Shown here piece after piece: positions 1 through 64,000 of a stretch of DNA of 64,000 nt. Where the stretch lies: IMG/VR virus record IMGVR_UViG_3300022910_000005, positions 16,685 to 80,684 of that record. One strand, given 5' to 3'. The notes under the pieces were generated by a model that was given only the letters and a program-made list of their open reading frames with translations, did not search any database and had not been told where the DNA came from. Within the stretch, counting starts at the first letter, position 1. The number at the start of each line of letters is the position of its first letter. A program made the translations under genes and the position numbers. Source of the DNA: a virus.

Positions 1-62
1 AAGTACACCGAAACGCACCTGGAACTGAATCAATGGATCATCTACCACCTGGAGAACCCAGC

Positions 63-899
63 ATGAGCAACGAGAAGCCGCACGCCGACCCGGCTGAGAA
101 CGCTGTCGGCGACAAGCCGACCGACTGGGGCACGAACGTCGGCCGACAGAGCCTGGACGATGACGTGGCCGCGCTGGCTGCCGCGTCCGGCACCCCGCAG
201 GCGCTGCTGACGCCCGCCGCCGACCAGAAGATCGACGACGACGACGATCTGATCGTCTCGGACGCGCAGACGCTGCGCATGCTGATGGTGGAGCGGGCGG
301 CGAAGGTGCTCGTCGACCTGGCCGAGCGGCCGGGCTTCGGTCGCCGGGCGGCCGTCGACCTGGAGGACGTGCTGGAGTTGGCCGACTACTACATCGGGGA
401 CGAGGACTACCCGATGAAGAACGTGGTGGTGGACGAGGGCAAGCGCTTCTTCGACCAGATGACCCAGCAGGCCGACTTTCGCCCGAAGATCGCCCCCTGG
501 CTCGACGGCGTCCTCAGCCCGTCGTCGGAGTCGTTCATTGCCGACCGGGCGGCGGCGCAGGCCGAGCAGGCGCGCCTCTACCGCGAAGGCACCGGCGGCC
601 TCTTCCACTCGATGATGAAGCCGGGCGCGCGCCACCCCAGGTCAACGACCGGCAAGGAGCCGACATTCGCTGAGCGGATGGACAGCCTGTTCGGCAAGCC
701 GGTGCAGGCGAACATCCGGGTCGAGGAACTCCAGGTCGATGACCTGGTGACCAGCCACGGCGACGTGGTGATCGGCCAGCCGACCTGGGACGGCCGAGCC
801 GAGCGCTGGGTGGTCGACGTCTACTGCCCGAAGAAGGACGAGACCTACACCCACCGCGCGAAGGTGGACGACAGGGTCGACATCTTCAACGAGCGGTAA
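63..899 (+). CDS. Hypothetical protein (possible C-terminal SH3-like domain)
   Basis: Long ORF, GGAG upstream of ATG 63, followed by a terminator. Confidence 0.7.
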   Translation: MSNEKPHADPAENAVGDKPTDWGTNVGRQSLDDDVAALAAASGTPQALLTPAADQKIDDDDDLIVSDAQTLRMLMVERAAKVLVDLAERPGFGRRAAVDLEDVLELADYYIGDEDYPMKNVVVDEGKRFFDQMTQQADFRPKIAPWLDGVLSPSSESFIADRAAAQAEQARLYREGTGGLFHSMMKPGARHPRSTTGKEPTFAERMDSLFGKPVQANIRVEELQVDDLVTSHGDVVIGQPTWDGRAERWVVDVYCPKKDETYTHRAKVDDRVDIFNER

Positions 900-916
900 C
901 CGATCCACCACAGACG

Positions 917-948
917 AGCCCGGCCAGGCAACCGCCCGGCCGGGCTTC
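917..948 (+). terminator. GC hairpin terminator, identical to 39799-39830
   Basis: AGCCCGGCC...GGCCGGGCTTC inverted repeat after the stop codon. Confidence 0.75.
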
Positions 949-954
949 TCTGTG

Positions 955-983
955 TTGCCAACGAGTTGACAACCGCTTGTCAC
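955..983 (+). promoter_or_regulatory. -35 TTGACA within three phased TTGWCAA-like heptamers
   Basis: TTGCCAA(955), TTGACAA(966), TTGTCAC(977), 11-bp period. Confidence 0.7.
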
Positions 984-1027
984 TCTGATTGACTGTACTC
1001 ATCGAACCAAGCGAAACGGAGACCACC

Positions 1028-1522
1028 ATGAAGGCCAGCGAGATCCGGACGGACGGCACCGAGTACGCCTACCAGCGCAACGTCCACTCCTACGGACGCC
1101 GGGTGAAGGTGCTCCAGAAGGCCACCGTCCCCAGTTACGGCTACAACATGGCGCAGTCCGGTTGGCTGGTGGAGTTCCTCGACCAGCCGGTGTCCAGCGA
1201 CCGGCGCGGCACTCCGAAGGGGCTCACCAAGGCCGTCACCAGCCGCCAGATCACCGCCCTGTGGGAGGTGTTCGACGCGCAGGCCAAGGCCGACCGTGAG
1301 CAGCGCGCTGCCGAGAAGGCCGCCTACGACGCAGAACTCGCCAAGCAGGAGCAGGCAGTGAAGGCGCTCGGTGCCCTGTTCGAGCAGTACGGCATCGCTG
1401 AGGGCATTCGACCGACCAGCCGGATGCGCTTCACCGCGTTCGACTTGAACAGCCTCCTGGAGGATCTGATGACCGCCGTCACCAACGAGTACGTGGGCGA
1501 TTCGACCACCGAGAAGTTCTGA
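1028..1522 (+). CDS. Hypothetical protein
   Basis: ORF with GGAG RBS downstream of the promoter. Confidence 0.7.
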   Translation: MKASEIRTDGTEYAYQRNVHSYGRRVKVLQKATVPSYGYNMAQSGWLVEFLDQPVSSDRRGTPKGLTKAVTSRQITALWEVFDAQAKADREQRAAEKAAYDAELAKQEQAVKALGALFEQYGIAEGIRPTSRMRFTAFDLNSLLEDLMTAVTNEYVGDSTTEKF

Positions 1523-1536
1523 CCAGCAAGGTTTTA

Positions 1537-1558
1537 TGTCCGACCCGACAACGAGAAT
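1537..1558 (+). promoter_or_regulatory. RecA-NDp/PafBC-like promoter, leaderless
   Basis: TGTCCG-N10-GAGAAT-N6-ATG. Confidence 0.45.
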
Positions 1559-1564
1559 GGAATC

Positions 1565-2116
1565 ATGAGCATCGACCAGGACCCCATCTTCAAGCCCACC
1601 ACGACCGCCGCCCCGTACCGCACGAAGGGCGTCGCGACCGGCGGCTCCAGCGCTGACGGATCGTCCGCCGACCGGGCGCTGCGGGAGGCCGGAGACGGCA
1701 CCCTGTCCGCCCGCCAGGTGACGATCCTCCAGATCCTCGAACAGGCCGGACCGACCGGCCGCACGTACATCGAGATCGCCGACGCCACCAAGTCACGCGG
1801 CGGGGCGGTGACCGGCGCGCTGTCCGTCCTGCACAAGGCGGGCCTGGTGGCGGCGCTGAAGACGGACGGCATCCCGAACAACTCCCGCAACGGCTGCGGC
1901 ATCTACGTCCTGCCCGAGCACGTCAACGGTCGGATCACCCGCAAGTTCACCGGCAACAAGAAGGTGGACGCCCGCCCGCGCCTGAACGACGCCGAGCGGG
2001 AACTGGTGAAGACCCTGAAGGCGGCCCTGCCGCAGTACAACGACCGGCCGTCGATGCCCCTGCGTCCGGCGTCCGTGAAGACCCTGGTGGCCGCCCTCGA
2101 ACGGCTGGACGGCTGA
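1565..2116 (+). CDS. Winged-HTH DNA-binding protein
   Basis: LSARQVTILQIL...TYIEIADAT..RGGAVTGALSVLHKAGLV resembles a MarR/ArsR-type wHTH. Confidence 0.65.
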   Translation: MSIDQDPIFKPTTTAAPYRTKGVATGGSSADGSSADRALREAGDGTLSARQVTILQILEQAGPTGRTYIEIADATKSRGGAVTGALSVLHKAGLVAALKTDGIPNNSRNGCGIYVLPEHVNGRITRKFTGNKKVDARPRLNDAERELVKTLKAALPQYNDRPSMPLRPASVKTLVAALERLDG

Positions 2117-2361
2117 TGCTGCCGACGAAGATCCGCTCGATCAAGCAGCCGAACTGGACTGACGAACTGACCTGGTCCGTCCACCAGAGCGGCCGGTGCG
2201 TGGCCGACGTCGACCATGACTGGCGTGTCTCCTGCGACGTGAACGGCAACGACGCCGTCTACTGGAACAAGGGCACGCCGTTCAATCGCACGTACTGCGC
2301 GACGCTGGTCAAGGCGCTGTCTGCCCTCGACTACCGGCCCGACGGGCAAGCCCGTTCCTGA
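2116..2361 (+). CDS. Hypothetical protein
   Basis: TGATG coupling to the previous gene. Confidence 0.6.
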   Translation: MLPTKIRSIKQPNWTDELTWSVHQSGRCVADVDHDWRVSCDVNGNDAVYWNKGTPFNRTYCATLVKALSALDYRPDGQARS

Positions 2362-2568
2362 CGTCGGAGGCCCGAACCGCTGGCCGGACTGGTGCATGGG
2401 CTACCAGCCCTACAGTTCGGCCAGCGAGCCCCGGCTGCGGGTGCTGCCCGGTTTCCGATTCCGGGCCGAGCAGTTCGCTGAGGCGGCCGAAGAACTCACG
2501 AAGATCCCGATGGAGGTCTGGCGCGACCGCGCCGGGCACTGGTCCGTTTCACCGAAAGAGAGCGACTG

Positions 2569-2793
2569 ATGCTGAACACGAACCGCAAGCCGAAACCGCC
2601 CACCTGGGCGGAAGGCTGGCTCCCGATCTGGACCGAGGGGCAGTGGATCGTCCAGTTCACGGACGAGCAGGCCGCCCGGTTCGCCCTGAGGGAGATCCGC
2701 ACGGCCGACAAGGACCTGCTGTTCCCGATGCTGGCCGCCGCCCCGTACCCCGGCGGCGGAAACTCCTGGTACATCGGCGAAGTGCATCCGTGA
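2569..2793 (+). CDS. Hypothetical protein
   Basis: Coupled ORF in operon. Confidence 0.55.
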   Translation: MLNTNRKPKPPTWAEGWLPIWTEGQWIVQFTDEQAARFALREIRTADKDLLFPMLAAAPYPGGGNSWYIGEVHP

Positions 2794-3107
2794 GCGCCAG
2801 CAGGGCTGCCGTCAGCCGTGCGTCCGGCGGCACGAACAAGGCCACCAGCGTCGGCGCTCGCACGCTGCCGAAGACCCGCTCGACCAGCAGCCACACGAAG
2901 GGCAACATCCCCGCTTACCGCTACTGGGAGCAGGGGTACGGCACGATCACCATCTACGGCCGCCGCGTGGTGCCGTTCCTGTCGGAGGAGACCTGCCGCC
3001 GGATCGCCCGCAACGCGGAGCGGGAGATGAAAGAGCCGATGGACGTACGTAATCCGCCCGGTACCGACCTGTGGGTCTACCGGCCTGTTGACGAGGAGCG
3101 ACTGTGA
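2790..3107 (+). CDS. Hypothetical protein
   Basis: GTGA overlaps at both ends. Confidence 0.55.
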   Translation: MSASRAAVSRASGGTNKATSVGARTLPKTRSTSSHTKGNIPAYRYWEQGYGTITIYGRRVVPFLSEETCRRIARNAEREMKEPMDVRNPPGTDLWVYRPVDEERL

Positions 3108-4000
3108 AGAAGAACCGCCGCCGCATCCTGCCGACCGTCGGCCGGATCTGGGGCTACCTCGGTGTGGCCCTGGCGCTGGGCACCAGCCTGGCCGGGAACG
3201 TTCAGTCCGCCCGCCTGCACACCCCGCTGGTCGATCCGTCCTGGACGGAGTACGCCTTCAGCGCCCTGCCGCCGCTCGTTGCGTTCGTCGGCATCGAACT
3301 GGTGAATCACAACCCGTGGACTCGCATCTGGTGGGGCAAGTACATCACCCGGGTGCTGTTGTTCGTGGTCGTGCCCGGCAGCGCTCTGGTGTCGTTCGCT
3401 CACCTGACGCTGGTCGGCTTGGACGCTTCAGCGGTGAAGGTGCCGGACGGGTTGCAGGACGTGCTGAACATCGCGACGGCGATCCTCACGTCGCTGTTGG
3501 TGGACGGCATGATCCTGGGCGGTACCGGTGCGCTGCTGCTGCCGACGAAGGTGGAGGACGAGCCGGAGGTGGTCGACGTGGTGCCGGTGGCGGCGATCGA
3601 GGCTTACCCGGACTGGCGTGGCGAGATGGAGCGCCTGCTGGCGACCGGGCGGACGGGTGAGCAGGAACTGCTGGGCCGCATCGCCGCCCTGACGGAGAAG
3701 ATCGAGAACCTCCCCGTCGCCCCGGCGCCGACCCCCCGGCGCGAGAAGGTCGTGAAGGCGACCCTGGCTCCGCAGGAGTCGCAGGACAAGAAGGACCAGG
3801 TCCGCTGGCCGATCGGCACGCACCCGCTGTGGAAGGCGTGGCTGGCGGCCCGGGGCACGAAGGACGCCTGGGACGCCGACCGGTACGTGCTGGAAACGAA
3901 AGAGCACCTGCACCGCGACATCAAGCAGAGTGCCGGGCAGACGGCGCTCAACCGGTGGGAGAACGCACTGAAGGCGGACCCGAGCCTGCTGAACGCCTGA
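3104..4000 (+). CDS. Multi-pass membrane protein, Spd/DUF2637-like
   Basis: Four hydrophobic segments with SLAGNV, ALPPL, SFAHL and VDGM motifs, then a soluble tail. Confidence 0.6.
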   Translation: MKKNRRRILPTVGRIWGYLGVALALGTSLAGNVQSARLHTPLVDPSWTEYAFSALPPLVAFVGIELVNHNPWTRIWWGKYITRVLLFVVVPGSALVSFAHLTLVGLDASAVKVPDGLQDVLNIATAILTSLLVDGMILGGTGALLLPTKVEDEPEVVDVVPVAAIEAYPDWRGEMERLLATGRTGEQELLGRIAALTEKIENLPVAPAPTPRREKVVKATLAPQESQDKKDQVRWPIGTHPLWKAWLAARGTKDAWDADRYVLETKEHLHRDIKQSAGQTALNRWENALKADPSLLNA

Positions 4001-4015
4001 TCGTTCCTCCGCGAC

Positions 4016-4047
4016 AAGCCCGGCCAGCCCCGCCGCTGGCCGGGCTT
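4016..4047 (+). terminator. Hairpin terminator
   Basis: AAGCCCGGCCAGC/GCTGGCCGGGCTT stem followed by T-rich sequence. Confidence 0.75.
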
Positions 4048-4051
4048 TCGT

Positions 4052-4081
4052 TTGACAGGCGCATGACAAGGGTAGTAATGT
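4052..4081 (+). promoter_or_regulatory. Sigma70-type promoter with phased heptamers
   Basis: TTGACA-N18-TAATGT, second heptamer ATGACAA at 4063. Confidence 0.7.
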
Positions 4082-4115
4082 TGAGACATCACCTGCACAC
4101 GATCAAGGGGTCACC

Positions 4116-4397
4116 ATGAAGAACCTCCGCAGCGTCGTCCTGTCGCTCGGCCTGGTCGCTGGCGTCGTCCTGCTGTCCGCCTCCTCCTGCGACGAGGACA
4201 GCAAGTACAGCCAGCACAACAACGACGCTCCGACCGCCAAGGGCAACCACGACAAGGCCGACGTCGGCTACATGCCGGACGGCTTCAGCAACTACGCCAC
4301 GAAGTGCGACCGGCCCGGCATCCGGGTGTACGTCCTGTTCCACGAGGACGGCGCGTTCGGCTCCATCAGCGCCATCGCCGACCCGGCCTGCAAGTAA
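4116..4397 (+). CDS. Lipoprotein
   Basis: Basic N-terminus, hydrophobic stretch, LSASSC lipobox. Confidence 0.7.
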   Translation: MKNLRSVVLSLGLVAGVVLLSASSCDEDSKYSQHNNDAPTAKGNHDKADVGYMPDGFSNYATKCDRPGIRVYVLFHEDGAFGSISAIADPACK

Positions 4398-4669
4398 TGG
4401 CCGCCGACCGCCGCAAGGACACCAGCGAGGCGCTGACCGAGATCCGCACGGTGCACAGCCGCGCCTGGTCGGCGCTCGATCGGCTGGCCATGAACAACGG
4501 CCTGAGCGAGACGCGCCGGATCGAAGCGTCGTACGACGAGGACGGCGAGTACGTCCCGCCCAGCATCGAGAACTACCGCGACCCGGACGCCGACGAGATG
4601 GTGGCTGCCCTGGAGGCTTTCGTGGCCGCCACCGCCAAGTGGGCGAACCGCAAGCGTAAGGGGCTCTGA
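4397..4669 (+). CDS. Hypothetical protein
   Basis: TAATG coupling. Confidence 0.6.
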   Translation: MAADRRKDTSEALTEIRTVHSRAWSALDRLAMNNGLSETRRIEASYDEDGEYVPPSIENYRDPDADEMVAALEAFVAATAKWANRKRKGL

Positions 4670-4788
4670 TGGATCACTGGTACTGGGCCGGTGGATTTCA
4701 GGTCGCCGTCTGGGGAACGCTCATCCTCCAGGTCGCCACGGGCATCGTCCGTAGCATCGTCAGGGCGGCGAAGGAGGGCAAGAAGTGA
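4669..4788 (+). CDS. Small membrane protein (39 aa)
   Basis: MDHWYWAGGFQVAVWGTLILQV..., overlaps both neighbours; not in the ORF track. Confidence 0.5.
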   Translation: MDHWYWAGGFQVAVWGTLILQVATGIVRSIVRAAKEGKK

Positions 4789-6452
4789 GCCAGACGAAGA
4801 TCACCGGCAGCCTCCGGCAGCAGGTGTTCGACATCCGGCAGAACCCGCGCAAGCCGTCCGAGTTCCGTTGCGACGGCTGCGGCAAGTACTTCGTGCGCAC
4901 GGCGCTTCAGGTCGACCACATCGTCCCGGAGGCGGACTCGCGCCCGGAGGACCGGCTGGACCCGGACAACCTCCAGTTGCTCTGCTACACCAAGGGCTCC
5001 ACCCGCTGGAATTCCTGCCACAAGCGGAAGACCTACGAGGAGCATCGACGGCGTGCGGTCCGCAACCGGCCGAAGAAGGACTGGGGGCCGTTCTGGCGGC
5101 GGGCTGCCGTGTGCGGCCTGGTCTTCCCGGCCACCTGGAACTTCTGGGTCAACGGTCAGCAGGAGATGATCGACGACCTGGTGAACGGCGTGCTGATCGA
5201 GGCCACCCTCTTCTCCACCTATTTGGTCCAGAAAGGTTGGCGGATGCGCCGCCCCCGGCGGATCATTTCGGCCGACCCGGAAATGCTCGACGAGCCCGGC
5301 CAGGAGGAGGCGATCGACACGCAGCGGATCGTCGAAGCAGCCCGCGAGGTGATGGGCCTGAAGGGCAGCGTGACCGCCCGAGGTGGCCATGAATCGTTCG
5401 TGCTGTCCTACGCCGGAACAGGTTTCGCCGACCATGAGTCGGACAAGCGGTGGAGCCTCCAGGAGAAGATCACCGCGAAGATCGGCGACCGGTGGATCGT
5501 CGACTGGAACACGGCGGAGGACAAGGCCACGTTCACCCGCCGACCGCCGCTGCCGCGCAAGGTGCATCATCCGGGCCTGGACCCGAAGCGGAAGTGGCAC
5601 GTCCTGCCCGTCGCTGACGGGGCCGAGTTCGACCTGCTGGTGACGCCGCACATCCTGATGGCCGGGGAGACGATGTCCGGCAAGACGGCCATGATGCGGG
5701 CGATGCTGATCGCCGCCAGCCAGTCGGCCGCGACCAACGACAACGTCGAGATGAACCTGCTGGACCCGAAACAGATCGAGATGATCGGCTTCCAGGGCTG
5801 GCCGGGCGTGAAGAAGATCGTCACCGACCCGCACGACCTGTGGGCCTTCGCGATCGGCATGAAAGCCGAGATGGACCGCCGGTACCGGGAAGTGAAGGCT
5901 GGCCGGGCGGTGATGTCCCAGTTCAAGAAGATCATTAACTTCTGGGACGAGCAGGAAGAGTTCTACAACGCCATGCTGGAGTTGTGGCAGAGCGGTGAGA
6001 AGGACGAGAACGGTGAGCCGTACAAGCGCTCCGGAGAACGGGTTCCGCGTGCAGTGCGGGCCGTGGCCAGCCTGCTGGCCATGTCCCGTCGGTGCGGCAT
6101 CCACAACGTGATCGCCACGCAGTCACCGGACGCGCTGATCTTCGGCAAGTCCGGCGTCCGCCAGAACATGCCCGGCCGGGCCAGCGTCGGCGCGATCGAC
6201 GGCATCCGGGCGGGCTGGCTGTATGGCGACAGCAGTGTCGGCCGCGACATCCCCTCGAACCTGAAGGGTCGCGCGACGATTCAGATCGGCGACGGCAAGC
6301 CGTTCGAGGTGCAGACCTTCTGGGTGCCGGACCCGTCCGACGGCGACGCGAACTACGACAACGACCAGGAAGACTGGGCGACCCTGCTGCGGCTGGGGAT
6401 GCCCACCGAACAGTTGCCCGAGAAGTTCAATCACCTGCTGGAGGCGGCGTGA
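4785..6452 (+). CDS. HNH nuclease - membrane - FtsK/SpoIIIE ATPase fusion
   Basis: CDGC..VDHIVP..NLQLLC..CHKRKT, hydrophobic segment, Walker A GETMSGKT, LLDPK, Walker B INFWDE, ATQSP. Confidence 0.85.
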   Translation: MSQTKITGSLRQQVFDIRQNPRKPSEFRCDGCGKYFVRTALQVDHIVPEADSRPEDRLDPDNLQLLCYTKGSTRWNSCHKRKTYEEHRRRAVRNRPKKDWGPFWRRAAVCGLVFPATWNFWVNGQQEMIDDLVNGVLIEATLFSTYLVQKGWRMRRPRRIISADPEMLDEPGQEEAIDTQRIVEAAREVMGLKGSVTARGGHESFVLSYAGTGFADHESDKRWSLQEKITAKIGDRWIVDWNTAEDKATFTRRPPLPRKVHHPGLDPKRKWHVLPVADGAEFDLLVTPHILMAGETMSGKTAMMRAMLIAASQSAATNDNVEMNLLDPKQIEMIGFQGWPGVKKIVTDPHDLWAFAIGMKAEMDRRYREVKAGRAVMSQFKKIINFWDEQEEFYNAMLELWQSGEKDENGEPYKRSGERVPRAVRAVASLLAMSRRCGIHNVIATQSPDALIFGKSGVRQNMPGRASVGAIDGIRAGWLYGDSSVGRDIPSNLKGRATIQIGDGKPFEVQTFWVPDPSDGDANYDNDQEDWATLLRLGMPTEQLPEKFNHLLEAA

Positions 6453-6646
6453 GTAAGGAAAACGCACCGACCGACGATCGTCATCCGTGGTGCGACACCT
6501 GCAAGAGCCCGGCCGTCTGGAGGGAGGGCCAAGGCTGGATGCATTCGACGCCCGAGCATCCGTTCGGCGTTTGGTCCGACACGTCCGGCCACGAGGTGAC
6601 CGCCCGCGAGTGGAACGCGAAACCACGACCAGGATGGGAGTTCTGA
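6449..6646 (+). CDS. Small CxxC hypothetical protein
   Basis: GTGA overlap. Confidence 0.5.
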   Translation: MSKENAPTDDRHPWCDTCKSPAVWREGQGWMHSTPEHPFGVWSDTSGHEVTAREWNAKPRPGWEF

Positions 6647-6780
6647 TGGCAGTCTGCGAAGGCTGCGGCAGCAAGCGCGGCAAGAAGATGCTCGACCCGT
6701 ACGAGGAGGACGTGAACGACAAGAAGGTCGAGGTCGTCCTCTGCAAGAAGTGCGTTGAGGCTCTCTGCGAGGAGATCTGA
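6646..6780 (+). CDS. Small zinc-finger protein
   Basis: CEGC...CKKC, coupled start. Confidence 0.55.
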   Translation: MAVCEGCGSKRGKKMLDPYEEDVNDKKVEVVLCKKCVEALCEEI

Positions 6781-7220
6781 TGGCGGACCTGCCGACACCG
6801 GAGACGGTGGTCCTGGAGTGGCGGAAGTTCGCTGCGGCACAGCAGATCCCGGTGAACATGCTGGAGAACCTGGAGTTCAGCGTCCATCATGACCACTTCT
6901 TCCGGCTGCTGCTGATGCGGCTGACGAAGTCCGTGCTGGCTGAGCATCTGGCTGAGGAGGAGTACAGCGCTCGCGCTCGCTTCCCGGCCACCTGGTGGGA
7001 CCACTGGAAGGAGACGCATGGGCAGACCTGGCTCGGTCCGCTGTGGATGCGGAAGTGGCCGCCCCGCTTCACGTATCGGGAGGCGACGATGAAGATCGAG
7101 CATGCCTTCCTGTATCCGGAGGCGAACGTCCCGCGTCCGCCAGACATCGGCAAGCCCGTTCGTTACGACCAGATCACCGGACCGTACTGGACCGACGAGA
7201 ACCAAGGAGACACGCAGTAA
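6780..7220 (+). CDS. Hypothetical protein
   Basis: Coupled ORF with RBS. Confidence 0.65.
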   Translation: MADLPTPETVVLEWRKFAAAQQIPVNMLENLEFSVHHDHFFRLLLMRLTKSVLAEHLAEEEYSARARFPATWWDHWKETHGQTWLGPLWMRKWPPRFTYREATMKIEHAFLYPEANVPRPPDIGKPVRYDQITGPYWTDENQGDTQ

Positions 7221-7658
7221 ATGAGCACCAAGACTGGTCCCGCGCACGGCACGTCACGCCGGTACGGCGACCCTCGCTGGATGTGCCGGTGCGACGTGTG
7301 CACGGACGGCAATTCCCGGCGCGCGAAAGAGGCGCGGGACAAGCGGTTCGGCCAGGAGCCGCCGGAGCATGGCGCGTCCGGCTACGCGAACTACGGCTGC
7401 ACCTGCACGGTCTGCACGGAGGGCAACCGGCAGATGCTGGCCGACAAGCGGAACGCGGCCGGACCGGGCGTCAACCGGCGCAAGGAATGGACGGACGCGG
7501 AGATCAAGAAGATCACCGCGAAGAAGGACGGCCGCCGGTACCAGAAGACGGCGTACCAACTGGCCAAGGAACTGGGCCGGTCGGTCGGTGCGGTGAACCA
7601 GCAGCGGTCCATGTGTAAGGTCAAGTCAGCCACGAAAACCCGCGCCCCCCAGCGGTAG
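7221..7658 (+). CDS. Cys-rich repeat plus HTH protein
   Basis: Two HG..Y..CxCxxC repeats, then WTDAE...LAKELGRSVGAV. Confidence 0.65.
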   Translation: MSTKTGPAHGTSRRYGDPRWMCRCDVCTDGNSRRAKEARDKRFGQEPPEHGASGYANYGCTCTVCTEGNRQMLADKRNAAGPGVNRRKEWTDAEIKKITAKKDGRRYQKTAYQLAKELGRSVGAVNQQRSMCKVKSATKTRAPQR

Positions 7659-7666
7659 ATCCACCA

Positions 7667-7703
7667 GAAGCCCGGCCAGGTGCGCGTCGCCCGGCCGGGC
7701 TTC
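7667..7703 (+). terminator. Hairpin terminator of the GCCCGGCC family
   Basis: GAAGCCCGGCC...GGCCGGGCTTC. Confidence 0.75.
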
Positions 7704-7708
7704 TTGCG

Positions 7709-7738
7709 TTGACAACCGCTTGCCAACTGTGAGAGACT
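7709..7738 (+). promoter_or_regulatory. Promoter with operator, leaderless start at 7745
   Basis: TTGACAAccgcTTGCCAA; TTGACA-N18-GAGACT-N6-ATG. Confidence 0.7.
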
Positions 7739-7744
7739 ACATCC

Positions 7745-7987
7745 ATGAGAACAGTAGTCATCATGGAGCACGACGGCACCGGCTACAAGGCCATGCCGAT
7801 CGCGGTCCTCCAGGTGGAGGACGCGGACCAGGACTGGCGCGTCAAGGACTGGCTGGAGAGAAACGGCTGGTCCGACATCTACACCCCCGAGGGCAGCGCC
7901 TGGTCCAAGTTCGTGCCGGGCATCTACGGCGGCGAGCGCCGGTTCGCTGGCATCAGCGAACCGATCTTCGTGACGGAGGTGAACTGA
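7745..7987 (+). CDS. Hypothetical protein
   Basis: First gene after the promoter. Confidence 0.6.
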   Translation: MRTVVIMEHDGTGYKAMPIAVLQVEDADQDWRVKDWLERNGWSDIYTPEGSAWSKFVPGIYGGERRFAGISEPIFVTEVN

Positions 7988-8166
7988 TGCAGAAGGAGAT
8001 CCGGTCCTGGGCCGAGGTGTCCCACGACCGCGACGACGGCACCGACGTCGGCGTCTACGTGCAGATCAAGGGCCACCGCGTGTGGCTCACCACCGACGAG
8101 GCGCAGCGCCTGATGATGCGCATCAATGCAGCCACCGTCCAGGCCACGCAGGCGAACAAGCGATGA
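7987..8166 (+). CDS. Hypothetical protein
   Basis: GGAGG RBS, coupled. Confidence 0.55.
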   Translation: MQKEIRSWAEVSHDRDDGTDVGVYVQIKGHRVWLTTDEAQRLMMRINAATVQATQANKR

Positions 8167-8393
8167 CCACCTGTCTCCTCCCCTACTTCGGCGACGAGCC
8201 GTGGTCCGCCACCTGTACCCGCTCGCTTTACCACGACGGCGACCATGAAGGCCCCGCCTTCGACGTCGAGCCGCTCGGCGTGGTGGTGACCGACGGCATC
8301 TCCCTGCCGCCCGGCGCGGTGGTGTCCGGTCACTACCGGAGAATCGAACTGGGAACGAAGCGCTGGAACGACAACCAGGAGGTACAGCAGTGA
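8163..8393 (+). CDS. Hypothetical protein with C..C..H.GDH motif
   Basis: ATGA overlap. Confidence 0.5.
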   Translation: MTTCLLPYFGDEPWSATCTRSLYHDGDHEGPAFDVEPLGVVVTDGISLPPGAVVSGHYRRIELGTKRWNDNQEVQQ

Positions 8394-8626
8394 ACGATCC
8401 GAAGTACGTTCGGCTGGTTGGTGGATACTTCGACGCCATGAAGGTGTCCGATCCGGGGATCACTATGCACGAGGATCACCTGATCGAGATCCTCCGGCCG
8501 AACGGCGACCGGCATCCGTACCTGATCGACGACGAAGGCGCGGCGGTCAAGGTCCACATCCGCTCGCACGCCGCCCGCAACGCGGCAGTCACACACACCG
8601 TGAACCAGGAGGACTTGCAGCCATGA
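8390..8626 (+). CDS. Small GG-motif family protein 1
   Basis: N-terminal VRLVGGYFDA. Confidence 0.6.
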   Translation: MNDPKYVRLVGGYFDAMKVSDPGITMHEDHLIEILRPNGDRHPYLIDDEGAAVKVHIRSHAARNAAVTHTVNQEDLQP

Positions 8627-8898
8627 CCATGAAGGACAGTCCGCTGATCCCGATCGTCTCCGGTCCGTACAGCGGCCGGTCGATCAGCGACCCGGAGGTG
8701 CGCTTCCACGAGGAGGACGTCATCCGGATCATGAAGGGCAACGCGCCGACCAACATCCGGCAGGCGTTGAAGGGCGCTCCGGACCCGACCGACGATGCCT
8801 TCGTGATCATCAACGAGAACGGCGAGGCCGTCGACACCAGCGGCCGGAAGAAGTGCTACGGCAAGCGGCACGAGATCTGGGAAGGGGACCTGCCATGA
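8623..8898 (+). CDS. Small GG-motif family protein 2
   Basis: IPIVSGPYSG. Confidence 0.6.
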   Translation: MTMKDSPLIPIVSGPYSGRSISDPEVRFHEEDVIRIMKGNAPTNIRQALKGAPDPTDDAFVIINENGEAVDTSGRKKCYGKRHEIWEGDLP

Positions 8899-9119
8899 TC
8901 ATCAAGTTCAGCGGCGGCATCGCGAACGGCGGTGGCATCGACATGGGTGATCGGTCGGTGAAGACCGGCGACGGCATCCGGGTCACCTGCTCCGGCCTGC
9001 CGAACAGCAACTACAAGGTGTACGCCAACGGTGTCGCCCGCGAGGTGGACGGCCGGTACGTCACCGCCAGCAACGGCCTTAACTGGGTCGTCAGAGGAGA
9101 GGATGTGATCGACCTGTGA
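8895..9119 (+). CDS. Small GG-motif family protein 3
   Basis: IKFSGGIANG. Confidence 0.6.
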   Translation: MIIKFSGGIANGGGIDMGDRSVKTGDGIRVTCSGLPNSNYKVYANGVAREVDGRYVTASNGLNWVVRGEDVIDL

Positions 9120-9324
9120 AGATCAAACTGATCGGCGGATCGTTCAGCGGAAGGCGGGTCGAATCGGACCTGAAGCCCGGCGACCTGCTGCACGTCACGG
9201 ACCACTGGACCCCGCTCATCGGCCCGGCCGTCTACAAGGTGGCCCGGGGCGGCAAGGCGGTCAACCTGACCGGCATCGCCTCGAACAAGGCCGCGCACCA
9301 GGTGGTCAGGAAGGAAGACCTGCT

Positions 9325-9328
<4 letters not shown>
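9116..9328 (+). CDS. Small GG-motif family protein 4
   Basis: IKLIGGSFSG. Confidence 0.65.
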
Positions 9329-9997
<669 letters not shown>

Positions 9998-10057
9998 TCC
10001 GATTACTCTGGGGGTCCTAGCGTGTGCTAGGCCCTTCAGACGTTTAGGAGCACCACC

Positions 10058-10483
10058 GTGGCCAACCAACTCCTGGGACCGGGACGAGAGGGCTTCCTGC
10101 TCGGCGAGATCGACTGGGACACCGCGACCATCAAGATCTCGGCCGTCCGTGGCTACACCTTCTCGTCCAGCCACAAGTTCGTCTCCGACGCGACCGGCGC
10201 AGGCGCGACCCTGGTGGCCACGGCCACCCTCGGCTCGAAGACCGGCACGAACGGCACCGCCGACGCGGCCGACGCAACGTTCACCGCCGTGGCCGCAGGC
10301 GCAGCGATCACCAGCCTGCTGATCTACCAGGCCAGCGCCGTGACCGGCGGCGCGGACGTCGCTTCCAGCGCGCAGCGTCTCATCGGCTACATCGACACGG
10401 CCACCGGTCTGCCGGTCACGCCCAATGGTGGGGACGTGGTAGTACAGTTCGATAACGGCAGTAACAAAATTTTTACCCTCTAG
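10058..10483 (+). CDS. Virion fibre/spike subunit-like protein
   Basis: Beta-rich A/T/G composition; IDWDTATIK...DAADATF...LIGYID...PNGGDVVV typical of phage fibre proteins; AGGAG RBS. Confidence 0.65.
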   Translation: MANQLLGPGREGFLLGEIDWDTATIKISAVRGYTFSSSHKFVSDATGAGATLVATATLGSKTGTNGTADAADATFTAVAAGAAITSLLIYQASAVTGGADVASSAQRLIGYIDTATGLPVTPNGGDVVVQFDNGSNKIFTL

Positions 10484-10532
10484 GGCCGTAGCCGCCTCTG
10501 CCGCAGCACTTCTCACCCGATAGGAGCCCCAG

Positions 10533-12821
10533 GTGCCCGGTCTCATCGGCCCCTGGGGCTTCGAGGGTCAGTCCAGCGGGACGCAACCGTCTGTCGCGAA
10601 CTCGGACGACTTCGGCGACCCGGCGTTCTCGTCGGTCTCGACCGGCGGTGGCATGTGCACGTACTCATCGGCGCAGGCCAAGTACGGCACGATGTCGCTG
10701 CGGTTCAACATCACGACGGCGGCAACGGCGGCGATCGTCGACTCGGCGGACACCGCCTCGTCCAGCGTCGCCGCGCACTGCTGGATCTACATCGGCACAT
10801 CACCCGGCGGCGAGATCCAGGGCCCGATCGTGTTCCGGAACGCTGCCGGTGCGGTGAACGTCGCTCGCGTGCAGATGACCGCGACGAACCAGTTCCGCAA
10901 CGTCTTCATCACGGGCGGCACCGGGACGGCCAGTACCGCGACCATCTCGACGGCCGGTTGGTATCGGGTCGAGGCCGTGGTGACCGGCGCGACCGGCGTC
11001 GCGTCGGCGCTGAGCATGACGTCGAACGTGTACGACTCGTCCGGCTCCCTGGTGGTGGCCGTCCCGGCATTGACCGGCGGCACGGGCGGCAACATCGACA
11101 CGATCCGCTGGGGCAAGGCAGGCGGTTCGTTCACCGTCGACTTCTGGCTCGACGACCTGCGGATGAACTTCGGGTCCGGTACCGAGATCGGCATCCCGAC
11201 CCAGACGTTGACCCCGGCTGGCCTGGCGACCGTCGAATCGTGGGGCACGCAGGTGCTCACCCCCGGCTCGGTGAACGTCACCCCGGCCGGGATCATCGCG
11301 GCCGAGCAGTGGGGCAGCGCCCTGCTGACGCCCGGTTCGGTGGCCGTGGCCCCGACCGGCCTGGCGACCGGCGAGACGTTCGGCTCCGACACGGTGACGC
11401 CCGGCCAGGTGGCTGTCTCCCCGGCGGGGATCGCGTCGGCCGCCGCGTTCGGCTCCGACACGGTCGCGCCCGGTTCCGTCAGCGTCGCGCCGTCCGGCCT
11501 GGCGACTGGCGAGGCGTTCGGGTCGGCCACGGTCACCAGCAAGGCGACGATCAGCCCGGCCGGGGTCGCGTCGGCCGAGGCGTTCGGGTCGGCGACCGCT
11601 GGCATCGTCGTGGTCGCCGTCAGCCCGTCCGGGCTGGCCAGCGGTGAGGCGTTCGGCAGCAGCATGGTGGTGCCCGGCCAGGCGGCTGTCGCCCCGGCGG
11701 GGATCGCGTCGGCCGCCGCGTTCGGCAGCGCCACGGTGGCCGCTGCGGCTGCCGTCATCGCTCCGGCGGGGATTGCGAGCGGCGAGGCGTTCGGGGCCGG
11801 GAGCGTCCAGCCTGGGGCTGCTGTGGTGGCACCGAGCGGGCTCGCCTCCGGCGAATCGTGGGGCACCGCGACGATCCGCAGCAGCGTCACGCCCACCGGC
11901 CTGGCCAGCGCGGAGGCGTTCGGGTCGGCCACCATCGTCAGCGTCGTCGCGCCGGGTGGGGTGGCGACCGGCGAACAGTGGGGCGCACCGGCCATCAGCC
12001 GGGCGCTGACGGCCTCCGGCATCGCGTCGGCCGAGGTGTTCGGGACCGCGTCCGTCGTGCCGGGAGCGTCCAACGTCGCGCCGTCCGGCGTGCCTACTGG
12101 GGAGACGTGGGGCGAGCCATTCGTCGGCGCGGGCGGGGCCCGGCTCAGCCCCGTCACGATCCCCACCGGGGAGCAGTGGGGAACCGCCGCGCTCATCCCC
12201 GGCCCGGCACCGACGATCCTCCCGCCGCCGATCGCGACCGGCGAACAGTTCGGCACGCCCCGGATCGACACCGGCCCGGCGCTGCCCGTCGGCCTGCCGT
12301 CCGCCGAAGCGTGGGGCGAGACGGCGGTCAAGCCGCAGCCGGTCGTCATCAGCGTGGCCGGGATCGCCAGCGCGGAAGCGTGGGGCCAACCGGACACGCT
12401 GCCGGGGGCCGCCGTCATCTCCCCGGCAGGCATCCCGTGGGGGCAGGCGTGGGGAAGCCCGATCGTCGGCCCCGGCTACACCCCGATCATCCCGGCCAGC
12501 ATCACTACGGGCGAGGCGTTCGGCACGCCATCCATCAGCACCCGGGCGACCATCTCGCCGTCCGGGATCGGCACCGGGGAAGCGTTCGGTCTGCCGACGC
12601 TGCACCTGCGGCTGCGCCTGGCCGGGATCGGCACCAGCGCTGCCTGGGGCTCGCCGACGATAGTCCTGGGTGTCGACCCGGACGGCCGGGACGTGGACCT
12701 GGTGGGCATCCTCGCTGACCAGGGCCGCATTGGCACTATCCTGGCTGAACAGGGCCGCGTCTCAACAGGACTCGCGACACAGGGGCGGATCACCGCCGGA
12801 TTGAGGGACCAGGATGGCTGA
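10533..12821 (+). CDS. Lectin-like N-domain plus about 22 PxG(I/L)AxxExFG repeats (fibre-associated)
   Basis: LamG-like motifs (GWYRVE, FWLDDL) followed by 20-23-aa repeats. Confidence 0.7.
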   Translation: MPGLIGPWGFEGQSSGTQPSVANSDDFGDPAFSSVSTGGGMCTYSSAQAKYGTMSLRFNITTAATAAIVDSADTASSSVAAHCWIYIGTSPGGEIQGPIVFRNAAGAVNVARVQMTATNQFRNVFITGGTGTASTATISTAGWYRVEAVVTGATGVASALSMTSNVYDSSGSLVVAVPALTGGTGGNIDTIRWGKAGGSFTVDFWLDDLRMNFGSGTEIGIPTQTLTPAGLATVESWGTQVLTPGSVNVTPAGIIAAEQWGSALLTPGSVAVAPTGLATGETFGSDTVTPGQVAVSPAGIASAAAFGSDTVAPGSVSVAPSGLATGEAFGSATVTSKATISPAGVASAEAFGSATAGIVVVAVSPSGLASGEAFGSSMVVPGQAAVAPAGIASAAAFGSATVAAAAAVIAPAGIASGEAFGAGSVQPGAAVVAPSGLASGESWGTATIRSSVTPTGLASAEAFGSATIVSVVAPGGVATGEQWGAPAISRALTASGIASAEVFGTASVVPGASNVAPSGVPTGETWGEPFVGAGGARLSPVTIPTGEQWGTAALIPGPAPTILPPPIATGEQFGTPRIDTGPALPVGLPSAEAWGETAVKPQPVVISVAGIASAEAWGQPDTLPGAAVISPAGIPWGQAWGSPIVGPGYTPIIPASITTGEAFGTPSISTRATISPSGIGTGEAFGLPTLHLRLRLAGIGTSAAWGSPTIVLGVDPDGRDVDLVGILADQGRIGTILAEQGRVSTGLATQGRITAGLRDQDG

Positions 12822-13110
12822 CGAACTCACGCAGTGGAGTGTCGCTGCGGAGACCAAGGAGTGGGTCGGCCCGATCACGGTGACCGCCGACGGTGTGCCG
12901 ACGAGCGCCTTCGAGGTGACCCTGACGGAGCCGGGCGCTCGCCCGGCCGACTGGGTGACGGCCACCCTGCTGGACGGCGGCCGGGGCATCCTGATCGGCG
13001 AAGGCACCGACTTCACCCTGGTGGCCGGACGCAAGTACACGGTGTGGATCAAGTTCACGGACGACCCGGAGATCCCCGTGCAGCGCGTCGGCAACGTGAG
13101 GACGTACTGA
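12814..13110 (+). CDS. Small beta-sandwich adaptor (BppU-like)
   Basis: GRKYTVWIKFTDDPEIPV pattern; follows the fibre gene. Confidence 0.55.
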   Translation: MADELTQWSVAAETKEWVGPITVTADGVPTSAFEVTLTEPGARPADWVTATLLDGGRGILIGEGTDFTLVAGRKYTVWIKFTDDPEIPVQRVGNVRTY

Positions 13111-13466
13111 TGTACGACTATCGGGCTCGGCTGGTGCGCCTGATCGACGCGGACACGTTCGTGCTGGACATCGACCTGGGCTTCTACGTCCACACCGAAC
13201 AGCACATCCGCCTGCTCGGCATCGACTGCCCGGAAGGCAGGACGCCGGAAGGCAGGCGGGCCACCGAGTTCACCCGCTCCTGGTGGGCGGCCCGAGGCGA
13301 CGAAGCGGTCGTCGTGACCGCGAAGCGGCCGACCCGCTCGCTGGAACGGTTCGTGGCGCAAGTGCTGACCGCCGAGCAGATCGTGCCCTCGCCGCCGTTC
13401 GACAAGAACCTCGACGCCTGCCTGCGCCTGGCCGGTCACTTCAAGCCGGTCGAACACCTGGGGTGA
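13110..13466 (+). CDS. Thermonuclease (SNase-like)
   Basis: RLIDADTF...IRLLGIDCPE. Confidence 0.75.
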   Translation: MYDYRARLVRLIDADTFVLDIDLGFYVHTEQHIRLLGIDCPEGRTPEGRRATEFTRSWWAARGDEAVVVTAKRPTRSLERFVAQVLTAEQIVPSPPFDKNLDACLRLAGHFKPVEHLG

Positions 13467-13541
13467 AGGCCACCCTGCGCTTGGCTTCCCGGCCACCCTG
13501 CGGCTGTGGCGCGAGGTAAGGAGAGCCGTACCGAGTCCCCG

Positions 13542-13832
13542 TCACCACACGCCGGGGTTCGGCTTGCGGCGACGCTTCAGTTCCCGCAGGGACGTCTTCG
13601 GCCCGATCAGCCCGTACTCCACCCCGTACCAGGCGGCCAGCCTCGGCACCAGCCGCTCCACCGACCACTGAACCGTTTCGAGAGAGTGGTCGAGCAACTG
13701 CACGCCGATCTCGTTCCAGTCGATCCTGACCGGCTGGACGAGAACCGGCTCCAGGTAGTACCTGGTCTTGTCCGGCAGAGTGATGAAGGTTTCATGCCAC
13801 CTGTGGCCCGGCTCCAGCCGGACGACCCTCAT
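13542..13832 (-). CDS. Hypothetical protein
   Basis: Last gene of the minus-strand operon, ATGA overlap. Confidence 0.55.
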   Translation of the reverse strand: MRVVRLEPGHRWHETFITLPDKTRYYLEPVLVQPVRIDWNEIGVQLLDHSLETVQWSVERLVPRLAAWYGVEYGLIGPKTSLRELKRRRKPNPGVW

Positions 13833-14023
13833 ACCGGCGGCTCCTCGTACAGTTGGATCGCCTCTTCGGCAACCAGCACCCGGCCGAGGCCGACGTGCGC
13901 CTGCCGGACGTAGTAGACGACGCCGTCGACCCGCACCCGGTTCGGCTTCGCGCCGTCCGGGATGCGCACGCGCTTCGGCTCGCCGTCACGGGGGCCGCCG
14001 ACGAAGGTCATCGACTCGATCAT
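13829..14023 (-). CDS. Small GG-motif family protein 7
   Basis: MTFVGGPRDG. Confidence 0.6.
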   Translation of the reverse strand: MIESMTFVGGPRDGEPKRVRIPDGAKPNRVRVDGVVYYVRQAHVGLGRVLVAEEAIQLYEEPPV

Positions 14024-14841
14024 CGGATAGCCGGTTCCATCGTGATCTCGATGTTCGGCGGGAACGCCTTGTGCAGCGCGTCCAGCAGGGACGGCAGCGC
14101 CATCACGTCGGACCCGGCCAGGAGGGTCTTCGCCTCCCCGGCGTACGAGCGCAGTTCCGAGCGGACTGCCTTGCCGCGCAACGATTCACGCAGGACGTGG
14201 ATGCTGCGGATGCGTGCGAGGGGGATCTGCTTGGCGGCCATCTTCTTGTCCGGGTCGAGCCGCACCACGTCGCCGTCGCAGTCGATGACGTGCGCCACGT
14301 TGGTGGACAGCGGCCGGTTCGTGGTCCGCTGGTAGGAGATCCGCACGTAGTTGCCTTCGGCCAGCGCCCACGGCCCGGCCGGGAGCGTCATGGCCTGCAT
14401 CATGCTGTTCGCCTGGACGCTGATCGGGATCTCGATCGAGATGCTGTTGCCGATGAAGTGCTGTACCTGGTAGGCGCGGGCGCGAGGTTTCGTCTCCGCG
14501 AAGGACAGCACCAGGTACGCCAGGGACGTGTCGGCCGCCATCCGCAGGTCCGTGTCGGACAGGATCGGCTCGCTGGTTGGGTGGCTGTGAAACATCGCCA
14601 CCGGCTCCTCGGCGGCCAGGTCGAAGTCGGCGTACGCCAGCCGGACTTCCTCCGGGTGCATCTTGAACGTGGTGATCGGCTTCTCGGACACGTTGCGCAT
14701 CCAGTGCACGCGCACGCCGAGGCTGGAGCCCTTCTCGGCGACGATGAAGCCGCACGACTCCTGGGGTCGCTGGAGCCTGCACATCCGGATCATGTTCTGC
14801 ATGGTGCTGGCCGTCATGGTCAGCGAGCCGGGAACGCTCAC
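14020..14841 (-). CDS. JAB/MPN+ metallo-isopeptidase with C-terminal WYL-like domain
   Basis: ESCG...FHSHPTSEPILSDTD JAMM motif; C-terminal ALAEGNYVRISY...IPLARIRSI. Confidence 0.8.
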   Translation of the reverse strand: MSVPGSLTMTASTMQNMIRMCRLQRPQESCGFIVAEKGSSLGVRVHWMRNVSEKPITTFKMHPEEVRLAYADFDLAAEEPVAMFHSHPTSEPILSDTDLRMAADTSLAYLVLSFAETKPRARAYQVQHFIGNSISIEIPISVQANSMMQAMTLPAGPWALAEGNYVRISYQRTTNRPLSTNVAHVIDCDGDVVRLDPDKKMAAKQIPLARIRSIHVLRESLRGKAVRSELRSYAGEAKTLLAGSDVMALPSLLDALHKAFPPNIEITMEPAIR

Positions 14842-15399
14842 TCAGGTGCCTCCGCTGGAAAGGATGATCAGGACCCCGTACCAGACGGCGACCATCCCTC
14901 CGAGCATTTGCACGCCGGTCACGAACCGGTCTTCGCTTTTCGAGCCGGTCACCATCCAGCCGATGCGGATCTTATGCTTGACCAGCGGATATAACAAGCC
15001 CACGCCGTCCACGGTGAGCATGTCGATGAAGATGTGCAGCCCCCAGCCGATCGCGACCGCGTGAGCCAGCGTCCAGTTGCTCAGCAGCCAGCCGGTCAGG
15101 CCCCACGCGAACAGCACGGAGAGAGCGGAGTGGGTGAGCATCCGGTGCCCGCCCATCAGGCCCCTGATCCAGCGGGGCACGTACCGGCCGACCGTCGAGT
15201 TGTGGTGGTCGAGGTCCGGCAGGAACGACGCCAGCCCGGCCAGGATGAAACCCGCCAGCGCGTCCTTCATGCCCTGGCCGGGCAGGAGGATCGTCGTGCC
15301 AGCCAGGTGGGCCGACGACCAGACGGGAGCCGACACGGTCACCGGCAGGCTGGCGAACCAGCCGACCCATGCCGTGTTGACTCCCGCCCGCGCGTTCAC
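14842..15399 (-). CDS. YdjM-like membrane metal-dependent hydrolase
   Basis: LPDLDH, HRMLTHS, HIFIDMLT..GV.LLYP motifs. Confidence 0.8.
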   Translation of the reverse strand: MNARAGVNTAWVGWFASLPVTVSAPVWSSAHLAGTTILLPGQGMKDALAGFILAGLASFLPDLDHHNSTVGRYVPRWIRGLMGGHRMLTHSALSVLFAWGLTGWLLSNWTLAHAVAIGWGLHIFIDMLTVDGVGLLYPLVKHKIRIGWMVTGSKSEDRFVTGVQMLGGMVAVWYGVLIILSSGGT

Positions 15400-15608
15400 T
15401 TCAGGACCAGCATGTAATGCGGTAGCACCTGCTCGGTGAGGCGGCCCGGCCGGATGTTCAACTGGCCGTCGATTTCGGACCGAACCTGGACGGCGACGGT
15501 GGTGCCCATGATGTCCTTCACCCGCCCGATGGCGGCACCGCCGCCCGGCCGGAGGACGGCCACGTTGCAGCCGACGGTGACCTCCTCGCCGATCCGATCG
15601 AACATCAT
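15396..15608 (-). CDS. Small SH3/KOW-like protein
   Basis: DRIGEEVTVGCNVA. Confidence 0.55.
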   Translation of the reverse strand: MMFDRIGEEVTVGCNVAVLRPGGGAAIGRVKDIMGTTVAVQVRSEIDGQLNIRPGRLTEQVLPHYMLVLK

Positions 15609-15844
15609 GATGGAATCCTTACCTGTTCGTGGGTTTTCACGACGTGCGCCCGATGCAGGCGGACGACAGGGTGCCCGGTCTGGTAGACGAGCGGACCACC
15701 GAGGTTGGCGGTGGCGATCACTTCGGCGTCGATCATGCTGCTCATGCCGAGGATTTTGACGATCTTCCCGAGCACCACGTCGTTGCCCGCGTAGGCGGCG
15801 ACCAGGTCGTCCACCTTGATCTGCGTTCCGACGGCGTCTTTCAC
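15605..15844 (-). CDS. Small SH3/KOW-like protein (paralog of neighbour)
   Basis: DAVGTQIKVDDLVA. Confidence 0.55.
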   Translation of the reverse strand: MKDAVGTQIKVDDLVAAYAGNDVVLGKIVKILGMSSMIDAEVIATANLGGPLVYQTGHPVVRLHRAHVVKTHEQVRIPS

Positions 15845-16032
15845 GGCTTGATCACCCACTTCGCGTCCGGGACGGTGTCGACGTACTTGGCCTTGCTGCG
15901 CCAAAAGTGACCGTGCAGGGCGCACCAGATCTCGCTGTAGTCGGACGGCGTGACCTTGTAGCCGTTGAAGGCGGACTGGTTGCAGTTGCGCATGGTCACC
16001 ACCCAGTTCTGCTTGTCCTTGCAACGGTTCAT
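15841..16032 (-). CDS. Hypothetical protein
   Basis: Coupled ORF. Confidence 0.55.
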   Translation of the reverse strand: MNRCKDKQNWVVTMRNCNQSAFNGYKVTPSDYSEIWCALHGHFWRSKAKYVDTVPDAKWVIKP

Positions 16033-16241
16033 GCCCGGTCCTTCCTGAATCTCCAGAGAGGCTTGCGGTCGGACTGGTCCTGGTGGACCAGGTAGGCGAT
16101 CGGCACCGCGAGCAGCGTGACCGGAAGCATTTCCGGTGCCCATTTCGCGATGCCGATCGCGCCCAGGACGCCCAGGCCGGTGACGAACCAGCGGCCGGGC
16201 TGCGTTTCCGAGAGGTCGATGACCCAGTGACGTTCCGGCAT
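16029..16241 (-). CDS. Small membrane protein
   Basis: Two hydrophobic segments, coupled. Confidence 0.55.
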   Translation of the reverse strand: MPERHWVIDLSETQPGRWFVTGLGVLGAIGIAKWAPEMLPVTLLAVPIAYLVHQDQSDRKPLWRFRKDRA

Positions 16242-16555
16242 CAGTGCTCGATGTACCAGACGGTGACGTCCACGGTGCCGACCTTGCCGGTCCGGCCGTA
16301 AGCCTTGCCGATCAGGCGCATGACCTGCTCGATGGCGGTCGGCAGGCTGAGCGCGTTGGCGACGTGGAGCATGACGCCTTCGTCCTTCACCTGGATGTGC
16401 AGGGCGTTGCGGCCCTGCACCCGAAGGTCGACCAGGCCGTTCTTCAGGTGCGGCCGACGGTCGATCTCGGCCAGCACCAGGTCGATGACCGCAGCACTGG
16501 TGTCGACGGAGGCGTTCTTCAGGGTGATGGTGCTGATCTCGGTCTTCTTCGTCAT
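16241..16555 (-). CDS. Hypothetical protein (leaderless)
   Basis: ATG 6 nt after the -10 element. Confidence 0.65.
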   Translation of the reverse strand: MTKKTEISTITLKNASVDTSAAVIDLVLAEIDRRPHLKNGLVDLRVQGRNALHIQVKDEGVMLHVANALSLPTAIEQVMRLIGKAYGRTGKVGTVDVTVWYIEH

Positions 16556-16561
16556 GACTTG

Positions 16562-16613
16562 AGTTTACCAACGCCGAAGGGGACTTGTCAACTGTATGAC
16601 AAGTCCCCTTCGG
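16562..16613 (-). promoter_or_regulatory. Promoter TTGACA-N18-TAAACT inside a perfect 17-bp hairpin
   Basis: Stem 16574-16590/16597-16613; heptamers at 16585 and 16596. Confidence 0.75.
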
Positions 16614-16757
16614 GTGGTGCTACCGCGTCCTCGGGCTCGGCGTGCGGACCGGCGGGCTCCCGGTGCCCGGCCTCGGCGGCGGCGTCCCAGGCCCCGGGTT
16701 CGGAGCAATGGGCGACGGTCCAGGGTCACGGCTCATCAGCGATCACCTCCTCCCGAA

Positions 16758-17564
16758 TCAGTACTTCTTCACCCACGGCAGCCGCAGGAACGTCGCCCGG
16801 CGGCCGACCGCCGCCGCGTAGTACCCCGGCTCGATGATCCCGGCGACCTTCATCGCCTTCAGCAGCCGCCGATACTTCCACCAGGGCATCGGCACGTCGA
16901 TCAGCAGGTGGTAATGGCCCTCCGTGCTGGAGCCGATCACCTTCACCTCGTGGTCGATGTCGATCGCGACGGTGTGCATGTTCTCGTGCTTGACCATCCG
17001 GATCGGCGGCAGCCCGAACGGGTCGTCGCTGTCGTCCAGGATCAGCCCGGGGCCGAACTCGAACAGGTCGACCGTGCCGTCCACCTCAGACGAGTAGCAG
17101 TTCGCCAGCGGGCCGAACGGGATCTGCGCCCGGTTGCGCTCGCTGTCGGCGTTGTAGTCCTCGTCGTTCCATTCCTGATCGGCCCGGGACTCCAGGTCGA
17201 CGATGTACGCCTTGTGCGGCCAGCGCGACAGCGAATCCCATTCGTCCTGGTGGGTTTTCGGCAGCCGCTCGTTGATGTAGGTGGCCGCCTCGACGAAGGA
17301 CCCGGCCAGCAGGACCCGGCCCCGGCGGAACGCGACGATGTCCCGGCGCTTCTTCAGGTCGTCCAGGGCCACCTCGACCACAACCCATTTGCCTTCGGTG
17401 CGGGGTCCACGAGCGAACAGTCGGTCGTCGCCGAGTCCCCACAGCAGACCGACGTACTCGTTCATCAGGCCGAAGGCGTCGACCGGTGGCTGGTCGAAAG
17501 CCTCACCTGCGGCGGGCAGTTCGTCGTTCTCGTCCTCCACGAGCACCAGCACAAGATCACTCAC
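16758..17564 (-). CDS. Hypothetical protein with AEP-like DxD/SxxxGHxH motif
   Basis: AIDIDH...SSTEGHYHLLI. Confidence 0.6.
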   Translation of the reverse strand: MSDLVLVLVEDENDELPAAGEAFDQPPVDAFGLMNEYVGLLWGLGDDRLFARGPRTEGKWVVVEVALDDLKKRRDIVAFRRGRVLLAGSFVEAATYINERLPKTHQDEWDSLSRWPHKAYIVDLESRADQEWNDEDYNADSERNRAQIPFGPLANCYSSEVDGTVDLFEFGPGLILDDSDDPFGLPPIRMVKHENMHTVAIDIDHEVKVIGSSTEGHYHLLIDVPMPWWKYRRLLKAMKVAGIIEPGYYAAAVGRRATFLRLPWVKKY

Positions 17565-17827
17565 GATCTTCCTCCCGTGATCTGGTCCAGTCCGGCGTCG
17601 TTGAAACGCCAGTGGAAGTCGTGGAGGGTCATGGAGTGGAACCAGGCGTCCGCCAGTTCCAGGATCATGTGCGCTACCAGCGGCCGGTTGCACATCGGAC
17701 AGCGCATCAGCGACACCTTCTCGAACTTGACGACGACCAGCGGTTCCATCGAACCCCAGACGCGCCAGGTGAATTCGATGTCGTTCTCAACCTCGGACGC
17801 CAACCCCTCCAACAGGCCGGTCGTCAC
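17561..17827 (-). CDS. Small CxxC protein
   Basis: GGAGG RBS, overlaps. Confidence 0.55.
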   Translation of the reverse strand: MTTGLLEGLASEVENDIEFTWRVWGSMEPLVVVKFEKVSLMRCPMCNRPLVAHMILELADAWFHSMTLHDFHWRFNDAGLDQITGGRS

Positions 17828-18390
17828 AGCGCGCCTCCCATCACCGCGTCGTGGTTGGCGATCGTCCACAGCACGTCGCCCATCGCGGTGTGCCGGTCGA
17901 ACAGCGTTGGGTCCACACCGACCAGCCGGGACAGTTCGTCGGAGTCGATCGGGAACGGCACCGACACGCCGCGCCCGGCCAGGAATCCCCGCAGGAGGGT
18001 CTCCACGTCGGTGATGTGGTAGTGCCACGGCGACTTCGACCGCGTCACGCCCATCAACTGCCGCAGTCCGGCCGTGTCGAAATCCGGTACGGCACCGATC
18101 AGTTCGTGGCGCGGCTCGCCGTCGACTCGCGCGAACAGGTCCCACAGCAGGGTGCTGGCCCGGCGGCGGCTGACGGCCTGGACCGGGTCGTACCGCCGCA
18201 GGTAGTCGGTGAGGAACGGCTCCGGCAGCCGCATCGCCTTGTCGACGTCATGCTCCACGAACAGGTGCAGCGACTCCATGTGCGGCATCAGTTCGGTGCC
18301 CCGCTTGACGGCGGCCAACTCCCAGATCTCGTCCATGCCGTTGTCCGGGTCGAGCCCGGTCGTCTCGGTGTCGAGGAAGATCTTCGCCAT
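17824..18390 (-). CDS. DEDDh 3'-5' exonuclease (DnaQ-like)
   Basis: FLDTETTGLD, PDFD, HTAMGDV. Confidence 0.85.
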   Translation of the reverse strand: MAKIFLDTETTGLDPDNGMDEIWELAAVKRGTELMPHMESLHLFVEHDVDKAMRLPEPFLTDYLRRYDPVQAVSRRRASTLLWDLFARVDGEPRHELIGAVPDFDTAGLRQLMGVTRSKSPWHYHITDVETLLRGFLAGRGVSVPFPIDSDELSRLVGVDPTLFDRHTAMGDVLWTIANHDAVMGGAL

Positions 18391-18737
18391 CAGACGGGCC
18401 GCGTCCGGACGAAGACCTCGTACTCGACGCCTTCGTAGTCGGCGATCGTGAAGGTGCCCGTGGTGCCGGACATCAGGGTCACCGGCCCGGCCAGGTGCGC
18501 CTTCGGCTCGACGGCGAAGTCGGTCACCTCGGACAGGACGGCTCGCACAGCGTTGGCCATGCTGACGCCTTCGATGTCCGAGTCGGCGAACGACGCGGCC
18601 ACCTGGTCGTTCGTAGCGAACGTGCCGGAGATCGGCACGCCGTCCACGTCACAGCCGGTGAAGGTGGCGTTGAATTCCGGACGCTTCGGGACGTTGCTGC
18701 CCTCGTTGTCCGGCTCGCTGCTGTACTGCTGGGTCAC
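18390..18737 (-). CDS. Hypothetical protein
   Basis: AGGAGG RBS. Confidence 0.6.
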   Translation of the reverse strand: MTQQYSSEPDNEGSNVPKRPEFNATFTGCDVDGVPISGTFATNDQVAASFADSDIEGVSMANAVRAVLSEVTDFAVEPKAHLAGPVTLMSGTTGTFTIADYEGVEYEVFVRTRPV

Positions 18738-18906
18738 TGCGGTGCCTCCTGTTTCGGTCCGAACTGCTGGACGGCGAGAACCCTGTGGCTCTCGATCGGA
18801 CAGTCGTGGTCGTACTGTTCGACGAGCGACCCGGCGCAGCAGGCGGCACAGTGATCGATCGTCGGATGCCCGAAGGCGGGCGTCGTGCACGGGACGCAGG
18901 TGCAGG

Positions 18907-19098
18907 TCATGGCGCGACCCGGTTGGTGATCTTGCAGACTCGCTTCTCGTAGTCCTCGGGGCTGACGCCGCCGCCGCACTCGAAGGTCCACTCCGCGCCC
19001 TGCTGGGTGTCGTTGTAGGTGACCCGGCCAGACTTCTCGTCCAGCCACACCTTGTCGCCCTCGCTGTCGGTGCCGAACAGGGAGACCTTCATGATCAT
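18907..19098 (-). CDS. Hypothetical protein
   Basis: GGAAGGA RBS downstream of the promoter. Confidence 0.55.
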   Translation of the reverse strand: MIMKVSLFGTDSEGDKVWLDEKSGRVTYNDTQQGAEWTFECGGGVSPEDYEKRVCKITNRVAP

Positions 19099-19139
19099 CC
19101 TTCCATCGGGGGCAGTCGTCTCGGTCGCTCAATGAGACA

Positions 19140-19170
19140 ACAGTACTCCAGTTGACAAGCGGTTGTCAAC
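19140..19170 (-). promoter_or_regulatory. Promoter with palindromic operator
   Basis: GTTGACAA-gcgg-TTGTCAAC (19151-19170); TTGACA-N18-TACTGT on the minus strand. Confidence 0.75.
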
Positions 19171-19742
19171 TACTCCTTGATCACCGAGTGCGCGAAGTTC
19201 TCTTCCAGGTAGCCGACGATCCGCCGGGCCATCGCCACGTCCTTGATCTTCCCGAGAATCGCGTAGTTGCAACCCCACTCCTGGCCGGGGCAGAGCAGGC
19301 CACGCACCTCGTTGGAGTTGTGATCGTGGTCGGTGGCCATCCGCTTGCCGATCGAACGACGACCGCAGATCCGGCACTTCCCGTCCTGCTCCTTGAAGAG
19401 GATCTTGTAGTCCTCCCCGGTGAACGGCCTGCCGTGGATGGTGTACGTCCGGCGCAGGTACGAGTCCCAGTTCGCCAGCGAGGCGCACGCCGAGCAGCGG
19501 GACTTCGTGCATTCGGTCAGTCGCCGGAAGGACTGGCAGCCAGCACACCAGCGCCGTCCCACCGGCCATTCGGTGGCGGGCACCACCGCCCGCCGTAGCG
19601 GCTCCGGCACGCACGCCAGGCGCTTCTCAGCGGCCATCTCCTGGATCTCTGGAGCCTGCTCCAGCAGCCAGCACTCCTCGCACTTCTGGCCGCCGGGTCG
19701 CTTGTTCGACGCGCCGCACTTCACGCACATCTTCGTCGCCAC
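19170..19742 (-). CDS. Endonuclease VII-like resolvase
   Basis: QDGKCRIC...DHDH...VRGLLC...CN. Confidence 0.85.
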   Translation of the reverse strand: MATKMCVKCGASNKRPGGQKCEECWLLEQAPEIQEMAAEKRLACVPEPLRRAVVPATEWPVGRRWCAGCQSFRRLTECTKSRCSACASLANWDSYLRRTYTIHGRPFTGEDYKILFKEQDGKCRICGRRSIGKRMATDHDHNSNEVRGLLCPGQEWGCNYAILGKIKDVAMARRIVGYLEENFAHSVIKE

Positions 19743-19762
19743 GCAGGGTCTCCAGAATCAGA

Positions 19763-19795
19763 AGGGGCCGGGCAACCCGAAGGTTACCCGGCCCC
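19763..19795 (-). terminator. Hairpin terminator
   Basis: GGGGCCGGG(C/T)AACC stem. Confidence 0.6.
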
Positions 19796-19811
19796 GCCGA
19801 CGATCAGTGGA

Positions 19812-20159
19812 TCAGAACTGGCCGAACTCGCCCTCGGACGGCGTGCCCTCCGGCACGATGACCTGCGCGGGCGGCTGCTCCACGACGTTCTCGGACCGGC
19901 CGTCCACGAACAACTGGGTCCGCTCGATCAGCGCCTGCTCGGCGGCGATCTTCACCTCCAGGTCGACCACCTTGGCCTTGGCGGCGTCGACCGCCTTCTG
20001 CTTGGCGGCGGCGGCGGCCTTCTGGGCGTCCTCGGCGACGGTGACCTTCTTGGCGGCCTCGACCTTCTTGGTCTCCAGGGCCGACTTGCGGGTCTTCGCG
20101 GCCTCGATCGTGTCGTTGGCCTGCTTGAGGAACTTGCTGGGGTCGAATTCCTTCGGCAT
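19812..20159 (-). CDS. Coiled-coil K/A-rich protein
   Basis: ORF with RBS. Confidence 0.6.
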   Translation of the reverse strand: MPKEFDPSKFLKQANDTIEAAKTRKSALETKKVEAAKKVTVAEDAQKAAAAAKQKAVDAAKAKVVDLEVKIAAEQALIERTQLFVDGRSENVVEQPPAQVIVPEGTPSEGEFGQF

Positions 20160-20296
20160 GATTCTCTGAATCCTTCTCTGTCGCAGGGAAAGTCGTTCGC
20201 TGGGTGCCCCGTGTGCACACGGCCGGGGCCACGCCGCCTGGCTGGCTCTGAGCAACAGCCTGCCGGGCCGTCAGGCCGGGATGCAAGCGTGGTGGA

Positions 20297-21076
20297 TCAG
20301 AAGGGCGGCGGCTTCTGCTCGGCGTCGGCCTTGACGGCTTCCGGCCCCTTGTACGGGTCGGCCCCGTCCTGGCGGTCCTCTGCGTCACCGGCCTCGGCCC
20401 GCGCGTTGTCGACGTAAGCCTGCACCTGGGCGCGGGTTTCGTCGGTCGGCGGGTCGATGTGCACCTCGTAGTGCGAGGTCTTGCCGGGCTTGCCGACGTT
20501 CGGAACGCGGTCGACGAGCGTGACGGTCCAGGTCTGGCCGACCTGCGGGGCACCGTCGGTGGCCCGGATGCGACGCAGTTCCTTGTTGGCCGCCTCCCGC
20601 AGGTTCTGCGAGGAGAGGATCACCCGACGCTCGGTGACGCCGGACAGTTCCACCTCGTCGTCCTGCAACCGCAACTTGGCGTTGTCCGAGACGAACTCGC
20701 CGCCGCTGTAGGTGGTGGCCATCGTGATGCTGGTGCGGGAGACGCGACCGGCACCCTTGGGAATCGGCAGGTCGGGCCACATCTCGGCGAACTTCTGCTC
20801 GGTGACCGGCCGCTTGGAGCCCTTGAGGTCGTTCTTCGGACGCCAGACCATCCAGCCCTTGTCGTCCGGGTCGGTGTCCGTGCCCTGCTGGTACTCGCCG
20901 ACCATCTTGTAGCCCTTGTCGGGCCGCTTGACCGGCTCGGGCGGAACCACGACGCCGACGAACTTGTCGCCGGGGCGGGAGTAGTTCCAGGAGATGACCG
21001 GCGCTCCGGCGCTTCCGCCCTGAGCCGCGTACGGGTCGTAGTACTCGTCCTCGTCGTAACCGTTTTCGTCGCTCAC
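20297..21076 (-). CDS. ssDNA-binding-like protein
   Basis: Beta-rich core, acidic tail ending PPPF, located in the replication block. Confidence 0.55.
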   Translation of the reverse strand: MSDENGYDEDEYYDPYAAQGGSAGAPVISWNYSRPGDKFVGVVVPPEPVKRPDKGYKMVGEYQQGTDTDPDDKGWMVWRPKNDLKGSKRPVTEQKFAEMWPDLPIPKGAGRVSRTSITMATTYSGGEFVSDNAKLRLQDDEVELSGVTERRVILSSQNLREAANKELRRIRATDGAPQVGQTWTVTLVDRVPNVGKPGKTSHYEVHIDPPTDETRAQVQAYVDNARAEAGDAEDRQDGADPYKGPEAVKADAEQKPPPF

Positions 21077-21120
21077 TGTGTCTCGTCTCGTTGTCGTTTC
21101 TTCTCTGTGGTGCAGCCATG

Positions 21121-21195
21121 AGTCTACAGGTCGTTGATAGGTCACGGCAAGCGAAAGGCCCGGCCAGCGGAGGGAAAGCACACCGGCCGGGCCAC
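21121..21195 (-). promoter_or_regulatory. Terminator hairpin followed by promoter TTGCCG-N18-TAGACT
   Basis: GGCCCGGCC family stem with downstream promoter elements on the minus strand. Confidence 0.6.
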
Positions 21196-21202
21196 GAATC
21201 GG

Positions 21203-22309
21203 TCAGTATCGGACGGTGATCGCGGTGCCGTCGATGTACGAGCAGTTGGTGACCGTCGCGCGGCCGGTCCAGGTGCCACCGAAGTTCACCGTCTGCCCCT
21301 GCACGGCCTGGCTCTTGTCGAACACCAGCCCGTCGTAGAGGCCCATGCTCGCGGTGCCGCCGGGCGACGGGTTGCCGCCGCCGTTGAAGGCGTACTGCCC
21401 GCCGAGGAACAGCGTGTTCACGATCCGATGCTCGCCCGTGTAGCCCTGGCTGACGGTGCCGAACATCAGGCAGGCGTTGTCCGGCCCGTTGATCCTTCCC
21501 CGGCTCAGCAGGCCGGTCCCGTTGTCCTCCCACGGCAATGCCCTGGCCGGGTGCGTGGAGTCTCCGGCGAAGGCGTACGGTCCGCCGTCCGGCAGCGAGC
21601 CCATCGGCACGCTGATCGGCTCATACGTGTCCGGGAGGTTGTACGCCTCGGCCTCGGTGAAGACGTGCCCGCTGGAGTCCATCAGCCACAGGTGGCCCGC
21701 CTGGCGGGCTGGCCGGGCGTCGATCACGCTGTCTTCGATGTCCATGCCGAGGCCGCCGAACAACTGGATGCCGTCGTTGTGGCTGATTGTGTCGGACGGA
21801 TGGACGATCCCGCGAGCGTTGGCCGTCCACTTCGTGAGGCGGCGAATCATGGTGCGGCGCAAGATGATCCCGCACTGCCACCCGGCACCGGTCGCGTTGA
21901 ACTGGTTCGAGTTGTTGACCGAGATGCCGTCGGTGGTCTTCTCGATCAGGCAGTCGTAGAACTCAAGGTCGTGCCCGTTGAAGGCGTTGCGGTTACGGAT
22001 GAACTTCGGGGAGAAGACGCACCGGTTGAACTTGATCCGCTTGGCGTTGATGTTCGTCGCCGTGTAGATCGGATTGTCGGTGTCGTCGCCCTCGAAATAG
22101 CAGTCGTTGTAGGTCAAGTCGGCCACGTTGCCGTTGACCCGGGCGAACCGGATGTTGTTGAACGTCTGCCCCGGGGTGTTGTGCGAGACATTCGCGACGG
22201 CCGTCGCGGGCACCCCGGCCACGACGGCGGCCACGTTGACTCCGGCGATGAAGACCTTCTTGGTGCCGACCAGGCCGGACTGGTCGGTGCCGGTCAGCGT
22301 GGTCGGCAC
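21203..22309 (-). CDS. Right-handed beta-helix (pectin lyase-like) protein
   Basis: Asn/Gly-rich coils, HNDGIQLFGG, DGISVN. Confidence 0.6.
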   Translation of the reverse strand: MPTTLTGTDQSGLVGTKKVFIAGVNVAAVVAGVPATAVANVSHNTPGQTFNNIRFARVNGNVADLTYNDCYFEGDDTDNPIYTATNINAKRIKFNRCVFSPKFIRNRNAFNGHDLEFYDCLIEKTTDGISVNNSNQFNATGAGWQCGIILRRTMIRRLTKWTANARGIVHPSDTISHNDGIQLFGGLGMDIEDSVIDARPARQAGHLWLMDSSGHVFTEAEAYNLPDTYEPISVPMGSLPDGGPYAFAGDSTHPARALPWEDNGTGLLSRGRINGPDNACLMFGTVSQGYTGEHRIVNTLFLGGQYAFNGGGNPSPGGTASMGLYDGLVFDKSQAVQGQTVNFGGTWTGRATVTNCSYIDGTAITVRY

Positions 22310-22310
22310 G

Positions 22311-22544
22311 TCAGGCAGTGAAGGTGAACGTGGCCAGCGTGCCGGTGTCGGACACCTTCGTGAGCGTCTTGGCCGGGCTGATGGACAGGAAGCCCTGACC
22401 GATGACCAGGGTGTTGGTGCCGATGTTGCCGTCCTGGTCGGTGCCGGTCAGGACGTAGGTGCGCGGGTCGTAGTCGACGGTGACCGTGACCAACTGGCCG
22501 GGCAGCGGCGCGAGCGGGGTGAACGAGACGACGGGATTCGCCAC
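22311..22544 (-). CDS. Small beta-rich protein
   Basis: AGGAG RBS, T/V-rich. Confidence 0.55.
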   Translation of the reverse strand: MANPVVSFTPLAPLPGQLVTVTVDYDPRTYVLTGTDQDGNIGTNTLVIGQGFLSISPAKTLTKVSDTGTLATFTFTA

Positions 22545-22628
22545 GGTGTTTCTCCTGGGGACGCAGAGAGGGGCGCCGTCCTGGTGGACGACGCCCCTCA
22601 CGCTACTGCGAAGTAGTTGAGCCCTGCT

Positions 22629-23672
22629 CTACAGCATGACCAGCACCTTCGTGAAGGCGACCAGGCCACGGTTCGGCGCGGTCGACTGCACGAAGATGTC
22701 GTAGTCGGGGTTCGGGTCGGCCTTCTGGCTGACCGTCATGTCCGGCAGGCCGATCATGTCCCGGATCTCCTGCTGCGTTCCGACGAAGACCTTGTCGGTC
22801 TTCTTCTCGACGATCGCGAGACCCTTGCCGGGCTGCACCTTTTCGCGCTTGTTCCACTGGTAGTAGCAGGTACCGAGCACGAACTTCATGCCGCAGTCGT
22901 CCTTGATGAACTTGTCGACGCGGATCTTCGGGTACTGGCCGGTCTTCGGGTCCTTCGCCGCGCCGTCCTGCGGGGCGACCGGGATCAGCCGGTACTTGTC
23001 ACCGGCCAGCGGCGTGAGCGCGGCCCGGACGGTCGCCTTGTTGACGGTATCGGCTCCAGTTGAGAAGATCGCCCGGCTGCCGCGCACGCCCTGCTGGCGC
23101 ATCGTCATGAAGTTGTCGGTCGCGGCCTTGATCGAGGCACCGGCCGTCTCCACGTTGCTGGTATCCCAGGTGGCGATGTTGTCCGGCGGGAAGCCCGCCT
23201 GCGCGGCCAGATGGACGCTGCGGTGGTCGGGAACGAGCGTCGCAACGGAGTAGTTCTCCGGCAGGCCCGCGAGCAGGTTCCGCAGGGTGTCGGCCGACGC
23301 CATCGAGCGGTTCTCCTGCCCGTCGGTGACGACGAACGTCAGGAACGCATGGTCACCGTAGATGACCGACGTGGTCTTCAGGTCCCGCTGCGATTCGATG
23401 GTCGCGTCCCGCAGGGCGGTCATGCCGGACGGCCGGTACAGCGCGCCGATCGACGGGAGCCGCAGCACGTCCTTGTCGAAGATCAGGCACTTCACCTGGT
23501 CAGCGAAAGAGTAGACGGACACGCGGACTTCGCGGTCCAGGTCGGTCGAACGCTTCGCCAGGTAGGCGATCTGTCCGTCGACCACCTTCACGACGTCGCG
23601 GCGCAGGCCGTTCATCGAACTGCTCGCGTCCATGACGATGGCGATGTGGTCGATCTGGTTCTGGGTTTCCAC
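22629..23672 (-). CDS. vWA (MIDAS) domain protein
   Basis: DASSSM, TALRDA, VTDGQEN. Confidence 0.85.
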   Translation of the reverse strand: METQNQIDHIAIVMDASSSMNGLRRDVVKVVDGQIAYLAKRSTDLDREVRVSVYSFADQVKCLIFDKDVLRLPSIGALYRPSGMTALRDATIESQRDLKTTSVIYGDHAFLTFVVTDGQENRSMASADTLRNLLAGLPENYSVATLVPDHRSVHLAAQAGFPPDNIATWDTSNVETAGASIKAATDNFMTMRQQGVRGSRAIFSTGADTVNKATVRAALTPLAGDKYRLIPVAPQDGAAKDPKTGQYPKIRVDKFIKDDCGMKFVLGTCYYQWNKREKVQPGKGLAIVEKKTDKVFVGTQQEIRDMIGLPDMTVSQKADPNPDYDIFVQSTAPNRGLVAFTKVLVML

Positions 23673-23723
23673 GGTGCGGTTCTCCTTGGTTTTCGAGGTG
23701 GATCTCAGTGTTCGTTCTCTACG

Positions 23724-23745
23724 ATTTTACTGCGGGGGTACGACA
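23724..23745 (-). promoter_or_regulatory. RecA-NDp/PafBC-like promoter
   Basis: TGTCGT-N10-TAAAAT. Confidence 0.55.
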
Positions 23746-24305
23746 GTTTCGGTGGCGTTCTCCTGGATCAGGCAGCCGTCGATGTACGCGGTCGGCCTGC
23801 CGTTGCCGTCCACCGACCACGGGTCGGTGTCACTGTGGCGGTGTCCAACCCGAGACTCCATCGGCGCGCCTACGGCCACCTCGGGAGTAGTCACGACGAC
23901 CGGCACGGCCGAGTCGCCTTCGGTGGCAGCCAGGAACTTGTCGATCTTCACGTCGCTGGCGATCGGGCCGAGCGTGCCGAGCCGCCGCGCGTCCACGTCC
24001 TGAATCTTCTTGAACAGCAGACGGAAAGCGTCGCCCCGGTTGCCGGTGATGTGTTCCACCACGCCGAGCGCGGTGATCGCCCAGTCGAGCGACTCCTCCT
24101 GAACGTCGAGGATGTTCGCCGTCACGCCCTTGCGGGGGTTCTGGCCGGACATGCCGATGATCTCGGCCGCCGCTTCGCCCCGCTCCTCATGGATCTTCAG
24201 GAACCGCGTCAGCAACTGCTCCAGCGGCGTCTTGTCCGCGTTGTGGTCGTCGATCCATTTGCTCAGGGCCGTCAGCCGGGACTGCGCCTCGTCGAAATTC
24301 GTCAC
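23727..24305 (-). CDS. MazG-like nucleotide pyrophosphohydrolase
   Basis: KIHEERGEAAAEIIGMSGQNPRKG...EESLD. Confidence 0.8.
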   Translation of the reverse strand: MTNFDEAQSRLTALSKWIDDHNADKTPLEQLLTRFLKIHEERGEAAAEIIGMSGQNPRKGVTANILDVQEESLDWAITALGVVEHITGNRGDAFRLLFKKIQDVDARRLGTLGPIASDVKIDKFLAATEGDSAVPVVVTTPEVAVGAPMESRVGHRHSDTDPWSVDGNGRPTAYIDGCLIQENATETVVPPQ

Positions 24306-25486
24306 GCCGTGATCTCCTTCGGTGCGTTGATGACGGCCAGGCGAGCCGAGGCGTGCGCGATGAGCGCCGGGCTCCAATGGTCGCCGGGGTACTGGTGCCA
24401 GAGCGCTTCCAGTTCCGCCTGGCTGCCGGTCTGGTCGATGATCCGCCACAGGTTCGGGACGGCCGTGAACTGGACCATCCAGTCGTTTTCCCGCTGGTGG
24501 TCACGGATCAGGGGGATCAGCGACACGGCGCGGAAGATGCCCCGCGCGATGTCCACCCAGCGCAACGTCGCTTCGCCTTCGCCTTCCGGCGGGATCGAGA
24601 TGACGATCCCCCGGTGCGGGCAGACGTCCGGCAGGTCGTACCGGTCGGCTCCCTTGCCGTCAGGCCACGGAACGTACAACTTGGACCGGCTATAGATGCC
24701 CAACTGAATGCCGGTCTTTCGCTGGGCGTGGATCAGTCCGGTCAGGCTGGACGTCTTCAGGTCGGCGATGTAGTTGCGCCGCCCGCAGATGTCGCACGGC
24801 AGGTACTCGAACAGCCGGTCGAACGTCCCGGCCAGGTGGATCATGATCGGGTTGCCCTGGTCGTCGTACATCGGCTGGCCGAACTGATCGAGCCGCTGCG
24901 CGTCGAGCGCCACGAAGCATTCCACGCCCGGCTGGCCGGTCGGCAGGTCGACGATCTTCAGGTACTTCGTCAGTCGCACCCACTCCGTGAGGACGTACTC
25001 GTACTCCTCGATCGGCGTGAAAGGGATTCCCAGGTCGTAGTTCTCGGTCATCGTATGCTTCATGGTGCCGAGCCGGTCAGCGTCGAACACCAGGCGCAGA
25101 GCCTTGTCGTTGACCTTGTCGTGGCCGTCCTTATCGACATCAGGCCCGGCCAGGACGGACCGCTCCGCCCGCAGCGTCACACCCTGCTGGCCGGTGTCGA
25201 AGTAGCCGGACACCGTCTTGCGCGTCTTCCAGGCCGCCAGCCGCTCGCTGTTGTCGCCCGGTTCGCCCCAGCCGGACGGGCGACCGTAGTACTTCATCTT
25301 CTTCCCGTCCGGCAGCCACAGTTTCGGGCTGCCGTTCCCGCCGTGGCGCGGGATCAGGTCTTCAGTCCGCAGCGGCCGGTCCGGGTCCTCGCGGTCGGCC
25401 GGGTCCAGCAGCGCGGGGATGCCCTTGCTGCTGATCTTCTTCTTGGCGTACGGGTCATACAGTTCGTCGTCCGGATCGTTGCTCAT
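24302..25486 (-). CDS. PD-(D/E)xK RecB-like exonuclease
   Basis: GTMKH, VE, AGTFDRL, IADLKT, QLGIYS. Confidence 0.8.
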   Translation of the reverse strand: MSNDPDDELYDPYAKKKISSKGIPALLDPADREDPDRPLRTEDLIPRHGGNGSPKLWLPDGKKMKYYGRPSGWGEPGDNSERLAAWKTRKTVSGYFDTGQQGVTLRAERSVLAGPDVDKDGHDKVNDKALRLVFDADRLGTMKHTMTENYDLGIPFTPIEEYEYVLTEWVRLTKYLKIVDLPTGQPGVECFVALDAQRLDQFGQPMYDDQGNPIMIHLAGTFDRLFEYLPCDICGRRNYIADLKTSSLTGLIHAQRKTGIQLGIYSRSKLYVPWPDGKGADRYDLPDVCPHRGIVISIPPEGEGEATLRWVDIARGIFRAVSLIPLIRDHQRENDWMVQFTAVPNLWRIIDQTGSQAELEALWHQYPGDHWSPALIAHASARLAVINAPKEITA

Positions 25487-25492
25487 AGGCCA

Positions 25493-25514
25493 AGTCTCCC
25501 AGTGGGGTACGACA
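25493..25514 (-). promoter_or_regulatory. RecA-NDp/PafBC-like promoter, leaderless
   Basis: TGTCGT-N10-GAGACT-N6-ATG. Confidence 0.55.
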
Positions 25515-25516
25515 TT

Positions 25517-25810
25517 TCAGAGAGGCTTCGGTTCCGTCATACCGTTGATCGTCAGGGTCTCGCCCGGGTGGACTTCCTGATCCTGGCTGATGCGGTACAG
25601 CAGTTCGCCGTCCAGACCGAACACACCGGCACCGGTCCAGGGCCGGAGTCCGGAGACGAACGTCCATTGCGTCGGTCCGCCGACGTGCAGCACCTTGGTC
25701 TCCATCCAGTGCGGACGGTTGGACGGCCTGGTGAAGATCCGCACGCGGCACGGCTCGACGGCCACCGGCTCGTCCCCGACCATCGGCCGGACGTGCGCAA
25801 GGATGATCAT
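25517..25810 (-). CDS. Hypothetical protein
   Basis: ATGA overlap. Confidence 0.55.
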   Translation of the reverse strand: MIILAHVRPMVGDEPVAVEPCRVRIFTRPSNRPHWMETKVLHVGGPTQWTFVSGLRPWTGAGVFGLDGELLYRISQDQEVHPGETLTINGMTEPKPL

Positions 25811-26118
25811 TGGCGAGCCTTCAGGTCGATCCTGACGGGCGACTTCGCGAGGCCGACGGACGCCCAGTCCTCCTTGTTGATGGCCTGTCCGAGGCGGGCC
25901 TTCTTGAGGACGGCGTACATCGCCCGGTTCGCGGCGACCATCACGTTCCGCTCGGTGACGAAGCCTTCCAGCATGTCCGCGTTGATAATCAGGTCGGTCG
26001 GCTTGCCGTCCGGCCCCCACTCGATGCTCAACTGGTTGGTCTCGGTGTTGCGCCGGATGATCGGCACTGCGGCGGGGATCAGGTCCCCCAGGTCGATCTC
26101 AGGCATGTCGTTGCTCAC
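25807..26118 (-). CDS. Hypothetical protein
   Basis: AGGAG RBS. Confidence 0.55.
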   Translation of the reverse strand: MSNDMPEIDLGDLIPAAVPIIRRNTETNQLSIEWGPDGKPTDLIINADMLEGFVTERNVMVAANRAMYAVLKKARLGQAINKEDWASVGLAKSPVRIDLKARQ

Positions 26119-26257
26119 TTGCGGAACTCCTTGATGGTGGCCAGCACGATGGCCGCCACGACAACTGCCACCACTACGACGACTCCGATGACGAACAGGG
26201 CCTGAGCGGTGTAGGTCAGGAGCAGGCTCCAGGACACGTAATCCTCCCAACATAGAA

Positions 26258-26316
26258 AACCGGCTGTCACCTGCAAGAATATCGCAGGTGACAGCCGGTT
26301 GTCAATTGGTTGTCAA
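26258..26316 (-). promoter_or_regulatory. Promoter TTGACA-N18-TATTCT inside a hairpin, with three phased heptamers
   Basis: AACCGGCTGTCACCTGC/GCAGGTGACAGCCGGTT stem; heptamers at 26288, 26299, 26310. Confidence 0.75.
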
Positions 26317-28877
26317 TCCATCTCGTCCCGCTTGAACCGCAGGCCACGGAACACCCGGGCGCGCGCCGGGAGCGGCGGCTGGGCCGACGAGAACGTCACG
26401 TTGGGAGCCATCGGCGGCCGGGAGATGTCCGAGGAGGCCGTCCGCACCTGGCCCTCCGTCACCCCGGCCGAGCGGACCAGTTCATGCACCCGGAACCGGC
26501 CCAGGAACGTCTCGCTGCTCCACTTCGAGTGGTTCTGGGCTACCAGGAAGTTGACGAAGTCGGTGAACAGATCCTGCCGGGCGACCATGCCGTCTGGGTC
26601 CACCTCCAGCCGGTCCACGAAGTAGGCCATGATCCGGTCCGCCTCCATCTGCCAGCCCTTCACCGCCTCGGACACCTCCAGCGGCCGACGCTCCACCTCC
26701 ACCAGCATCGGGTCCGCGAAGTAACGCATCGCGCCCTCCACCAGCCAGGTGATGATCGCGTCATGCTGATCGTCGGTGTTGTCGCGGATGCGCCGCTTCA
26801 GCGTCGGATCGCCGACCCGGTCGTTCTCGGCCTCCGGCTTCTCCTTGAAGGTGTACGGGAAGTCCACCAGCAGCAGCCGACGCCATGTGCCCCAGTCCAC
26901 TTCGGCCACCGACGGCTTCGAGTTGGACGTCACGAACATGCTGTGGCTGGCCGGGAAGGTGATCGGGTTCTGGTGCAGCATCCGGGCCGTGATGTAGCCG
27001 GTGTCGGTGATCCGCTTGATCTCCTCCACCGAAAGCGCGTGCGACTCAGGCAGTTCCTCGATCAGCGCGAACCGAACGCCCCGCAGGCTGGCCCGGTCCG
27101 GCGTCGCTCCGGTGCCCTGGCCCTTGGAGATCAGCGTCGGCTGGGCCATGTGCGCGTAGTCGCCGAGCGCCGGGAAGACGCCCTCCGTGGTGTACGCGGA
27201 CTTTCCGTTGTTGCCGGTGCCGACCAGGAAGATCGCGTCCTTGGCGTTGTGGCCGGTGGCCGCCTGCCCCATCCGGATCTGCATGTAGTCGGCCTGCTCC
27301 GGCGGCAGGGCCATCAGCGCCTTGTCCCAGTCCGGATGCCGGAAGCCCTGCCGGTAGCGGCCGTTCGTGACCTTGGTGAAGTACAGGTCCGGGTCATGCT
27401 TGGAGAACTTGCCGGTCCGCAGGTCGACCACGAAGTTCGGCGTGTTCAGCAGTTCGGCGTGCGCGTCCAACTGCGCCGGGTCGGCGAACACGCCGTCGAT
27501 GATCGCCAGGGTGTTGCGGATCGCGTTCATCTTGGAACGGGCCTGGAACGAGCGGTACGCCTTGGCCAACTTCAGGTACTTGTCGTCCTCGGTCTTCTTG
27601 AACTTGTCGACCATCGCCCGGAACTGCTTGGTGTAGAAGCGGGCGATCATGTTGTCGATGGCGTCCTCAGAGACTGGTGCCCACCGGCAGCCGTCCCAGC
27701 GGTGCCAGCCGACGCCGTCGGCGTGCAGCACCCGGGTGCCCATCTTCTCGGCCAGGTGCTGCGCCTGCCCGACGTCCGTGGCCCAGTCGGACAGGGCCTG
27801 CGACTCCTTGTCCTCCGGCACCGGGGGAGCACCGAGCGGCTGTGTGCCCTCAGGAGCCTCCAGATCCTCAGGCGTGACCATCTGCTCGGGATCGGCCACG
27901 ATCGTCGCGTAGGCGGACGTCCCGGCGGCCTGGGCGGGCACCGCGACGGCGGCGCTCGCGGACTTCGTGGGAGCGCCAGGGTTGATCGGCTTCTCCCAGG
28001 CCCGCTTGTTGGCCATGCCGTCCTTCACTCCCCTGATGATCGTCGAGTTCATCGACGTCATGTCCGCGTTGCTGCGGAACGTCCAGCCAGCGATGGCGTC
28101 CAGCAGGCGGCCGATCACCTCGTCCTCGTCCAACTGCCCGGCCCCGACGTACTGCCCGCACCAGAAGGCGATCCGGCTGGCCGTCGCGTTCCCCTGCCCG
28201 TCCGGGGCCGCCTCCAACTGCCCGGCCAGGTCTTCGAGCCGGTCGAGCACCTCCTGCTCGGCCGCGATCGGGCCGGACTGCACCCGCTCCGGCCGCTGGA
28301 CGTCCTTGCACATCTCGATCAGGTGCTCCGGCAGGTACATGAACGGCATGTCCTTGAACAGCCGGTACTGGCCGGTGCGGGGAAGGCCGGTCTTCGGGCT
28401 GATCTCCGTCACGACGGACGGCGGGGCGATCACGTAACCGTTGCCCCGGGTGTCCACGTCCGGGCCGATGCCACGCCCGGCCGCCCGGCCGCTGGTGTTG
28501 CGCAACTGCATCCCTTCCGGCATCAGGTACCAGAAGTGCAGGCCGCCGGTCCAGGACTGGACGGTGTACGTGTCGACGAAGCCGTGCTCGCCGCAGATCT
28601 TCGCCCAGGTCTCGCCGCCGACCTTGCCCTTCTCCTGGTCGGTGTCCACGTCGACCATGTAGAGCCCGGACGCGGCGGCCGAGACGCCGACGTTGGCGTA
28701 GGTGGCGTCTCTCCACATCCGTTCGATGATCGCCGGGTCGCTGGTCGCTTCCAGGTGGCCGTTCGATCCGTTGAGCGGGGCCTTGCTACGCGGAGTGAGC
28801 GGGAAGACCTTCAACCCCCGGCCAGCCAGGTCCAGGGCGGCCTTCTTGGTGTCTCCAGCGTCAAGTTGATAGTTCAA
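26313..28877 (-). CDS. Bifunctional primase-polymerase fused to D5/P4-type SF3 helicase
   Basis: VFPL..RSKAP, VDVD, TGGLHFWY, DTRGNGYVIAPPS; Walker A GTGNNGKS; WRRLLLVDF. Confidence 0.92.
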   Translation of the reverse strand: MNYQLDAGDTKKAALDLAGRGLKVFPLTPRSKAPLNGSNGHLEATSDPAIIERMWRDATYANVGVSAAASGLYMVDVDTDQEKGKVGGETWAKICGEHGFVDTYTVQSWTGGLHFWYLMPEGMQLRNTSGRAAGRGIGPDVDTRGNGYVIAPPSVVTEISPKTGLPRTGQYRLFKDMPFMYLPEHLIEMCKDVQRPERVQSGPIAAEQEVLDRLEDLAGQLEAAPDGQGNATASRIAFWCGQYVGAGQLDEDEVIGRLLDAIAGWTFRSNADMTSMNSTIIRGVKDGMANKRAWEKPINPGAPTKSASAAVAVPAQAAGTSAYATIVADPEQMVTPEDLEAPEGTQPLGAPPVPEDKESQALSDWATDVGQAQHLAEKMGTRVLHADGVGWHRWDGCRWAPVSEDAIDNMIARFYTKQFRAMVDKFKKTEDDKYLKLAKAYRSFQARSKMNAIRNTLAIIDGVFADPAQLDAHAELLNTPNFVVDLRTGKFSKHDPDLYFTKVTNGRYRQGFRHPDWDKALMALPPEQADYMQIRMGQAATGHNAKDAIFLVGTGNNGKSAYTTEGVFPALGDYAHMAQPTLISKGQGTGATPDRASLRGVRFALIEELPESHALSVEEIKRITDTGYITARMLHQNPITFPASHSMFVTSNSKPSVAEVDWGTWRRLLLVDFPYTFKEKPEAENDRVGDPTLKRRIRDNTDDQHDAIITWLVEGAMRYFADPMLVEVERRPLEVSEAVKGWQMEADRIMAYFVDRLEVDPDGMVARQDLFTDFVNFLVAQNHSKWSSETFLGRFRVHELVRSAGVTEGQVRTASSDISRPPMAPNVTFSSAQPPLPARARVFRGLRFKRDEMD

Positions 28878-28932
28878 CGAGTTCTCCTTCGCGTGTCCGA
28901 TTTGATGCGATTCACTCGGTCACTCTCTGTGC

Positions 28933-29021
28933 CTGTCACAGGTGTCACAGCCAACTTATTGATTTTCTAGAGGATTTTGCCTCGCAGGGAACGAATCTAG
29001 AGCCTGTGACACCTGTGACAG
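28933..29021. repeat. Candidate replication origin: 18-bp inverted repeats around an AT-richer core
   Basis: CTGTCACAGGTGTCACAG (28933-28950) and CTGTGACACCTGTGACAG (29004-29021), upstream of the primase-helicase. Confidence 0.65.
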
Positions 29022-29165
29022 TAGCCCATCCCTCCAGGTCAGAGCAACGGTGCCGATTCTCTTGTTGATCTTGATACGAACCCTGAGACGTATCACGGTG
29101 CGCGACCGGCGGGGCGGGCGTGCCACTGGCCGGGCTCTGCGTGTGACAGGCGTCGGTGAAGCGCT

Positions 29166-29672
29166 TCACAAGGTGTCCAGCCGAAGGATGACCGGCGGCG
29201 TGGGGTGCGCTCGCCGTCCCATCCGGATCGTCTGCCAGGTGCCGGAGCGTCGCTGCCGGGGGTCGTCCTCCGCGCCGATCGGGAAGCCGACCAACTGGTT
29301 GCTGTTGTCGACGATCGACTGGTTGCGGTCCTTGTAGGTGCTGCCGGGCGGCATGTGGATCACCTGGACGGCGTGGCCGAACGGCAGCCACCATCGGTCG
29401 GTGAACGATTCGTTGGCGGGCACGATCACCAGGTGGTGGCGGCCGGGGAACTTCTCGGCGCAGTATTCGCCGACGATGGTGTCCAGTCCTCGGCAGGCTC
29501 CGGTCACGAAGCCGTGCGCGTACTCGCCGAGCCGGTCCAGGTGGCCGTACAGCCGGTCGACGGTACGTGCGTCGGGCGTGAAGCGGCTGCCGGTGAAGCC
29601 GAGGATCAGTTGTGGTCGGTCGGGTGCCGGACCGCTAGATGTAGTGTTCACTTCTTGACCGTACGCGGACAT
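29166..29672 (-). CDS. SLOG/DprA-like Rossmann-fold protein
   Basis: GFTGSR, TGACRGLD, RNQSIVD, SGTWQTI. Confidence 0.75.
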   Translation of the reverse strand: MSAYGQEVNTTSSGPAPDRPQLILGFTGSRFTPDARTVDRLYGHLDRLGEYAHGFVTGACRGLDTIVGEYCAEKFPGRHHLVIVPANESFTDRWWLPFGHAVQVIHMPPGSTYKDRNQSIVDNSNQLVGFPIGAEDDPRQRRSGTWQTIRMGRRAHPTPPVILRLDTL

Positions 29673-29696
29673 GCAGGTGTCCTTCCGGAGATAACG

Positions 29697-29727
29697 AGGC
29701 CCCCGCCACTGATGATGGCGGGGGCCT
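29697..29727 (-). terminator. Hairpin
   Basis: AGGCCCCCGCCA/TGGCGGGGGCCT. Confidence 0.6.
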
Positions 29728-29740
29728 GACCTTACGCCGC

Positions 29741-29995
29741 TCAGACGACTGGCGCGTTCCGCTCCGGCTTGATGACGGCCAGAGCCCTCGCCACGGTCTC
29801 GTCGAACGTCTGCCCCTCGGGCAGCGCGGTCTCGTCGGCCGGGTCGAGCCCGAACAGCATGTTGATCCCGGCCCGCACGACCTCGGCCTTGCCCTCGATC
29901 GCCGGGTCGGCCGCGTCGGTCGCCTTGATCAGTTCGTGCTGAAGACCGGTCATCACCGAACCGAACTGGTCGGTGTACTTGCGCGCCTTACCCAC
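29741..29995 (-). CDS. Putative ribbon-helix-helix regulator
   Basis: Basic N-terminal strand KYTDQFGSVM, helix, KAEVVRAGINM; AGGAGG RBS. Confidence 0.5.
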   Translation of the reverse strand: MGKARKYTDQFGSVMTGLQHELIKATDAADPAIEGKAEVVRAGINMLFGLDPADETALPEGQTFDETVARALAVIKPERNAPVV

Positions 29996-30051
29996 TCGGG
30001 CCTCCTGCTCATCGTGCTCTGAGCAGGGCCGGATGCCCTGCTGACAACGAG

Positions 30052-30093
30052 ATCTTATGGGACTTGTCATTCGATTGTCAACTGTGCAAGACT
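30052..30093. promoter_or_regulatory. Overlapping divergent promoters sharing two heptamers
   Basis: Minus: TTGACA-N18-TAAGAT. Plus: TTGTCA-N18-AAGACT-N6-ATG. Confidence 0.7.
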
Positions 30094-30099
30094 CCGTGC

Positions 30100-30405
30100 A
30101 TGACAACGCGACCTGAGCCTGCGCGGCTCGACACCGTCCGGGGCACCACTCGGCAGATCATCGGCCTGACCCGCAACCTCGGCAAGAAGGCCGTCGAGGA
30201 CATCGACCTCCAGCAGAAGGAGGCTGTCGTCGTCCTGGAGTCGGTCCGAGTGCTGATCGCTTCCTACGAGTCGCTGCTGGCCGTCTGTTCCGACAACGGC
30301 ATGGTTGGCCAGGTGCTCGCACCTGAGCAGGAGGACTACCGTGCGGCCAAGCACTACCTGCGCATCCTGGATGGGCTGTACGGCCCGAAGGCGGCGAACT
30401 CATGA
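30100..30405 (+). CDS. Hypothetical protein (leaderless)
   Basis: ATG 6 nt after the -10 element. Confidence 0.6.
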   Translation: MTTRPEPARLDTVRGTTRQIIGLTRNLGKKAVEDIDLQQKEAVVVLESVRVLIASYESLLAVCSDNGMVGQVLAPEQEDYRAAKHYLRILDGLYGPKAANS

Positions 30406-30593
30406 AGATGACCACCAACGGCAACTACGCGCACAAGCGCGGCCGGTGGACCGAGGTCGACCGGGTGAAGAACAAGAAGGACGGCATCGACTACCTGAAG
30501 TTCCAGTTGGGGTACATCGAGGGCCTTTCCGACGACCGGTACCTGGAGATCCTCAAGGAGACCGGCGTCACCGTCACATTCGAGGAGGACTGA
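30402..30593 (+). CDS. Hypothetical protein
   Basis: Coupled. Confidence 0.55.
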   Translation: MKMTTNGNYAHKRGRWTEVDRVKNKKDGIDYLKFQLGYIEGLSDDRYLEILKETGVTVTFEED

Positions 30594-30739
30594 TGGACCC
30601 GAACGCCTGCCTGAAGTACCTGCGCCAGGCCGTCGCTGACGGCGAGGCGGACCGTGCGCTCGAACTGCGCGAGGCCCTGCACCTGTGGGTCGCTCGTGGT
30701 GGTTTCGAGCCGGACGACCCGAACTGGCGCTCGGCATGA
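30593..30739 (+). CDS. Small hypothetical protein
   Basis: MDPNACL...W..RGGF.P; RBS. Confidence 0.6.
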   Translation: MDPNACLKYLRQAVADGEADRALELREALHLWVARGGFEPDDPNWRSA

Positions 30740-30939
30740 GCGACACCTACAACCTCGGCTACCTGCCGACCGGCCGCAAGGCACACCTGTTCTACGGTTC
30801 GCTGGCCGGGTCCGCCGTCTGTGGGATCTTCAGCCCGAACGTCTGGATGGGCACCGGCAGCCAGGCCGAGTACGAACGGGCGAAAGCCCTGCCCCCATGC
30901 CGCCGCTGCGCGAACCTCGTTGCAGCGGGCCACATTTAA
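30736..30939 (+). CDS. Small zinc-binding protein
   Basis: KAH...VCG...CRRC. Confidence 0.55.
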   Translation: MSDTYNLGYLPTGRKAHLFYGSLAGSAVCGIFSPNVWMGTGSQAEYERAKALPPCRRCANLVAAGHI

Positions 30940-30948
30940 GGAGAAGTG

Positions 30949-31323
30949 ATGGCAAGCAAGGACGTTCTGATGGTGCCCTGGTCGACGGGGCTGACCTACT
31001 CCGGCCAGAGGAACCTGCGCGTCGCCGCCGGGAGCCTCCTGGAGTACGCCCGGTACAACCCGGACTCCGGGTTCTCGGACGAGTCCGTCGCCTGGCGGCC
31101 GAACGAGGTCTTCTCCGGCTCGCTCCGGCTGGAGGACATGGAGCGCGGCCGGTCGGCCGCCCGGTTCATCTGGCGCTCGGACGACGGCCGGACGTATCCG
31201 ATGTTCATGTCCGGCCTGCTGGACCTGGTCAAGACGCACGGCATTCAGCCGGGCGGCCTCGTCCACACCCGCTGGACCGTCGCGAAGCGTGGCAGCAACT
31301 TCGGACTGGTGGTGGCGAAATGA
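30949..31323 (+). CDS. Hypothetical protein
   Basis: AAGGAG RBS. Confidence 0.65.
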   Translation: MASKDVLMVPWSTGLTYSGQRNLRVAAGSLLEYARYNPDSGFSDESVAWRPNEVFSGSLRLEDMERGRSAARFIWRSDDGRTYPMFMSGLLDLVKTHGIQPGGLVHTRWTVAKRGSNFGLVVAK

Positions 31324-31787
31324 GCAACTGGAGGGACGTCCATCGGGGCTTCATCGTGAAGGACAAGACCGGCCAGGAGTGGCTGGTGCTGGAGCGCAAG
31401 CCCGGCCAGGTCTTCACGATCAGCGCGCCAGGTCGCAGCGAGTACACCGGCCCGTTCCAGGGTGAGGTGGAGATCGTGAGACGGCCCGCGCCGCAGTCCG
31501 ATCCGCGTGTCCAGGACGTCATTGCGCGCGGTCTGATCGCCACCAAGTTCGGTGGCGTTGAGATCGGTAAGCAGGGGAAGGACAAGACGCAGCCGTGGAT
31601 GACTCCGGTCGACTTCACGGACCCGGGCGCGATGCTGGCCCACCTGCGGATCTTCCACAACGGCATGAGCGACGACCCGACCCTGGCCGGGCTCGTCAAG
31701 TATCACGCCACGCTGCATCACCCGAAGCAGAAGGCGGCGGATCTGTATGAGCCGCACGTCCACACTCCCGACTTCGACGAGTTGTGA
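31320..31787 (+). CDS. Hypothetical protein
   Basis: ATGA overlap. Confidence 0.6.
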   Translation: MSNWRDVHRGFIVKDKTGQEWLVLERKPGQVFTISAPGRSEYTGPFQGEVEIVRRPAPQSDPRVQDVIARGLIATKFGGVEIGKQGKDKTQPWMTPVDFTDPGAMLAHLRIFHNGMSDDPTLAGLVKYHATLHHPKQKAADLYEPHVHTPDFDEL

Positions 31788-32047
31788 GCAACGGAAAGCG
31801 TTGTGGGCGAACGGGTAAGGTCAGATTCCGGGATGACGATGAGGCGAAGGCTGCACTGAGCCGCATCAGGTCCGACCGGGGAGAGCGGCGGGCGAAGGTG
31901 CCGGTGCGCTGGTACGACGACTGCGAGTACTGCGGTGGCGTGCATCTGACCAGCCAGGAGTACCACAACGCGAACGGGACGATCTGGGAAGAGGAGGACG
32001 GCCTGCACGGGTTCCATCCGCTGCCGGACGCCGACCGGGACTACTAA
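31784..32047 (+). CDS. Zinc-binding hypothetical protein
   Basis: C..TGKVRF...CEYCGGVHLTS. Confidence 0.65.
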   Translation: MSNGKRCGRTGKVRFRDDDEAKAALSRIRSDRGERRAKVPVRWYDDCEYCGGVHLTSQEYHNANGTIWEEEDGLHGFHPLPDADRDY

Positions 32048-32059
32048 CTGAACGCAGCC

Positions 32060-32127
32060 GCCCGCCACCTCGTAGTAAGAGGTGGCGGGCTTCTGCGTTG
32101 ACAAGCGGTTGTCAAGTCTGTTACCTT
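32060..32127 (+). promoter_or_regulatory. Terminator followed by the operator-containing promoter of the conjugation operon
   Basis: GCCCGCCACCTC stem; TTGACAAgcggTTGTCAA; TTGACA-N18-TACCTT. Confidence 0.75.
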
Positions 32128-32159
32128 GATAGCAAGTTAGCAACCACGGGAGGAACCCC

Positions 32160-32453
32160 ATGAACCACCTGCACACGCTGGCCGTGCTCGCGGCTGCCCC
32201 CAACATCAGCGTCGACAAGATCAAGCAGTCGGCGCTGATGATTCTCACCGCCCTGATCTGCATCGGCCTCGCCTACATGACCCTCAAGGTCATCTGGAAG
32301 GACACCGACGACGGCGACTACAGCAGCGTCGCGAAGAAGGTGCTCACCTCGATCATCGGGATGATCCCCTTCGTCATGGCCGGATCGCTGGCCATCGCCG
32401 CCGGGTGGGCGACCGCGCTGCTGAGCCTGCTGACCGGGCTGGTCTCGAAGTGA
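32160..32453 (+). CDS. VirB2/pilin-like small membrane protein
   Basis: 97 aa, two TM segments, first gene of the T4SS-like operon. Confidence 0.6.
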   Translation: MNHLHTLAVLAAAPNISVDKIKQSALMILTALICIGLAYMTLKVIWKDTDDGDYSSVAKKVLTSIIGMIPFVMAGSLAIAAGWATALLSLLTGLVSK

Positions 32454-33262
32454 GCCCCGTGCAGCGGAACGACGACGACGGACGCCAGATCCGGCAGCCG
32501 TGGCTGGGCGCGAAAGGCGCACGCTGGCCGATGGACTGGACCTACGACGAGTGGGCGCTCGGCCTGTTCGGGTTCATCGTCGGCGGGACGCTGATCACCT
32601 GGGTGGTCCCGGCTGCCGTCATGGCGTTCATCGTGATCCGTTCCGCTGCACGGTTCATCTCGATCCGCAACAACCCGCACGCGCCCCGCAAGACGTACCT
32701 GCTCGTCGTGGCGATGATGACGACGCTCTGCCTGATCCTGTCCGTCAACCCGATGTTCTGGCTCAAGCCGATCTTCCTGCCGTTCGCGCTGGTCGCGTCG
32801 CTGTTCATGCCCTCGCGCACCGTGAAGGCGTACGGCAAGTACGTCGGCTGGAACCGGCCGCTGTCCTACTGGATCGCCATGCCGTTCCGGATCGCCCGGG
32901 GGCCGCGCCTGGTGCCCACCGACACGATCAACCCGGCGATGCTCGGCATGGGCCTCGACCTGGAGAGCCTCGACCGCGATGACACGGCCGACCTGGTGCC
33001 CGGCCGGATCGTCACGATCCCCCGGCTGAAGGCCCCGGCCAGGAAACCTGCGCCGCAGGCGCTTGCCCCCAAGCCCGTCAAGGCGACCATCACCAGCGCA
33101 CCGAAGAAGACCGCCCGCGTCGCCCGCACCCCGCTGACCGAGCGCCGCCTCGTCGCACCGGGCGCTCCGGTCCGCCACCGCACCCGCAAGCAGAACCTGA
33201 TCTACCGCACGCCGACCGGCCTGATGGTCTTCGGCACCGAGTACCGGATGGAGAGCCGCTGA
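32450..33262 (+). CDS. Conjugal transfer membrane protein (VirB3/TcpE position)
   Basis: Multi-TM, directly upstream of the VirB4-like ATPase. Confidence 0.55.
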   Translation: MSPVQRNDDDGRQIRQPWLGAKGARWPMDWTYDEWALGLFGFIVGGTLITWVVPAAVMAFIVIRSAARFISIRNNPHAPRKTYLLVVAMMTTLCLILSVNPMFWLKPIFLPFALVASLFMPSRTVKAYGKYVGWNRPLSYWIAMPFRIARGPRLVPTDTINPAMLGMGLDLESLDRDDTADLVPGRIVTIPRLKAPARKPAPQALAPKPVKATITSAPKKTARVARTPLTERRLVAPGAPVRHRTRKQNLIYRTPTGLMVFGTEYRMESR

Positions 33263-35949
33263 TGGGCCTGTTCGCCGCCCCCAAGAAGACGACCTGGACG
33301 ACACCGGTCCGCAAGACGATCGCTCTCGCGCCGACGGCCAAGCAGGTGGTGCGCAACCTGATCCTGCTGAAGGACGGCAGCGTGCTGGCCGGTTACCGGA
33401 TCGGCGACGCACGCTGGGACTTCACCGGCAAGGACGCGAAGATCATGCGGATGGACCAGGACGCGGACGTGTTCGCCGCGCTGGTCGGCCGGTCCTACCA
33501 CGAGCGGGTCACCACCCGCCCGCACCCGGTCGCGACCTGGGCCGGGAACCTCGACAAGCGGACGCCACGCCCGACGCCCGACATCCACACCTGCGACCTG
33601 AGCGCGGGCCTTTCCCAGGGCGACCTGCTGAACGGCCGGTGCGGCTGCGAGACGTGGGGCCGTCACCTGATCCGCCAGCAGGACGTCATCGCCCGTTCCG
33701 GCATGAACGACAAGATCGTCTTCCGCTACTTCGGCCTGACCGTGAAGGTGTCGCCGCGCACCGACCTTCGCAAGCAGATCAACGAGTTCGTGAAGACCGG
33801 CAAGGCGTCCGGCGTCGTGGCTCGGCTGATCGCCGACGAGAAGCGCGTCAGCGACATCGTGACCGGCTGGCCGGGCTCCAAGCGGATGAGCGAGTACGAG
33901 CAGGGCTGGCTGCGGGTCCGCTCGCTGTCGCCCGGCGTCATCCCCACCGGCATCCACAGCAAGGACCGGGGCGGCTGGGACGAACTGGCCCTGCCTGCCC
34001 TCGCGTCCGACACCCGGTGGGCCGAGACGCCTTTCGGCCGGACCGTGACCGTCACCTCGTTCGCCGACGGCAAGCAGGTCGAGTCGGCCGTGCGCGTGCT
34101 GACGATGGCGCGGATGGCCGACCTGAACTACCCGGAGAACGGGATGCCGCCGTGGCAGGTGCACGGCGAGTCCGTCCTGGACGCTTCCGGCCGCCCGTTC
34201 CCGGTGGAGTGGTCGGTCGTCGGCCGTCTGCGCTCCGGCGAGGAACTGGCCAAGGAGGTGGAATTCGAACTGCGGCGCGTCCAGCACGTCAAGGGCGACT
34301 ACGAGGATCACAGCGAACTGCCGCCGTCGAACGTCGGCAAGGCCATCGCCGTCGCCGTCGACACCCGCGACCAGGTCACCACCGGCCAGGCTGCTGTCGC
34401 CGCCAGGTTCCAGGGACAGATCAACGTGATCATCTCCGGCCAGGCGACCGAGAACCTCACCGCCGAGCAGGTGGTCGAGGAGCGGTGCGCCGCGTTCACC
34501 CGGATGTACGCCAACGCTGGCCTGCGGATGGACTTCACCGGCTCCGACAGCCAGTCGTTCATGCTGGCCAGCACGGTGCCCGGTGAGCCGTACGACCGGC
34601 TCGGCTTCCAGCGTCGCCTGCGGCTGCCGTTCCTGACGGCCGGGATGCCGAACGTCTCCTCGTCCGTCGGTGACGGCGTCGGCCCGTACCTGGGCCACAC
34701 CCGGGGAGCGACCCGGCGCGCGGTGCAGCACGACCCGCACTTCGCCACGGAAGGTCTGCGGACCGGCCGGGGCCAGAACATGCACGTCGTGCTCGGCACG
34801 CTCGGTGCCGGGAAGTCCGTCGTGACCGGCTCCATCGGCTACAACGCCGTCCGCCGGGGCATCCGCACGGTCATCTCCGACCCGTCCGGCCCGCTCGCGG
34901 CGCTGACGAAAATGCCGGAGATCGCGGACGTTTCGCAGGAGATCAACCTGCTGAACGGCGCGCGGGGCATCCTGTCCCCGGCCGCACTGATCCGCGACCC
35001 GCTGCTGACCGAGTACGACGAGCCCGGCCAGTTCGCGGAGGCCCTGGGCCAGGCGGCGGCCGAGCGGCGGGACCTGATGGTCGACATGGCCAAGCGCTGC
35101 CTGCCGGACTACCTGATGAAGGACCAGGCCGAAGCCCGCACGGAGGCGGCCCTGCGCCTGGCCGCTCGCCAGCACGCCGAGACGCGGGACGGCTGGAAGC
35201 AGACCGACACCATGTGGGACCTGATGCGTCCGCTGAAGGACAGCACCGACGACTGGGCGAAGGCCGTCCACGGTGCGCTGACGGACGCCTCCACCGCTCC
35301 GCTGCTGCGCCTCATGTTCCCGGAGCCGGGCGCTCCCGGCAGCATCGGGCACTACGACAAGACGCTCACGGTGATCACTACCCCTGGCATCGTGCGGGCC
35401 GTGGACGGCACGCCGCGCAAGGACTGGAACCCGCTGGAGGTCGGGGCCGACGTGGTGCTGCGCCTGGTCGGACTGTTCACCGACCGGCTGATCTACTCGA
35501 AGACCCGCAGCGAACGCTGCATCGCGATCTTCGACGAGGCCGAGTCGCTGACGGACTTCGGGCCGGGCCGGTCCATGCTGTCCCGGCTGGGCCGCGACCA
35601 CTCCAAGTGGAACATCGCCGTCTACCTGGCCGTGAAAAGCATCAACCCGCAGATGCTTTCGGGGGAGTTGAAGAACTTCCTCGCCAGCGTGTTCGTCGGC
35701 CGGATGGCATCGCGCGAACCGGCCGAGGCCGCGCTGGAACTGCTGGGGCTGACCGACAAGCGGTACGCGCAGGTGCTCATGGGCCTGTCCACGTACGTGC
35801 CCGGCGAGTTCGTCCACGCCGACGTGGCCGGGAACGTGGGGATGCTGAAGGTCGACGTGGACTACCACCCGGCCCTGAAGGACGCACTGCTGACCGACCC
35901 GACTCCGGAAGGCTCCGGCCACTGGACCCTTGAAGAGGAGATCGCCTGA
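33262..35949 (+). CDS. VirB4/ConE-like conjugation ATPase
   Basis: 895 aa, Walker A GTLGAGKS, DPSG, Walker B IAIFDEAE, RDHSKWN. Confidence 0.85.
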   Translation: MGLFAAPKKTTWTTPVRKTIALAPTAKQVVRNLILLKDGSVLAGYRIGDARWDFTGKDAKIMRMDQDADVFAALVGRSYHERVTTRPHPVATWAGNLDKRTPRPTPDIHTCDLSAGLSQGDLLNGRCGCETWGRHLIRQQDVIARSGMNDKIVFRYFGLTVKVSPRTDLRKQINEFVKTGKASGVVARLIADEKRVSDIVTGWPGSKRMSEYEQGWLRVRSLSPGVIPTGIHSKDRGGWDELALPALASDTRWAETPFGRTVTVTSFADGKQVESAVRVLTMARMADLNYPENGMPPWQVHGESVLDASGRPFPVEWSVVGRLRSGEELAKEVEFELRRVQHVKGDYEDHSELPPSNVGKAIAVAVDTRDQVTTGQAAVAARFQGQINVIISGQATENLTAEQVVEERCAAFTRMYANAGLRMDFTGSDSQSFMLASTVPGEPYDRLGFQRRLRLPFLTAGMPNVSSSVGDGVGPYLGHTRGATRRAVQHDPHFATEGLRTGRGQNMHVVLGTLGAGKSVVTGSIGYNAVRRGIRTVISDPSGPLAALTKMPEIADVSQEINLLNGARGILSPAALIRDPLLTEYDEPGQFAEALGQAAAERRDLMVDMAKRCLPDYLMKDQAEARTEAALRLAARQHAETRDGWKQTDTMWDLMRPLKDSTDDWAKAVHGALTDASTAPLLRLMFPEPGAPGSIGHYDKTLTVITTPGIVRAVDGTPRKDWNPLEVGADVVLRLVGLFTDRLIYSKTRSERCIAIFDEAESLTDFGPGRSMLSRLGRDHSKWNIAVYLAVKSINPQMLSGELKNFLASVFVGRMASREPAEAALELLGLTDKRYAQVLMGLSTYVPGEFVHADVAGNVGMLKVDVDYHPALKDALLTDPTPEGSGHWTLEEEIA

Positions 35950-37745
35950 TGTTGAAGGGTTTTCACCGCTACGTGCGGCTGGCCCAGTTATCGGTGGTGC
36001 TGATGCTGGTGGCGTTCGCACTGATCATCCACGCCGCCTCGGCCCACGCTTCCGCCCCGGCCGGGATCGACGTGCCGGGCGTGGAGGTATGCCCGAAGGA
36101 GGCACCGTTCGCGCAGACGCCGGAGTCCGGGCTGGCCGGGCTTCTCGGTGAGCGTCCGCTGAAGATCACCACCGACAACTCCCCCGATCACATCTGGACG
36201 ACGGGCGGCTTCGCTGGCCTCCAGTCGAACACCTACGACCTCGGCTGTGGCATGAACCCCGGCAACTGGGTGAAAATCACCAGCGCGCACACCGGTTCGT
36301 CGATGAGCAACTTCTTCCTGTCGGCCGGGGACTCGATGGTGTCGCTGACGGACTCGATCGACCGGCGGGCGTGGCAGCCGCAGTGGCTGCTGTCGTTCCT
36401 GGACGACTTCATGTTCCGGGTGACGGGGATGACGAACACGCTCATCCTGCTGCCGTTCCTGGGCCTGGCGCTGGCGCTGGTCGGAGTGATCCTCGTCTGG
36501 AAGTCCAACGATGGTGACTATGCCGCTGCCGCAACGAGTGTCGGCTGGATCTTCATCGTCCTTGCCATCACGTCGCTGCTGGTGACGACGCCGCTGATCG
36601 TCGCGAAGTTCGGCACGAGCGTCGGCTCCACGTCGGTCGCGGTGCTGAACGGCGGCGCGAACGCCTCCGACGCCGTCACCAACCAGGTGGTCAAGAACGT
36701 CGAGTACCAGGGCTGGCTGCGTCGCAACTTCGGCCCGTCGGACACGGAGGTCGGCAAGAAGTACGGGCCGGAACTGCTGGCGGCCAGCCGGGTTTCGTGG
36801 GCGGAACTGGACAAGGTCAACGCCCTGCCCGCCGACAAGCAGTCGCAGGCGCGTTCCGATCTGACGGACGCGAAGGCGAAGAAGTTCAAGGACATCGCCG
36901 CGAAGGTGAAGGACGAAGACCCGACGGCCTACAAGTACCTGACCGGTGAGATCATCGGCACCCAGGAGAGCATCGTCGAGGTGATCTTCCTGTTCATGGC
37001 GTGCGCGCTGCGGATGATGGTGGCGATCCTGATGATCGCCTGCGTGATCAGCCTGGCCCTGATCAGCATCCTGTGGGTGCTGCTGACGCCGGTCCTCATC
37101 CAGCCGCCGTTCAAGATGCTGGACGGGCGCACACTCGGCACCGGCCTGCTGAACGGTTCGATGCGCGCCCTGCTGTACGTCGGCGAAGCGGCGCTCGGCG
37201 CATGGCTTTACGGCTTCTTCCTCCAGGCGTGCATGGCCCCGGGCCTGAACCTCTGGTGGTCGCTGCTGCTGCTGACGATCGGCACGCTGATCGCCTGGTT
37301 CATGATCGGCCCGTTCGGCAAGTTGATGGCGATCCTGTCGCTGGGCCGGGCCGACACCGGAGCCTCCTACGTCGGCAAGGCCGTGAAGGGCGCGCTGATG
37401 GCCTGGGGCGGCGGCCTGATCGCCGGGCTGGCGGCGGCGAAGTCGGTCAACGATCACGAGGACGAGGAGCGGGCGGCGGCCCCAGAGCGGCTGTCTGAGA
37501 CGATCCAGCAGCCGCAGGTCGTGCACGCCACCGTCTACAACCCGTGGGAGCACCAGATGGACGACACGGTGCGCACCGAGCACTTCCCCGACGCAGACCG
37601 GACGCTGCCGACCGGCGGCACCCCGGAACTGCCGATGTACCGGCGCGGTGCCGAACCGGCCCCGCCGCCGGACGAGACCGCCAGCCCGTACGCCACGTAC
37701 GAGCGGGAAAGTTCTTCTGATGACAACGAGGGAGCGCACCTGTGA
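35949..37745 (+). CDS. VirB6-like polytopic channel protein
   Basis: Signal-like N-terminus, many TM helices, acidic tail; follows VirB4. Confidence 0.7.
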   Translation: MLKGFHRYVRLAQLSVVLMLVAFALIIHAASAHASAPAGIDVPGVEVCPKEAPFAQTPESGLAGLLGERPLKITTDNSPDHIWTTGGFAGLQSNTYDLGCGMNPGNWVKITSAHTGSSMSNFFLSAGDSMVSLTDSIDRRAWQPQWLLSFLDDFMFRVTGMTNTLILLPFLGLALALVGVILVWKSNDGDYAAAATSVGWIFIVLAITSLLVTTPLIVAKFGTSVGSTSVAVLNGGANASDAVTNQVVKNVEYQGWLRRNFGPSDTEVGKKYGPELLAASRVSWAELDKVNALPADKQSQARSDLTDAKAKKFKDIAAKVKDEDPTAYKYLTGEIIGTQESIVEVIFLFMACALRMMVAILMIACVISLALISILWVLLTPVLIQPPFKMLDGRTLGTGLLNGSMRALLYVGEAALGAWLYGFFLQACMAPGLNLWWSLLLLTIGTLIAWFMIGPFGKLMAILSLGRADTGASYVGKAVKGALMAWGGGLIAGLAAAKSVNDHEDEERAAAPERLSETIQQPQVVHATVYNPWEHQMDDTVRTEHFPDADRTLPTGGTPELPMYRRGAEPAPPPDETASPYATYERESSSDDNEGAHL

Positions 37746-38239
37746 TCACCTGGATGTTCCAGAGCCCCGACCGGCTGAAGCGGGTGGCGATCACCTTCGC
37801 GCTGACCTGCGTGACGCTGACGATCCTGCTGACGATCGTCCGGGTCCACGACCTGGCTTCCCACCGGCCGACCGCCGAGCCGACCTACGGGGCCACCACG
37901 GAATCGACCGCTACCGGCCTGCTGCCGCCGTCTCCCAGCCCCGAACCGGCTCCGGCGACCACGGAGTACGGACCGGCCACGCCGATCGCCCTGGAGGCCG
38001 CTCAGGCGTTCCTCCAGGGGGACCGGAGCCGGTTCGCTGAACTGGCCCAGCCGGACGTCGTCGAGTCCGCCAACGAAGCGCCCACGCCCGGCGGGCAGAT
38101 CACCGCGCCCGGCCGCGTCCTGCTCGGCGGGCCGACCCAGCAGAAGATCCTGGTGCCGACCAGCGAAGGCGACCTGACCCTCACCATGATCGTCATCGAC
38201 GGGGCCTGGAAGGTCGCCGGGATGGAGTACGCGAAGTGA
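37742..38239 (+). CDS. Bitopic VirB8-like protein
   Basis: One TM, P/T linker, NTF2-like end (GAWKV). Confidence 0.55.
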   Translation: MITWMFQSPDRLKRVAITFALTCVTLTILLTIVRVHDLASHRPTAEPTYGATTESTATGLLPPSPSPEPAPATTEYGPATPIALEAAQAFLQGDRSRFAELAQPDVVESANEAPTPGGQITAPGRVLLGGPTQQKILVPTSEGDLTLTMIVIDGAWKVAGMEYAK

Positions 38240-38367
38240 GCCGGTCGCAGCGGAGGATAGAACTGGACCTGAAGTACGGAATTGTCACCATGATGATCGT
38301 CGAGGCGGCCTGCTTCGCCGTTCCGTTCTGGCTGCTGGTTGCGCTCGTCCGGTGGTGGGCGGCGTGA
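38236..38367 (+). CDS. Small membrane protein (43 aa)
   Basis: GTGA overlaps; not in the ORF track. Confidence 0.45.
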   Translation: MSRSQRRIELDLKYGIVTMMIVEAACFAVPFWLLVALVRWWAA

Positions 38368-38564
38368 GCAACTGGGTGCCGCCGCACATTCCGATCCGGG
38401 ACCATCCCGGGCCGCCCCGCTGCTGGATGTGCAACCGGCGGCTGCGCTGGTGGCAGATGACCACCTGCCGGACCTGCTCGCCGCACTTCCACGACTTCAT
38501 GTGGCTGCACAACCACATGGGCCGCAACACGTTCGCCCCACCCGACCGATGGAGGAACCGATGA
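38364..38564 (+). CDS. Small zinc-finger protein
   Basis: CWMC...CRTC. Confidence 0.5.
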   Translation: MSNWVPPHIPIRDHPGPPRCWMCNRRLRWWQMTTCRTCSPHFHDFMWLHNHMGRNTFAPPDRWRNR

Positions 38565-39544
38565 AGATCTGGATCGCTGCGGGCGCAGCCAGCCTGGCCG
38601 GGCTCGTCGCGGTTCCGCTCGCCATCACCAGTCTGATGTTCGGCCCACCGCCGCTGCCCGCGCTCAGCATCGCCACCCAAGAGGTCTCCTCCTGCACGGT
38701 GCAGATCCCGGCCAGCGCGCGCACGGCCGGAGCACTGTCGGCCGAGCAGGTCGCGAAATATGCGTACGCGGCCGGTTTCCGTGGGCAGGACATCAACATC
38801 GCCGTGGCCGTGGCCCGCGCCGAGTCCGGCTGGCGGCCGACCGCAACCCTGCTGAACACCAACGGCAGCACCGACCACGGCCTGTTCCAGATCAACTCGA
38901 TCCACGCGGCGATCCTCGCGGAAGGGAACTGGGCTGACCCGGCCGACAACGCGAAGATGGCGTTCAAGGTCTGGACGCAGGCGGGCGGCAAATGGTCCCC
39001 GTGGGTGACGTACTGGCGCGGCACCTACAAGCAGTACCTGACGGACGTCGACCCGAAACCCACCTGCACCACACCGAAGTCGACCGGCCCGTGCAAGAAG
39101 GTGAGCGGTGAGTTCTCCAACGGGCTCATCCCGGCCAGCGCGCTCTGCACCCTGTGGACCAACCGCCACCACCGCCTGCGGGCCGACGCCGCCAACTCGT
39201 TCGACGCGATGAGCCGGGCGTACATGGCGAAATTCGGTGTGCGGCTGTGCCTTACGGACTCCTACCGGCCGCTGTCCGTGCAGATCGACCTGAAGCGGCG
39301 GAAGGGTTTCCTAGCCGCGAAGCCCGGCACGTCCAACCACGGCTGGGGTCTGGCTGTCGATCTGTGCGCTCGCGGCAGCCAGGAGAACCCGCAGCCGTGG
39401 AACCGTGGCACCGAGGACGACGTGTGGCTGCACCAGAACGCACCGAAGTTCGGCTGGGTCCACCCCGGCTGGGCTGAGCCGTCCGGCTCGAAACCCGAAC
39501 CCTGGCACTGGGGTTACAACCTCGACAAGGAGCACGCACCGTGA
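38561..39544 (+). CDS. Conjugative cell-wall hydrolase: lytic transglycosylase plus M15/VanY-like peptidase
   Basis: N-terminal TM; AESG, DHGLFQIN; DSYR, PGTSNHGWGLAVD, EPWHW. Confidence 0.88.
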   Translation: MKIWIAAGAASLAGLVAVPLAITSLMFGPPPLPALSIATQEVSSCTVQIPASARTAGALSAEQVAKYAYAAGFRGQDINIAVAVARAESGWRPTATLLNTNGSTDHGLFQINSIHAAILAEGNWADPADNAKMAFKVWTQAGGKWSPWVTYWRGTYKQYLTDVDPKPTCTTPKSTGPCKKVSGEFSNGLIPASALCTLWTNRHHRLRADAANSFDAMSRAYMAKFGVRLCLTDSYRPLSVQIDLKRRKGFLAAKPGTSNHGWGLAVDLCARGSQENPQPWNRGTEDDVWLHQNAPKFGWVHPGWAEPSGSKPEPWHWGYNLDKEHAP

Positions 39545-39789
39545 GCGATCCGCTTGACCTTCTGGGTGTTGCCGCCATGCGAAAACTACGGGCCCAGCAG
39601 GAACTTGCCGCAGCGAACGCCTCCCTGGCAGCCGCCCTGCGACTCATGGCAGCCCGGCCTGGCGAACCGAAGTGCAGGGTCGGGCAGCACGCACGGGCCT
39701 ACCTCGGCCTGCATGGATTCGGACCAGAAGAGATGACGGCGCTCGGTATTTCGGACAGCAGTGTCAGGAACATGCTCGACGCGGGGTAG
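39541..39789 (+). CDS. Hypothetical protein
   Basis: AAGGAG RBS, overlap. Confidence 0.5.
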   Translation: MSDPLDLLGVAAMRKLRAQQELAAANASLAAALRLMAARPGEPKCRVGQHARAYLGLHGFGPEEMTALGISDSSVRNMLDAG

Positions 39790-39798
39790 GCAGCGAAA

Positions 39799-39830
39799 AG
39801 CCCGGCCAGGCAACCGCCCGGCCGGGCTTC
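39799..39830. terminator. Terminator between convergent conjugation and lysis operons
   Basis: Identical to 917-948. Confidence 0.75.
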
Positions 39831-39859
39831 GTCGTGTTCGCGACCTGCCAGACGAAGGA

Positions 39860-40102
39860 TCAGACGTCAGACAGCGTGCTGGCCGAGTCCGGGTTGCCGA
39901 CCTGCTTGGCCACGAACACCTTGACGGAGTTCAGACCGGCCAGGATGATCGGGGCCGACCAGATCGGCAGATCGAGGGAGTCGATCGACAGCAGGACGGA
40001 CGTCACGACACCGTAGGACGTGGTCCAGAAGATCCGCTCCAGGGCGTCCTTCATGAACTTCGGCTGACGGTACCGGGGGACGGCCGGGGTTTCGTTGGTC
40101 AC
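39860..40102 (-). CDS. Holin
   Basis: KDALERIFWT..., two TM segments, GNPDSAS tail; follows the endolysin. Confidence 0.75.
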   Translation of the reverse strand: MTNETPAVPRYRQPKFMKDALERIFWTTSYGVVTSVLLSIDSLDLPIWSAPIILAGLNSVKVFVAKQVGNPDSASTLSDV

Positions 40103-40119
40103 TGGTTTTCTCCTGAGGG

Positions 40120-41151
40120 TCAGACCGAGCGGGATTCGCCGGTCGGGTTGGACGGGATCAGCGTACTCGCCAGGTCGTTGACCTTGCCTTCGATCGTGGC
40201 CAGGGAGAGCGCCGTCGCCTCGCGGGCGGCCTTCTCCTCGTCCAGCGCGGCGGTCAGCGTCACCAGCAGGTTGTAGACCCGCTCGGCGGCCGGGCCGCCC
40301 CACTTCGCGAGCCGGTCGTAGGTCAGTTCGTCGCCCAACTTCCACGGCGTGGCGCTGGGGCCGTTGTTGCTGTTCATCTGGTCGACCATGTACTGGCTGG
40401 TCAACTTGACGGACAGGTCGTCCTTGGTGAGTGCGGCCACGCTGGGCTCCTTCGGTGGGTCCGGCTTCTCGACCGGAGGCTTGGGCTTCGGGGGGTTGAG
40501 CGCGCTCACGACGCGCGGGATGACGATCGCCTTCAACTGGGCGATCCGGGCGGGACCGGGGCAGCCCTTGCCGACCGCGCCAGACCACTGCACGCCGCCC
40601 TTCACCAGCCAGCCGGAGCCGGACGGCTTGAAGCCGGTCGAATGCTTGCAGCCCTGCCGGTGGTAGGCGATCCCCCGGCGGCCGGGCTTCGTGTCCGGCA
40701 CCAGCCTGGCCGGGATTCCGACCTTGTGGCACTCGAAGTGGCTCGGGCAGTCCTTGTGGGCTTCCTTCGAGCAGAGCCAGGTCACCAGCCGGACGATCGC
40801 GTCGATCTGCTCGGGCGTCCATCCGGCGATGTCCTCGACGAGACGCGGTGCGTTGTCAGCGGTTTCGATGGAGATGACCCCCATGTTTCCGTTGAGGTTC
40901 GCGTCGGCCTTGTACGCCGTGTCGCCCCATTGGTAGACGACGCCGTTGAGGTCGGCGGCCTTGTCGCCGCCCCACTTGCCGCCGACACCGAAATGCGATT
41001 CGGTGCCGGACCAGCCGTTCTGGTGGAACATCGCGTCGGTCGACGTGAGGAAGCCGACCATTGTGTGCAGGCAGATGAAATCGTGCGACGTCATCGCCGC
41101 CTGGTGACCGGCGGCGAGCGGTCGCCACCGGGCTCGGGAGTACCTAGCCAT
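40120..41151 (-). CDS. Endolysin, N-acetylmuramoyl-L-alanine amidase
   Basis: LHT, SHF, ISIE, YH, KGCPG. Confidence 0.88.
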   Translation of the reverse strand: MARYSRARWRPLAAGHQAAMTSHDFICLHTMVGFLTSTDAMFHQNGWSGTESHFGVGGKWGGDKAADLNGVVYQWGDTAYKADANLNGNMGVISIETADNAPRLVEDIAGWTPEQIDAIVRLVTWLCSKEAHKDCPSHFECHKVGIPARLVPDTKPGRRGIAYHRQGCKHSTGFKPSGSGWLVKGGVQWSGAVGKGCPGPARIAQLKAIVIPRVVSALNPPKPKPPVEKPDPPKEPSVAALTKDDLSVKLTSQYMVDQMNSNNGPSATPWKLGDELTYDRLAKWGGPAAERVYNLLVTLTAALDEEKAAREATALSLATIEGKVNDLASTLIPSNPTGESRSV

Positions 41152-41578
41152 CCTGTCGGTCCTTCATCTCGTCAGTCCGGGCACCGAGCCTGGTCACCTG
41201 GGCCAGCAGCGCGTCGTATCGCAGGTTCGCTTCGGCGCGTTCGGTGCGGATCTGGTTCTCCAATCGTGCCACATCGGCACGAAGTCGCTCCTGATCGAAC
41301 AGCCAGCGGGCGCGCTCGGTCGCGTGCCGGGCTTCGTCGGCGATGCGCTGCGAACGCTCCTCGGCGAGCATCTCTCTCAACCGAGCCACGTCCTCGCCCA
41401 GTTCGTCGCGCGCTCGCGCGACGGTGGCGATGTTGGCGTCGACAACTCCGGCATAGCGCATTTCCTTTGGGGGTTCGGCCCGCCAGGCTCGGAAGGCGTC
41501 GTAGGCATACTTGACGCCCCCTCCTGAGAGTACCGCGAGAAACACGGTCACCCACGGGTCCGGTGTGGGGGTGGCCAT
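41144..41578 (-). CDS. Membrane-anchored coiled-coil lysis-region protein
   Basis: One TM plus coiled coil, upstream of the lysin. Confidence 0.65.
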   Translation of the reverse strand: MATPTPDPWVTVFLAVLSGGGVKYAYDAFRAWRAEPPKEMRYAGVVDANIATVARARDELGEDVARLREMLAEERSQRIADEARHATERARWLFDQERLRADVARLENQIRTERAEANLRYDALLAQVTRLGARTDEMKDRQDG

Positions 41579-42036
41579 CAGCAGTCCTTGCGTCGGGTAC
41601 GGACAATCTCCTTGATCAACGCGGCCTCCTGCTCTTTCAGCCACCACCCCCGCAGTAGGCATACGCAGCCGACCGTGAAGAAGAACGCCGCCGTGGCCCC
41701 GGCTCGGCCCCAGGTCGACGCTCCGATCACCGCGACCGAGAAGGCCACGAGGGTCGTTGCGAACAGGTACAGACCACTGGCGATCAGCCCGAGACGCCGG
41801 GATGCGATCCCGAACGCCACGGAAGAGCCAGCCATGATCATCATTACGGCCCAGACAAGTTCCAACTTGTCCGGCAATGCTTGCAGGCTCACCGACGGAG
41901 AGTTGCCGGTGATGATGTTCATGACGATCGCTGCCGCCCAGATCACCAGGCCCATCTCCAGGCCGTATTCACCGATCGCGTGCGGAAGCCGCCTCCTGAG
42001 GACGAACCGTCGCGCCCTTGCTCGCCACGGAGACAT
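41578..42036 (-). CDS. Four-TM membrane protein (lysis region)
   Basis: Hydrophobic segments. Confidence 0.65.
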   Translation of the reverse strand: MSPWRARARRFVLRRRLPHAIGEYGLEMGLVIWAAAIVMNIITGNSPSVSLQALPDKLELVWAVMMIMAGSSVAFGIASRRLGLIASGLYLFATTLVAFSVAVIGASTWGRAGATAAFFFTVGCVCLLRGWWLKEQEAALIKEIVRTRRKDC

Positions 42037-42106
42037 CAAGATCCTTCCACCACAACGATTCGAGCCTGGACCCTGATCGTATGTCAACCCGCCGGTAACG
42101 TGCGGA

Positions 42107-42823
42107 TCAGAACACCTGCGTGGGCGTCACGTACATCCGGCTGGCCGTCGAAACGGTCGTGGTGTTCGCGTTCGAAGCACCCTGAGCCCACTGCCACTGC
42201 AACGTCCCGGCCGCCGTCACGGTCACCAGCATGTCCTCATGCAACACCGACGCGGCCAGGCCAGCATCCAGACCGATCCGCACGGCGGTCGCGAACCCGT
42301 GGCCGGACGCCCGGCTGACTGATCCGGCCGACTGACCCTCGGCCGCCGTCGTGTTCTCGCCCGGACCCATCACCGAGCGGCCGTTCGAGGATATCGTCCC
42401 GCCCGTGAAGGCCCAGGCCGTCCGCAGGTCCGGGACGTCGGACGGCGATGAGCAGTGAGCGAACAGTTCGATCCGGTACGTGCCGATCGACAGCGGCCAC
42501 GCCAAGTCCGTGTCGTTCACCAGCGTGGTCGACGAAGTGACGCCCTGGCTGGCCAGTTTCCGCTTGCAGATGGTGCCGGACGGGATGCCGGACAGGCGAC
42601 CGCCGACGATCCACGTCGACTTCTGCTTGACCATCCACACCCGGTCGCCGACCAGCAGTTGCGAATCCTGGTCTCGCGCAAGCCATGCCAGGTCCGTCTG
42701 GTCGGTGCGCACCTTCCGGGCCGCGCCCGTGTCGATCGCGGTGATGACGCCGATTCGCAGGTCGGCCGTCGGCTCCTTGTCGGCCAGGAGCCCGGCCAGG
42801 TCTTGCGTCTGGTCAATGCTCAC
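42107..42823 (-). CDS. Minor tail protein
   Basis: OB-like N-terminus (VGDRVW) plus beta-sandwich; tail position. Confidence 0.7.
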   Translation of the reverse strand: MSIDQTQDLAGLLADKEPTADLRIGVITAIDTGAARKVRTDQTDLAWLARDQDSQLLVGDRVWMVKQKSTWIVGGRLSGIPSGTICKRKLASQGVTSSTTLVNDTDLAWPLSIGTYRIELFAHCSSPSDVPDLRTAWAFTGGTISSNGRSVMGPGENTTAAEGQSAGSVSRASGHGFATAVRIGLDAGLAASVLHEDMLVTVTAAGTLQWQWAQGASNANTTTVSTASRMYVTPTQVF

Positions 42824-43935
42824 GTAATGGCCTCCTCGCACCGCAGGCGCGTGTGGTCGCCCTGCACGTTCACCAGCGGGATCGTTCCGCTGATCACCTT
42901 GTACCGGCCGTCGGTGGACGAACGGTTGTCGATCACGTTGATCACGTCGTAGATGTCGTGGCCGGGATGTCCACGGGTGAAGATCTCGACCTCCTGCTTC
43001 ATTCCGCTGACGCGGGGCAGGGTTTCAGCAGCGATGGCGGCGGCCTGCACGTCGTTGACGATGATGTCGGACCAGACGCCGTACGGACGGCGGCCGAAAG
43101 GTCCGTCCGAATAGGTGGCACTGTTCGGGTCCGTGTCCCACAGTTCAGCGCGGATCGGCAGGTAGTCGGGATGCTGGCCGCGCACGATGACGCCGGAGTA
43201 GACCGCGTCCACCGGCCGGAACCTCCTGGACACATTCATCAGCACGCTGTGCAGACCGGTGGTGTACGTGACCCCGGTGTCCACTTCGGTGATCGGTTCG
43301 ACGACCGCCTGCCCCAACTGGTCGAAATAGCAGACGTACGAGGATGCTTCGCACAACGCACGGATCGCATCCCACGGCGACGTCAGCCGGTCGAACACCA
43401 CCTCGGGCGTCACCCACGCTGACGTGGTGACGCGGATGGCGACCGTCGGCATCCGGGCGGCGATGATCGCTGCGATGGCCGTGTGGATCGGCGTGCCGTC
43501 CTCCACCACCCACGGGTCCTCGAACCGCCTGCTGCGCAACGAGTCGACCCGGTCGAACCCCTTGATCTCCACGACGGTGCCGTCCGAGTGCGAACGCACC
43601 TCCGGCTCGCTGATCCCGAACACGCCCATCGGAACGTATTCGTAGCCGGACACTCCTTCGTCGTCGGTCACCCACAGACCGCGATAGATCTTCAGTTCCG
43701 TGCCTTTTGGCGTGAGCAGGTCGGTCGCCTTCGTGGGCGTCAGTTCGCCGTCCGCGTCGCTGATCGTGAAGTGGGCCTCCCGCCGCACCGCAACGTCGTC
43801 GATGCCGATGTAGCCGGAGATCAGCACGTCCAACGTTGTGATGAGCGTGTCCGCGTACAGCACGTCGATCTTCGTCGACCATCTCCGGGTGGAGTCGAGC
43901 AGCGCAAGGTCGAACGCCTTGCTGGTCCTCCACAC
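42820..43935 (-). CDS. Minor tail / baseplate hub protein
   Basis: YRG..EYVPMGVF, YFDQLG, YSDGPFGRRP motifs. Confidence 0.8.
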   Translation of the reverse strand: MWRTSKAFDLALLDSTRRWSTKIDVLYADTLITTLDVLISGYIGIDDVAVRREAHFTISDADGELTPTKATDLLTPKGTELKIYRGLWVTDDEGVSGYEYVPMGVFGISEPEVRSHSDGTVVEIKGFDRVDSLRSRRFEDPWVVEDGTPIHTAIAAIIAARMPTVAIRVTTSAWVTPEVVFDRLTSPWDAIRALCEASSYVCYFDQLGQAVVEPITEVDTGVTYTTGLHSVLMNVSRRFRPVDAVYSGVIVRGQHPDYLPIRAELWDTDPNSATYSDGPFGRRPYGVWSDIIVNDVQAAAIAAETLPRVSGMKQEVEIFTRGHPGHDIYDVINVIDNRSSTDGRYKVISGTIPLVNVQGDHTRLRCEEAIT

Positions 43936-46900
43936 TCACTGCCTCCCGAGCGTTGGGTCGATCTCGATGTAGTCGACAACGATGTTGCGATGCCGCTGTG
44001 CCTCAACGTTGTACTTGCGCCGGATCAGCCGAGCGAAAATGATCGCACCGACGGGACTCTGAAGGACGAACGTTGCCGTCCGATCCAGAACGCTCGTTGC
44101 GTATTCGATGTCGGCAGCCTTCACGAAGATGGTCAACGTTCCGGTGGCCGCCTGAAGTCCTTCAGTGTCAACGATCGGGTAGAAGCGTCCGGCCGGACGG
44201 TGAACGCTGGACGACTCGTCGTCCGTCCGATCGTGACCGACAACGTAGCCGTACAGTTCCGCTTCGTCAGCGCTGTCGCAATCGCGGATACCCCAACGTT
44301 CGGCCTCCAGGCTGATCGTGGCCAGCGCTGACGAACCGCTCGACAGCGTGCTGCCCTGCCCCTGGTCGATGTCGGTGAACGCACGGTAGATCACGTCCTT
44401 GCCGAACGGCATCAGCCGGTCGTACGCGATGGCGATCTGGCGCAGGTTCGGCTTGATCCGCTCCAGGATCGTCGCGAACGTTGTCCCACCGTCATCGCTA
44501 CGCTCCACCCGCAGCGTCTCGTTCTGAGCGAAACCTCCCGGCTGGTAAGCAACGACCCGGCCAGGGTGAAAAGACACGTACCCGACGTAGAACACCTCGG
44601 ACGCTGCTGCCGTGCTCAGCACCTCCAGGACGACCCGGGCCAACACTGCGCCGACCGGAGCGACGTCCGTAACGTTCGCCTGAGCGTAGGCCGCGTTCGT
44701 TGCGTTGACCTGGCTGGACACCGTCGTTGAGATCAACGTTCCGGTGCCGTCGTCGTCGTCGTACCAGCGGATCGAAACGCGGGCCGCCCGCGTCGTTGTC
44801 GCTGCCCGGAACGACGCCATCAACGTATACGCTGTGCCTTCCTGCACCGGGAACGACAATGGTCGCAGCGGAGCCGGTTCGTCAGCGGTCGGCGGCGGCG
44901 GGTCGCCCACCACAGTGCGAGCGGCCATCGTCCCGGCCGCAACGCTGGTCATCTTGAATCCGATCAGCAGACCGGCCCCGGTGTCCTCGATCTGGTCGGC
45001 CAACGTAACGTTCGCGTCCGACTCCCAGCCGGTCGCACTGCCGTCCTGGTCGGCCGTCAGGAACGACGACTGGCCGGTCAGGTCCAGGCGAGCGCGCGGG
45101 ACGCCAGACACAAAATCGATTGAGTCCACCACCTCCACCAGCGGGCCGGACGGCGGCGTGACGAAGATGCTGAAGGACGAGTAGACCCAGTCGCTGGCGA
45201 TGGCGGCCACACTCGTCGCCCGAACGTACGCCCGATACGAAACGTTGTTCGTCAGCGGCAGTTCGATGCGCGCTGACCTGGCGACACTGGAGCCGACCAC
45301 GCCGGACGTCCACACCGCGCCGAGCGGGTCCGTCGGTGAGATGCCCGGCCCCTCCGGCACGATGCGGATCTCGTAGTCCCGTTGCGCGTCGAGGCTGGAG
45401 TACGTCCACTGCACCAGCGGCGTGCTCTCCTCGTACACCACGTTCGTCGGGTCGGTCACCACGACGATCGGGCTGGCCGCCGAGATGACGGTGCGCGGGC
45501 TCGTGAAGGCGCTGGATGAGCCGCTGCTGGACACCACCTGGATCGCCCAGGTGTACGTGACGCCGTTCGTCCACTTGCTGGCCGGGAACGTCACCTGCGA
45601 CGGGTTGTCCGGGTCCGTGGTGTTCGTGACCGTGCCGGACTGGAACGCTTGCGTCGTCGCGTTCCAGTACTCCGTCGTTCCACCGTTGACCCGCTTGAAC
45701 ACGTACCCGGCCTCGGCGTCGCCGGGCGCGATCGGGTTGTACGTCCAGGTGAACGTTCCGCCCAGCGCCAGGTTCAACTTCGCGCCGCTGGCCGGGCTCT
45801 CCAGGGTTGGCGTTGGTGGCGTCCGCACCAGCGTGGTGAGGATCGCCGAGTTCACCGTGTAGACCACGGGATTCGTGCCGGTGATGATCGTGTAGAGGTA
45901 TGGGATCGTGTTCCGCTGCGGGTGCCGGGGCAGCGACACCTGCCCGTCCACCGTGGACGGGCTGCGGGCGATCAGCACCGACCAGGCTGACCAGGTCAGC
46001 AGCGAGCGGGTGAACTTGCTGTACCGCACGTCGCCGTCGCCCTGGTCGTGGAAGATCAGGTAGATGTCGTCGGTGACCGGGTCGCACGCCAGGGAGAGCC
46101 CGGCCAGTTGGGTGGTGCCGCCCGGGAGCGCCGGGGGTGAGCGGGTCACCGGGGCGGCCACGCCGTCCCATTCGACGACCGAGATGGAGTTCGCGTTCGC
46201 CGACCAGGCGAACATGTACCGCGCGCCGTCCCACACGCCGCACAGCGTCGTCTTCGGCACGCTGCCGGTCGCCAGGACCACCGGGGTTCCCCAGGTCCAC
46301 ACGCCGCCGCTGTAGGCCGCCCGGTTGAGCCGGATGCCGCCGGACGCGCCGTACAGGCCGGTCCCCAGGAACAGGTGAGGGGTCGCTGACGGGGTGATGC
46401 CGTCGCCCGTGTGCGCGAACTCCAGGCTGCCGAACTGGGTCGCCTCCAGGCCGCTGGACGGACCCATCGTCGTCGCGCCGACGCTCAGCACGCCCTTGTT
46501 GGAGATGTTGACCCGGGCCACCTGGCAGCCGCCGGTCGTGCCGATCGAGTAGCAGAGGAACGCCGTCCAACCGGTGCCGTTGCGGAAGGCGATCGGGTCC
46601 GAGTCGATTGCCAGGCGGCCACCGGCCGGGCTGATCTTCAGCGTCTTCCAGGACCAGCCGGGGATGTAGTTGCCGCTGGCCAGATCCTTCGCGCTGACGA
46701 CGGTCGACGTGCCGCCCTGGAGCGTGGCCGTGTTGTTCGGGGCCTTCGTCGGCGTGCCCCGCGCGTAGATGATGACCTGCGGGTCCAGGTCGTACTGGAC
46801 GAACGACAGGTGCGCGTAGCCGTCCTGGTCGACGTACATCGACGGGTTGGCCTTGTTCTGGCCGAGATTCAACTCGGACGTCGGACTCCAGTGCCAGGTG

Positions 46901-47061
46901 TTACCGGAGTCCCTGCTGTAGTAGAACTTGGCGACGCCGCCGGTCGAGCCGGACGCGGAAACCACGACGGCCCAGAAGAACCCGTCCTTGTCCTCCATGA
47001 TCCGCTTGTCCGGCGAACCCTGGAGGGCGAACGTGTTGTTGCCGACGAAGACTTTCGCCAC
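43936..47061 (-). CDS. Large minor tail protein (propeller-like, FN3-like and carbohydrate-binding-like segments)
   Basis: 1041 aa directly after the tape measure; beta-rich. Confidence 0.78.
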   Translation of the reverse strand: MAKVFVGNNTFALQGSPDKRIMEDKDGFFWAVVVSASGSTGGVAKFYYSRDSGNTWHWSPTSELNLGQNKANPSMYVDQDGYAHLSFVQYDLDPQVIIYARGTPTKAPNNTATLQGGTSTVVSAKDLASGNYIPGWSWKTLKISPAGGRLAIDSDPIAFRNGTGWTAFLCYSIGTTGGCQVARVNISNKGVLSVGATTMGPSSGLEATQFGSLEFAHTGDGITPSATPHLFLGTGLYGASGGIRLNRAAYSGGVWTWGTPVVLATGSVPKTTLCGVWDGARYMFAWSANANSISVVEWDGVAAPVTRSPPALPGGTTQLAGLSLACDPVTDDIYLIFHDQGDGDVRYSKFTRSLLTWSAWSVLIARSPSTVDGQVSLPRHPQRNTIPYLYTIITGTNPVVYTVNSAILTTLVRTPPTPTLESPASGAKLNLALGGTFTWTYNPIAPGDAEAGYVFKRVNGGTTEYWNATTQAFQSGTVTNTTDPDNPSQVTFPASKWTNGVTYTWAIQVVSSSGSSSAFTSPRTVISAASPIVVVTDPTNVVYEESTPLVQWTYSSLDAQRDYEIRIVPEGPGISPTDPLGAVWTSGVVGSSVARSARIELPLTNNVSYRAYVRATSVAAIASDWVYSSFSIFVTPPSGPLVEVVDSIDFVSGVPRARLDLTGQSSFLTADQDGSATGWESDANVTLADQIEDTGAGLLIGFKMTSVAAGTMAARTVVGDPPPPTADEPAPLRPLSFPVQEGTAYTLMASFRAATTTRAARVSIRWYDDDDGTGTLISTTVSSQVNATNAAYAQANVTDVAPVGAVLARVVLEVLSTAAASEVFYVGYVSFHPGRVVAYQPGGFAQNETLRVERSDDGGTTFATILERIKPNLRQIAIAYDRLMPFGKDVIYRAFTDIDQGQGSTLSSGSSALATISLEAERWGIRDCDSADEAELYGYVVGHDRTDDESSSVHRPAGRFYPIVDTEGLQAATGTLTIFVKAADIEYATSVLDRTATFVLQSPVGAIIFARLIRRKYNVEAQRHRNIVVDYIEIDPTLGRQ

Positions 47062-47073
47062 CGAGCGCCATCC

Positions 47074-49947
47074 TTACTGGCGACGGATCGCCGTGAGCAG
47101 ATCGTTGGCCAACTGGCCGCTGGCCCCATCGAACGCCTGCCGGGCCTCGGCCGGGCTGACGCCGTCTCCGACCTGCACCACAACCGACCCGGGGGCAAGG
47201 GTCACTGTAGTTGACCCCCCGCCCTGGCCGGTGCCCGTCGTGCTCGCGACCGCCCGGAACGAGCCTCCGGTGCCCAGGCCCATCGACATCACGTCAGCGA
47301 TGTCGCGCGCTGCCGCCTGAACGAGACCGGCCCGGCCAGCAAGGCCCGCCGCCAGGTCTTCCGCCAGGTGCTGGCCACGGATCATGGCGTAGCCGTCGCC
47401 GGACAGTGGGCCGACCTTCGCCGGGGAGCCGGGCAGCAGGTCGGTGATCCGTCCGATCGCACCCTCGACGGCACCGACCGCGTCGCCGATGGCCGAGCGG
47501 ATGCCGGACGCCAGCGAGCGCATGATGCTCGCACCGGCCGAGAAGAACTGACCGCCCAGGTTCCAGACCAGGCCAACGATGCCACTGAGCGCGCCGGACA
47601 CGGTGGATCGGATCGTGGACCAGCCGCGCGAGATGACGCCGGAGATCGCGCTCATCGCCGCCGAGACGCCGGAGCGCATCGTGCCGAACGCCGCCAGCAG
47701 GCCGCCGAGCACCAGGCTGAGCGCGGTGCGGAAGATGGCGATGATCGCCGACCACATGGCATTGATGATGCCCTGCACGCCCTGCTGGAATCCACGGAAC
47801 CCGGCGGTGATCCCGCTCCAGGCCGCCGACATGATCGACCTGATGGTGCCCCACGCGGCGGACAACCCGCCAATGACCCTCTTCCACAACTGATCCCAGA
47901 GGGTGAACAGCAGGTTGAGGCTGACGGTCCAGGTCGCCTTGAGGATCTGGAAGCCGCCGATGACGACGCCCTTGATGAGTTCCCACGCGCCCTTGAGGAT
48001 CTGGAGGATGCCCTGCCACACCGCCGACCAGTTGCCGGTCAGGAGCCCGGCGAAGATCGTGATGATGCCCATGATCGTGTCGAGGGTTCCGGAGATGACG
48101 CCCTTGATGATCGTCCACGCGCCCTGCACGATGGCCGACAGCGTCGGCCAGACGGCCGACCAGATCGCGCTGATGATCGCCAGCGCGCCAGTGATTTCGG
48201 TGACGATCGCGTTCCAGACGAACGTGATGATCGTCAGGATGTTCTGCCACACGGCCATGAACAGCGGCGCGTTGGTGGTCGCCCACTGCACCACCTTGTT
48301 GAACTGCTGCACCACGAAGTCGAACACGGCCTGCACCGCCGGGCCGAACGTGGCCGACAACCACGCCGCCGCCTGGCCGAGCCATCCGACGATCGCGGTG
48401 TAGACGGTCGTCGCGAACGACGCGATGGCCCCGGCGACCGTGTTGACGATGTCGTGGAACGTCTGAAAGTGCGTGTAGGCGTAGTAGATTCCGAACGCCA
48501 CGGCGGCCAGAGCGGCCACGACGGCCAGCACGATGCCAGCCGTCAGCGCCAGGCCGGTCAGGAACTCACCGATGCCGACACCGGCCGCCAGCGCGGCGGC
48601 CGAGATGACGCTGAAGACGTTCGCGATGGCCAGGATCGGGCCGATGATCTTCAGGCCGACGGCGGCCACGCCGATGAAGCCGAGGCCGAGCAGGGCCAGC
48701 AGCGGGTGCGCCTTCTGGAAGCCGTCGATCGCACGGAACAGCCCGGTGGCGATCTTCACGAGTGCCTCGCCCAGCGGCGCGCCTGCCTTGACGATCGCCA
48801 CGAACGCCAGAGCGATCTGACCGATGAGAGACAGCACCAGTGGGGTGTTCTCGCGGATGTACGCCACGAAGTTCTGGAAGCCCTGCGACTGCGCCAGCCC
48901 CTTCGCCCAATCCTCGAACGCTTGCGACATCCCCACCATGCCGCCAGTGAAGTCCCGGGTGAGCGGCATGAAAGCCATGATGAGAGCAGCGAATCCACCG
49001 AAGACGTTGCCGATCGTCCGGCCCAGGTCGCGCAGGATCGGACCGAGGTTCTGGCCGATCATCTTGATGAAGGACTGCCAGAACGGACCCTGGAGCGCTC
49101 GGACCGCAGACCGTTCCAGGAACAGGAACGCCCCGGCCGCCGCCTGCACGATCGGTGCGATCGACGGCAGCAGCGCGGCGATGCCCTTCAAGCCCTCGGC
49201 CGCCGTCTGGAAGATGATCGGCTGGAACTGCTCAGCGAAAGAACGCCAAGCAGCCTGGAAAGCCTGGATGCCCTTCACCATCTCCTGCTCGGCAGGCGAC
49301 AGCGAATCCATGATCGCCTTCATCTTCGCCAGGGCCTTGTCCTTGGCGTCGTCCGTGACGGCCGTGTTGAAGGCGTCCTGGGCGGTCTTCAGGCCCTTCA
49401 GCGCATCGTTGACGTGGCTGAAGTTGGTGACGGCGACCGCACCGAACAGGCCGACGCCAATCCCGGCAGTCACCAGTGCACCGGATAGCGCAGCGATGCC
49501 GCCGACGGCGACCGCGCCGATCGGGATCAGAGCGGTGCCCAGGCCCAATACCGCTGCGGCGATACCGTTCACGGACCGGCTGGCCTGGAGCGCGGAGTTC
49601 CTGAAGCCGTCCATCGACGCGCGGCCCTTGCGCACCTCGTCGGTGTTGACCTTCACCTTGACGCGCTCGTCGCCGATCGACTTCAGTTCGGCCTTGAGGA
49701 TTTCGATCTCTTCGGCCGCATCGCCCGTGTTGAGATCGATGTCGATGTCCGGCGACTTCTCGTCCAACCGGTCCAGGTCGGCCATCAACTTCTTGATCTC
49801 GGCCTCGACGTCGTGCGCGTTCGCGTCGATGTCGATGTTCGCGTCGTCGCCGTCGAGACCCTTGATCAGAGCGTCGATCGCGAGGATCGTCTTGGTCGCG
49901 TCGTCGTCCGCGTCGATGTGAACACCGAGTTCAGCCACCGTCGGCAT
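47074..49947 (-). CDS. Tape measure protein
   Basis: Ala/Gly-rich helical, periodic W/F, PGSPAKVGPL near the C-terminus. Confidence 0.92.
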   Translation of the reverse strand: MPTVAELGVHIDADDDATKTILAIDALIKGLDGDDANIDIDANAHDVEAEIKKLMADLDRLDEKSPDIDIDLNTGDAAEEIEILKAELKSIGDERVKVKVNTDEVRKGRASMDGFRNSALQASRSVNGIAAAVLGLGTALIPIGAVAVGGIAALSGALVTAGIGVGLFGAVAVTNFSHVNDALKGLKTAQDAFNTAVTDDAKDKALAKMKAIMDSLSPAEQEMVKGIQAFQAAWRSFAEQFQPIIFQTAAEGLKGIAALLPSIAPIVQAAAGAFLFLERSAVRALQGPFWQSFIKMIGQNLGPILRDLGRTIGNVFGGFAALIMAFMPLTRDFTGGMVGMSQAFEDWAKGLAQSQGFQNFVAYIRENTPLVLSLIGQIALAFVAIVKAGAPLGEALVKIATGLFRAIDGFQKAHPLLALLGLGFIGVAAVGLKIIGPILAIANVFSVISAAALAAGVGIGEFLTGLALTAGIVLAVVAALAAVAFGIYYAYTHFQTFHDIVNTVAGAIASFATTVYTAIVGWLGQAAAWLSATFGPAVQAVFDFVVQQFNKVVQWATTNAPLFMAVWQNILTIITFVWNAIVTEITGALAIISAIWSAVWPTLSAIVQGAWTIIKGVISGTLDTIMGIITIFAGLLTGNWSAVWQGILQILKGAWELIKGVVIGGFQILKATWTVSLNLLFTLWDQLWKRVIGGLSAAWGTIRSIMSAAWSGITAGFRGFQQGVQGIINAMWSAIIAIFRTALSLVLGGLLAAFGTMRSGVSAAMSAISGVISRGWSTIRSTVSGALSGIVGLVWNLGGQFFSAGASIMRSLASGIRSAIGDAVGAVEGAIGRITDLLPGSPAKVGPLSGDGYAMIRGQHLAEDLAAGLAGRAGLVQAAARDIADVMSMGLGTGGSFRAVASTTGTGQGGGSTTVTLAPGSVVVQVGDGVSPAEARQAFDGASGQLANDLLTAIRRQ

Positions 49948-50144
49948 TACGACGCTCCCTTCTTCTTGCTCGCGTGGTGCTCAGCGGACTGACTGGCCAG
50001 GGCCACCCTCACCCACCAGGCTGGCTTGGCCGCCAGGTCCCAGGGCGGCACGCCGAGGTAGCGTGCCGCCTGGATGAGCGTGAACCACAACGGCGCTTCG
50101 CCCATCGCCCCATCCGTCACCAGGTAGCGACGAAGGGCCTTCAT
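49947..50144 (-). CDS. Tail assembly chaperone, frameshift extension
   Basis: In the -1 frame after GGGGGAA. Confidence 0.7.
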   Translation of the reverse strand: MKALRRYLVTDGAMGEAPLWFTLIQAARYLGVPPWDLAAKPAWWVRVALASQSAEHHASKKKGAS

Positions 50145-50491
50145 TCCCCCGAAGGGTCGTTGTCCGATCTGACGGCCTTGACGATGCCCATGATGATCGT
50201 GGTCGGCACGTACAGCCGAACGTCCTCGTCGTTGTTGATGTCGACGGGGATCTCCTGCTCACCGACCTGCTCACCGTTGTCGTCGAGCAACTTCTCCGTC
50301 CGGGTCAGGTCCCAGCCGACGACCAGATCCTGGATCATCGAGATGAGCCGCTCCGGGTTGCCCTTGTCGGCAGCCGCCTCCGTCATCTGGGCGATCGTGT
50401 AGGCCGGAGGCCGGTACTCGATGTTCAGCACCGCGTCGCCGAAGAAGACCTTGAGGGGCTTCGTTTCGGCAATCGCTTCGTCAATCCGCAC
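50141..50491 (-). CDS. Tail assembly chaperone
   Basis: Between tail tube and tape measure. Confidence 0.78.
   Translation of the reverse strand: MRIDEAIAETKPLKVFFGDAVLNIEYRPPAYTIAQMTEAAADKGNPERLISMIQDLVVGWDLTRTEKLLDDNGEQVGEQEIPVDINNDEDVRLYVPTTIIMGIVKAVRSDNDPSGE
50144..50150 (-). other. Programmed -1 frameshift site GGGGGAA
   Basis: TCG GGG GAA TGA at the end of the chaperone gene. Confidence 0.75.
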
Positions 50492-50526
50492 GGTTTGGAA
50501 CCTCTTTCAGTTGCAGGGAGATGCTG

Positions 50527-51540
50527 TTACAGAGTGGCGGTCGTGGTGATGACCTCGACCTGGAACGCCCTGGTCCACGTCGGGTCGTGCACGGCCTTGA
50601 AGGTGTAGCCGATCGCGAACACGCCGTCCTCGTCCGAGAACTTCTCCACGTCGCTGATCTGCCCGGCCACGTCCCAGGTCACCTGGTGGTTGACACCGGC
50701 CGGGAGGCCGACGGTCGGCGCGAAGATCTGCGGCCCGACGGCGCGCAGCCGCAGGAACTTCGTGGTGCCCGCCCGCAGCGCGACCAGGTTGGCCGCCGCC
50801 TGGCTGTCGGCCATCTGGACGATCTTGAACTCGACGGTCGGCTCGCCCTCGACGGTCGCGACGAACGACGACTGGGCCGCGTCCACCACCCACAGCGGCA
50901 TGTACCGGTCCGAGATGTTGCACTCGCCGGACAGCGTGCGCAACTGCTTAGTGGTGCCGAGGCCGCCGGACGTGGTGTCGATGTAGACCGACAGTTCGGC
51001 GGGCTTCACCGGCACCTGCGGCAGCAGGGTCGGCGAGCCGGTCAGCGTAATGCCGTCCTCGATCGCCCGGCCCATCATCGAGCCGCCGAGTTCGATCTCG
51101 TCGCGGCTCCACGACCAGGTGTACTCGGAGATGATCCCGTAGACGAACCGGTGGGCCCGGAAGGCCGAGCCCTGCTCGACGGTCAGCGTCTTCGGAGCGT
51201 CGTCGCCGTAGGTGTTCGAGTTGAACACCCAGCGGGTCGCTCCCGTTGGCGTCGCGCCGTCCAGGATGGACGTCACCGTCGGAGCGGAAATGACCGACGA
51301 AAAGGCGTACGGCAGTTCGGTGTAGACGGCCGAACCGCTGATGTCGGCCTTCGTCGACTCCTTCCCGAGGATCTCCAGCACCGGGTACTTGGTGCCGTCC
51401 GGCCGGAGATCCTTGACGTCCACGTCCGGACCGATCTCCAGCGACATCGAGCCGAGCCGACGGGGGGCCGCCACGGCGGTGCCCGGCGTGGTCTCCACGC
51501 CGATCTGCACGCTCTGCGTGATTGAACTGCGTTCCGCCAC
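50527..51540 (-). CDS. Major tail (tube) protein
   Basis: QIGVETTPGTAV N-terminus; synteny. Confidence 0.85.
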   Translation of the reverse strand: MAERSSITQSVQIGVETTPGTAVAAPRRLGSMSLEIGPDVDVKDLRPDGTKYPVLEILGKESTKADISGSAVYTELPYAFSSVISAPTVTSILDGATPTGATRWVFNSNTYGDDAPKTLTVEQGSAFRAHRFVYGIISEYTWSWSRDEIELGGSMMGRAIEDGITLTGSPTLLPQVPVKPAELSVYIDTTSGGLGTTKQLRTLSGECNISDRYMPLWVVDAAQSSFVATVEGEPTVEFKIVQMADSQAAANLVALRAGTTKFLRLRAVGPQIFAPTVGLPAGVNHQVTWDVAGQISDVEKFSDEDGVFAIGYTFKAVHDPTWTRAFQVEVITTTATL

Positions 51541-51604
51541 GGCGGGACTCCTATCAGGTGAAGGTCACTCTGGCCTAGTCTGCCAGGGCGTCGTTTTCGG
51601 TGCT

Positions 51605-52048
51605 CTAGTCAGCGCTCGCACGAATGCGGTATACGCCGCCCAGATGGCGGTACTGGAGGCCGCCGTCGACCTCCGGCTGCTGGTAAGGCCGTTCTCGCAC
51701 GCACGACAGCGATCCGCGCGCTTCCGTCATCACCGAGTTCGGCCGGTGAATCAGGTAGTCGATCCGTTCAGCGATCGGGATCACCTCATCCCACGACGAG
51801 GACTGAGCGACCGCCTTCACGACGTACAGGTTGTCCGTGCTGATCCGCACCCCACCCACGCCGACGATGTCGAGCGGAGACTGGAGGAGGAACGACACGT
51901 ACGGCGTGCCCAGGGTGACCGTGGAGAGCGTGCCGGAGATCCGGTCGCCCACGAGCCCGGCCAGGACAGGATCGGCGCTGAGCGTGGCGTACAGCCACGG
52001 CTCGACAATGCTGACCGTCTCGACGATGCCGCCGTTCTCGGCGCTCAC
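51605..52048 (-). CDS. Tail terminator
   Basis: LSADPVLAGLVGDRI motif; synteny. Confidence 0.7.
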   Translation of the reverse strand: MSAENGGIVETVSIVEPWLYATLSADPVLAGLVGDRISGTLSTVTLGTPYVSFLLQSPLDIVGVGGVRISTDNLYVVKAVAQSSSWDEVIPIAERIDYLIHRPNSVMTEARGSLSCVRERPYQQPEVDGGLQYRHLGGVYRIRASAD

Positions 52049-52407
52049 CGAGCATCACAAGCCTTCCGGACCTTCTCGGCCATCTCCAGCCGGTACTGCC
52101 GCTCGTACTGGTGTGCCAGCGGCGCGACGATCGGGCGGGGCGGACGACCGTAGGCGGGCACCCCGAACTCCTGGAAGCCGGAGTAGAAGCCCTGGCCGAG
52201 GTACCAGCCGACATCCACCTCCGCGTGCATCCGCGACAGGCCGCGCTCGGTGGTGACGCGCCGGATCATGCCGGTGTCCTTCCAGAGGATGGTCTTCAGT
52301 TCGCGGACCATCGACTCGGCCACCTCGTCCACGCCGTCCGCCAGTTCGCGTGGCATCTTCCGGGCAATGGCACCGAAGTTGTTGTACTTCACGGTCCAGC
52401 CGCCCAT
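52045..52407 (-). CDS. HK97 gp10-like neck protein
   Basis: DTG...YSGFQEFG...PRP. Confidence 0.75.
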   Translation of the reverse strand: MGGWTVKYNNFGAIARKMPRELADGVDEVAESMVRELKTILWKDTGMIRRVTTERGLSRMHAEVDVGWYLGQGFYSGFQEFGVPAYGRPPRPIVAPLAHQYERQYRLEMAEKVRKACDAR

Positions 52408-52775
52408 CAGTCCACCTCCCGGATTCCGACCTTCATGATCACGGCCAGTTCGCTGGGGACCGCCGTGTCCTTCGTGATCACGTACAGGCTGCCGTCCAGA
52501 GCGTTCCGGACGCGGTCGCCCTCCTCGTAGACGGTGCCGAGCGGCATCAGCAGCACCATCGTCGTCGGCCCGAACACGCTGTCCACGTTGAGGATCGGGT
52601 CATCCTCGCGGGGCATCACGAACCGGCAGGCGATCCTCTTCGACCGCTCGACGTAGGCCGTCTTCTGGCCACCGGTCGTGTCCCGCACCAGCGTCCGGTC
52701 CTGGATGAAGGCGCGGTCGAGCAGCGAGGTGGCGATGAGACGCCGCCCGCTGGCCACGACCGACTTGATGCTCAT
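52407..52775 (-). CDS. Head-tail stopper/adaptor
   Basis: DTTGG...IACR...GDRV; synteny. Confidence 0.7.
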   Translation of the reverse strand: MSIKSVVASGRRLIATSLLDRAFIQDRTLVRDTTGGQKTAYVERSKRIACRFVMPREDDPILNVDSVFGPTTMVLLMPLGTVYEEGDRVRNALDGSLYVITKDTAVPSELAVIMKVGIREVD

Positions 52776-52981
52776 TCGGCCACGGTCTCCTCAGGGACCG
52801 GCAGGCCGAGCCCGGCCAGGAGATCCCGCTGCGCGGGCGAAATGGCTTCCGCGTAGGTGCGCTCGGCGGGCGCGTCGGACATGTAGTCGACGACCGGCTC
52901 GCCGCCGTCGCGAGCGGGAGTCGTGCTGGTGCTTCCGGTCCTGGCCATGCTGATCTCCTCGGGTTGGGCTGCTGCCGTCAT
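52772..52981 (-). CDS. Small hypothetical protein
   Basis: Coupled. Confidence 0.45.
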   Translation of the reverse strand: MTAAAQPEEISMARTGSTSTTPARDGGEPVVDYMSDAPAERTYAEAISPAQRDLLAGLGLPVPEETVAE

Positions 52982-53286
52982 TATCCGCTCAAACCGCTGG
53001 CGAGGACTTCCTGGGTCATCTCGTTGACGGCGTCCACGATCCCCGCCGTCTCCGCACGGAAGATCCAGGTGCCCGGCTCGGTGACCAGGATGCTCGCCTC
53101 GAACAGCCCGGTCGACCGACGGACGAAGTTGGTGGTCGGGTAGTTGAGGGTCGCCTGGGTTCCACCTGGTGCGCGGTAGGAGACGCTGGCCAGCGTCGGG
53201 TCGGTCGGCACGCCGTTCAGCCGCGCCTCGACCTCGATCAGGATGTTCTGACCCACGAACACGCGGGTTTCATCGTCGACTGCCAC
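52981..53286 (-). CDS. Small beta-sandwich adaptor (BppU-like)
   Basis: DPT....YRAPGG...STGLFEA...PGTWIFR. Confidence 0.65.
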   Translation of the reverse strand: MAVDDETRVFVGQNILIEVEARLNGVPTDPTLASVSYRAPGGTQATLNYPTTNFVRRSTGLFEASILVTEPGTWIFRAETAGIVDAVNEMTQEVLASGLSG

Positions 53287-53289
53287 GAC

Positions 53290-54342
53290 CTATCCCTTCC
53301 TGTGCCGGATGCTGACGCGCGCCCGGGTCACCAGAGTCATCACGATGAGGCCCGGCCGACCGAACACCCGGCCGATGAACGTGACGCTGGTAGTGGTGTT
53401 CGTCGGCGTGATGGCCCCCGCGAACTTCCGGCTCGGCCCACGCCGGATGAATGCGGTCGGCGTGAGCGCGCCAGCGAACTTCTTGGCCGGGCTCCTCGTC
53501 AGGATGTTGGTTGGCGCAATCTGGCCGGTGAAGACCTTCGGCAGCGCCTTCAGCAGCACGCCGGACGGGGTGATGGCACCCGCCAGAACCTTCAGCACCG
53601 CACGGGATTTCGTCAGGACGCCGCCGGGTGTCATCGCACCGGTCAGCAACTTCTTCGTCGTGCTGATCTCCACGCTGGTCGGCGTGATGTTCCCCGTCGC
53701 GAACAGCGTCGCCTGCGTGGGGGTGATCGTGTCCGACAGCGACAGGTTGTCGATGAAGAAGTCGACGGACCCGGCGGCCGACGACGAGGATTGCATGGTG
53801 ACGCCGACGTAGCCGCCGGTCGTGATGCCGCCCGTGTCGGTGTAATCGATCTGCCAGGTGTTCGTCGGCTCCGGCTGCGACCGCAGCCACGTCCGGGCGC
53901 GAATCCGCTGGCCGAAGATGGCGATCCGGGAACGCACCTGGTCGCCGAACACGAACCCGTGGGTGTTCGTCACCAGGTCGATCGGCGTCGGCAGGACCCG
54001 GCGGCTGACGACCATGTCGTTCTGCCGCAGCGAGAACGTGTAGCCGTTGACCGTCGAGATCTGGCTGTCCGAGCGGAGGATCGCCGTCGGGTACATGTTC
54101 GGCGTCACGTCCCAGTCGAACACCATCTCGGCGTCGGCCAGCGCGGTGATGCCGGTGACCCGCAGGCTGATCCGGTTGCCGTCGGCGTTGCCACAGCGAA
54201 GACGGCAGCGGTTGCCTTGGATCGTCACCGAGCCGCCCGTGCCCTCGTTGCGGGCGACGGTCCAGTTGGTGGCGTTCGGCGCTGAACCGTCCGCCCCGGT
54301 GAAGGTTTCAACAGCCGCGCCCGAAGGAAGCAGGCTGGCCAT
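53290..54342 (-). CDS. Lectin-like domain plus about 6 KxxxGxITPxG repeats (fibre-associated)
   Basis: Beta-sandwich ending FFIDNL, then repeats. Confidence 0.65.
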   Translation of the reverse strand: MASLLPSGAAVETFTGADGSAPNATNWTVARNEGTGGSVTIQGNRCRLRCGNADGNRISLRVTGITALADAEMVFDWDVTPNMYPTAILRSDSQISTVNGYTFSLRQNDMVVSRRVLPTPIDLVTNTHGFVFGDQVRSRIAIFGQRIRARTWLRSQPEPTNTWQIDYTDTGGITTGGYVGVTMQSSSSAAGSVDFFIDNLSLSDTITPTQATLFATGNITPTSVEISTTKKLLTGAMTPGGVLTKSRAVLKVLAGAITPSGVLLKALPKVFTGQIAPTNILTRSPAKKFAGALTPTAFIRRGPSRKFAGAITPTNTTTSVTFIGRVFGRPGLIVMTLVTRARVSIRHRKG

Positions 54343-54349
54343 CTACTTC

Positions 54350-54874
54350 TCACCCCAGGGGCACGGACTCCACATTGGAAGAACCGCAGTCGAGACAGCG
54401 GTGAACGACGCCCCTGCCGTGGCGGCCTGAACGCAACTGGAGGTTCTCGATACGGTTGTCGTCGCGGACGCCGTTGAGGTGATGGACAGTTTCATGATCC
54501 TCAAGATAGCGACCGAGCGCCTCCTCCATGACCAGGCGATGCTCGGGCACGTAAGAGCCGTTGCTGGTCGCGGCCGGGTGGCCAGCCTTGCTGATGCGGA
54601 CGTAGCCCGAGTCGGTGACTGACCGGCCGCCTTTCCAGTGAGCCGCCTTCTCGCCGGTCGAACCGGCGTAGGTGCACGGTCGCGAGCAGAACCGACCGGC
54701 CGACTGACGGCTTTTCGGTCGGAACTCTGTCCCACAGTGCTCGCAAGGGCGAGGTTCGATCGTGTGGTCGACATTGCGATCGTGCACCGCCTTCAGCGCG
54801 CATGGTCGTGAACAATACTTCTGATGCTTGGTTTTCGGCTGATACGACAGGTCGCAGACGAGGCAGGTCTTCAT
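54350..54874 (-). CDS. HNH homing endonuclease
   Basis: CxxC..YCSRPC repeats; EHRLVME...VHHLNG..DDNRIENL. Confidence 0.88.
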   Translation of the reverse strand: MKTCLVCDLSYQPKTKHQKYCSRPCALKAVHDRNVDHTIEPRPCEHCGTEFRPKSRQSAGRFCSRPCTYAGSTGEKAAHWKGGRSVTDSGYVRISKAGHPAATSNGSYVPEHRLVMEEALGRYLEDHETVHHLNGVRDDNRIENLQLRSGRHGRGVVHRCLDCGSSNVESVPLG

Positions 54875-54905
54875 GATCAGACCATATCTGCAAGCAGCCT
54901 ATGAA

Positions 54906-55622
54906 TCAACCACCAGCCGTAAATGTCAGGTCGTACTGGGCCTGCAACGATTCGCCGGACGCCAGGTTGACCGCAGCGAACAGCGTCTTGTCCAGCAGCA
55001 CCCCGCCGCCGACCGCCGCCTGCGAGAAGATGCCGTGCTCGGTGATGGCCACGGCCGACGAGACGGTGATCGTGGCGGTCGTCTCGAAGACGTTCGCGTT
55101 CCCGGCCAGTTCCCCCAGGGAGCCGGTGGGGCGGGTGTTCGAGACCTGGTACTGGGTGGTGAGTTCCGTGGTCAGCGCGGTGTTGCCGATCGCTTCCGCA
55201 CCGGCCCCGGTCCCGACGCCGTGGTACTTCATGTTCTCCGGCTCGACGATGCCCTGGAAGGCGTCCACGATGAAGTTGACGCCCGCCGTGGTCACCACCC
55301 GGCAACCGGCCAGGCCGAGATCCCACTGCTGGCCGCGCCGGTCCACCCGGGTCAGCCACAGGTGGCCGACCGCCGACATCGCGCCGCCGCGCCGGGCCTG
55401 CTCGGCCGCCCGCTGCGCCTCCAGGGACCGCTCGAAGTGCTCCGCGTTCTCGTCCTGCCAGAAGGCCCGCAGCCGGGCGGAGACCGGAGCCAGGCGGCGG
55501 TTGCGCTTGGCCCAGTTGGTGCCGTGCATCGCCGCGTCGTCGACCGTGCGGATCGCAGGCCGGACGATCGGTGCCGGGATGACCACCCCGGAAAGGCGGC
55601 CGGTGGGCCGGGTCTCGCTCAT
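54906..55622 (-). CDS. Virion fibre/spike subunit-like protein
   Basis: VTTAG..GVGTG..TALTTE..ITEHGIF..GESLQ. Confidence 0.7.
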   Translation of the reverse strand: MSETRPTGRLSGVVIPAPIVRPAIRTVDDAAMHGTNWAKRNRRLAPVSARLRAFWQDENAEHFERSLEAQRAAEQARRGGAMSAVGHLWLTRVDRRGQQWDLGLAGCRVVTTAGVNFIVDAFQGIVEPENMKYHGVGTGAGAEAIGNTALTTELTTQYQVSNTRPTGSLGELAGNANVFETTATITVSSAVAITEHGIFSQAAVGGGVLLDKTLFAAVNLASGESLQAQYDLTFTAGG

Positions 55623-55633
55623 GTTGGTGCCTC

Positions 55634-56095
55634 TCACGGTGTGGGGAGAATCGTGACGTCGTACGGCGTGCGCCGCCAGGGGAACGAACTGACCAGCGCC
55701 TGCGAGCCTACGCGCGGACGGACCGTGCCGTCGGCAGCGCCAACCGCATCGTCGATCTGGCCGAGTTCCTCCTCGGTGAGGTAGACCCCGCCGGGCGTCA
55801 AGGTGTCGAACGAGATGCCGATCGAGCCGTCCGCGCCGATGTCCTGACGCTGGTTCACGTCCGGGTTACGCAGGTACCTGATCACGGCCCCGGCCAGCAC
55901 GGCCCGGACGGTCTCCAGCAGGTCAGCCTTCACGGTCCCCGCCGACAGGCCGGTGTAGAACGCCAGCAGCGCCGGACGTAACTGCCGCAGCCGCCGCTCG
56001 ATGTCGACCAGGCGCTGAAGGGCCACGTCCGCCTCGTCGTCGTCGAGCACCCGCCAGCGGGACTCGATGTCGGCCGTGCTCACGTCGAACGGCAT
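55634..56095 (-). CDS. Head-tail connector/adaptor
   Basis: DIESRWR...RYLRNP...YLTEEEL. Confidence 0.8.
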   Translation of the reverse strand: MPFDVSTADIESRWRVLDDDEADVALQRLVDIERRLRQLRPALLAFYTGLSAGTVKADLLETVRAVLAGAVIRYLRNPDVNQRQDIGADGSIGISFDTLTPGGVYLTEEELGQIDDAVGAADGTVRPRVGSQALVSSFPWRRTPYDVTILPTP

Positions 56096-56159
56096 TGCCA
56101 CTCCTGGGGAGAGCCGAACGGCCGGACCCTGGTGAGAGGCCCGGCCGTTCGGAGCGCGG

Positions 56160-56516
56160 TTACTTGCTGGACGGCGTGTGGACCGTGGTCTCCGGCGTCG
56201 GGTCGCCCCGGCCGACACCCCGCAGGGTGTACGCCTCGTTCGGCGCGTGCCGGTTCTTGTTCGGGTCGCCCCGGTAGCCCTGCTCCTGCTCCTTGGCGAT
56301 CACCTCGCGGACATGCTCCTGGAGAGCGCGGGCGGCGGGCTCGTCGGCCAACTGGTCGCTGGGAGCCTCGTCCACGCCACGGGGAACCCGCGTGGTGGTC
56401 GGAGCGGAAGCCCGCTCGCCCGGCTGGAGACCGGCCGGGCTGATGGGCGTCTGGTCGGCGGCGACCGCCGACGGAGTCGTCTGGGACTTCGGGGTGGGGC
56501 TCTTGGCCTCAGCCAT
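56160..56516 (-). CDS. Hypothetical head-region protein
   Basis: EQEQGYRG...PNEAYTL..V....PTPET. Confidence 0.65.
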   Translation of the reverse strand: MAEAKSPTPKSQTTPSAVAADQTPISPAGLQPGERASAPTTTRVPRGVDEAPSDQLADEPAARALQEHVREVIAKEQEQGYRGDPNKNRHAPNEAYTLRGVGRGDPTPETTVHTPSSK

Positions 56517-56914
56517 CAGTCGTTCCTCTCGAACGTGATCTCGACGGTGCCGCCGGGATCGACCAAGCCGGTGCCGCCGACGGCGGCCGACCGGAACTCC
56601 AGGATGTCGCCCTGGACCACCTGGAGGTCGGACGCGGTGGCCGACAGCGTGAGCGCCTTCTCGTCGAACGCGACGAGGTTGACGCCGCCGACGAGGGCGA
56701 GCGACGCGACCACGGTGGTGCCCGCACCGGCCTGCCCGTGGTTGATGACGGACAGCGTGCGGCTGGCCGGGCTCGCGGCACCGGTCACCGCAGCGACCGG
56801 TGTGTAGGAGACGTTCGCGACCTTGCCCGTGAACGGGGCCTCGATCGCGTTGGTCCCGGTAGCCAGGATGGTCACCGGCTCCTGCTCGACGTTCAGTTTC
56901 GTGCGCATACCCAT
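56516..56914 (-). CDS. Capsid decoration-like protein
   Basis: Beta-rich, directly after the capsid gene. Confidence 0.6.
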   Translation of the reverse strand: MGMRTKLNVEQEPVTILATGTNAIEAPFTGKVANVSYTPVAAVTGAASPASRTLSVINHGQAGAGTTVVASLALVGGVNLVAFDEKALTLSATASDLQVVQGDILEFRSAAVGGTGLVDPGGTVEITFERND

Positions 56915-56917
56915 GAG

Positions 56918-57952
56918 TCAGGCCCCCACAGTGCGGATGTAGCCGACCGGGTAACGGGTGTTCTCGGTCGGGTTGTCGTTGTTGATCGTGTTGGCAACCT
57001 GCCAACCGACCCGGAACTTGAGGCGCAGCGCCTGCATGTCCTGCTGCGGCAGGTTGTAGACGATGTTGCCGTTGTCGTCCGTGATCACACCGTCGGTGAT
57101 CAACTTGTACTCGATGCCACTCTTGACGCCGACCACGAACTGGGACCAGTCGCCACCGAGCAGCGCCACACCGTTGACGCCGGGGCCGCCCGAAACCGGC
57201 CACAGGCCACGCATCGGGTACATGATCGGCACGCCGTCGACCGACCGCAGGTCGCCGCCGACGCGGGACTCGTCCAACTTGCGGCCCTGGGTGTCGCGGA
57301 CCTTGCGGAACTTCGACCGGGTCGCGATCGGGGAGAGGTAGCCGGTGATGTCGTACCCGTCCTCCTCGACCTTCCCGATCAGGTTGTCCAGGTCGCCCAT
57401 GAAGCCACCCTGGGCGGTGGTCGAGGTGCCGAAGTCCACGAAGTTCCCGGCCGCAGCCGCAGCAGCGACGATGTTGGTCGGGAAGGACGACGGAGCGTTC
57501 GCGCCGAAGTAGACGGCCGAATCCAGCACGCGGGCGAAGGCTTCGACCAGGAGCGGCTGAGCCTCGTCCCAGATGTTCACCGACACGTCCTCCATGACGT
57601 TGTCGGGGACCGGCATGATCGTGGCGATCTCCTCGATCGTCAGATACTTATTGCTCCAGCCCATCTCGGTCGTCTGCTTCAGACCGGTGTCGCCCGCCAC
57701 CCAGTACGCGATCGGCAGGGCGGTGAGGATCGGGAAGCGCATCGACGTGCCCTGCACCGGAATCCGGCGGAACATCGCCATGACCGCCGAGCCTTCGGTG
57801 GCCTTGCCGAGCATCTCGTTGGAGACCTGCTCGGGGATCAGCGGGGCCACGTCCGACCGGTTGGTCAGCGAGTCGTACGCCGCGCCCGAGAAGCCGAAGA
57901 TCGGCCGCCCGTCGGCGCGGGAGCCGATCGGCTCCCGAAGGTGGTTCTTCAC
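56918..57952 (-). CDS. Major capsid protein (HK97 fold)
   Basis: LIPEQVS, AYWV, GDWSQ, NLPQQDMQALR...RVGW. Confidence 0.92.
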   Translation of the reverse strand: MKNHLREPIGSRADGRPIFGFSGAAYDSLTNRSDVAPLIPEQVSNEMLGKATEGSAVMAMFRRIPVQGTSMRFPILTALPIAYWVAGDTGLKQTTEMGWSNKYLTIEEIATIMPVPDNVMEDVSVNIWDEAQPLLVEAFARVLDSAVYFGANAPSSFPTNIVAAAAAAGNFVDFGTSTTAQGGFMGDLDNLIGKVEEDGYDITGYLSPIATRSKFRKVRDTQGRKLDESRVGGDLRSVDGVPIMYPMRGLWPVSGGPGVNGVALLGGDWSQFVVGVKSGIEYKLITDGVITDDNGNIVYNLPQQDMQALRLKFRVGWQVANTINNDNPTENTRYPVGYIRTVGA

Positions 57953-57997
57953 TGCGACTCCTGGGGGTCAATGCGACCCCCAGGATGGGGGCCGCGA

Positions 57998-58657
57998 CTA
58001 TCCGCGACGGCTGCGAGACTTGTCCCGCAGCCAGGCGTCCATGCTCTTCGGAGCGCCACCCGACTGCCGGGCACCGCCGTCGAACGACAGGTCTTCCTTG
58101 GTGCCGACTCCCCAGTGCGGCTTGGCCGCAAGCAGGTCGTCGAGTTCACGCTCGATCAGTTTCGGATCGGGCTTGCCGTCCCGGCCCAGCAGGTCGTCCA
58201 CGTTCTTGCGAACGAAGTCGACCGCGTCGGACGGATCGGCGAACTTCCCCTTGGCGGCGGCTTCCACCTTGGCCAGCGCGACATCGCGGTTGGCCTCCAG
58301 CCGGGCGGCGGCACGCTCCTCGGCGCGGATCTTCTCCGCGTCGACCTGCGTGTCCTGCTTCCCACTGCTCTTGGTGAGAGCCGCGCGGAGCGCCTCAGGG
58401 GAATCGATCCCCAGTTCCCGCAGCACGGCCTTGACCGGCCGCAACTCGTCCCGGGCCTCCCGCCGCTCCTTGATCACCTTGTCGAGGGTGGCCTGGGTGC
58501 GCTTCAGCGGGTCGGTTTCGACCTTCGGCTCATCGCCGTCGTCGTCCGGGTTGTCCTCATCCCCTCCCCCGTCGTTCTCGCCCTCGGCTCCCGAGAACCC
58601 GTAGAACGGGCGACCGTCGAGCCGAAAACCGATGGGGTCAAGCAGGAATGACGACAT
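57998..58657 (-). CDS. Scaffolding protein
   Basis: Acidic/coiled-coil, FADPSDA, KPHW, DGGAR. Confidence 0.82.
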   Translation of the reverse strand: MSSFLLDPIGFRLDGRPFYGFSGAEGENDGGGDEDNPDDDGDEPKVETDPLKRTQATLDKVIKERREARDELRPVKAVLRELGIDSPEALRAALTKSSGKQDTQVDAEKIRAEERAAARLEANRDVALAKVEAAAKGKFADPSDAVDFVRKNVDDLLGRDGKPDPKLIERELDDLLAAKPHWGVGTKEDLSFDGGARQSGGAPKSMDAWLRDKSRSRRG

Positions 58658-58756
58658 GCGGGTCTCCTGGGTTCTGCCAGCGTCTCACTGGCCGTGCGAA
58701 GTGGTGGAGCAGGTATCGCGCCTGCTTCTGATCTGGAGCATAACTGTTTCGGTTCG

Positions 58757-59764
58757 TCAACGCTTCAGCGTGTACCCGTATCGGAACAGCAGGTCCCGGG
58801 CCTTCTCCCGGTCACCGCTCGCATCCCGGTAGATCTGCCACACCGTCGGCCGGACCACCTGGCCGTTGATCCGCAGGGTTCCCTTCTTCTGCGTCGGCTC
58901 CACCCGGTACTTCCGGCCGCCGTCCGCGACGAACAGGCCCGACTTCCCCGCGTTCACGACCTGGTTCAGGTCCGCGCCATCCCGGATGGCCTGAGCGTTC
59001 GCCTTGCCGAAGTAGTAGTCCTGCTCGTCTTTCGTCAGCGAGTTGAAGTAGACGTACGGGTTGGTCAGCACCTCGCTAGCCCCGGCCACCGTGACCGGCA
59101 GATGGCGGCAATCACAATTTGGGTGACGTTGGAAGCCGCTGTTCCATTTGTAGAACTTCCCGGCCAGCACCACGCACCGCGAGCAGGACGGTGGCGTCAG
59201 CATCCGCACCCAGCCGACCTGCACGGCCCGCCCGTTCTTCGTGCCGTCCGTCGTCGCGATGGCCACCGACTCGGCCGCACGCGCCGCGTCCGAAACCTGC
59301 GTGCGCACCACCAGTTCCAGGAAGTTGCGCCCGTGCGCCTTCGACAGCATGTCCGAATGCCCGGCCCGCTGCGACTCCCGCAGTTTCACCAGAGCACCGG
59401 CCAGCAGCGACTCCAGGTCCCGGCCGTCCGACGCCACCCCGGCGAATGCGACCGGGTTGATGGCCGGACCGTCCGTGTCGACGCCCTGCTCGTTCAGGAC
59501 ATGCCGGACGTAGCCGCCCGCGTCGGCGGCGACCAGTTCCATCAGGCTGGACAGCAGCACGTAGATCCGGGGGCCGATCGACGCCCACGACGCGAAAGCG
59601 TCCTTGGCCGCCAGCGTCGCCCACAGGGCCAGCACGGTCTTCACCAGCCGGTCCGTCTCGGCCTTCTGCTCAGCCTGGTACGCGGCAGCCGCAGCCAGAG
59701 CCGCCTGAGCCTGGCTGGTGCTGGCGCTCGCGCCCGGCTGGACCTCAGTTCCGGTCTGCGCCAC
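58757..59764 (-). CDS. MuF-like minor head protein
   Basis: CSRCVVLAG...FQRHPNCDC. Confidence 0.8.
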   Translation of the reverse strand: MAQTGTEVQPGASASTSQAQAALAAAAAYQAEQKAETDRLVKTVLALWATLAAKDAFASWASIGPRIYVLLSSLMELVAADAGGYVRHVLNEQGVDTDGPAINPVAFAGVASDGRDLESLLAGALVKLRESQRAGHSDMLSKAHGRNFLELVVRTQVSDAARAAESVAIATTDGTKNGRAVQVGWVRMLTPPSCSRCVVLAGKFYKWNSGFQRHPNCDCRHLPVTVAGASEVLTNPYVYFNSLTKDEQDYYFGKANAQAIRDGADLNQVVNAGKSGLFVADGGRKYRVEPTQKKGTLRINGQVVRPTVWQIYRDASGDREKARDLLFRYGYTLKR

Positions 59765-59891
59765 GAGGCCCCACCAGAATCCCGGGCCACGCCCAGACCT
59801 GCACCGGGAACGCCTCGAAGCCCGGCCGCCCGTCCGGGTGCGGGCCGAGTTCGTACTTCGTGCCGAGCAGGGTGATCACGGTTGGCTTCAT
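59745..59891 (-). CDS. Possible 48-aa protein between portal and MuF genes
   Basis: GGAGG 8 nt upstream of ATG; MKPTVITLLGTKYELGPHPDGRPGF... Confidence 0.35.
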   Translation of the reverse strand: MKPTVITLLGTKYELGPHPDGRPGFEAFPVQVWAWPGILVGPRGADRN

Positions 59892-59903
59892 CCCGCCATC
59901 CTC

Positions 59904-61592
59904 CTACGTCGTGGCGGGCTTCTGCGAATTCGCCCGGCGCTTCGTGGCGTTCGCGCTGGACGTGCCGCCCGACTGCCCACCGGAGCGGTTCCCCGGTCCC
60001 TTCGTGCCCCGAGGCTGGCCGGGCTGTGTGCCCTTGTCGTTCGTGCCGCCGCCGTTGGCCTTCGCCTTCGCGACCGCCTCCTGCTGCTTGGCCGCCTGCT
60101 CGGCCTCCACCGGCCCGGCCGCCGCAGCCCGGTACCGCTCGGCCAGGATCACCGTCGCGTCACCGGCCGCCGCCCGCTTCATCTTGTCCTCCAGCATGGC
60201 CTTCCAGCGCCGCACCTCCTCCGGCGTCGCGCCCCAGCGTCCCCACAGCGCCTCCTCCGGCACGCCCAGGTCGGCCATCTTCAGCAGGCTGTCGACCAGT
60301 TCGCCCTCGGTGCGGAACTCCGGATTGCGCCAGACGACCTCGATGTTCACTCCGGGTCCGACCGGGAGCCCGGCCATCTCCCGCACGCGCATCATCGCGT
60401 TCTCCAGCGGATCATTGTGCCCGCGCATCCGCTGCCGGACCTTCGCGACCAGGCCGGACTCGCTGGCCTTCAGGGTGTCGCCGTTCACGTTGTTCATGGA
60501 GCCGAGCAGGTACTGCGCCGGGGTGCGGCTGCGGGAGGCCATGTCGGTGACGTCTTCGGACTTCGCGGTGATGTAGCCGCCGATGTCGGCCGCCGCGAAC
60601 TGGCCGAACTTCGTCTCCGCGATGTCCGTGGTGATCGCCCGGTCCCGGCCGACCTCGACCGGTGGCGTCGGGTTGCCCTTCTCGTCCTCCAGCGGCCAGC
60701 CACTGATCCACTTCTGCGGGAACGCGCCGTAGTCCTGCGTCATCAGCCGGTCGGCGATCGTCTTGACGATCCGGTCCTGCGTGTCCGTCAGGTCGTAGAT
60801 CTCCGACTGGCCGCCGGTCAGCAGCCGGGGGTTGTTCGGCAGTTCGAACATCGGCACATAGTCCAGGCCGGACGAGCCGCTGGCTTCCTCTCGCGCGGTG
60901 GAGCGCAGGTTCCAGATCGGCATCAGCCGGTTCTCGAACAGGCCGGACGGGGACTGGACCATGAAGTTGGCCTGGTCCTTGCTGTTCGTCTTGAATTTGT
61001 GAATCTGGCCGGGCAGGTACAGGGTCGCGAAGATCTGCCCCGTCCACTCGTCCACGAACACCTTCAGCGACGCGAGCGCGTCCTGCCGGTTGGAACCGGA
61101 CGCGAACGCCACGACCACCTGGCTGCTGTGCTCGACGTAGATCTTCGGCCGCTTCGGGTTGCTCCTGTTGCGCTCGATCAGCAGGTACGAGTTGCCGGTG
61201 ATCGCCGCTTCCAGAAGGCCCTGGTCGAAGAAGGTGTCCAGGTTGTTGGACTGCCAGATCGCCTGCATCGGAGCGTCGGTCGCGAGCGGGTCCTCGGACT
61301 TCGTGTCGATCGACGGATCGCCGTCGGTGTCCTCGGTGACGAAGAAGCCCTCGACGGCCATCCGCTCGCACATCGCGTCGATCACGAGACCGATGTAGTT
61401 GGCGCGGCTCATCTTCAGGATGCGCCGGAACTCGTCCTGAGCCTGCGGCGCGAGCCACGGCAGCGGGAAGTCGCCCCGGTAGTAATCGTCGTACATGTTG
61501 ATGCCCGGACGCCGGTCCTGGAGAACGGCATACAGCCGGTTCACCCACCAGAGCGGACTGCCGGGCTCTGGGGTCTCCAGGCTGGTCACCAT
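59904..61592 (-). CDS. Portal protein (SPP1 gp6-like)
   Basis: YYRG, NYIGLVID, AFPQKW, SESGLVAK; follows terminase. Confidence 0.92.
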   Translation of the reverse strand: MVTSLETPEPGSPLWWVNRLYAVLQDRRPGINMYDDYYRGDFPLPWLAPQAQDEFRRILKMSRANYIGLVIDAMCERMAVEGFFVTEDTDGDPSIDTKSEDPLATDAPMQAIWQSNNLDTFFDQGLLEAAITGNSYLLIERNRSNPKRPKIYVEHSSQVVVAFASGSNRQDALASLKVFVDEWTGQIFATLYLPGQIHKFKTNSKDQANFMVQSPSGLFENRLMPIWNLRSTAREEASGSSGLDYVPMFELPNNPRLLTGGQSEIYDLTDTQDRIVKTIADRLMTQDYGAFPQKWISGWPLEDEKGNPTPPVEVGRDRAITTDIAETKFGQFAAADIGGYITAKSEDVTDMASRSRTPAQYLLGSMNNVNGDTLKASESGLVAKVRQRMRGHNDPLENAMMRVREMAGLPVGPGVNIEVVWRNPEFRTEGELVDSLLKMADLGVPEEALWGRWGATPEEVRRWKAMLEDKMKRAAAGDATVILAERYRAAAAGPVEAEQAAKQQEAVAKAKANGGGTNDKGTQPGQPRGTKGPGNRSGGQSGGTSSANATKRRANSQKPATT

Positions 61593-61602
61593 GCTGCGTC
61601 TC

Positions 61603-63285
61603 CTAGTACGAACGGGTCCGGCCGGACACGCGAGTCAGACGGCGCTTCGGCCGCCAGGCGTCCGGACCGATCAGGTGAAGATCGGCCGCAGCCTCATGGG
61701 CGAGAGTATCGGCCATCGCGATGTCGATCTTTCGGTGAGCATCCGGCTTGCCGAGGATGTACTTGTCCCCAGGCTTGGCTACTTTACGGGCGTTGCTGAT
61801 GTGCTGCGCTGCGACAAGATCGTTGTCGTGAGTGGTGCGACCGGACTTCAGGTCGTTGAACGAACGCTTCAGCGCCAGGAACATGGCGTCGATCCGGTAC
61901 GTGCTCCACTCGAACACCTCCTCGTCGCCGAACTTCAGCGCCCACTCGCCGATCTCGGTCCGCCAGTCACGCGGGTCGCAGTAGAACCGCCGCAGCCGGT
62001 ACTTCCGGCCGATCTCGTCCACGCAGGCGTTCACCTCGCCGCGCGGGATCGATCCGCCCCACTCGCCCGGGTTCCAGTAGGCAGGCCGCTGGTCCGGCCC
62101 GTACGTCGGTGTGAACCGGTAGCCGTCCTGGGTCTCCAGCCGGATCGCCGTCCAGTCATCGTTCTCGGAACCGTCGAAGCCCCCGGCCACGGCGGTGCCC
62201 TCCGGGACGAGACGCGGCTGGGTGTGCTTCTCCCACAGCAGGTCGTCCATCCACTGCCCGAGACCGGCCACGATCCGGTTGCCGTAGAAGCGCTCGGCCT
62301 GGCCGGGGTCCGTCAGCATGATCTCGCTGGCTTCGGCCTCGATCGCGTCCAGGTCGACCCACCAGGAACCGGCGTAGACGTACTTCAGGATCTTCCGGCG
62401 CTCGCGCTTGTCGGTGAACGACCAGGTGGCCGGGGCCAGCCGGTGCAGCCGGAAGATGTCGTCCTTCACCAGCGCCGACTGGGCAGTCTGCTGGGCGACC
62501 GAGTTCTCGCTGGGGTCCCAGCCGTTCGTCGTCTCCACGACCCGGCCGGACATGCCGGAAGCACCACGACGCTGAGTGTTCGCGACCTTCACCATGTTTC
62601 CGCCCTTGCCGTCCTTCGACATGGGTAGCCACAGGCCGACCTCGTCCTGCGGCACGAACGTGACGCGCTGGCCGAGGCGAGACTGATTGTTGGACGTGAC
62701 GGTGTCGATCCGGCCGCCGCCGGGCAGCCGGATGAATTCCTCGCCCACGCGCGGGATCACATCGGACAGCGGCCCGGCCTCGATCATCGGCCGGAGCGCG
62801 CCGTACACGTTGTCGGTCTGCTCTTCGCTGAACGCCGTAATCTGAATGAGAGGTGTCGGCCAGGGGATACCCATCGGCTCACCCTCGTCGTACTCGTAGA
62901 TCCAGCCGCAGCCGCAGCCGTGGTCGCGGCAGTCGTAGACCTCGCCGCCTTTCGCCCAGCCGCCGAACATCGCCGGGCCGCACGCCTCCAGGCAGCATTG
63001 GGACGCCGTCAGCGGCCCCTTGCCTGCCTTCTGTGGCATGACAATCTGCGAGCGCCGGTTGTGGAACGCGGGAGCGCCGACCGCGATCCGGCCGTCCAGT
63101 TTCGCCGACGGCTTGATCCGGTAGTGGTTGACGTAGAACCAGGTCTGCCAGTCGGCCAGTTCATACGCCTGCCCCTTCGCGAAACCGTCCGGGATTACGC
63201 AGTGGTGCTCCACCCAGTCGACGGCAACCCACATCGTGGGGAAGTCGACCAGGTACTCATTCCTCGGAACCGGAGAGGGGCTCAA
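61603..63285 (-). CDS. terL: Terminase large subunit
   Basis: PQKAGKG, QDE, ETTN, GFDGS..DDWT, KIDIAMA. Confidence 0.92.
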   Translation of the reverse strand: MSPSPVPRNEYLVDFPTMWVAVDWVEHHCVIPDGFAKGQAYELADWQTWFYVNHYRIKPSAKLDGRIAVGAPAFHNRRSQIVMPQKAGKGPLTASQCCLEACGPAMFGGWAKGGEVYDCRDHGCGCGWIYEYDEGEPMGIPWPTPLIQITAFSEEQTDNVYGALRPMIEAGPLSDVIPRVGEEFIRLPGGGRIDTVTSNNQSRLGQRVTFVPQDEVGLWLPMSKDGKGGNMVKVANTQRRGASGMSGRVVETTNGWDPSENSVAQQTAQSALVKDDIFRLHRLAPATWSFTDKRERRKILKYVYAGSWWVDLDAIEAEASEIMLTDPGQAERFYGNRIVAGLGQWMDDLLWEKHTQPRLVPEGTAVAGGFDGSENDDWTAIRLETQDGYRFTPTYGPDQRPAYWNPGEWGGSIPRGEVNACVDEIGRKYRLRRFYCDPRDWRTEIGEWALKFGDEEVFEWSTYRIDAMFLALKRSFNDLKSGRTTHDNDLVAAQHISNARKVAKPGDKYILGKPDAHRKIDIAMADTLAHEAAADLHLIGPDAWRPKRRLTRVSGRTRSY

Positions 63286-63396
63286 CGTCGATCAACTCAC
63301 CTGTCGGATCAGGATGGGCGTGCTGCTGCCCGTCCATCACCGGGCGCGGACATTCTGGGCAGCGCTCCCAGGTGACGTCCCAGGTAGCGCGTTCGC

Positions 63397-63705
63397 TCAT
63401 CGGACGCTCGCCGACATGGCCGCCTGCTTCGGGTCGAAGTTGTTCGGCACGTCCACCTGCCACCGGCTGGCGGCCAGGATGAAGTCGCCCCCGAACGTGA
63501 CGTGGCTGCCCCGGCGGATGTACCACTCCGGCGTCCAGTCAGTGCGCACCGTCCCGCCCACCTCGCGGGCGGCCCGGTCGGCACGCTCGCGGTGCGAGTT
63601 GATCAGTTCCTTGGCCAACTGGTTCTTCGCCTGAGTGGACGTCAATACGTCCAGCATCTCCCCCTCGGGGATGGCGCTTTCGATGTCGATCTTGGTGGTC
63701 TTCAT
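63397..63705 (-). CDS. Hypothetical protein
   Basis: AAGGAG RBS. Confidence 0.55.
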   Translation of the reverse strand: MKTTKIDIESAIPEGEMLDVLTSTQAKNQLAKELINSHRERADRAAREVGGTVRTDWTPEWYIRRGSHVTFGGDFILAASRWQVDVPNNFDPKQAAMSASVR

Positions 63706-63856
63706 TGCCGGGTGAACTCCTTCGGGTGGCCGCAGCCGGAAAACTCGCTGCCACAGGAACAGCGGTGCAGGGAGTCGGCGTGGCCGGGGAGCAGGACGCA
63801 GACGCAGGTCTCGCCGCCCAGTTTCCAGATGGGGCCCACCCACCAGCCGCACTCCA

Positions 63857-64000
63857 TCAGAACGGAGGCTTGTCGTCGTCCGGAATCTCGGTGGTCGCGC
63901 CGCGCGCCAGATCGGTCTCCGGCTGCGGCTCATCGTCCTCGTCGTCCGGCCCCGGATCGCCGACGACCGTGAAGCGGTTCTTGGCCGACTTCGGGCGGCC
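63857..64000 (-). CDS. C-terminal fragment of a probable terminase small subunit
   Basis: Reads ...KSAKNRFTVV...DDDKPPF*; upstream of terL; truncated by the window. Confidence 0.4.
   Translation of the reverse strand, partial: GRPKSAKNRFTVVGDPGPDDEDDEPQPETDLARGATTEIPDDDKPPF

Follow-up and report, generated by a model that had tools for sequence, protein, structure and literature searches.

The window, that is, the whole stretch of 64,000 nucleotides analysed, belongs to a tailed-phage genome of 80.7 kb which is complete by CheckV and originates from leaf litter. It carries an ORF whose predicted product joins an HNH endonuclease domain, a putative membrane hairpin and an FtsK/TcpA-like translocase motor, together with a minimal T4SS operon of the Gram-positive type, which spans 32160-39544 and lies 26 kb downstream of the fusion gene (Table 1). 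The GC3 of the fusion ORF is 0.91, as is usual for real genes in this DNA of 66% GC. The first-pass annotation had recognized an HNH nuclease, a hydrophobic segment and a full FtsK ATPase in this single ORF, and Pfam, PHROG and the structural model agree on this composition.

Table 1. Features of the fusion operon, the fusion gene and the T4SS operon (positions in the window)
Feature	Position	Strand	Basis or remark
298-aa membrane protein, separate transcription unit directly upstream	3104..4000	+	two TM-grade segments
Terminator-like GC-rich hairpin, 11-bp stem, then TTTCGTTT	4018..4053	+	read from sequence
Fusion-operon promoter (predicted)	4052..4081	+	TTGACA -35, 18-nt spacer, TAATGT -10
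93-aa predicted lipoprotein, first gene of the operon	4116..4397	+	signal peptide, LSASSC lipobox, GC3 0.98
90-aa acidic ORF, start overlapping the preceding stop (TAATG)	4397..4669	+	sequence
Putative 39-aa single-TM peptide ORF	4669..4788	+	sequence
HNH - hairpin - FtsK/TcpA-like translocase ORF	4785..6452	+	555 aa, GTG start
HNH endonuclease domain, residues 1-93	4785..5063	+	Pfam, invariant residues, PDB profile matches
Two long helices, 101-123 and 125-153, putative membrane hairpin	5085..5243	+	model, hydropathy
Small alpha/beta domain, residues 179-252, preceding the motor	5319..5540	+	model
RecA-like FtsK-family motor, residues 273-520	5601..6344	+	Pfam, PHROG, alignment, profile, Foldseek
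Short C-terminal tail with conserved D530-W531...L534...GMP motif	6345..6449	+	alignment, model
Perfect paired heptamer (TTGACAAGCGGTTGTCAA), 45 bp 5' of the T4SS operon	32098..32115	+	motif search
Two small membrane proteins opening the T4SS operon	32160..33262	+	TM profile; no Pfam/PHROG match
VirB4-type ATPase, 895 aa	33262..35949	+	Pfam AAA_10, E 7.6e-19
598-aa polytopic membrane protein, 165-aa bitopic protein, 43-aa TM peptide	35949..38367	+	TM profile, gene order
TM-anchored cell-wall hydrolase, VirB1 position	38339..39544	+	SLT_3 4.3e-19, VanY 4.6e-14, one TM segment

The terminator-like hairpin is predicted to end the upstream gene and to mark the beginning of a new transcription unit. 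In G001, the most closely related phage contig, a protein 41.6% identical to the 298-aa membrane protein is likewise encoded upstream of the fusion gene; in no other relative is it kept at this place. Assignment of this protein to DUF2637 is unsupported because Pfam gives no match for any of the ten ORFs neighbouring the fusion gene. The predicted lipoprotein likewise has no Pfam match and contains one hydrophobic segment. The 90-aa acidic ORF recurs, with 58.5% identity, ahead of the fusion gene of G001. The 39-aa ORF overlaps the preceding stop by TGATG and the start of the fusion gene by GTGA. The predicted -35 element of the operon sits within a paired heptamer, TTGACAG-N4-ATGACAA, which is one of 10 such sites found with at most two mismatches, against 0.09 expected. 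The perfect heptamer before the T4SS operon is of the same promoter/operator class, and the motif is confined to non-structural operons.

The two proteins opening the T4SS operon comprise 97 aa with two TM segments and about 285 aa (start uncertain) with two to three. The ATPase that follows is, by its modelled fold, a genuine full-length VirB4. Its AlphaFold2 model (pLDDT 80.5) finds R388 TrwK/VirB4 as the top Foldseek match (E 1.2e-20; TM 0.56/0.61 over about 890 columns), and a single-sequence phmmer search against PDB sequences returned no match. The 598-aa protein occupies the VirB6 position and the 165-aa protein the VirB8 position, in a gene order that matches that of Streptomyces plasmids, and the hydrolase combines an SLT_3 lytic transglycosylase with a VanY/M15 peptidase. 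The earlier proposal of a T4SS operon 26 kb away is thus upheld, for its VirB4, by Pfam and by fold. Within the operon, Pfam and the TM profile detect no coupling ATPase.

The AlphaFold2 model of the fusion protein (pLDDT 86) resolves five regions. The HNH domain is matched by PF01844 at residues 29-83 (Pfam, E 4.6e-9; 36.7 bits against a cut-off of 21.4), with C29, C32, C67 and C78 as zinc ligands and D44-H45, N62 and H79 as catalytic residues. An alignment with 24 relatives, the most distant at 37% identity, shows C32, D44, H45, N62, C67, C78 and H79 unchanged throughout and C29 kept in at least 90%. The model contains the beta-beta-alpha elements E35-37, E41-45 and H78-93, and a PDB profile search matches the HNH domains of phage GVE2 (5H0M, the nearest solved) and of ZRANB3. 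The domain bears the family signature of the PF01844 beta-beta-alpha-Me endonucleases, from which nuclease activity is predicted. It had been described as intact-looking; indeed, its active-site and zinc residues are unchanged across relatives, and nothing marks it as inactive.

The motor tree contains a clade with 99% local support whose 54 full-length members all carry the HNH domain. Within the family HNH and motor are similarly conserved (mean distances 0.47 and 0.45, respectively), and pairwise distances in the one vary with those in the other (Mantel r = 0.40, p about 5e-4). In the sister clades the occurrence of the HNH domain is patchy, and at least five changes are forced. Distant fusions of HNH and FtsK, some with a gamma domain, are represented by P0056, P0059 and P0061; in P0059 and P0077 HNH, FtsK and FtsK_gamma domains are united. 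A metagenome scan seeded with the distant HNH-FtsK fusions returned HNH-less relatives only. Another relative, P0012, bears an intein with homing-endonuclease domains.

The hairpin consists of two hydrophobic segments which are weak in the query, with a Kyte-Doolittle value of about 1.0. Their positions are conserved, and in many relatives they are TM-grade (medians 1.68 and 1.36, maximum 2.7, among 53 members). A single membrane-anchoring hydrophobic segment had been proposed at first; a hydrophobic region does exist, but it is a two-helix hairpin of marginal hydrophobicity in the query. Arg/Lys-rich stretches stand on either side of it and, by the positive-inside rule, both the HNH domain and the motor would be on the cytoplasmic side of the membrane. 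The linker that follows (residues 154-173) is disordered and Arg-rich in the model.

The motor is matched by FtsK_SpoIIIE (PF01580) at residues 281-372 (Pfam, E 7.3e-13; 48.9 bits against a cut-off of 24), and PHROG 1358, "FtsK/SpoIIIE-like", widens the match to residues 282-516. Its motifs comprise a Walker A G294-x4-GKT301 (GETMSGKT, 294-301), a Walker B D388-E389, T445-Q446 and the arginines R459, R465 and R487; none of these ATPase motifs varies in the alignment of 24 relatives that reaches down to 37% identity. The top Foldseek match is TcpA of pCW3 (E 1.4e-16), followed by the FtsK motors, and the domain superposes on the FtsK structures 6T8O, 2IUS and 2IUT (E 5e-14 to 9e-13). The small alpha/beta domain is covered by the same TcpA/FtsK alignments, which extend over approximately 350-405 columns. 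In the PDB profile search 2IUS is matched at E 4.7e-18 and TcpA at E 8e-14 over residues 281-519. The first-pass annotation advised a domain search and phylogeny against TraB, TcpA and FtsK; by fold, the motor is closest to TcpA and then to FtsK. Membership in the VirD4/TraG/TrwB family is not indicated (Pfam PF10412, E 0.23; 10.8 bits against a cut-off of 20.5), nor is membership among chromosomal FtsK proteins, as PF13491, PF17854 and PF09397 find no match in the fusion protein. After the motor only about 35 residues remain, and neither Pfam FtsK_gamma nor the model reveals a wHTH or gamma domain at the C-terminus. ESM Atlas matches to the fusion protein all lie below 0.9 and are leads at most.

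The window had been reported to contain no relaxase and no VirD4. Six-frame searches extended this to the complete 80.7-kb replicon, in which neither the relaxase families MobA_MobL, TrwC, Relaxase, Mob_Pre and Rep_trans nor VirD4 (PF02534) found a match. A weak AAA_30 match in the ORF inventory (E 3.8e-4) was not reproduced by the six-frame search and is not taken for a relaxase-helicase. The fusion gene is the sole FtsK_SpoIIIE gene of the replicon, which also encodes a terminase, Endonuclease VII, another HNH_3 match and other nucleases. The HNH domain cannot itself be counted among the relaxases. Conjugative relaxases (HUH, Rep_trans, Mob_Pre or a related fold) form a covalent 5'-phosphotyrosyl adduct with DNA, whereas HNH chemistry is hydrolytic and non-covalent, and the replicon holds no relaxase family; the domain could nevertheless be a functional substitute for a relaxase.

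Co-occurrence of the fusion gene with the VirB4 operon, suggested as a check, holds in each of the five related viral contigs with a completeness of 78% or more (G000-G003 and G008). Both genes are found also in three metagenome contigs, where fusion and VirB4 hits were paired by equal length. In scanning viral contigs for the fusion gene, a single-protein query returned none and an alignment-based query returned three contigs; G008 was missed by the latter and recovered through VirB4. The fusion copy of G008 is intact, and a supposed in-frame TGA is merely its stop codon. Neither the fusion gene nor VirB4 was found in 50,697 deposited phage genomes. Among sequencing runs, a full match is confined to one sample, a leaf-litter metagenome that is probably the source, and no RNA run is listed. 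The phage group is widespread in soil and without a cultured member.

Among known systems, TcpA of Clostridium perfringens pCW3 is the best structural match of the C-terminal two-thirds of the fusion protein. In both proteins an N-terminal membrane segment is followed by an FtsK-type motor, and both elements possess a VirB4, a polytopic membrane protein and a cell-wall hydrolase. The features of a TcpA-type T4CP are found here as a TcpA-like motor with an N-terminal hairpin at residues 101-153, weakly hydrophobic in the query, and as residence on the same element as VirB4, a VirB6-like protein and the hydrolase, where the fusion protein is the sole coupling-type ATPase and the loci are not adjacent. 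However, TcpA has no nuclease domain, shares about 17-19% identity with the fusion protein and works with a dedicated relaxase, TcpM, whereas the fusion gene resides in a tailed phage without a relaxase, 26 kb from the T4SS operon.

Streptomyces TraB, the dsDNA conjugative translocase of AICEs and plasmids, likewise belongs to actinobacterial mobile elements and is a membrane-associated FtsK-like motor; it is reported to bring about transfer without a relaxase (PMC4447253, PMC3429521, PMC12803027). The fusion protein shares the FtsK-like motor, and its hairpin is marginally hydrophobic in the query and TM-grade in relatives. TraB, however, binds 8-bp clt repeats by a wHTH at its C-terminus and can do without a T4SS; the fusion protein carries an HNH domain and always has a VirB4 system alongside. 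As it is devoid of the C-terminal wHTH, it is not a TraB orthologue. The motor of the chromosomal FtsK/SpoIIIE proteins is of one family with that of the fusion protein and has the Walker A, Walker B and arginine motifs too. Compared with them, the fusion protein is half as long, begins with an HNH domain and has no FtsK_4TM, FtsK_alpha or FtsK_gamma (cf. P0038 and P0039).

The closest annotated relatives of the motor are FtsK/SpoIIIE-domain proteins on plasmids of Streptomyces, Gordonia and Rhodococcus (NZ_CP029542, NZ_CP050694, CP049837), with 25-31% identity, E values down to 1e-27 and alignments reaching back to residue 74-105. These plasmids carry an operon of VirB4, a large membrane protein, a small protein and a hydrolase, syntenic with positions 32.1-39.5 kb of the window; they have no annotated relaxase and are typed as "non-mobilizable" by MOB-suite. 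Their motor proteins differ in being 670-700 aa long, in having no HNH domain, in lying about 4 kb from VirB4 and in belonging to the HNH-less half of the motor tree. More generally, the nearest HNH-less relatives are VirB4-adjacent on actinobacterial plasmids and metagenome contigs, and a VirB4-like ORF lies 5-8 kb upstream at 9 of 39 metagenome loci. A further parallel is offered by the linear pELF plasmids of Enterococcus, where an FtsK-type coupling ATPase (TraD) and a VirB4-like ATPase (TraC) drive transfer and are accompanied by a polytopic membrane protein; no relaxase role is described, and the operon opens with a separate DNA/RNA non-specific endonuclease gene, orf1 (PMC13492992). In contrast to the fusion protein, pELF TraD has neither a TM segment nor a nuclease domain, and it belongs to a plasmid, not a phage, in another host phylum. 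T4SS-like systems without a relaxase are reported as typical of linear mycobacterial plasmids (PMC12803027).

The reading that we favour, at a little below an even chance, is that the fusion protein is the coupling/translocase ATPase of a phage-borne T4SS and that its HNH domain makes the nick or end in place of a relaxase. A membrane-associated, probably hexameric DNA translocase of the FtsK/TcpA type would act as the T4CP equivalent of a minimal VirB4-based T4SS, with the two-helix hairpin keeping the N-terminal HNH domain and the C-terminal motor at the cytoplasmic face. The HNH domain would nick or cut phage (or other) DNA and so provide an entry point or end for the motor, which would then pump the DNA towards the VirB4/VirB6-like channel. 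No relaxase would take part, which apparently is already the usual case among linear actinobacterial plasmids. In favour of this reading stand the domain architecture and the unchanged catalytic residues, the likeness in fold to TcpA and FtsK, the strict company of VirB4, the T4SS operon with no coupling ATPase of its own, the lack of a relaxase, VirD4 or second FtsK gene in the replicon, the VirB4-linked plasmid relatives and the promoter motif common to both operons. Membrane insertion, the hexamer, contact with the T4SS, the DNA substrate, nicking as against cutting and transfer from cell to cell are all points that we infer. As for the relaxase-independent process-and-pump fusion proposed at first, none of the contrary findings named with the proposal was made, and the feeding of DNA to the T4SS and the replacement of the relaxase would remain its conjectural part.

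Several observations weigh against a coupling role. FtsK-like genes are frequent in phages without a T4SS, and the hairpin of the query is weakly hydrophobic. In none of the phages do the fusion gene and the T4SS operon lie side by side; 13-29 kb separates them, so that the link between them rests on co-occurrence inside one lineage, a pattern which common descent alone could yield. The covalent 5' adduct by which a relaxase pilots ssDNA through a T4SS is not a product of HNH nucleases, and the transfer chemistry would therefore have to differ. The replicon yielded no integrase, no ParAB and nothing else that would point to a stable carrier state, and a phage with a purely lytic life would scarcely have the time, or the need, to conjugate.

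It is also conceivable, but unlikely, that the protein is a T4SS-independent motor of DNA metabolism, which reels in and cuts host or phage DNA. It might degrade the host chromosome for nucleotides, resolve or segregate replicating phage genomes or assist in processing concatemers, and its co-occurrence with VirB4 would reflect shared ancestry. PHROGs places FtsK/SpoIIIE-like phage proteins in "moron, auxiliary metabolic gene and host takeover", and the fusion gene lies in the early/non-structural region, in an operon separate from the T4SS genes and 26 kb away. FtsK-like proteins occur in 192 phage records, mostly of VirB4-free Bacillus and Mycobacterium phages. However, these are far from the fusion protein (E about 1e-10, 42-54% coverage) as compared with the T4SS-linked plasmid proteins (E down to 1e-27, up to 80% coverage), and none of their matches covers the N-terminal HNH domain, the best alignments starting no earlier than residue 153. 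In the profile search, on the other side, the HNH of known structure that comes nearest is the phage enzyme of GVE2. A membrane hairpin kept throughout the family is hard to square with an enzyme acting on the nucleoid, a terminase, Endonuclease VII and other nucleases are already present in the phage, and no coupling ATPase would remain for the T4SS operon.

A role in exclusion or defence is improbable. Here a membrane-anchored nuclease-translocase, alone or with the T4SS-like complex, would catch and cut the incoming DNA of a superinfecting phage or conjugating plasmid in the infected or lysogenic cell. The pairing of a nuclease with an FtsK/HerA-type ATPase is a recurrent logic of defence systems, and a position at the membrane would suit the interception of entering DNA. 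PADLOC yields weak matches to SspH and mad8 (E 2e-9 to 2e-7, 29-33 bits), but these span the P-loop region only and stay far under family level, which points to generic similarity. HerA defence complexes appear among the lower-ranked structural matches, though TcpA and FtsK are far better ones. Neighbouring genes show no defence-family match in PADLOC, and the Pfam inventory contains no methylase or other self/non-self partner.

That the HNH domain is a selfish homing module or decaying remnant, fused by chance and of no use to the motor, is very improbable: actinophage genomes commonly contain free-standing HNH homing endonucleases, the replicon has its HNH_3 match and Endonuclease VII, the P0012 intein indicates that selfish elements do target the fusion gene and the domain is patchy in the sister clades, but its invariant active site in all 54 clade members, its conservation on a par and in co-variation with the motor and the lack of extra DNA-binding modules of the homing-enzyme kind in Pfam and the model speak against it.

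An association of HNH with FtsK/SpoIIIE, a coupling protein or VirB4 in phages is not described in the searchable literature, which mostly excludes subscription journals, and the fusion is a variant of the TcpA/TraB-like translocases not found there. The usual view is that an element travels either in virions or by conjugation, and phage-plasmid reviews describe the turn to conjugative mobility as accompanied by the loss of phage genes. In these phages a complete virion module, the VirB4 T4SS and the motor are retained together across terminases that are 67-88% identical, which argues that the combination is selected and not a recent chimera. A coupling role of the fusion protein leads to the further proposal, which we consider rather doubtful, that tailed actinobacterial phages move their genome or other DNA from cell to cell via their own relaxase-free T4SS, started by an HNH cut. 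If the coupling role is wrong, there is still a compact nuclease-plus-translocase in an uncultured group of soil phages. The conserved HNH domain offers a testable answer to the question of how an FtsK-type motor obtains a DNA end or entry site on linear replicons without a relaxase. If true, the transfer proposal would mean that the phage can spread by a second route independent of virions, and that conjugation can be initiated in a new way.

The ORF at 4785-6452 (plus strand) encodes a protein of 555 aa, starts with GTG and has a GC3 of 0.91, true genes of the same genome lying at about 0.75-0.98. The first-pass annotation had read it as an HNH nuclease joined to an FtsK ATPase, and the fusion is real: Pfam places HNH at residues 29-83 (E 4.6e-9) and FtsK_SpoIIIE at residues 281-372 (E 7.3e-13), a match to PHROG 1358 takes the motor as far as residue 516, and both are present in a confident AlphaFold2 model (pLDDT 86) built from 24 family members. 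The HNH, described earlier as intact-looking, has C32, D44, H45, N62, C67, C78 and H79 invariant in an alignment of 24 sequences; in the motor, Walker A (G294...G299-K300-T301), Walker B (D388-E389), T445-Q446 and several arginines are likewise invariant. The hydrophobic segment stands in part. It is a conserved two-helix hairpin with two hydrophobic peaks at conserved positions across 53 relatives (medians 1.68 and 1.36), clearly TM-grade in divergent members but weak in the target protein itself. Both sides of the hairpin are bordered by Arg/Lys-rich stretches, and therefore HNH and motor would both be cytoplasmic, a topology predicted from sequence.

Features of the fusion, its operon, the T4SS operon and the phage replicon (window coordinates unless residues are stated)
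Feature	Position	Context
HNH beta-beta-alpha domain	residues 1-93	fusion, AlphaFold2 model
Hairpin of two long helices	residues 101-153	fusion, AlphaFold2 model
Arg-rich linker, disordered	residues 154-173	fusion, AlphaFold2 model
Small alpha/beta domain	residues 179-252	fusion, AlphaFold2 model
RecA-like motor, then short tail	residues 273-520 (motor)	fusion, AlphaFold2 model
Predicted lipoprotein	4116-4397	coupled set upstream of fusion gene
90-aa ORF	4397-4669	coupled set upstream of fusion gene
Putative 39-aa TM peptide	4669-4788	overlaps fusion gene start by GTGA
VirB4, 895 aa	33262-35949	T4SS operon
2-TM protein, 97 aa		T4SS operon
2-3-TM protein, ~285 aa		T4SS operon
Polytopic protein, 598 aa		T4SS operon
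Bitopic protein, 165 aa		T4SS operon
TM peptide, 43 aa		T4SS operon
SLT_3 + VanY hydrolase, TM-anchored		T4SS operon
Prim-Pol/D5 primase-helicase	26313-28877	replicon
Tape measure	47074-49947	replicon
SPP1-type portal	59904-61592	replicon
Terminase large subunit	61603-63285	replicon
Paired-heptamer sites	955-983, 4052-4069, 7709-7726, 16585-16602, 19152-19169, 26288-26316, 30064-30081, 32098-32115	window

Set against TcpA, FtsK and TraB, the fusion is closest in fold to TcpA, the coupling protein of pCW3 conjugation, which is the first-ranked Foldseek match (E 1.4e-16) and matches residues 281-519 in a PDB profile search (E 8e-14). FtsK motors come second by Foldseek (5e-14; PDB profile search 4.7e-18), and EccC/EssC and HerA rank below both. 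The N-terminus matches the HNH domains of phage GVE2 (5H0M) and ZRANB3 by PDB profile. A VirD4/TrwB-type T4CP is ruled out by Pfam and six-frame profile searches, a chromosomal FtsK by the lack of 4TM, alpha and gamma domains, and a TraB orthologue by the lack of a wHTH in Pfam and in the model.

A search of 5.8 billion proteins yields 36 full-length relatives (517-561 aa, 36-97% identity), nearly all with precomputed HNH and FtsK domains, from metagenome contigs of which the largest is about 79 kb. Exhaustive searching gives about 20 clusters of full-length relatives at 50% identity, followed by FtsK-domain proteins of 600-900 aa aligned only from residue 150-220 on. An HNH profile finds the nuclease in 62 of 187 relatives. 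The motor-domain tree, a FastTree whose only support values are local, has a clade (local support 99%) in which each of the 54 full-length members carries the nuclease and the only HNH-less entries are two fragments. Sister clades have it sporadically, including forms with an FtsK_gamma wHTH, and the half of the tree without HNH contains the VirB4-linked plasmid proteins; the tree requires no fewer than five gains or losses of HNH.

Several relatives depart from the common architecture. P0059 (950 aa) and P0077 (975 aa) have an N-terminal HNH and an FtsK motor, with a C-terminal FtsK_gamma wHTH shown for P0059, and proteins of the P0059 type may be TraB/FtsK-like sequence-reading translocases with a nuclease. 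In P0012 (891 aa) the HNH and motor stretches are separated by an intein that has Hom_end and LAGLIDADG_3 domains; the motor part of this protein aligns at residues 627-889, and its flanks retain 53% identity. In metagenome contigs of up to 85 kb (L158-L164), HNH-less motor relatives occupy open frames that, at about 1,376-1,448 aa, are double the normal size and include extra domains.

The replicon is a single IMG/VR virus record of 80,684 bp (CheckV completeness 100%) in which no terminal repeats are detected; direct terminal repeats are present in a related genome of 77.9 kb (G002). It is a tailed phage, which further encodes capsid, amidase, Endonuclease VII and an SF2 helicase, and its terminase shares no more than 55% identity with the terminases of Arthrobacter, Streptomyces and Gordonia phages. 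The DNA derives from a leaf-litter metagenome. The host is probably a member of the Mycobacteriales, since only one relative turned up in about 186,000 species-representative genomes, on a 13-kb contig that belongs to a Mycobacteriales MAG. The absence of relaxase and VirD4, first noted for the window, extends to the CheckV-complete replicon, where six-frame searches find no MobA_MobL, TrwC, Relaxase, Mob_Pre or Rep_trans and no VirD4-type T4CP. The same searches find no tyrosine integrase or serine recombinase, and ParA/ParB are absent from the Pfam inventory of the 102 other ORFs, yet this 80.7-kb phage has a full VirB4 system. The fusion is its only FtsK_SpoIIIE gene. Elsewhere in the window, 2 kb at 70.8% GC (10754-12761) hold no ORF passing the GC3/GC2 filter, a 762-aa ORF (10533-12821) has no Pfam match, and a Prok-JAB domain protein is found by Pfam (E 6.8e-14).

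The T4SS operon claimed earlier is genuine. Its 895-aa protein matches Pfam AAA_10 (E 7.6e-19), and its model (pLDDT 80.5) has R388 TrwK/VirB4 as top Foldseek match (E 1.2e-20; TM 0.56/0.61 over about 890 columns), Thermoanaerobacter VirB4 and HerA proteins ranking lower. It lies among membrane proteins and a hydrolase, and no coupling ATPase is found among the operon's genes. The fusion gene is the final member of a translationally coupled set, preceded by a terminator-like hairpin and a TTGACA promoter. Over the -35 box of both operons lies a paired heptamer, TTGWCAA-N4-TTGWCAA, pseudo-palindromic, phased at 11 bp and overlapping TTGACA. At up to two mismatches there are 10 such sites (0.09 expected), all 5' of non-structural operons and none within the 40-64 kb structural/lysis arm of the window, which shows that the two operons belong to the same expression class, not that they are specifically co-regulated. 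The heptamers look like the operator/promoter regulon of a single DNA-binding regulator.

The window's VirB4 family is carried by eight IMG/VR contigs. An intact HNH-FtsK occurs in 5/5 viral contigs at least 78% complete (G001, G002, G003, G008 and G000, the window's own replicon), and the four VirB4-family contigs lacking it are fragments, 20-62% complete; those bearing a terminase span from this gene to just beyond VirB4. Contigs of 54,154, 73,931 and 42,059 bp are common to the homologue lists of both proteins, and both genes are absent from 50,697 deposited phage genomes. Given identities to the window's proteins of 67-88% for terminases, 42-70% for VirB4 and 35-49% for the fusion, the combination is old within the lineage.

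Outside phages, HNH-less motor relatives are habitually near VirB4, on plasmids as well as at 9 of 39 metagenome loci, whose flanks contain no phage structural genes. Streptomyces linear plasmids share the phage operon order (VirB4, large membrane protein, small protein, hydrolase) and have an FtsK-domain gene about 4 kb from the VirB4-type operon, with no relaxase annotated. Two of them, NZ_CP029542.1 (L002) and NZ_CP050694.1 (L003), are typed 'non-mobilizable'; their conserved module comprises an FtsK-domain gene and ParA, then, divergently, small proteins, a VirB4-like gene, a membrane protein of about 800 aa, a small protein and NlpC/P60. This module, in which no relaxase is annotated, may represent a kind of relaxase-less transfer system that has received too little recognition. 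Relaxase-less T4SS-like systems are reported to be typical of linear mycobacterial plasmids (PMC12803027), and transfer of the linear pELF plasmids is driven by a pair of FtsK-type and VirB4-like ATPases (PMC13492992).

The best-supported reading, held tentatively, is that the fusion is the coupling/translocase ATPase of a phage-borne T4SS with a built-in nuclease, because this T4SS has no coupling ATPase besides it, the closest relatives of the motor occupy the corresponding place beside plasmid VirB4 genes, fusion and VirB4 are co-inherited, and the replicon has no relaxase. In the phages the fusion lies 13-29 kb from the T4SS and is adjacent to it in none, and its flanking genes are kept in the closest relative only. 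A role in DNA metabolism independent of the T4SS is considered unlikely. Exclusion or defence is more doubtful still, as PADLOC similarity is at P-loop level only. That the HNH is selfish and functionless is very improbable, because nuclease and motor are equally conserved (mean distances of 0.47 and 0.45) and the pairwise distances of the two domains are correlated (Mantel r = 0.40, p ~5e-4). These figures also speak against a homing endonuclease that moves on its own. The four readings together leave some of the probability unassigned.

The component parts are of known kinds. No description of the HNH-FtsK fusion and its strict conservation, or of an intact tailed phage keeping it with a full VirB4 system, was found in the incompletely searchable literature, including phage-plasmid reviews. 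HNH chemistry is non-covalent, so the domain cannot pilot DNA in the manner of a relaxase. In a coupling ATPase of the phage T4SS, it could instead give the nick or end at which a ring translocase engages replicating or circularised phage DNA.

Follow-up and report, generated by a model that had tools for sequence, protein, structure and literature searches.

A phage JAMM peptidase with a family-specific C-terminal domain in a conserved cassette with a YdjM-type membrane protein

Tail-tip assembly proteins of the lambda gpK type (phrog_30 and phrog_2635), which are phage-encoded like the protein described here, combine a JAB/MPN domain with an NlpC/P60 domain. To our knowledge, phage JAB domains such as that of gpK have had no assigned substrate for decades, the stripping of ubiquitin-like (Ubl) tags of the host having only been proposed. 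The minimal prokaryotic JAMMs, represented by P. furiosus JAMM1 (5LD9/5LDA), H. volcanii desampylase, DSY2949 (2KKS), and SRU_2040 (2KCQ), are single-domain enzymes that act with SAMP/Ubl proteins and an E1, and further deubiquitinases (DUBs) belong to defence systems, namely CBASS Cap3 (9ILD), BilC (8TYY), and BubCD (9EA5). All characterised JAMMs that we know of cut after short extended tails of the Gly-Gly/Gly-Ala type. Hor et al. (10.1101/2023.09.04.556158) speculated that the DUB domains of phage tails remove Ubl tags of the host; we found no later test of this idea in the literature.

The window analysed here is a stretch of 64,000 nucleotides, bases 16685-80684 of an 80,684-bp IMG/VR virus record that is rated complete by CheckV. 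The G+C content of the phage is 67%. Its large terminase is 55% identical to Arthrobacter phage terminases and its major capsid protein (MCP) is 63% identical to that of Arthrobacter phage Eileen, and the record is therefore assigned to an uncultured actinophage, which comes from soil. The gene under study, encoding a JAB domain followed by an additional C-terminal domain (JAB-CTD), is found towards the distal end of a long run of leftward, non-structural genes that includes a primase-helicase, exonucleases, and endonuclease VII. As delimited by its open reading frame and Shine-Dalgarno sequence, it occupies positions 14020-14841 on the minus strand, with the stop codon at 14020-14022, and encodes 273 aa. 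The start codon is the GTG at 14841, preceded by a GGAGG Shine-Dalgarno sequence 7 nt upstream, and the third-position G+C content (GC3) of the frame is 0.94.

An earlier note on this DNA had described the gene as devoid of E1 or Ubl neighbours, which can be extended to the entire 80.7-kb phage, where neither ThiF nor ThiS/MoaD is encoded; a search of the whole phage for lambda gpI was equally negative. The description of the gene as far from the tail genes is correct for the main tail module, at a distance of ~30 kb, but a convergent gene with a match to phrog_13352 ('minor tail protein') ends 1.2 kb downstream of JAB-CTD. This orphan fibre gene (10533-12821, plus strand; ~30 kb from the main tail module, on the opposite strand) encodes 762 aa with seven stretches matching the profile and ~20 short repeats PxGxAxxExFG. 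A thermonuclease-like endonuclease (phrog_452, E=2e-16) is encoded on the plus strand at 13107-13466, between the JAB unit, at its convergent end, and the orphan fibre module. Conjugation-like genes were also observed in this tailed phage, at 4785-6452, 33262-35949, and 38339-39544; the set comprises an HNH+FtsK/SpoIIIE protein, an 895-aa AAA_10 (VirB4/TraG-like) ATPase, and an SLT lysozyme+VanY peptidase.

The JAMM/MPN+ metallopeptidase domain comprises residues 1-143 (14413-14841, minus). The Pfam family PF14464 (Prok-JAB) matches residues 11-114 of the protein (E=6.8e-14, 52.2 bits against a cut-off of 25), and a six-frame search of the phage returns the same family with 54.1 bits at this gene, the only JAB in the whole 80.7 kb. 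The complete JAMM motif that had been read from the sequence is indeed present on the minus strand: E28 (14758-14760), H85 (14587-14589) and H87 (14581-14583) within the H-S-H triplet encoded by CAC AGC CAC (14589-14581), S95 (14557-14559), and D98 (14548-14550). These residues are invariant in 22 of 22 close relatives. In an alignment restricted to 50 full-length relatives, with identity down to ~22%, both histidines are found in all 50 sequences, E28 and D98 in 49 each, and S95 in 46, with Thr in two more. The domain has the MPN fold, its closest solved folds are minimal JAMMs, and its net charge is acidic (median -6); the AF2 model of the whole protein has a pLDDT of 87.9. The JAMM active site is thus intact and under selection, and the sequence makes it very likely that the protein is an active JAMM peptidase.

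At 50% identity, the JAB-CTD family falls into ~45 clusters that share the two-domain length, and all its members come from metagenomes or from virus contigs of up to 76 kb. Cultured phages contain no JAB-CTD homologue, and the only tblastn matches there are lambda gpK homologues (Gifsy-1, Fels-1, and others) at E 1e-6. Pattern scans of GTDB genomes returned no relative of either JAB-CTD or YdjM, which may merely reflect the pattern method. Across all profile libraries, the JAB domain scores highest with phrog_30 'minor tail protein' (gpK-like; 78.6 bits, E=1.3e-21), phrog_2635 matches as well (E=2.3e-14), and eight of the nine next-nearest viral or metagenomic relatives (27-34% identity) are JAB+NlpC/P60 proteins. 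The best NCBIfam match, desampylase NF041370, reaches 55.4 bits against a cut-off of 130 and is thus below equivalog level, and the PADLOC models of defence JABs score weakly, at 13-15 bits (PDLC00900, E=0.0035, 15.5 bits; PDLC00890, E=0.011). One homologue has been named CysO-cysteine hydrolase by JGI. From the gpK-type profiles and relatives, together with the low desampylase and PADLOC scores, the family therefore looks like a gpK-type JAB.

Unlike lambda gpK, the protein has no match to NlpC/P60 (PF00877) and carries in its place an Sm-like barrel with a helical module; moreover, its gene is situated outside the tail module, where neither gpL nor gpI adjoins it, and is coupled to a gene for a YdjM-type membrane protein. 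It looks as if, in a gpK-type JAB, the NlpC/P60 domain had given way to the Sm-like module and the gene had moved out of the tail module. The minimal JAMMs differ in lacking the extra module of 130 residues found here, in a genome that has neither a ThiS-type Ubl nor an E1. Similarly, JAB-CTD is set apart from Cap3, BilC, and BubCD by poor similarity to the PADLOC JABs, by being encoded in a phage and not in a defence operon, and by neighbours that are YdjM and small proteins in place of ThiF or ThiS.

The C-terminal domain follows a variable linker (residues 144-156; 14374-14412, minus) with pLDDT <50 at residues 146-151 and with indel-rich, unconserved alignment columns. It consists of a basic five-stranded Sm/SH3-like beta-barrel (residues 157-219; 14185-14373, minus) and a helical hairpin with a terminal strand (residues 220-273; helices 221-242 and 249-259, strand 265-268; 14023-14184, minus). 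When the domain was modelled alone from 54 sequences (pLDDT 93.4, pTM 0.84), five strands formed a small barrel at residues 165-218, followed by two helices and the last strand. The barrel is basic throughout the family (median net charge +3). In the hairpin part, E219, R227, and an 'AFP' motif with P261 are conserved; no structural match to residues 220-273 was found in fold searches, which barely reach that part.

This C-terminal domain had been likened to WYL. The strings on which the likeness was based are present (A159-L-A-E-G163, V166-R-I-S-Y170, and I206-P-L-A-R-I211) and fall in strongly conserved columns, namely W158, L160, G163, N164 (50/50), V166, Y170, and R210. As in the WYL domains (PF13280) of PafBC (6SJ9/9FND), CapW (7TB5), and BrxR (7QFZ), the predicted fold is a five-stranded Sm-like barrel with basic surface charge. 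In a Foldseek comparison with WYL, the check that had been proposed, WYL proteins do occupy the top rows (PafBC 6sj9, E 0.087; CapW 7tb5, 0.13; PafBC 9fnd, 0.15; BrxR 7qfz, 0.21), but no PDB match falls below E 1e-3, and these four of the nine best matches are intermixed with Tudor, Spindlin, KOW, and LSm barrels. VIA-align, applied to the whole PDB representative set and again to the Foldseek candidates, scored GerQ 6.0, the GatD N-domain 5.6, Hfq/LSm 5.0-5.6, ribosomal L19 4.5-5.1, and PafBC 4.6-4.8, values that the calibration of the tool treats as ties, at a level often reached by unrelated small barrels. A search of BFVD gave no convincing viral structural match to the domain, and the ESM Atlas nothing usable.

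Sequence comparisons do not support WYL membership. PF13280 is not detected in the protein at E<=1 or anywhere in the phage at E<=10, in a search whose controls were matched in 9/14 genomes; hhalign of the domain against a single E. coli WYL protein gives a probability of 0.2%; and the profile of the domain retrieves no WYL chain, nor anything relevant, from the PDB sequences. Among 5.8 billion proteins, all matches to this profile carry PF14464 as the sole Pfam domain. The usual WYL architecture (N-terminal HTH, WYL, WCX) and a regulator context are also absent, Prok-JAB being the only Pfam domain and the N-terminus being the peptidase. Thus the membership in the WYL fold class stands, whereas membership in the WYL family is supported neither by Pfam nor by hhalign or the domain profile. 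As modelled, the C-terminal domain is an Sm/SH3-like barrel private to the JAB-CTD family.

The JAB-CTD gene is part of a minus-strand unit, the first gene of which encodes a 104-aa protein (16241-16555). This protein matches no Pfam or PHROG family, and its ESM Atlas matches are confined to unnamed Actinomycetota clusters. It is followed by variable small genes (15396-16143), including one for a 70-aa protein (phrog_2251) and one for a 100-aa protein without assigned function, and then by the gene of a 185-aa YdjM/DUF457-type polytopic membrane protein (14842-15399), the stop codon of which abuts the JAB start codon. A kinship of the C-terminal domain with the 70-aa protein was considered and discarded (hhalign probability 0.4%). 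On the other side, the ATG of a gene for a 64-aa protein (13829-14023) overlaps the JAB stop codon (ATGA); the N-terminus of this small protein has the form h-h-h-GGPxDG, and no Pfam, PHROG, NCBIfam, or PADLOC model matches it. The last gene of the unit (13542-13832, 96 aa) is conserved only in the near-identical locus L009. Upstream of the 104-aa gene, the minus strand contains a promoter-like site TTGACA-18-TAAACT with a TG extension (16591-16562), the -35 box of which is overlapped by a perfect 36-nt palindrome, GAAGGGGACTTGTCA-N6-TGACAAGTCCCCTTC (16576-16611). The window holds one perfect copy of the palindrome against 0.07 expected by chance, and it resembles an operator. In loci L001 and L025, the 104-aa homologues are likewise preceded by TTGACA(A)-type sites.

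The membrane protein matches PF04307 above the gathering cut-off (E=4.7e-20) and NF008651 'metal-dependent hydrolase' below the cut-off of that model. E. coli YdjM is the product of an SOS-regulated chromosomal gene and has no assigned activity. The partner protein is like E. coli YdjM/DUF457 in its Pfam match and in conserved His/Asp motifs, which here read PDLDH, GGHRM-THS, and H-x3-DMLT. We found no literature report linking YdjM to a JAB; an apparent hit for 'DUF457' was set aside, as it matched only the start of the word DUF4579, a domain of Cap1.

The order YdjM, JAB-CTD, small protein recurs in four loci, whose JAB proteins are 97% (L009), 55% (L001), 47% (L010), and 36.5% (L025) identical to that of the window, and in which the genes flanking the cassette differ. 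In L025, the most divergent of these, YdjM is 39% identical (Pfam, 92 bits), the variable small genes are missing, and the 104-aa homologue abuts YdjM; by blastp synteny, the 104-aa gene is also upstream of YdjM in L001 and L010. A small-protein homologue lies directly downstream of JAB-CTD in all four loci, and a doubtful one without GG was found in L012. The conserved gene order could partly reflect shared ancestry, all contexts being from one broad clade of uncultured actinophages. Even so, YdjM, JAB-CTD, and the small protein probably form a functional unit, and the cassette, conserved, preceded by its own putative promoter, and with JAB-CTD at its centre, appears to be new. JAB-CTD itself is a genuine phage JAMM peptidase that is intact, joined to a new domain partner, and encoded in a conserved operon.

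Small proteins (49-88 aa) that open with a hydrophobic strand and continue with GG-x-x-[DSN]G are encoded in the window at 13829-14023 and 9116-9728, a tandem array of three or four small GG proteins being located at 8853-9728. Counterparts in relatives are found at 8816-9004 of L001, 8765-8965 of L010, and 7517-7747 of L025, and one such gene always follows the JAB gene. Their core I/L-G-x-[PR]-x-[DN]-G loosely resembles the core of a scaffold/capsid leader described below, which may be due to chance. Cleavage of the small protein by JAB after its 'GG' was considered and lost ground, as the GG lies only 7-15 residues into the protein, has Pro after it, and does not occur in the doubtful homologue of L012. 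In L025, the cassette is followed by a papain-family gene (7919-8800; Peptidase_C1, E=6e-7), which has no counterpart in the phage of the window.

The explanation that we favour, with a probability of about 0.4, is that of a gpK-like JAMM with a family-specific C-terminal domain working within the cassette, counter-defence being the leading guess at its role. The JAB domain would cut a peptide or isopeptide bond after a short extended tail of the Gly-Gly/Gly-Ala type. The C-terminal module would be the targeting or regulatory part, binding a partner, the substrate, or nucleic acid, and would probably act near the membrane through YdjM, with the JAB gene presumably coupled in translation at both of its junctions. 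Since neither an E1 nor a ThiS-type Ubl is encoded by the phage itself, the substrate would be a host-made conjugate, or else a phage or host protein, and the leading guess is that Ubl tags of the host are removed as counter-defence. The role of a counter-defence deconjugase is proposed tentatively: the similarity to defence-system JABs is weak (PADLOC 13-15 bits; desampylase 55 bits against 130), and the tight tie to a membrane protein and a small protein is foreign to any known DUB-type counter-defence. The favoured explanation as a whole has, moreover, no homologue in a cultured phage and hence no phenotype to lean on. The earlier note had gone further and proposed that a WYL domain senses ssDNA or RNA and thereby controls a deconjugase with an anti-defence role, the substrates being conjugates of the CBASS, Bil, or CysO type. 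The Sm-like fold class of the barrel, its basic charge, and the four WYL structures among the nine best Foldseek matches speak for this proposal, which is thus supported in part; neither the WYL identity nor the anti-defence role could be demonstrated, and both the proposal and WYL-type nucleic-acid gating in general are improbable. We also regard it as quite unlikely that the locus represents an undescribed phage module in which a gpK-derived JAMM, positioned by the Sm-like domain and possibly gated by nucleic acid or the small protein, would cut Gly-Gly/Gly-Ala tails of either host Ubl tags or the scaffold/capsid leader.

This leader is central to another explanation, in which JAB-CTD, as the sole JAMM of the phage, removes an N-terminal leader of ~24 residues and may also trim the small GGPxDG proteins, whose N-termini are loosely like the leader core. 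The scaffold (219 aa) and the 80alpha-type MCP (344 aa) encoded at 56918-58657 (minus) share the leader ..PIGxRxDGRPxxGFSG[A/G], which is also found at 691-2529 of L031, and a leader common to scaffold and MCP is present in G002, a complete phage with a JAB-CTD of 36% identity, where that of the MCP ends in ..SGG. The MCP is a member of the 80alpha family, and in 80alpha itself the leader is removed by Prp, a host enzyme found in Firmicutes. Phage Eileen, the closest cultured relative, has neither leader nor JAB-CTD, a search of cultured phages for the leader gave no match, and tails of the Gly-Gly type are where JAMMs cut. Nevertheless, we consider this explanation rather unlikely: a distance of 43 kb separates the JAB-CTD gene, which shares its unit with a membrane protein, from the head module, a homologue of phrog_1522 'head maturation protease' is already present among the head genes, and the co-occurrence of leader and JAB-CTD rests on two related complete genomes. 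Ten further leader-bearing IMG/VR contigs (4-52% complete) are neutral on co-occurrence, as they have no replication module and stop short of the JAB region. The phrog_1522 homologue itself (58757-59764, minus; 335 aa, between portal and scaffold; E=4e-66, 39% identity to Eileen gp4) is without a Pfam protease domain, so its protease status is that of an annotation, not of a demonstrated fold. A relocated gpK-like tail or fibre assembly factor serving the nearby orphan fibre module (10058-13110) would agree with the closeness of the JAB domain to gpK-type tail proteins and with the convergence of the cassette on the last gene of the fibre module in the window, L001, and L012. It is made highly improbable by the absence of an NlpC/P60 domain and of a gpI-type Ubl, by the placement of the gene on the other strand, within a separate transcription unit that has a putative promoter of its own, and by L010 and L025, where the fibre module is not adjacent. 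Least probable of all is the processing of a host sulfur carrier as an auxiliary metabolic function, by a Mec+/CysO-hydrolase or desampylase-like activity. The CysO-cysteine hydrolase name given by JGI, the desampylase as best NCBIfam match, and the minimal JAMMs as closest folds suggest it; the score of 55 against 130 bits and the absence of CysO, ThiS, and MoaD genes from the phage argue against it, and it would leave the extra C-terminal domain and the link to YdjM unexplained.

The JAB-CTD family appears to be free-standing, soluble, confidently modelled, and catalytically intact, with a private C-terminal domain and fixed partner genes, and these traits would make it a cleaner entry to the substrates of phage JAMMs than the tail-embedded gpK. 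The cassette would, in addition, place a DUF457/YdjM membrane protein in a functional context for the first time. If the counter-defence reading is true, JAB-CTD would be the first dedicated phage deconjugase directed against Bil- or CBASS-type conjugation in Actinomycetota. If instead the target is the scaffold/capsid leader, it would represent a JAMM-based route to the maturation of 80alpha-type capsids in hosts without Prp.

Follow-up and report, generated by a model that had tools for sequence, protein, structure and literature searches.

Gene content of the operon

A single operon of eight high-GC3 ORFs, all on the plus strand, occupies positions 32160-39789 of the window, which here means the whole analysed stretch of 64,000 nucleotides. 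It belongs to an uncultured tailed virus from leaf litter, a complete siphophage with a genome of 80,684 bp (80.7 kb), whose hosts are presumably high-GC soil bacteria. Genes for TerL, portal, capsid, tape measure, tail and amidase lie on the minus strand at 40120-63285. An earlier note, made by reading the nucleotide sequence, had recognized a conjugation-type operon in a tailed phage here, and both parts of that description hold. The amidase endolysin of the phage (40120-41151) is separate from the hydrolase encoded in the operon (g7), and the replication genes are of the PrimPol/D5 type. No tRNA genes were found within the window. A holin was also called, solely on size and position. The 4-bp overlaps that had been described between small ORFs are present at four junctions (g1/g2, g4/g5, g6/g7 and g7/g8), whereas g2/g3 and g3/g4 overlap by 1 bp.

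The genes were compared with cassettes on plasmids of Streptomyces sp. NEAU-S7GS2, Streptomyces 891-h, Nonomuraea NBC_00507, Gordonia terrae (pPAE01) and Prescottella equi (pVAPN). Among 639 ORFs, HMMs derived from the phage genes single out precisely the ORFs at equivalent positions. The first gene, g1 (32160-32453), encodes a small membrane protein of 97 aa whose N-terminus resembles a leader and which has two hydrophobic helices (2 TM). It has no Pfam or PHROG family and occupies the first small-ORF slot of the cassette, where its HMM matches the equivalents on the Gordonia and Prescottella plasmids (9.5e-5 and 0.004). The second, g2 (32450-33262), lies directly 5' of the ATPase gene, in the VirB3 position, and encodes a 270-aa membrane protein with 2 TM in a hydropathy scan. 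Its N-terminal core of ~170 aa is conserved and its C-terminus is variable. No named family in Pfam or NCBIfam matches g2, and its HMM matches the ORF directly upstream of the ATPase in all five plasmid cassettes (1e-6 to 2e-4).

The central gene, g3 (33262-35949), encodes an 895-aa ATPase of the VirB4 family. Pfam AAA_10 matches it at 7.6e-19 with 352 of 362 profile positions covered, NCBIfam TcpF gives a partial match at 1.2e-13, and the Walker A (GTLGAGKS, residue 512) and Walker B (IAIFDE, residue 754) motifs are both intact. The top Foldseek matches of its AF2 model (pLDDT 83.7) are R388 TrwK/VirB4, over the full length (E 6.5e-21, TM 0.55/0.60), and this fold match is far better than those to HerA, DndH and TrwB. 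The dN/dS of g3 is 0.02. Thus, the ATPase groups with VirB4, as had been claimed.

Downstream of the ATPase, g4 (35949-37745) encodes a 598-aa polytopic membrane protein with ~6 TM in the VirB6 position. Its HMM matches the post-ATPase membrane protein in all five plasmid cassettes (3e-61 to 7e-33), and none of its homologs has a Pfam family. The best natural match of its model (pLDDT 62.5) is TrwI/VirB6 (Z 10.7, rmsd 5.4, 245/261 residues), which ties with designed helical repeats, and Foldseek gives nothing at E <= 0.001, so that the modelled likeness to VirB6 is only suggestive. The 165-aa product of g5 (37742-38239), in the VirB8 position, consists of an N-terminal anchor joined by a Pro/Ser-rich linker to a small C-terminal domain. 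Pfam, PDB-sequence profile and Atlas searches gave no significant match for g5, and its HMM matches the positional counterpart in 4/5 plasmid cassettes (1e-8 to 4e-4).

The last three genes include the wall hydrolase. Its start had been placed at 38339 and was corrected to 38561, and the gap before it holds a conserved 70-aa ORF, g6 (38352-38564; GC3 0.92), which joins g7 by an ATGA overlap and has homologs in the close relatives L005, L020 and L022. The 327-aa product of g7 (38561-39544) is a membrane-anchored bifunctional cell-wall hydrolase, a lytic transglycosylase plus a VanY-type peptidase, with a TM anchor and Pfam matches to SLT_3 (4.3e-19), VanY (4.6e-14) and SLT (2e-6). It is the dedicated cell-wall hydrolase of the operon, a VirB1-like role. 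The operon ends with g8 (39541-39789), an 82-aa soluble protein with no family match in Pfam or PHROG; short ORFs resembling it by eye come after the hydrolase in L005, L006 and L009. Among the names that the earlier note gave to these genes, VirB4 and transglycosylase-peptidase stand and VirB6 has the tied structural match described above, whereas VirB8 and pilin find no significant match. The VirB8, VirB3 and pilin identities of the small membrane proteins are unproven.

Control signals and a candidate DNA pump

Hairpins at both ends appear to insulate the module. On the 5' side, an inverted repeat at 32051-32099 (plus strand; RNA fold -40.1 kcal/mol, z-score -8.2) would close the upstream small-gene operon (31784-32047). 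It is followed by a putative operator-promoter at 32098-32127 (plus strand). The left half of the palindrome TTGACAAGCGGTTGTCAA (32098-32115) forms the -35 element TTGACA, and a -10 element, TACCTT, is predicted at 32122-32127. With up to two mismatches, TTGACAA-N4-TTGTCAA has 8 matches in the window, where 0.04 would be expected by chance, and the copies at 19152 and 32098 fit it without mismatch and are identical to each other. The operator is thus shared with other sites of the phage, as proposed. It occurs 18 times genome-wide, with 0 sites in the structural half. A similar motif lies 60-70 bp 5' of g1 in L003, L005 and L006, and the operator-promoter is kept with the module in both orientations. 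On the 3' side, a putative terminator hairpin at 39799-39830 (-31.5 kcal/mol, z-score -4.9) separates the converging module and lysis genes. Its 32-nt string is identical to that at 917-948, confirming another observation of the first reading, and both copies are strong hairpins (z-scores -4.9 and -6.7). A scan with E. coli-type promoter and terminator consensus calls neither the operon promoter nor the terminators, which are proposed here from the motif and the hairpins.

A gene outside the operon, 27 kb away, encodes a 555-aa protein in which an HNH nuclease is fused to an FtsK/SpoIIIE ATPase (HNH-FtsK; 4785-6452, plus strand), with Pfam matches to FtsK_SpoIIIE (7e-13) and HNH (5e-9) and a Walker A motif at residue 294. 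Its best matches are plasmid FtsK genes adjoining the VirB4 cassette (1e-24 to 1e-27), against 1e-8 for the best phage FtsK among the matches listed, and these alignments argue firmly for homology to plasmid transfer genes. HNH-FtsK is present in 4/5 related phage records and accompanies the module in related complete phages. No family match to VirD4 was found, and HNH-FtsK is a candidate coupling protein, or DNA pump, of the FtsK type.

Residency in the phage lineage

Related phages with the same synteny, which the first reading had proposed to look for, do exist, and the known relatives of the virus all carry the channel genes. The module is found at the same locus, in either orientation, in at least ten related metagenomic phage loci (L003-L010, L015 and L017). 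It always adjoins the lysis genes and is co-directional with them in most relatives; in the present genome and in L015 it runs opposite to them. All ORFs are intact and dN/dS is 0.02-0.14, which demonstrates purifying selection, and codon usage cannot be told apart from that of the other phage genes (RSCU correlation 0.98-0.99). The whole 80,684-bp genome encodes no tyrosine or serine recombinase, and no direct repeats above chance flank the operon. The shared locus, the dN/dS values, the codon usage and the lack of a recombinase or att scar argue that the phage lineage has long harboured the module and that it is not a passenger ICE. Thus, the term "domesticated module", and the statement that no integrase or att scar accompanies it, are supported.

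Of 35 metagenomic ATPase homologs, those at IMG/VR and JGI loci were examined for gene context, and the ATPases of the related phage modules all lie to one side of a branch. The module and the ATPase had no match in cultured phage genomes at either the DNA or the protein level, in searches from which entries identical or nearly identical to the record may have been masked. A pattern derived from the ATPase alignment, run against the genomes of 185,579 species, turned up no relative of the phage clade. At 1e-5, the phage ATPase profile matched nothing on Streptomyces chromosomes, so that the phage clade is not close to the conserved cmd-type ATPase of those chromosomes. The genome has zero family matches over cut-off to ParA or ParB, plasmid-maintenance or lysogeny genes were looked for in it and none was found, and the lineage looks lytic. 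Since there is no integrase, ParA or ParB and no relative of the ATPase clade in the scanned genomes, a stable donor state is unlikely, and classical conjugation out of lysogens is not expected. TerL gave zero matches above 30% identity among plasmid records; in the genome scan, its relatives with 50-61% identity belong to prophages of mycelial actinomycetes. The genomes bearing these prophages were considered as a host or lysogenic relative and rejected. Their VirB4-like genes lie elsewhere and are only ~28% identical to the phage ATPase, and the two flanks inspected (Micromonospora and Prauserella) have no phage genes nearby.

Kinship with known transfer systems

The order common to the phage and the plasmids is two small membrane proteins, an ATPase of ~900 aa, a polytopic protein of 600-850 aa, an anchored protein of ~170-280 aa and a murein hydrolase. 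This six-gene order is collinear and homologous gene by gene, and on the plasmids it stands beside FtsK/SpoIIIE. The gene order, for which the earlier note invoked Gram-positive mating-pair modules, matches that of actinobacterial plasmid cassettes, and the comparisons make homology of the whole cassette to plasmid transfer genes firm at the sequence level. The plasmid cassettes are probably akin to the transfer operon of SLP2, in which six co-transcribed genes are needed for conjugal transfer (PMC2782261). Several differences set the phage apart. Identity between phage and plasmid cassettes is only 25-29%, and the phage cassette is carried by a virion-encoding genome with no ParA, no replication-initiator-type plasmid genes and no detected relaxase. 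The plasmid FtsK adjoins the cassette on a ParA replicon, whereas that of the phage is remote and has an N-terminal HNH domain. The hydrolase combines SLT and VanY in the phage but is NlpC/P60 or M23 in the plasmids.

The same core set is found in T4SSs of monoderms (pCW3 Tcp, ICEBs1 Con, Tn916, pIP501/pCF10), namely a VirB4/TcpF-type ATPase, a polytopic protein in the VirB6 position, an anchored bifunctional wall hydrolase and an FtsK/TcpA-type coupling ATPase (PMC12857230). Unlike those systems, the phage has no detected relaxase, its VirB8- and VirB3-like parts are unrecognizable by sequence, and its carrier is a tailed phage. A self-transmissible element of the ssDNA type needs a relaxase and an oriT, and searches with the TrwC, Relaxase and Rep_trans families gave no match anywhere in the genome.

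A partial precedent is pZL12, a Streptomyces plasmid-phage for which both conjugal transfer and a lytic cycle are described (Zhong et al., 2010, as presented in PMC3583192 and PMC4487206). In these accounts, pZL12 is likewise an actinomycete element with virion genes and with transfer genes around an FtsK-like tra gene; it is a ParAB-bearing plasmid prophage, and its transfer requires tra and two neighbours. Unlike pZL12 as so described, the present phage has no partition or integration genes and has a full VirB4-type cassette. It also falls outside the phage-plasmids of the P1, N15 and pZL12 type, since virion genes are present, no ParA or ParB family match over cut-off was found and replication is phage-type. 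In phage-ICE tandems, another partial precedent, a single transferable DNA segment likewise carries both phage and conjugation genes (Huang et al., Sci Adv 2026, PMC13651849). These are two elements, each with its own integrase, joined by site-specific accretion, and their authors do not regard them as hybrids (PMC13651849). In contrast, the module here lacks an integrase and att sites and is an operon fixed inside a genome of capsid size. Among phages, Bacillus phage G gp155/gp156, Bacillus phage JL and Siphoviridae sp. ctHip2 give structural matches to the ATPase model (E 3.6e-17 to 2e-11), and among the proteins of ctHip2 are also ones annotated as conjugal transfer protein and FtsK translocase; no similarity at the sequence level was detected with tblastn. 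Bacillus phage Slash was considered as an analogue and rejected, as its ATPase matches are all weak and split and no cassette is evident.

Possible functions of the cassette

Judged from its sequence, the operon is with good reason regarded as a functional, long-resident and plasmid-derived T4SS (mating-pair-formation) cassette of the monoderm, actinobacterial kind in a lytic-looking siphophage lineage. The operon would be transcribed from its own promoter, within the regulon that controls the non-structural genes of the phage. The products of g1-g5 would assemble a VirB4-powered channel in the membrane of the infected cell, and that of g7 would locally open the cell wall. The channel and the HNH-FtsK pump (4785-6452) could then carry phage dsDNA across to a neighbouring cell or hyphal compartment with no virion involved, and infection might spread by contact where receptors are missing or particles diffuse poorly. 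We infer each of these steps: the timing of expression, the assembly of the channel, phage DNA as its substrate and the transfer itself. A maintained cassette with a pump that moves phage DNA between cells is the best explanation, though a tentative one that may well prove wrong. It is plausible that a phage passes its DNA from cell to cell besides making particles. More specifically, apparently virulent phages of soil actinomycetes may push replicating dsDNA into neighbours through the T4SS channel and HNH-FtsK, giving infection independent of virions and receptors; this is possible but rather doubtful. The precedent of pZL12, as far as the cited accounts describe it, supports contact-dependent spread, which is weakened by the lack of a relaxase match and by the distance of the pump from the operon.

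The operon might instead be a recent passenger, a decaying relic or an assembly chimera. The GC content of the operon is slightly above that of its flanks, Logan unitigs of the source sample (X1) break exactly at the 32-nt repeat of the right boundary, and the stretch is partly uncovered by contigs in sample X4. However, both junctions are bridged in an independent rhizosphere sample and L015 has the same arrangement, so that the assembly is sound. With nine other related loci carrying the module at the same site, and with intact, selected and phage-like genes, this explanation is hardly credible. A lysis or cell-wall-remodelling accessory would account for the position beside the lysis cassette, mostly in the same direction, and for the bifunctional murein hydrolase. 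Lysis, however, needs neither a VirB4 ATPase nor a polytopic channel protein, and the phage already has amidase and holin-like genes. The operator-promoter is moreover of an early type and the operon is inverted against the lysis genes here and in L015, all of which leaves this role very improbable.

Two further explanations accept the T4SS machinery and dispute what it serves. One is a functional but repurposed machine, which would secrete proteins or effectors into neighbours, release or take up DNA, or reprogram septation or differentiation of the host. A non-transfer role is possible because cmdABCDEF, the chromosomal paralog in Streptomyces, acts in sporulation and could not replace the plasmid transfer genes (PMC2782261), and non-conjugative roles of T4SSs are also given for monoderms (PMC12857230). 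The lack of a relaxase match and the unlinked pump fit such a role as well. On the other hand, the nearest kin of the cassette and of the FtsK-like gene are plasmid-borne and adjacent there, Streptomyces chromosomes lack a match to the ATPase profile at 1e-5, and no candidate effector was identified. We regard repurposing as unlikely, if a serious contender. The other explanation is that the cassette conjugates non-phage DNA, such as co-resident plasmids, host DNA or satellites, and that the phage gains from this at most indirectly. FtsK/TraB-type systems recognize short clt repeats and can mobilize chromosomal markers (PMC3583192), and no cis site was identified on the phage. Yet strict purifying selection at a fixed locus, in a lineage whose genome is limited by the capsid, points to an advantage for the phage itself and makes this explanation improbable.

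Implications

Virion transfer and conjugation have been treated as alternative strategies of mobile elements (PMC12282955), and the word "phage" is absent from a 2025 review of T4SSs (PMC12857230). A conserved phage lineage with a complete-looking mating channel and a plasmid-type pump makes it a testable question whether viruses can spread from cell to cell without particles. If true, this would change views of phage host range and receptor-based resistance, of phage spread through mycelia and in habitats of poor connectivity, for example litter and soil, and of the classification of mobile elements. If the cassette has another role, it would represent a new viral use of T4SS parts. The finding also highlights a little-studied T4SS-like cassette, linked to FtsK and devoid of a relaxase, which is widespread on the plasmids and chromosomes of actinobacteria.

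Operon layout and control signals

The domesticated T4SS-type cassette in this tailed phage is well supported. Between 32160 and 39789 lie eight closely packed ORFs of high GC3 (g1-g8, plus strand), which overlap by 1 or 4 bp. The sequence features that the earlier note listed for this DNA are all present, with two corrections. The predicted transglycosylase-peptidase gene (g7) exists, but its start had to be corrected to 38561, and it is preceded by a conserved 70-aa gene (g6). The product of g7, the last large protein of the operon, is a membrane-anchored hydrolase with SLT_3 and VanY domains (Pfam).

As had been proposed, the palindrome TTGACAAGCGGTTGTCAA at 32098 is the same operator as the copy at 19152. 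The window has 8 occurrences of the motif, where 0.04 would be expected, and the whole genome has 18, with none in the structural half. Most of the 18 TTGACAA-N4-TTGTCAA sites are intergenic and stand ahead of operons. On their sequence and placement, they look like a phage-wide regulon. A weak MarR-like protein is encoded at 1565-2116. The claimed terminator identity also holds: the 32-nt string at 917-948 recurs without a difference at 39799-39830 and folds as a strong hairpin, and a second strong hairpin lies directly 5' of the operator. The operon promoter and the terminators were not called by an E. coli-type consensus scan, and both are putative.

The cassette as a resident of the phage lineage

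The window is the final 64 kb of one linear 80,684-bp virus record of the IMG/VR type (CheckV completeness 100%), with a GC content of about 66% throughout. A siphovirus late module on the minus strand (40120 to about 63900) encodes the large terminase (TerL), an SPP1-type portal, an HK97-type capsid, tape measure, tail proteins and an amidase endolysin; the remainder of the window holds replication genes (PrimPol/D5 helicase, exonucleases, endonuclease VII) and early genes. The best-matching sequencing run is a leaf-litter metagenome, which may be the source sample, and close variants were found in rhizosphere, litter and soil samples of other studies.

Independent Logan contigs of the best-matching, probably source, sample span the left boundary of the module with zero differences (31000-36156) and stop at the right boundary precisely at the 32-nt repeat, because a k=31 graph must break there. 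In an independent rhizosphere sample, contigs cross the left junction (31835-32654) and also the right one (39314-39852 joined to 40108-40434), and the related phage locus L015 has the same convergent module-lysis arrangement. An assembly chimera is thus excluded for practical purposes. A 33-nt unitig at 40651-40683 reaches a depth of 45.7 in the source sample, where the phage stands at about 10; it is a short sequence common to other abundant DNA there.

Searching the IMG/VR and JGI metagenomes gave eight IMG/VR loci and six metagenome loci after removal of duplicates, with ATPases 42-100% identical. The module is on phage DNA in ten loci (L003-L010, L015 and L017), and in 9 of the 10 it lies between homologs of the phage's tail and lysis genes and early or PrimPol genes. 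The flank of L008 is without those tail-gene matches, and the same contig carries a 67% TerL homolog. Completeness is 96% or more in three related records, of which one has terminal repeats; these near-complete relatives share 71-79% identity in TerL, 42-53% in the ATPase and 38-47% in the FtsK-like gene. In a quick tree, in which rows were called phage by extension from rows of known context, the 15 sampled ATPases of the clade lie to the same side of a branch whose SH-aLRT support is 88. Comparison with strain L020 (97-99% identical) gives a dN/dS of 0.02 over the C-terminus of the ATPase and of 0.12-0.14 over g4-g6, and the codon usage of the module correlates with that of structural and early genes at r = 0.98-0.99. 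No recombinase was found in the whole genome, and no att-like repeat was found flanking the module. The module is therefore a resident, not a passenger, and its description as domesticated is well supported by the shared locus, the low dN/dS, the phage-like codons and the lack of recombinase and att repeat.

The module alone is inverted in this genome, L015 and the close strain of run X2 relative to L003-L007, L009, L010 and L017, with the neighbours on both sides unchanged, and an operator-like motif is found 60-70 bp 5' of g1 in either orientation. Thus, to judge from these motifs, the cassette behaves as a self-contained transcription unit that is wired to the non-structural regulon of the phage, rather than being read through from the late or lysis operon. 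The palindromic hairpins at both module ends might have mediated the inversion.

Some other features of the genome are recorded here. Besides the amidase, the lysis region (39860-42107) encodes an 80-aa protein with two TM segments (39860-40102, minus strand) and two ORFs that the GC3 filter overlooked, one of about 150 aa with four TM segments and another (about 145 aa) that combines a TM segment with a coiled coil; in the X2 strain, 39853-40107 is swapped for 360 unrelated letters. Amid the early genes and distant from the tail module, a gene at 10533-12821 (plus strand), overlapped by long antisense ORFs of equally high GC3, encodes a 762-aa glycine-rich protein, seven repeats of which match a PHROG 'minor tail protein' family. 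At 14020-15399, in a replication-side operon, a Prok-JAB (JAMM) domain protein adjoins a YdjM-family inner-membrane protein.

Identity of the ATPase and its partners

The 895-aa ATPase (g3) is a VirB4. It matches Pfam AAA_10, a marker in use for actinobacterial VirB4-like components (PMC3218068), along nearly the entire profile. With its AlphaFold2 model (alignment of 20 homologs, pLDDT 83.7), the top ten matches of a structure search are all R388 TrwK/VirB4, over about 890 aligned columns (E 6.5e-21). Matches to HerA, DndH and the coupling protein TrwB have E-values no better than 1e-9 and are confined to the C-terminal domain, and the NCBIfam TcpF model matches partially. Walker A and B are intact and invariant across the family. 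Grouping with VirB4, set beforehand as a test, is borne out by the profile, the full-length fold and these motifs. A BFVD structure search of viral proteins also returned VirB4-like folds in gp155/gp156 of Bacillus phage G, in Bacillus phage JL and in Siphoviridae sp. ctHip2, a gut metagenomic siphovirus that also has proteins named conjugal transfer protein and FtsK translocase. Further phage lineages may have comparable modules.

Outside their own clade, the nearest ATPase relatives are "ATP-binding proteins" (25-29% identity) on 88 actinobacterial plasmids of Rhodococcus, Prescottella, Streptomyces, Nonomuraea, Gordonia and others. All five plasmids examined (of Streptomyces sp. NEAU-S7GS2 and 891-h, Nonomuraea NBC_00507, Gordonia terrae pPAE01 and Prescottella equi pVAPN) share with the phage one six-gene order: two small ORFs, the ATPase, a large membrane protein, an ORF of about 170-280 aa and a murein hydrolase. 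Profile HMMs of g1, g2, g4 and g5, trained on the phage versions alone, were searched against the full set of 639 ORFs of these plasmid loci. The top match was the positional equivalent on 5/5 plasmids for g4 (3e-61 to 7e-33) and g2 (1e-6 to 2e-4), on 4/5 for g5 (1e-8 to 4e-4) and on 2/5 for g1 (9.5e-5 and 0.004). The proposed match to the gene order of transfer modules is thus supported for actinobacterial plasmid cassettes, the order being collinear and the equivalents homologous. By description, the cassette is alike in general kind to the six-gene co-transcribed operon that conjugal transfer of Streptomyces plasmid SLP2 reportedly needs (PMC2782261).

The VirB6-like label of g4 keeps its position, its topology and a suggestive fold match: in a helical model of modest confidence, TrwI/VirB6 is the best natural structural match (Z 10.7, 94% of its chain), but designed helical repeats score equally. 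The VirB8-like label of g5 and the pilin-like label of g1 found no significant match and are still guesses. The wider family also has VirB4-like members, about 28% identical, on large chromosomal contigs of Micromonospora, Prauserella, Lentzea, Kibdelosporangium and Amycolatopsis; the Micromonospora and Prauserella flanks hold no homologs of the phage's genes, and these loci are probably ICE-like cassettes.

A candidate HNH-FtsK pump

The phage gene at 4785-6452 specifies a fusion protein, as judged from Pfam domains and Walker A: an HNH nuclease followed by an FtsK/SpoIIIE ATPase. An FtsK/SpoIIIE gene adjoins the cassette on the five plasmids examined, and those genes are the best matches of the phage pump (E 1e-24 to 1e-27), whereas phage FtsK-like proteins reach about 1e-8 at best among the matches listed. 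Coupling proteins of several monoderm T4SSs are FtsK/TcpA-type ATPases (PMC12857230), and the dsDNA motor of Streptomyces plasmids is TraB (PMC3583192). The phage therefore has the two halves of a plasmid transfer region, a plasmid-type VirB4 cassette and an FtsK of the cassette-linked type, at unlinked sites. The pump gene, including its N-terminal part, is found in 4/5 related phage records. Related phages keep the HNH fusion; the plasmid homologs lack it, their matches beginning at residue 74 or later. Cleavage or nicking of DNA for transfer is a possible role of the HNH domain.

Lifestyle and possible role

In the whole genome no integrase, ParA, ParB or VirD4-type coupling protein was found, nor a relaxase of the TrwC, Relaxase or Rep_trans families. 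A pattern scan of 185,579 species' genomes gave no relative of the phage ATPase clade, and a TerL search of plasmid records gave no match above 30% identity. With neither integrase, ParA, ParB or relaxase nor a clade relative in those genomes, the lineage looks virulent, or without recognisable lysogeny apparatus. This alters the picture given in the earlier note: a stable donor state of the plasmid or ICE type is unlikely. Relatives of TerL and of the cassette hint at mycelial actinomycetes as hosts.

Of the readings considered, spread by cell contact is the most economical, though it is rated as somewhat less likely than not. A serious rival is that the cassette has been repurposed for a role other than transfer; cmdABCDEF, a paralogous chromosomal cluster of Streptomyces, works in sporulation instead of transfer (PMC2782261). 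Lack of a relaxase does not decide the matter, because most plasmids with a homologous cassette also have none by MOB typing, and FtsK/TraB systems move dsDNA. Less likely are assistance in lysis, as the phage already has an amidase and holin-like genes and the operon has its own operator-promoter and is inverted here relative to the lysis genes; mobilisation of other DNA, given the purifying selection on a cassette kept at a fixed locus; and relic status, given the intact ORFs, the low dN/dS and the phage-like codons. Under spread by contact, any phage DNA that the machine moves would most likely leave an infected cell in the latent period, and infection would pass on by contact, unlike transfer from a stable plasmid or ICE donor. 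In mycelial hosts, the obvious use would be transfer across hyphal cross-walls.

No description of a VirB4-type T4SS cassette within a tailed-phage genome was found in the literature. A 2025 T4SS review never mentions phage (PMC12857230), a plasmid-mobility review treats virion transfer and conjugation as alternatives (PMC12282955), and the text of a phage-plasmid survey, in which phages were screened with CONJscan, reports no conjugative phage. There are partial precedents. The Streptomyces plasmid-phage pZL12, which reportedly combines a lytic cycle with tra-dependent conjugal transfer (PMC3583192, PMC4487206), is one; phage-ICE tandems, not hybrids according to their authors (PMC13651849), are another. 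The present element belongs with known kinds, the plasmid transfer cassette and the plasmid-phage.
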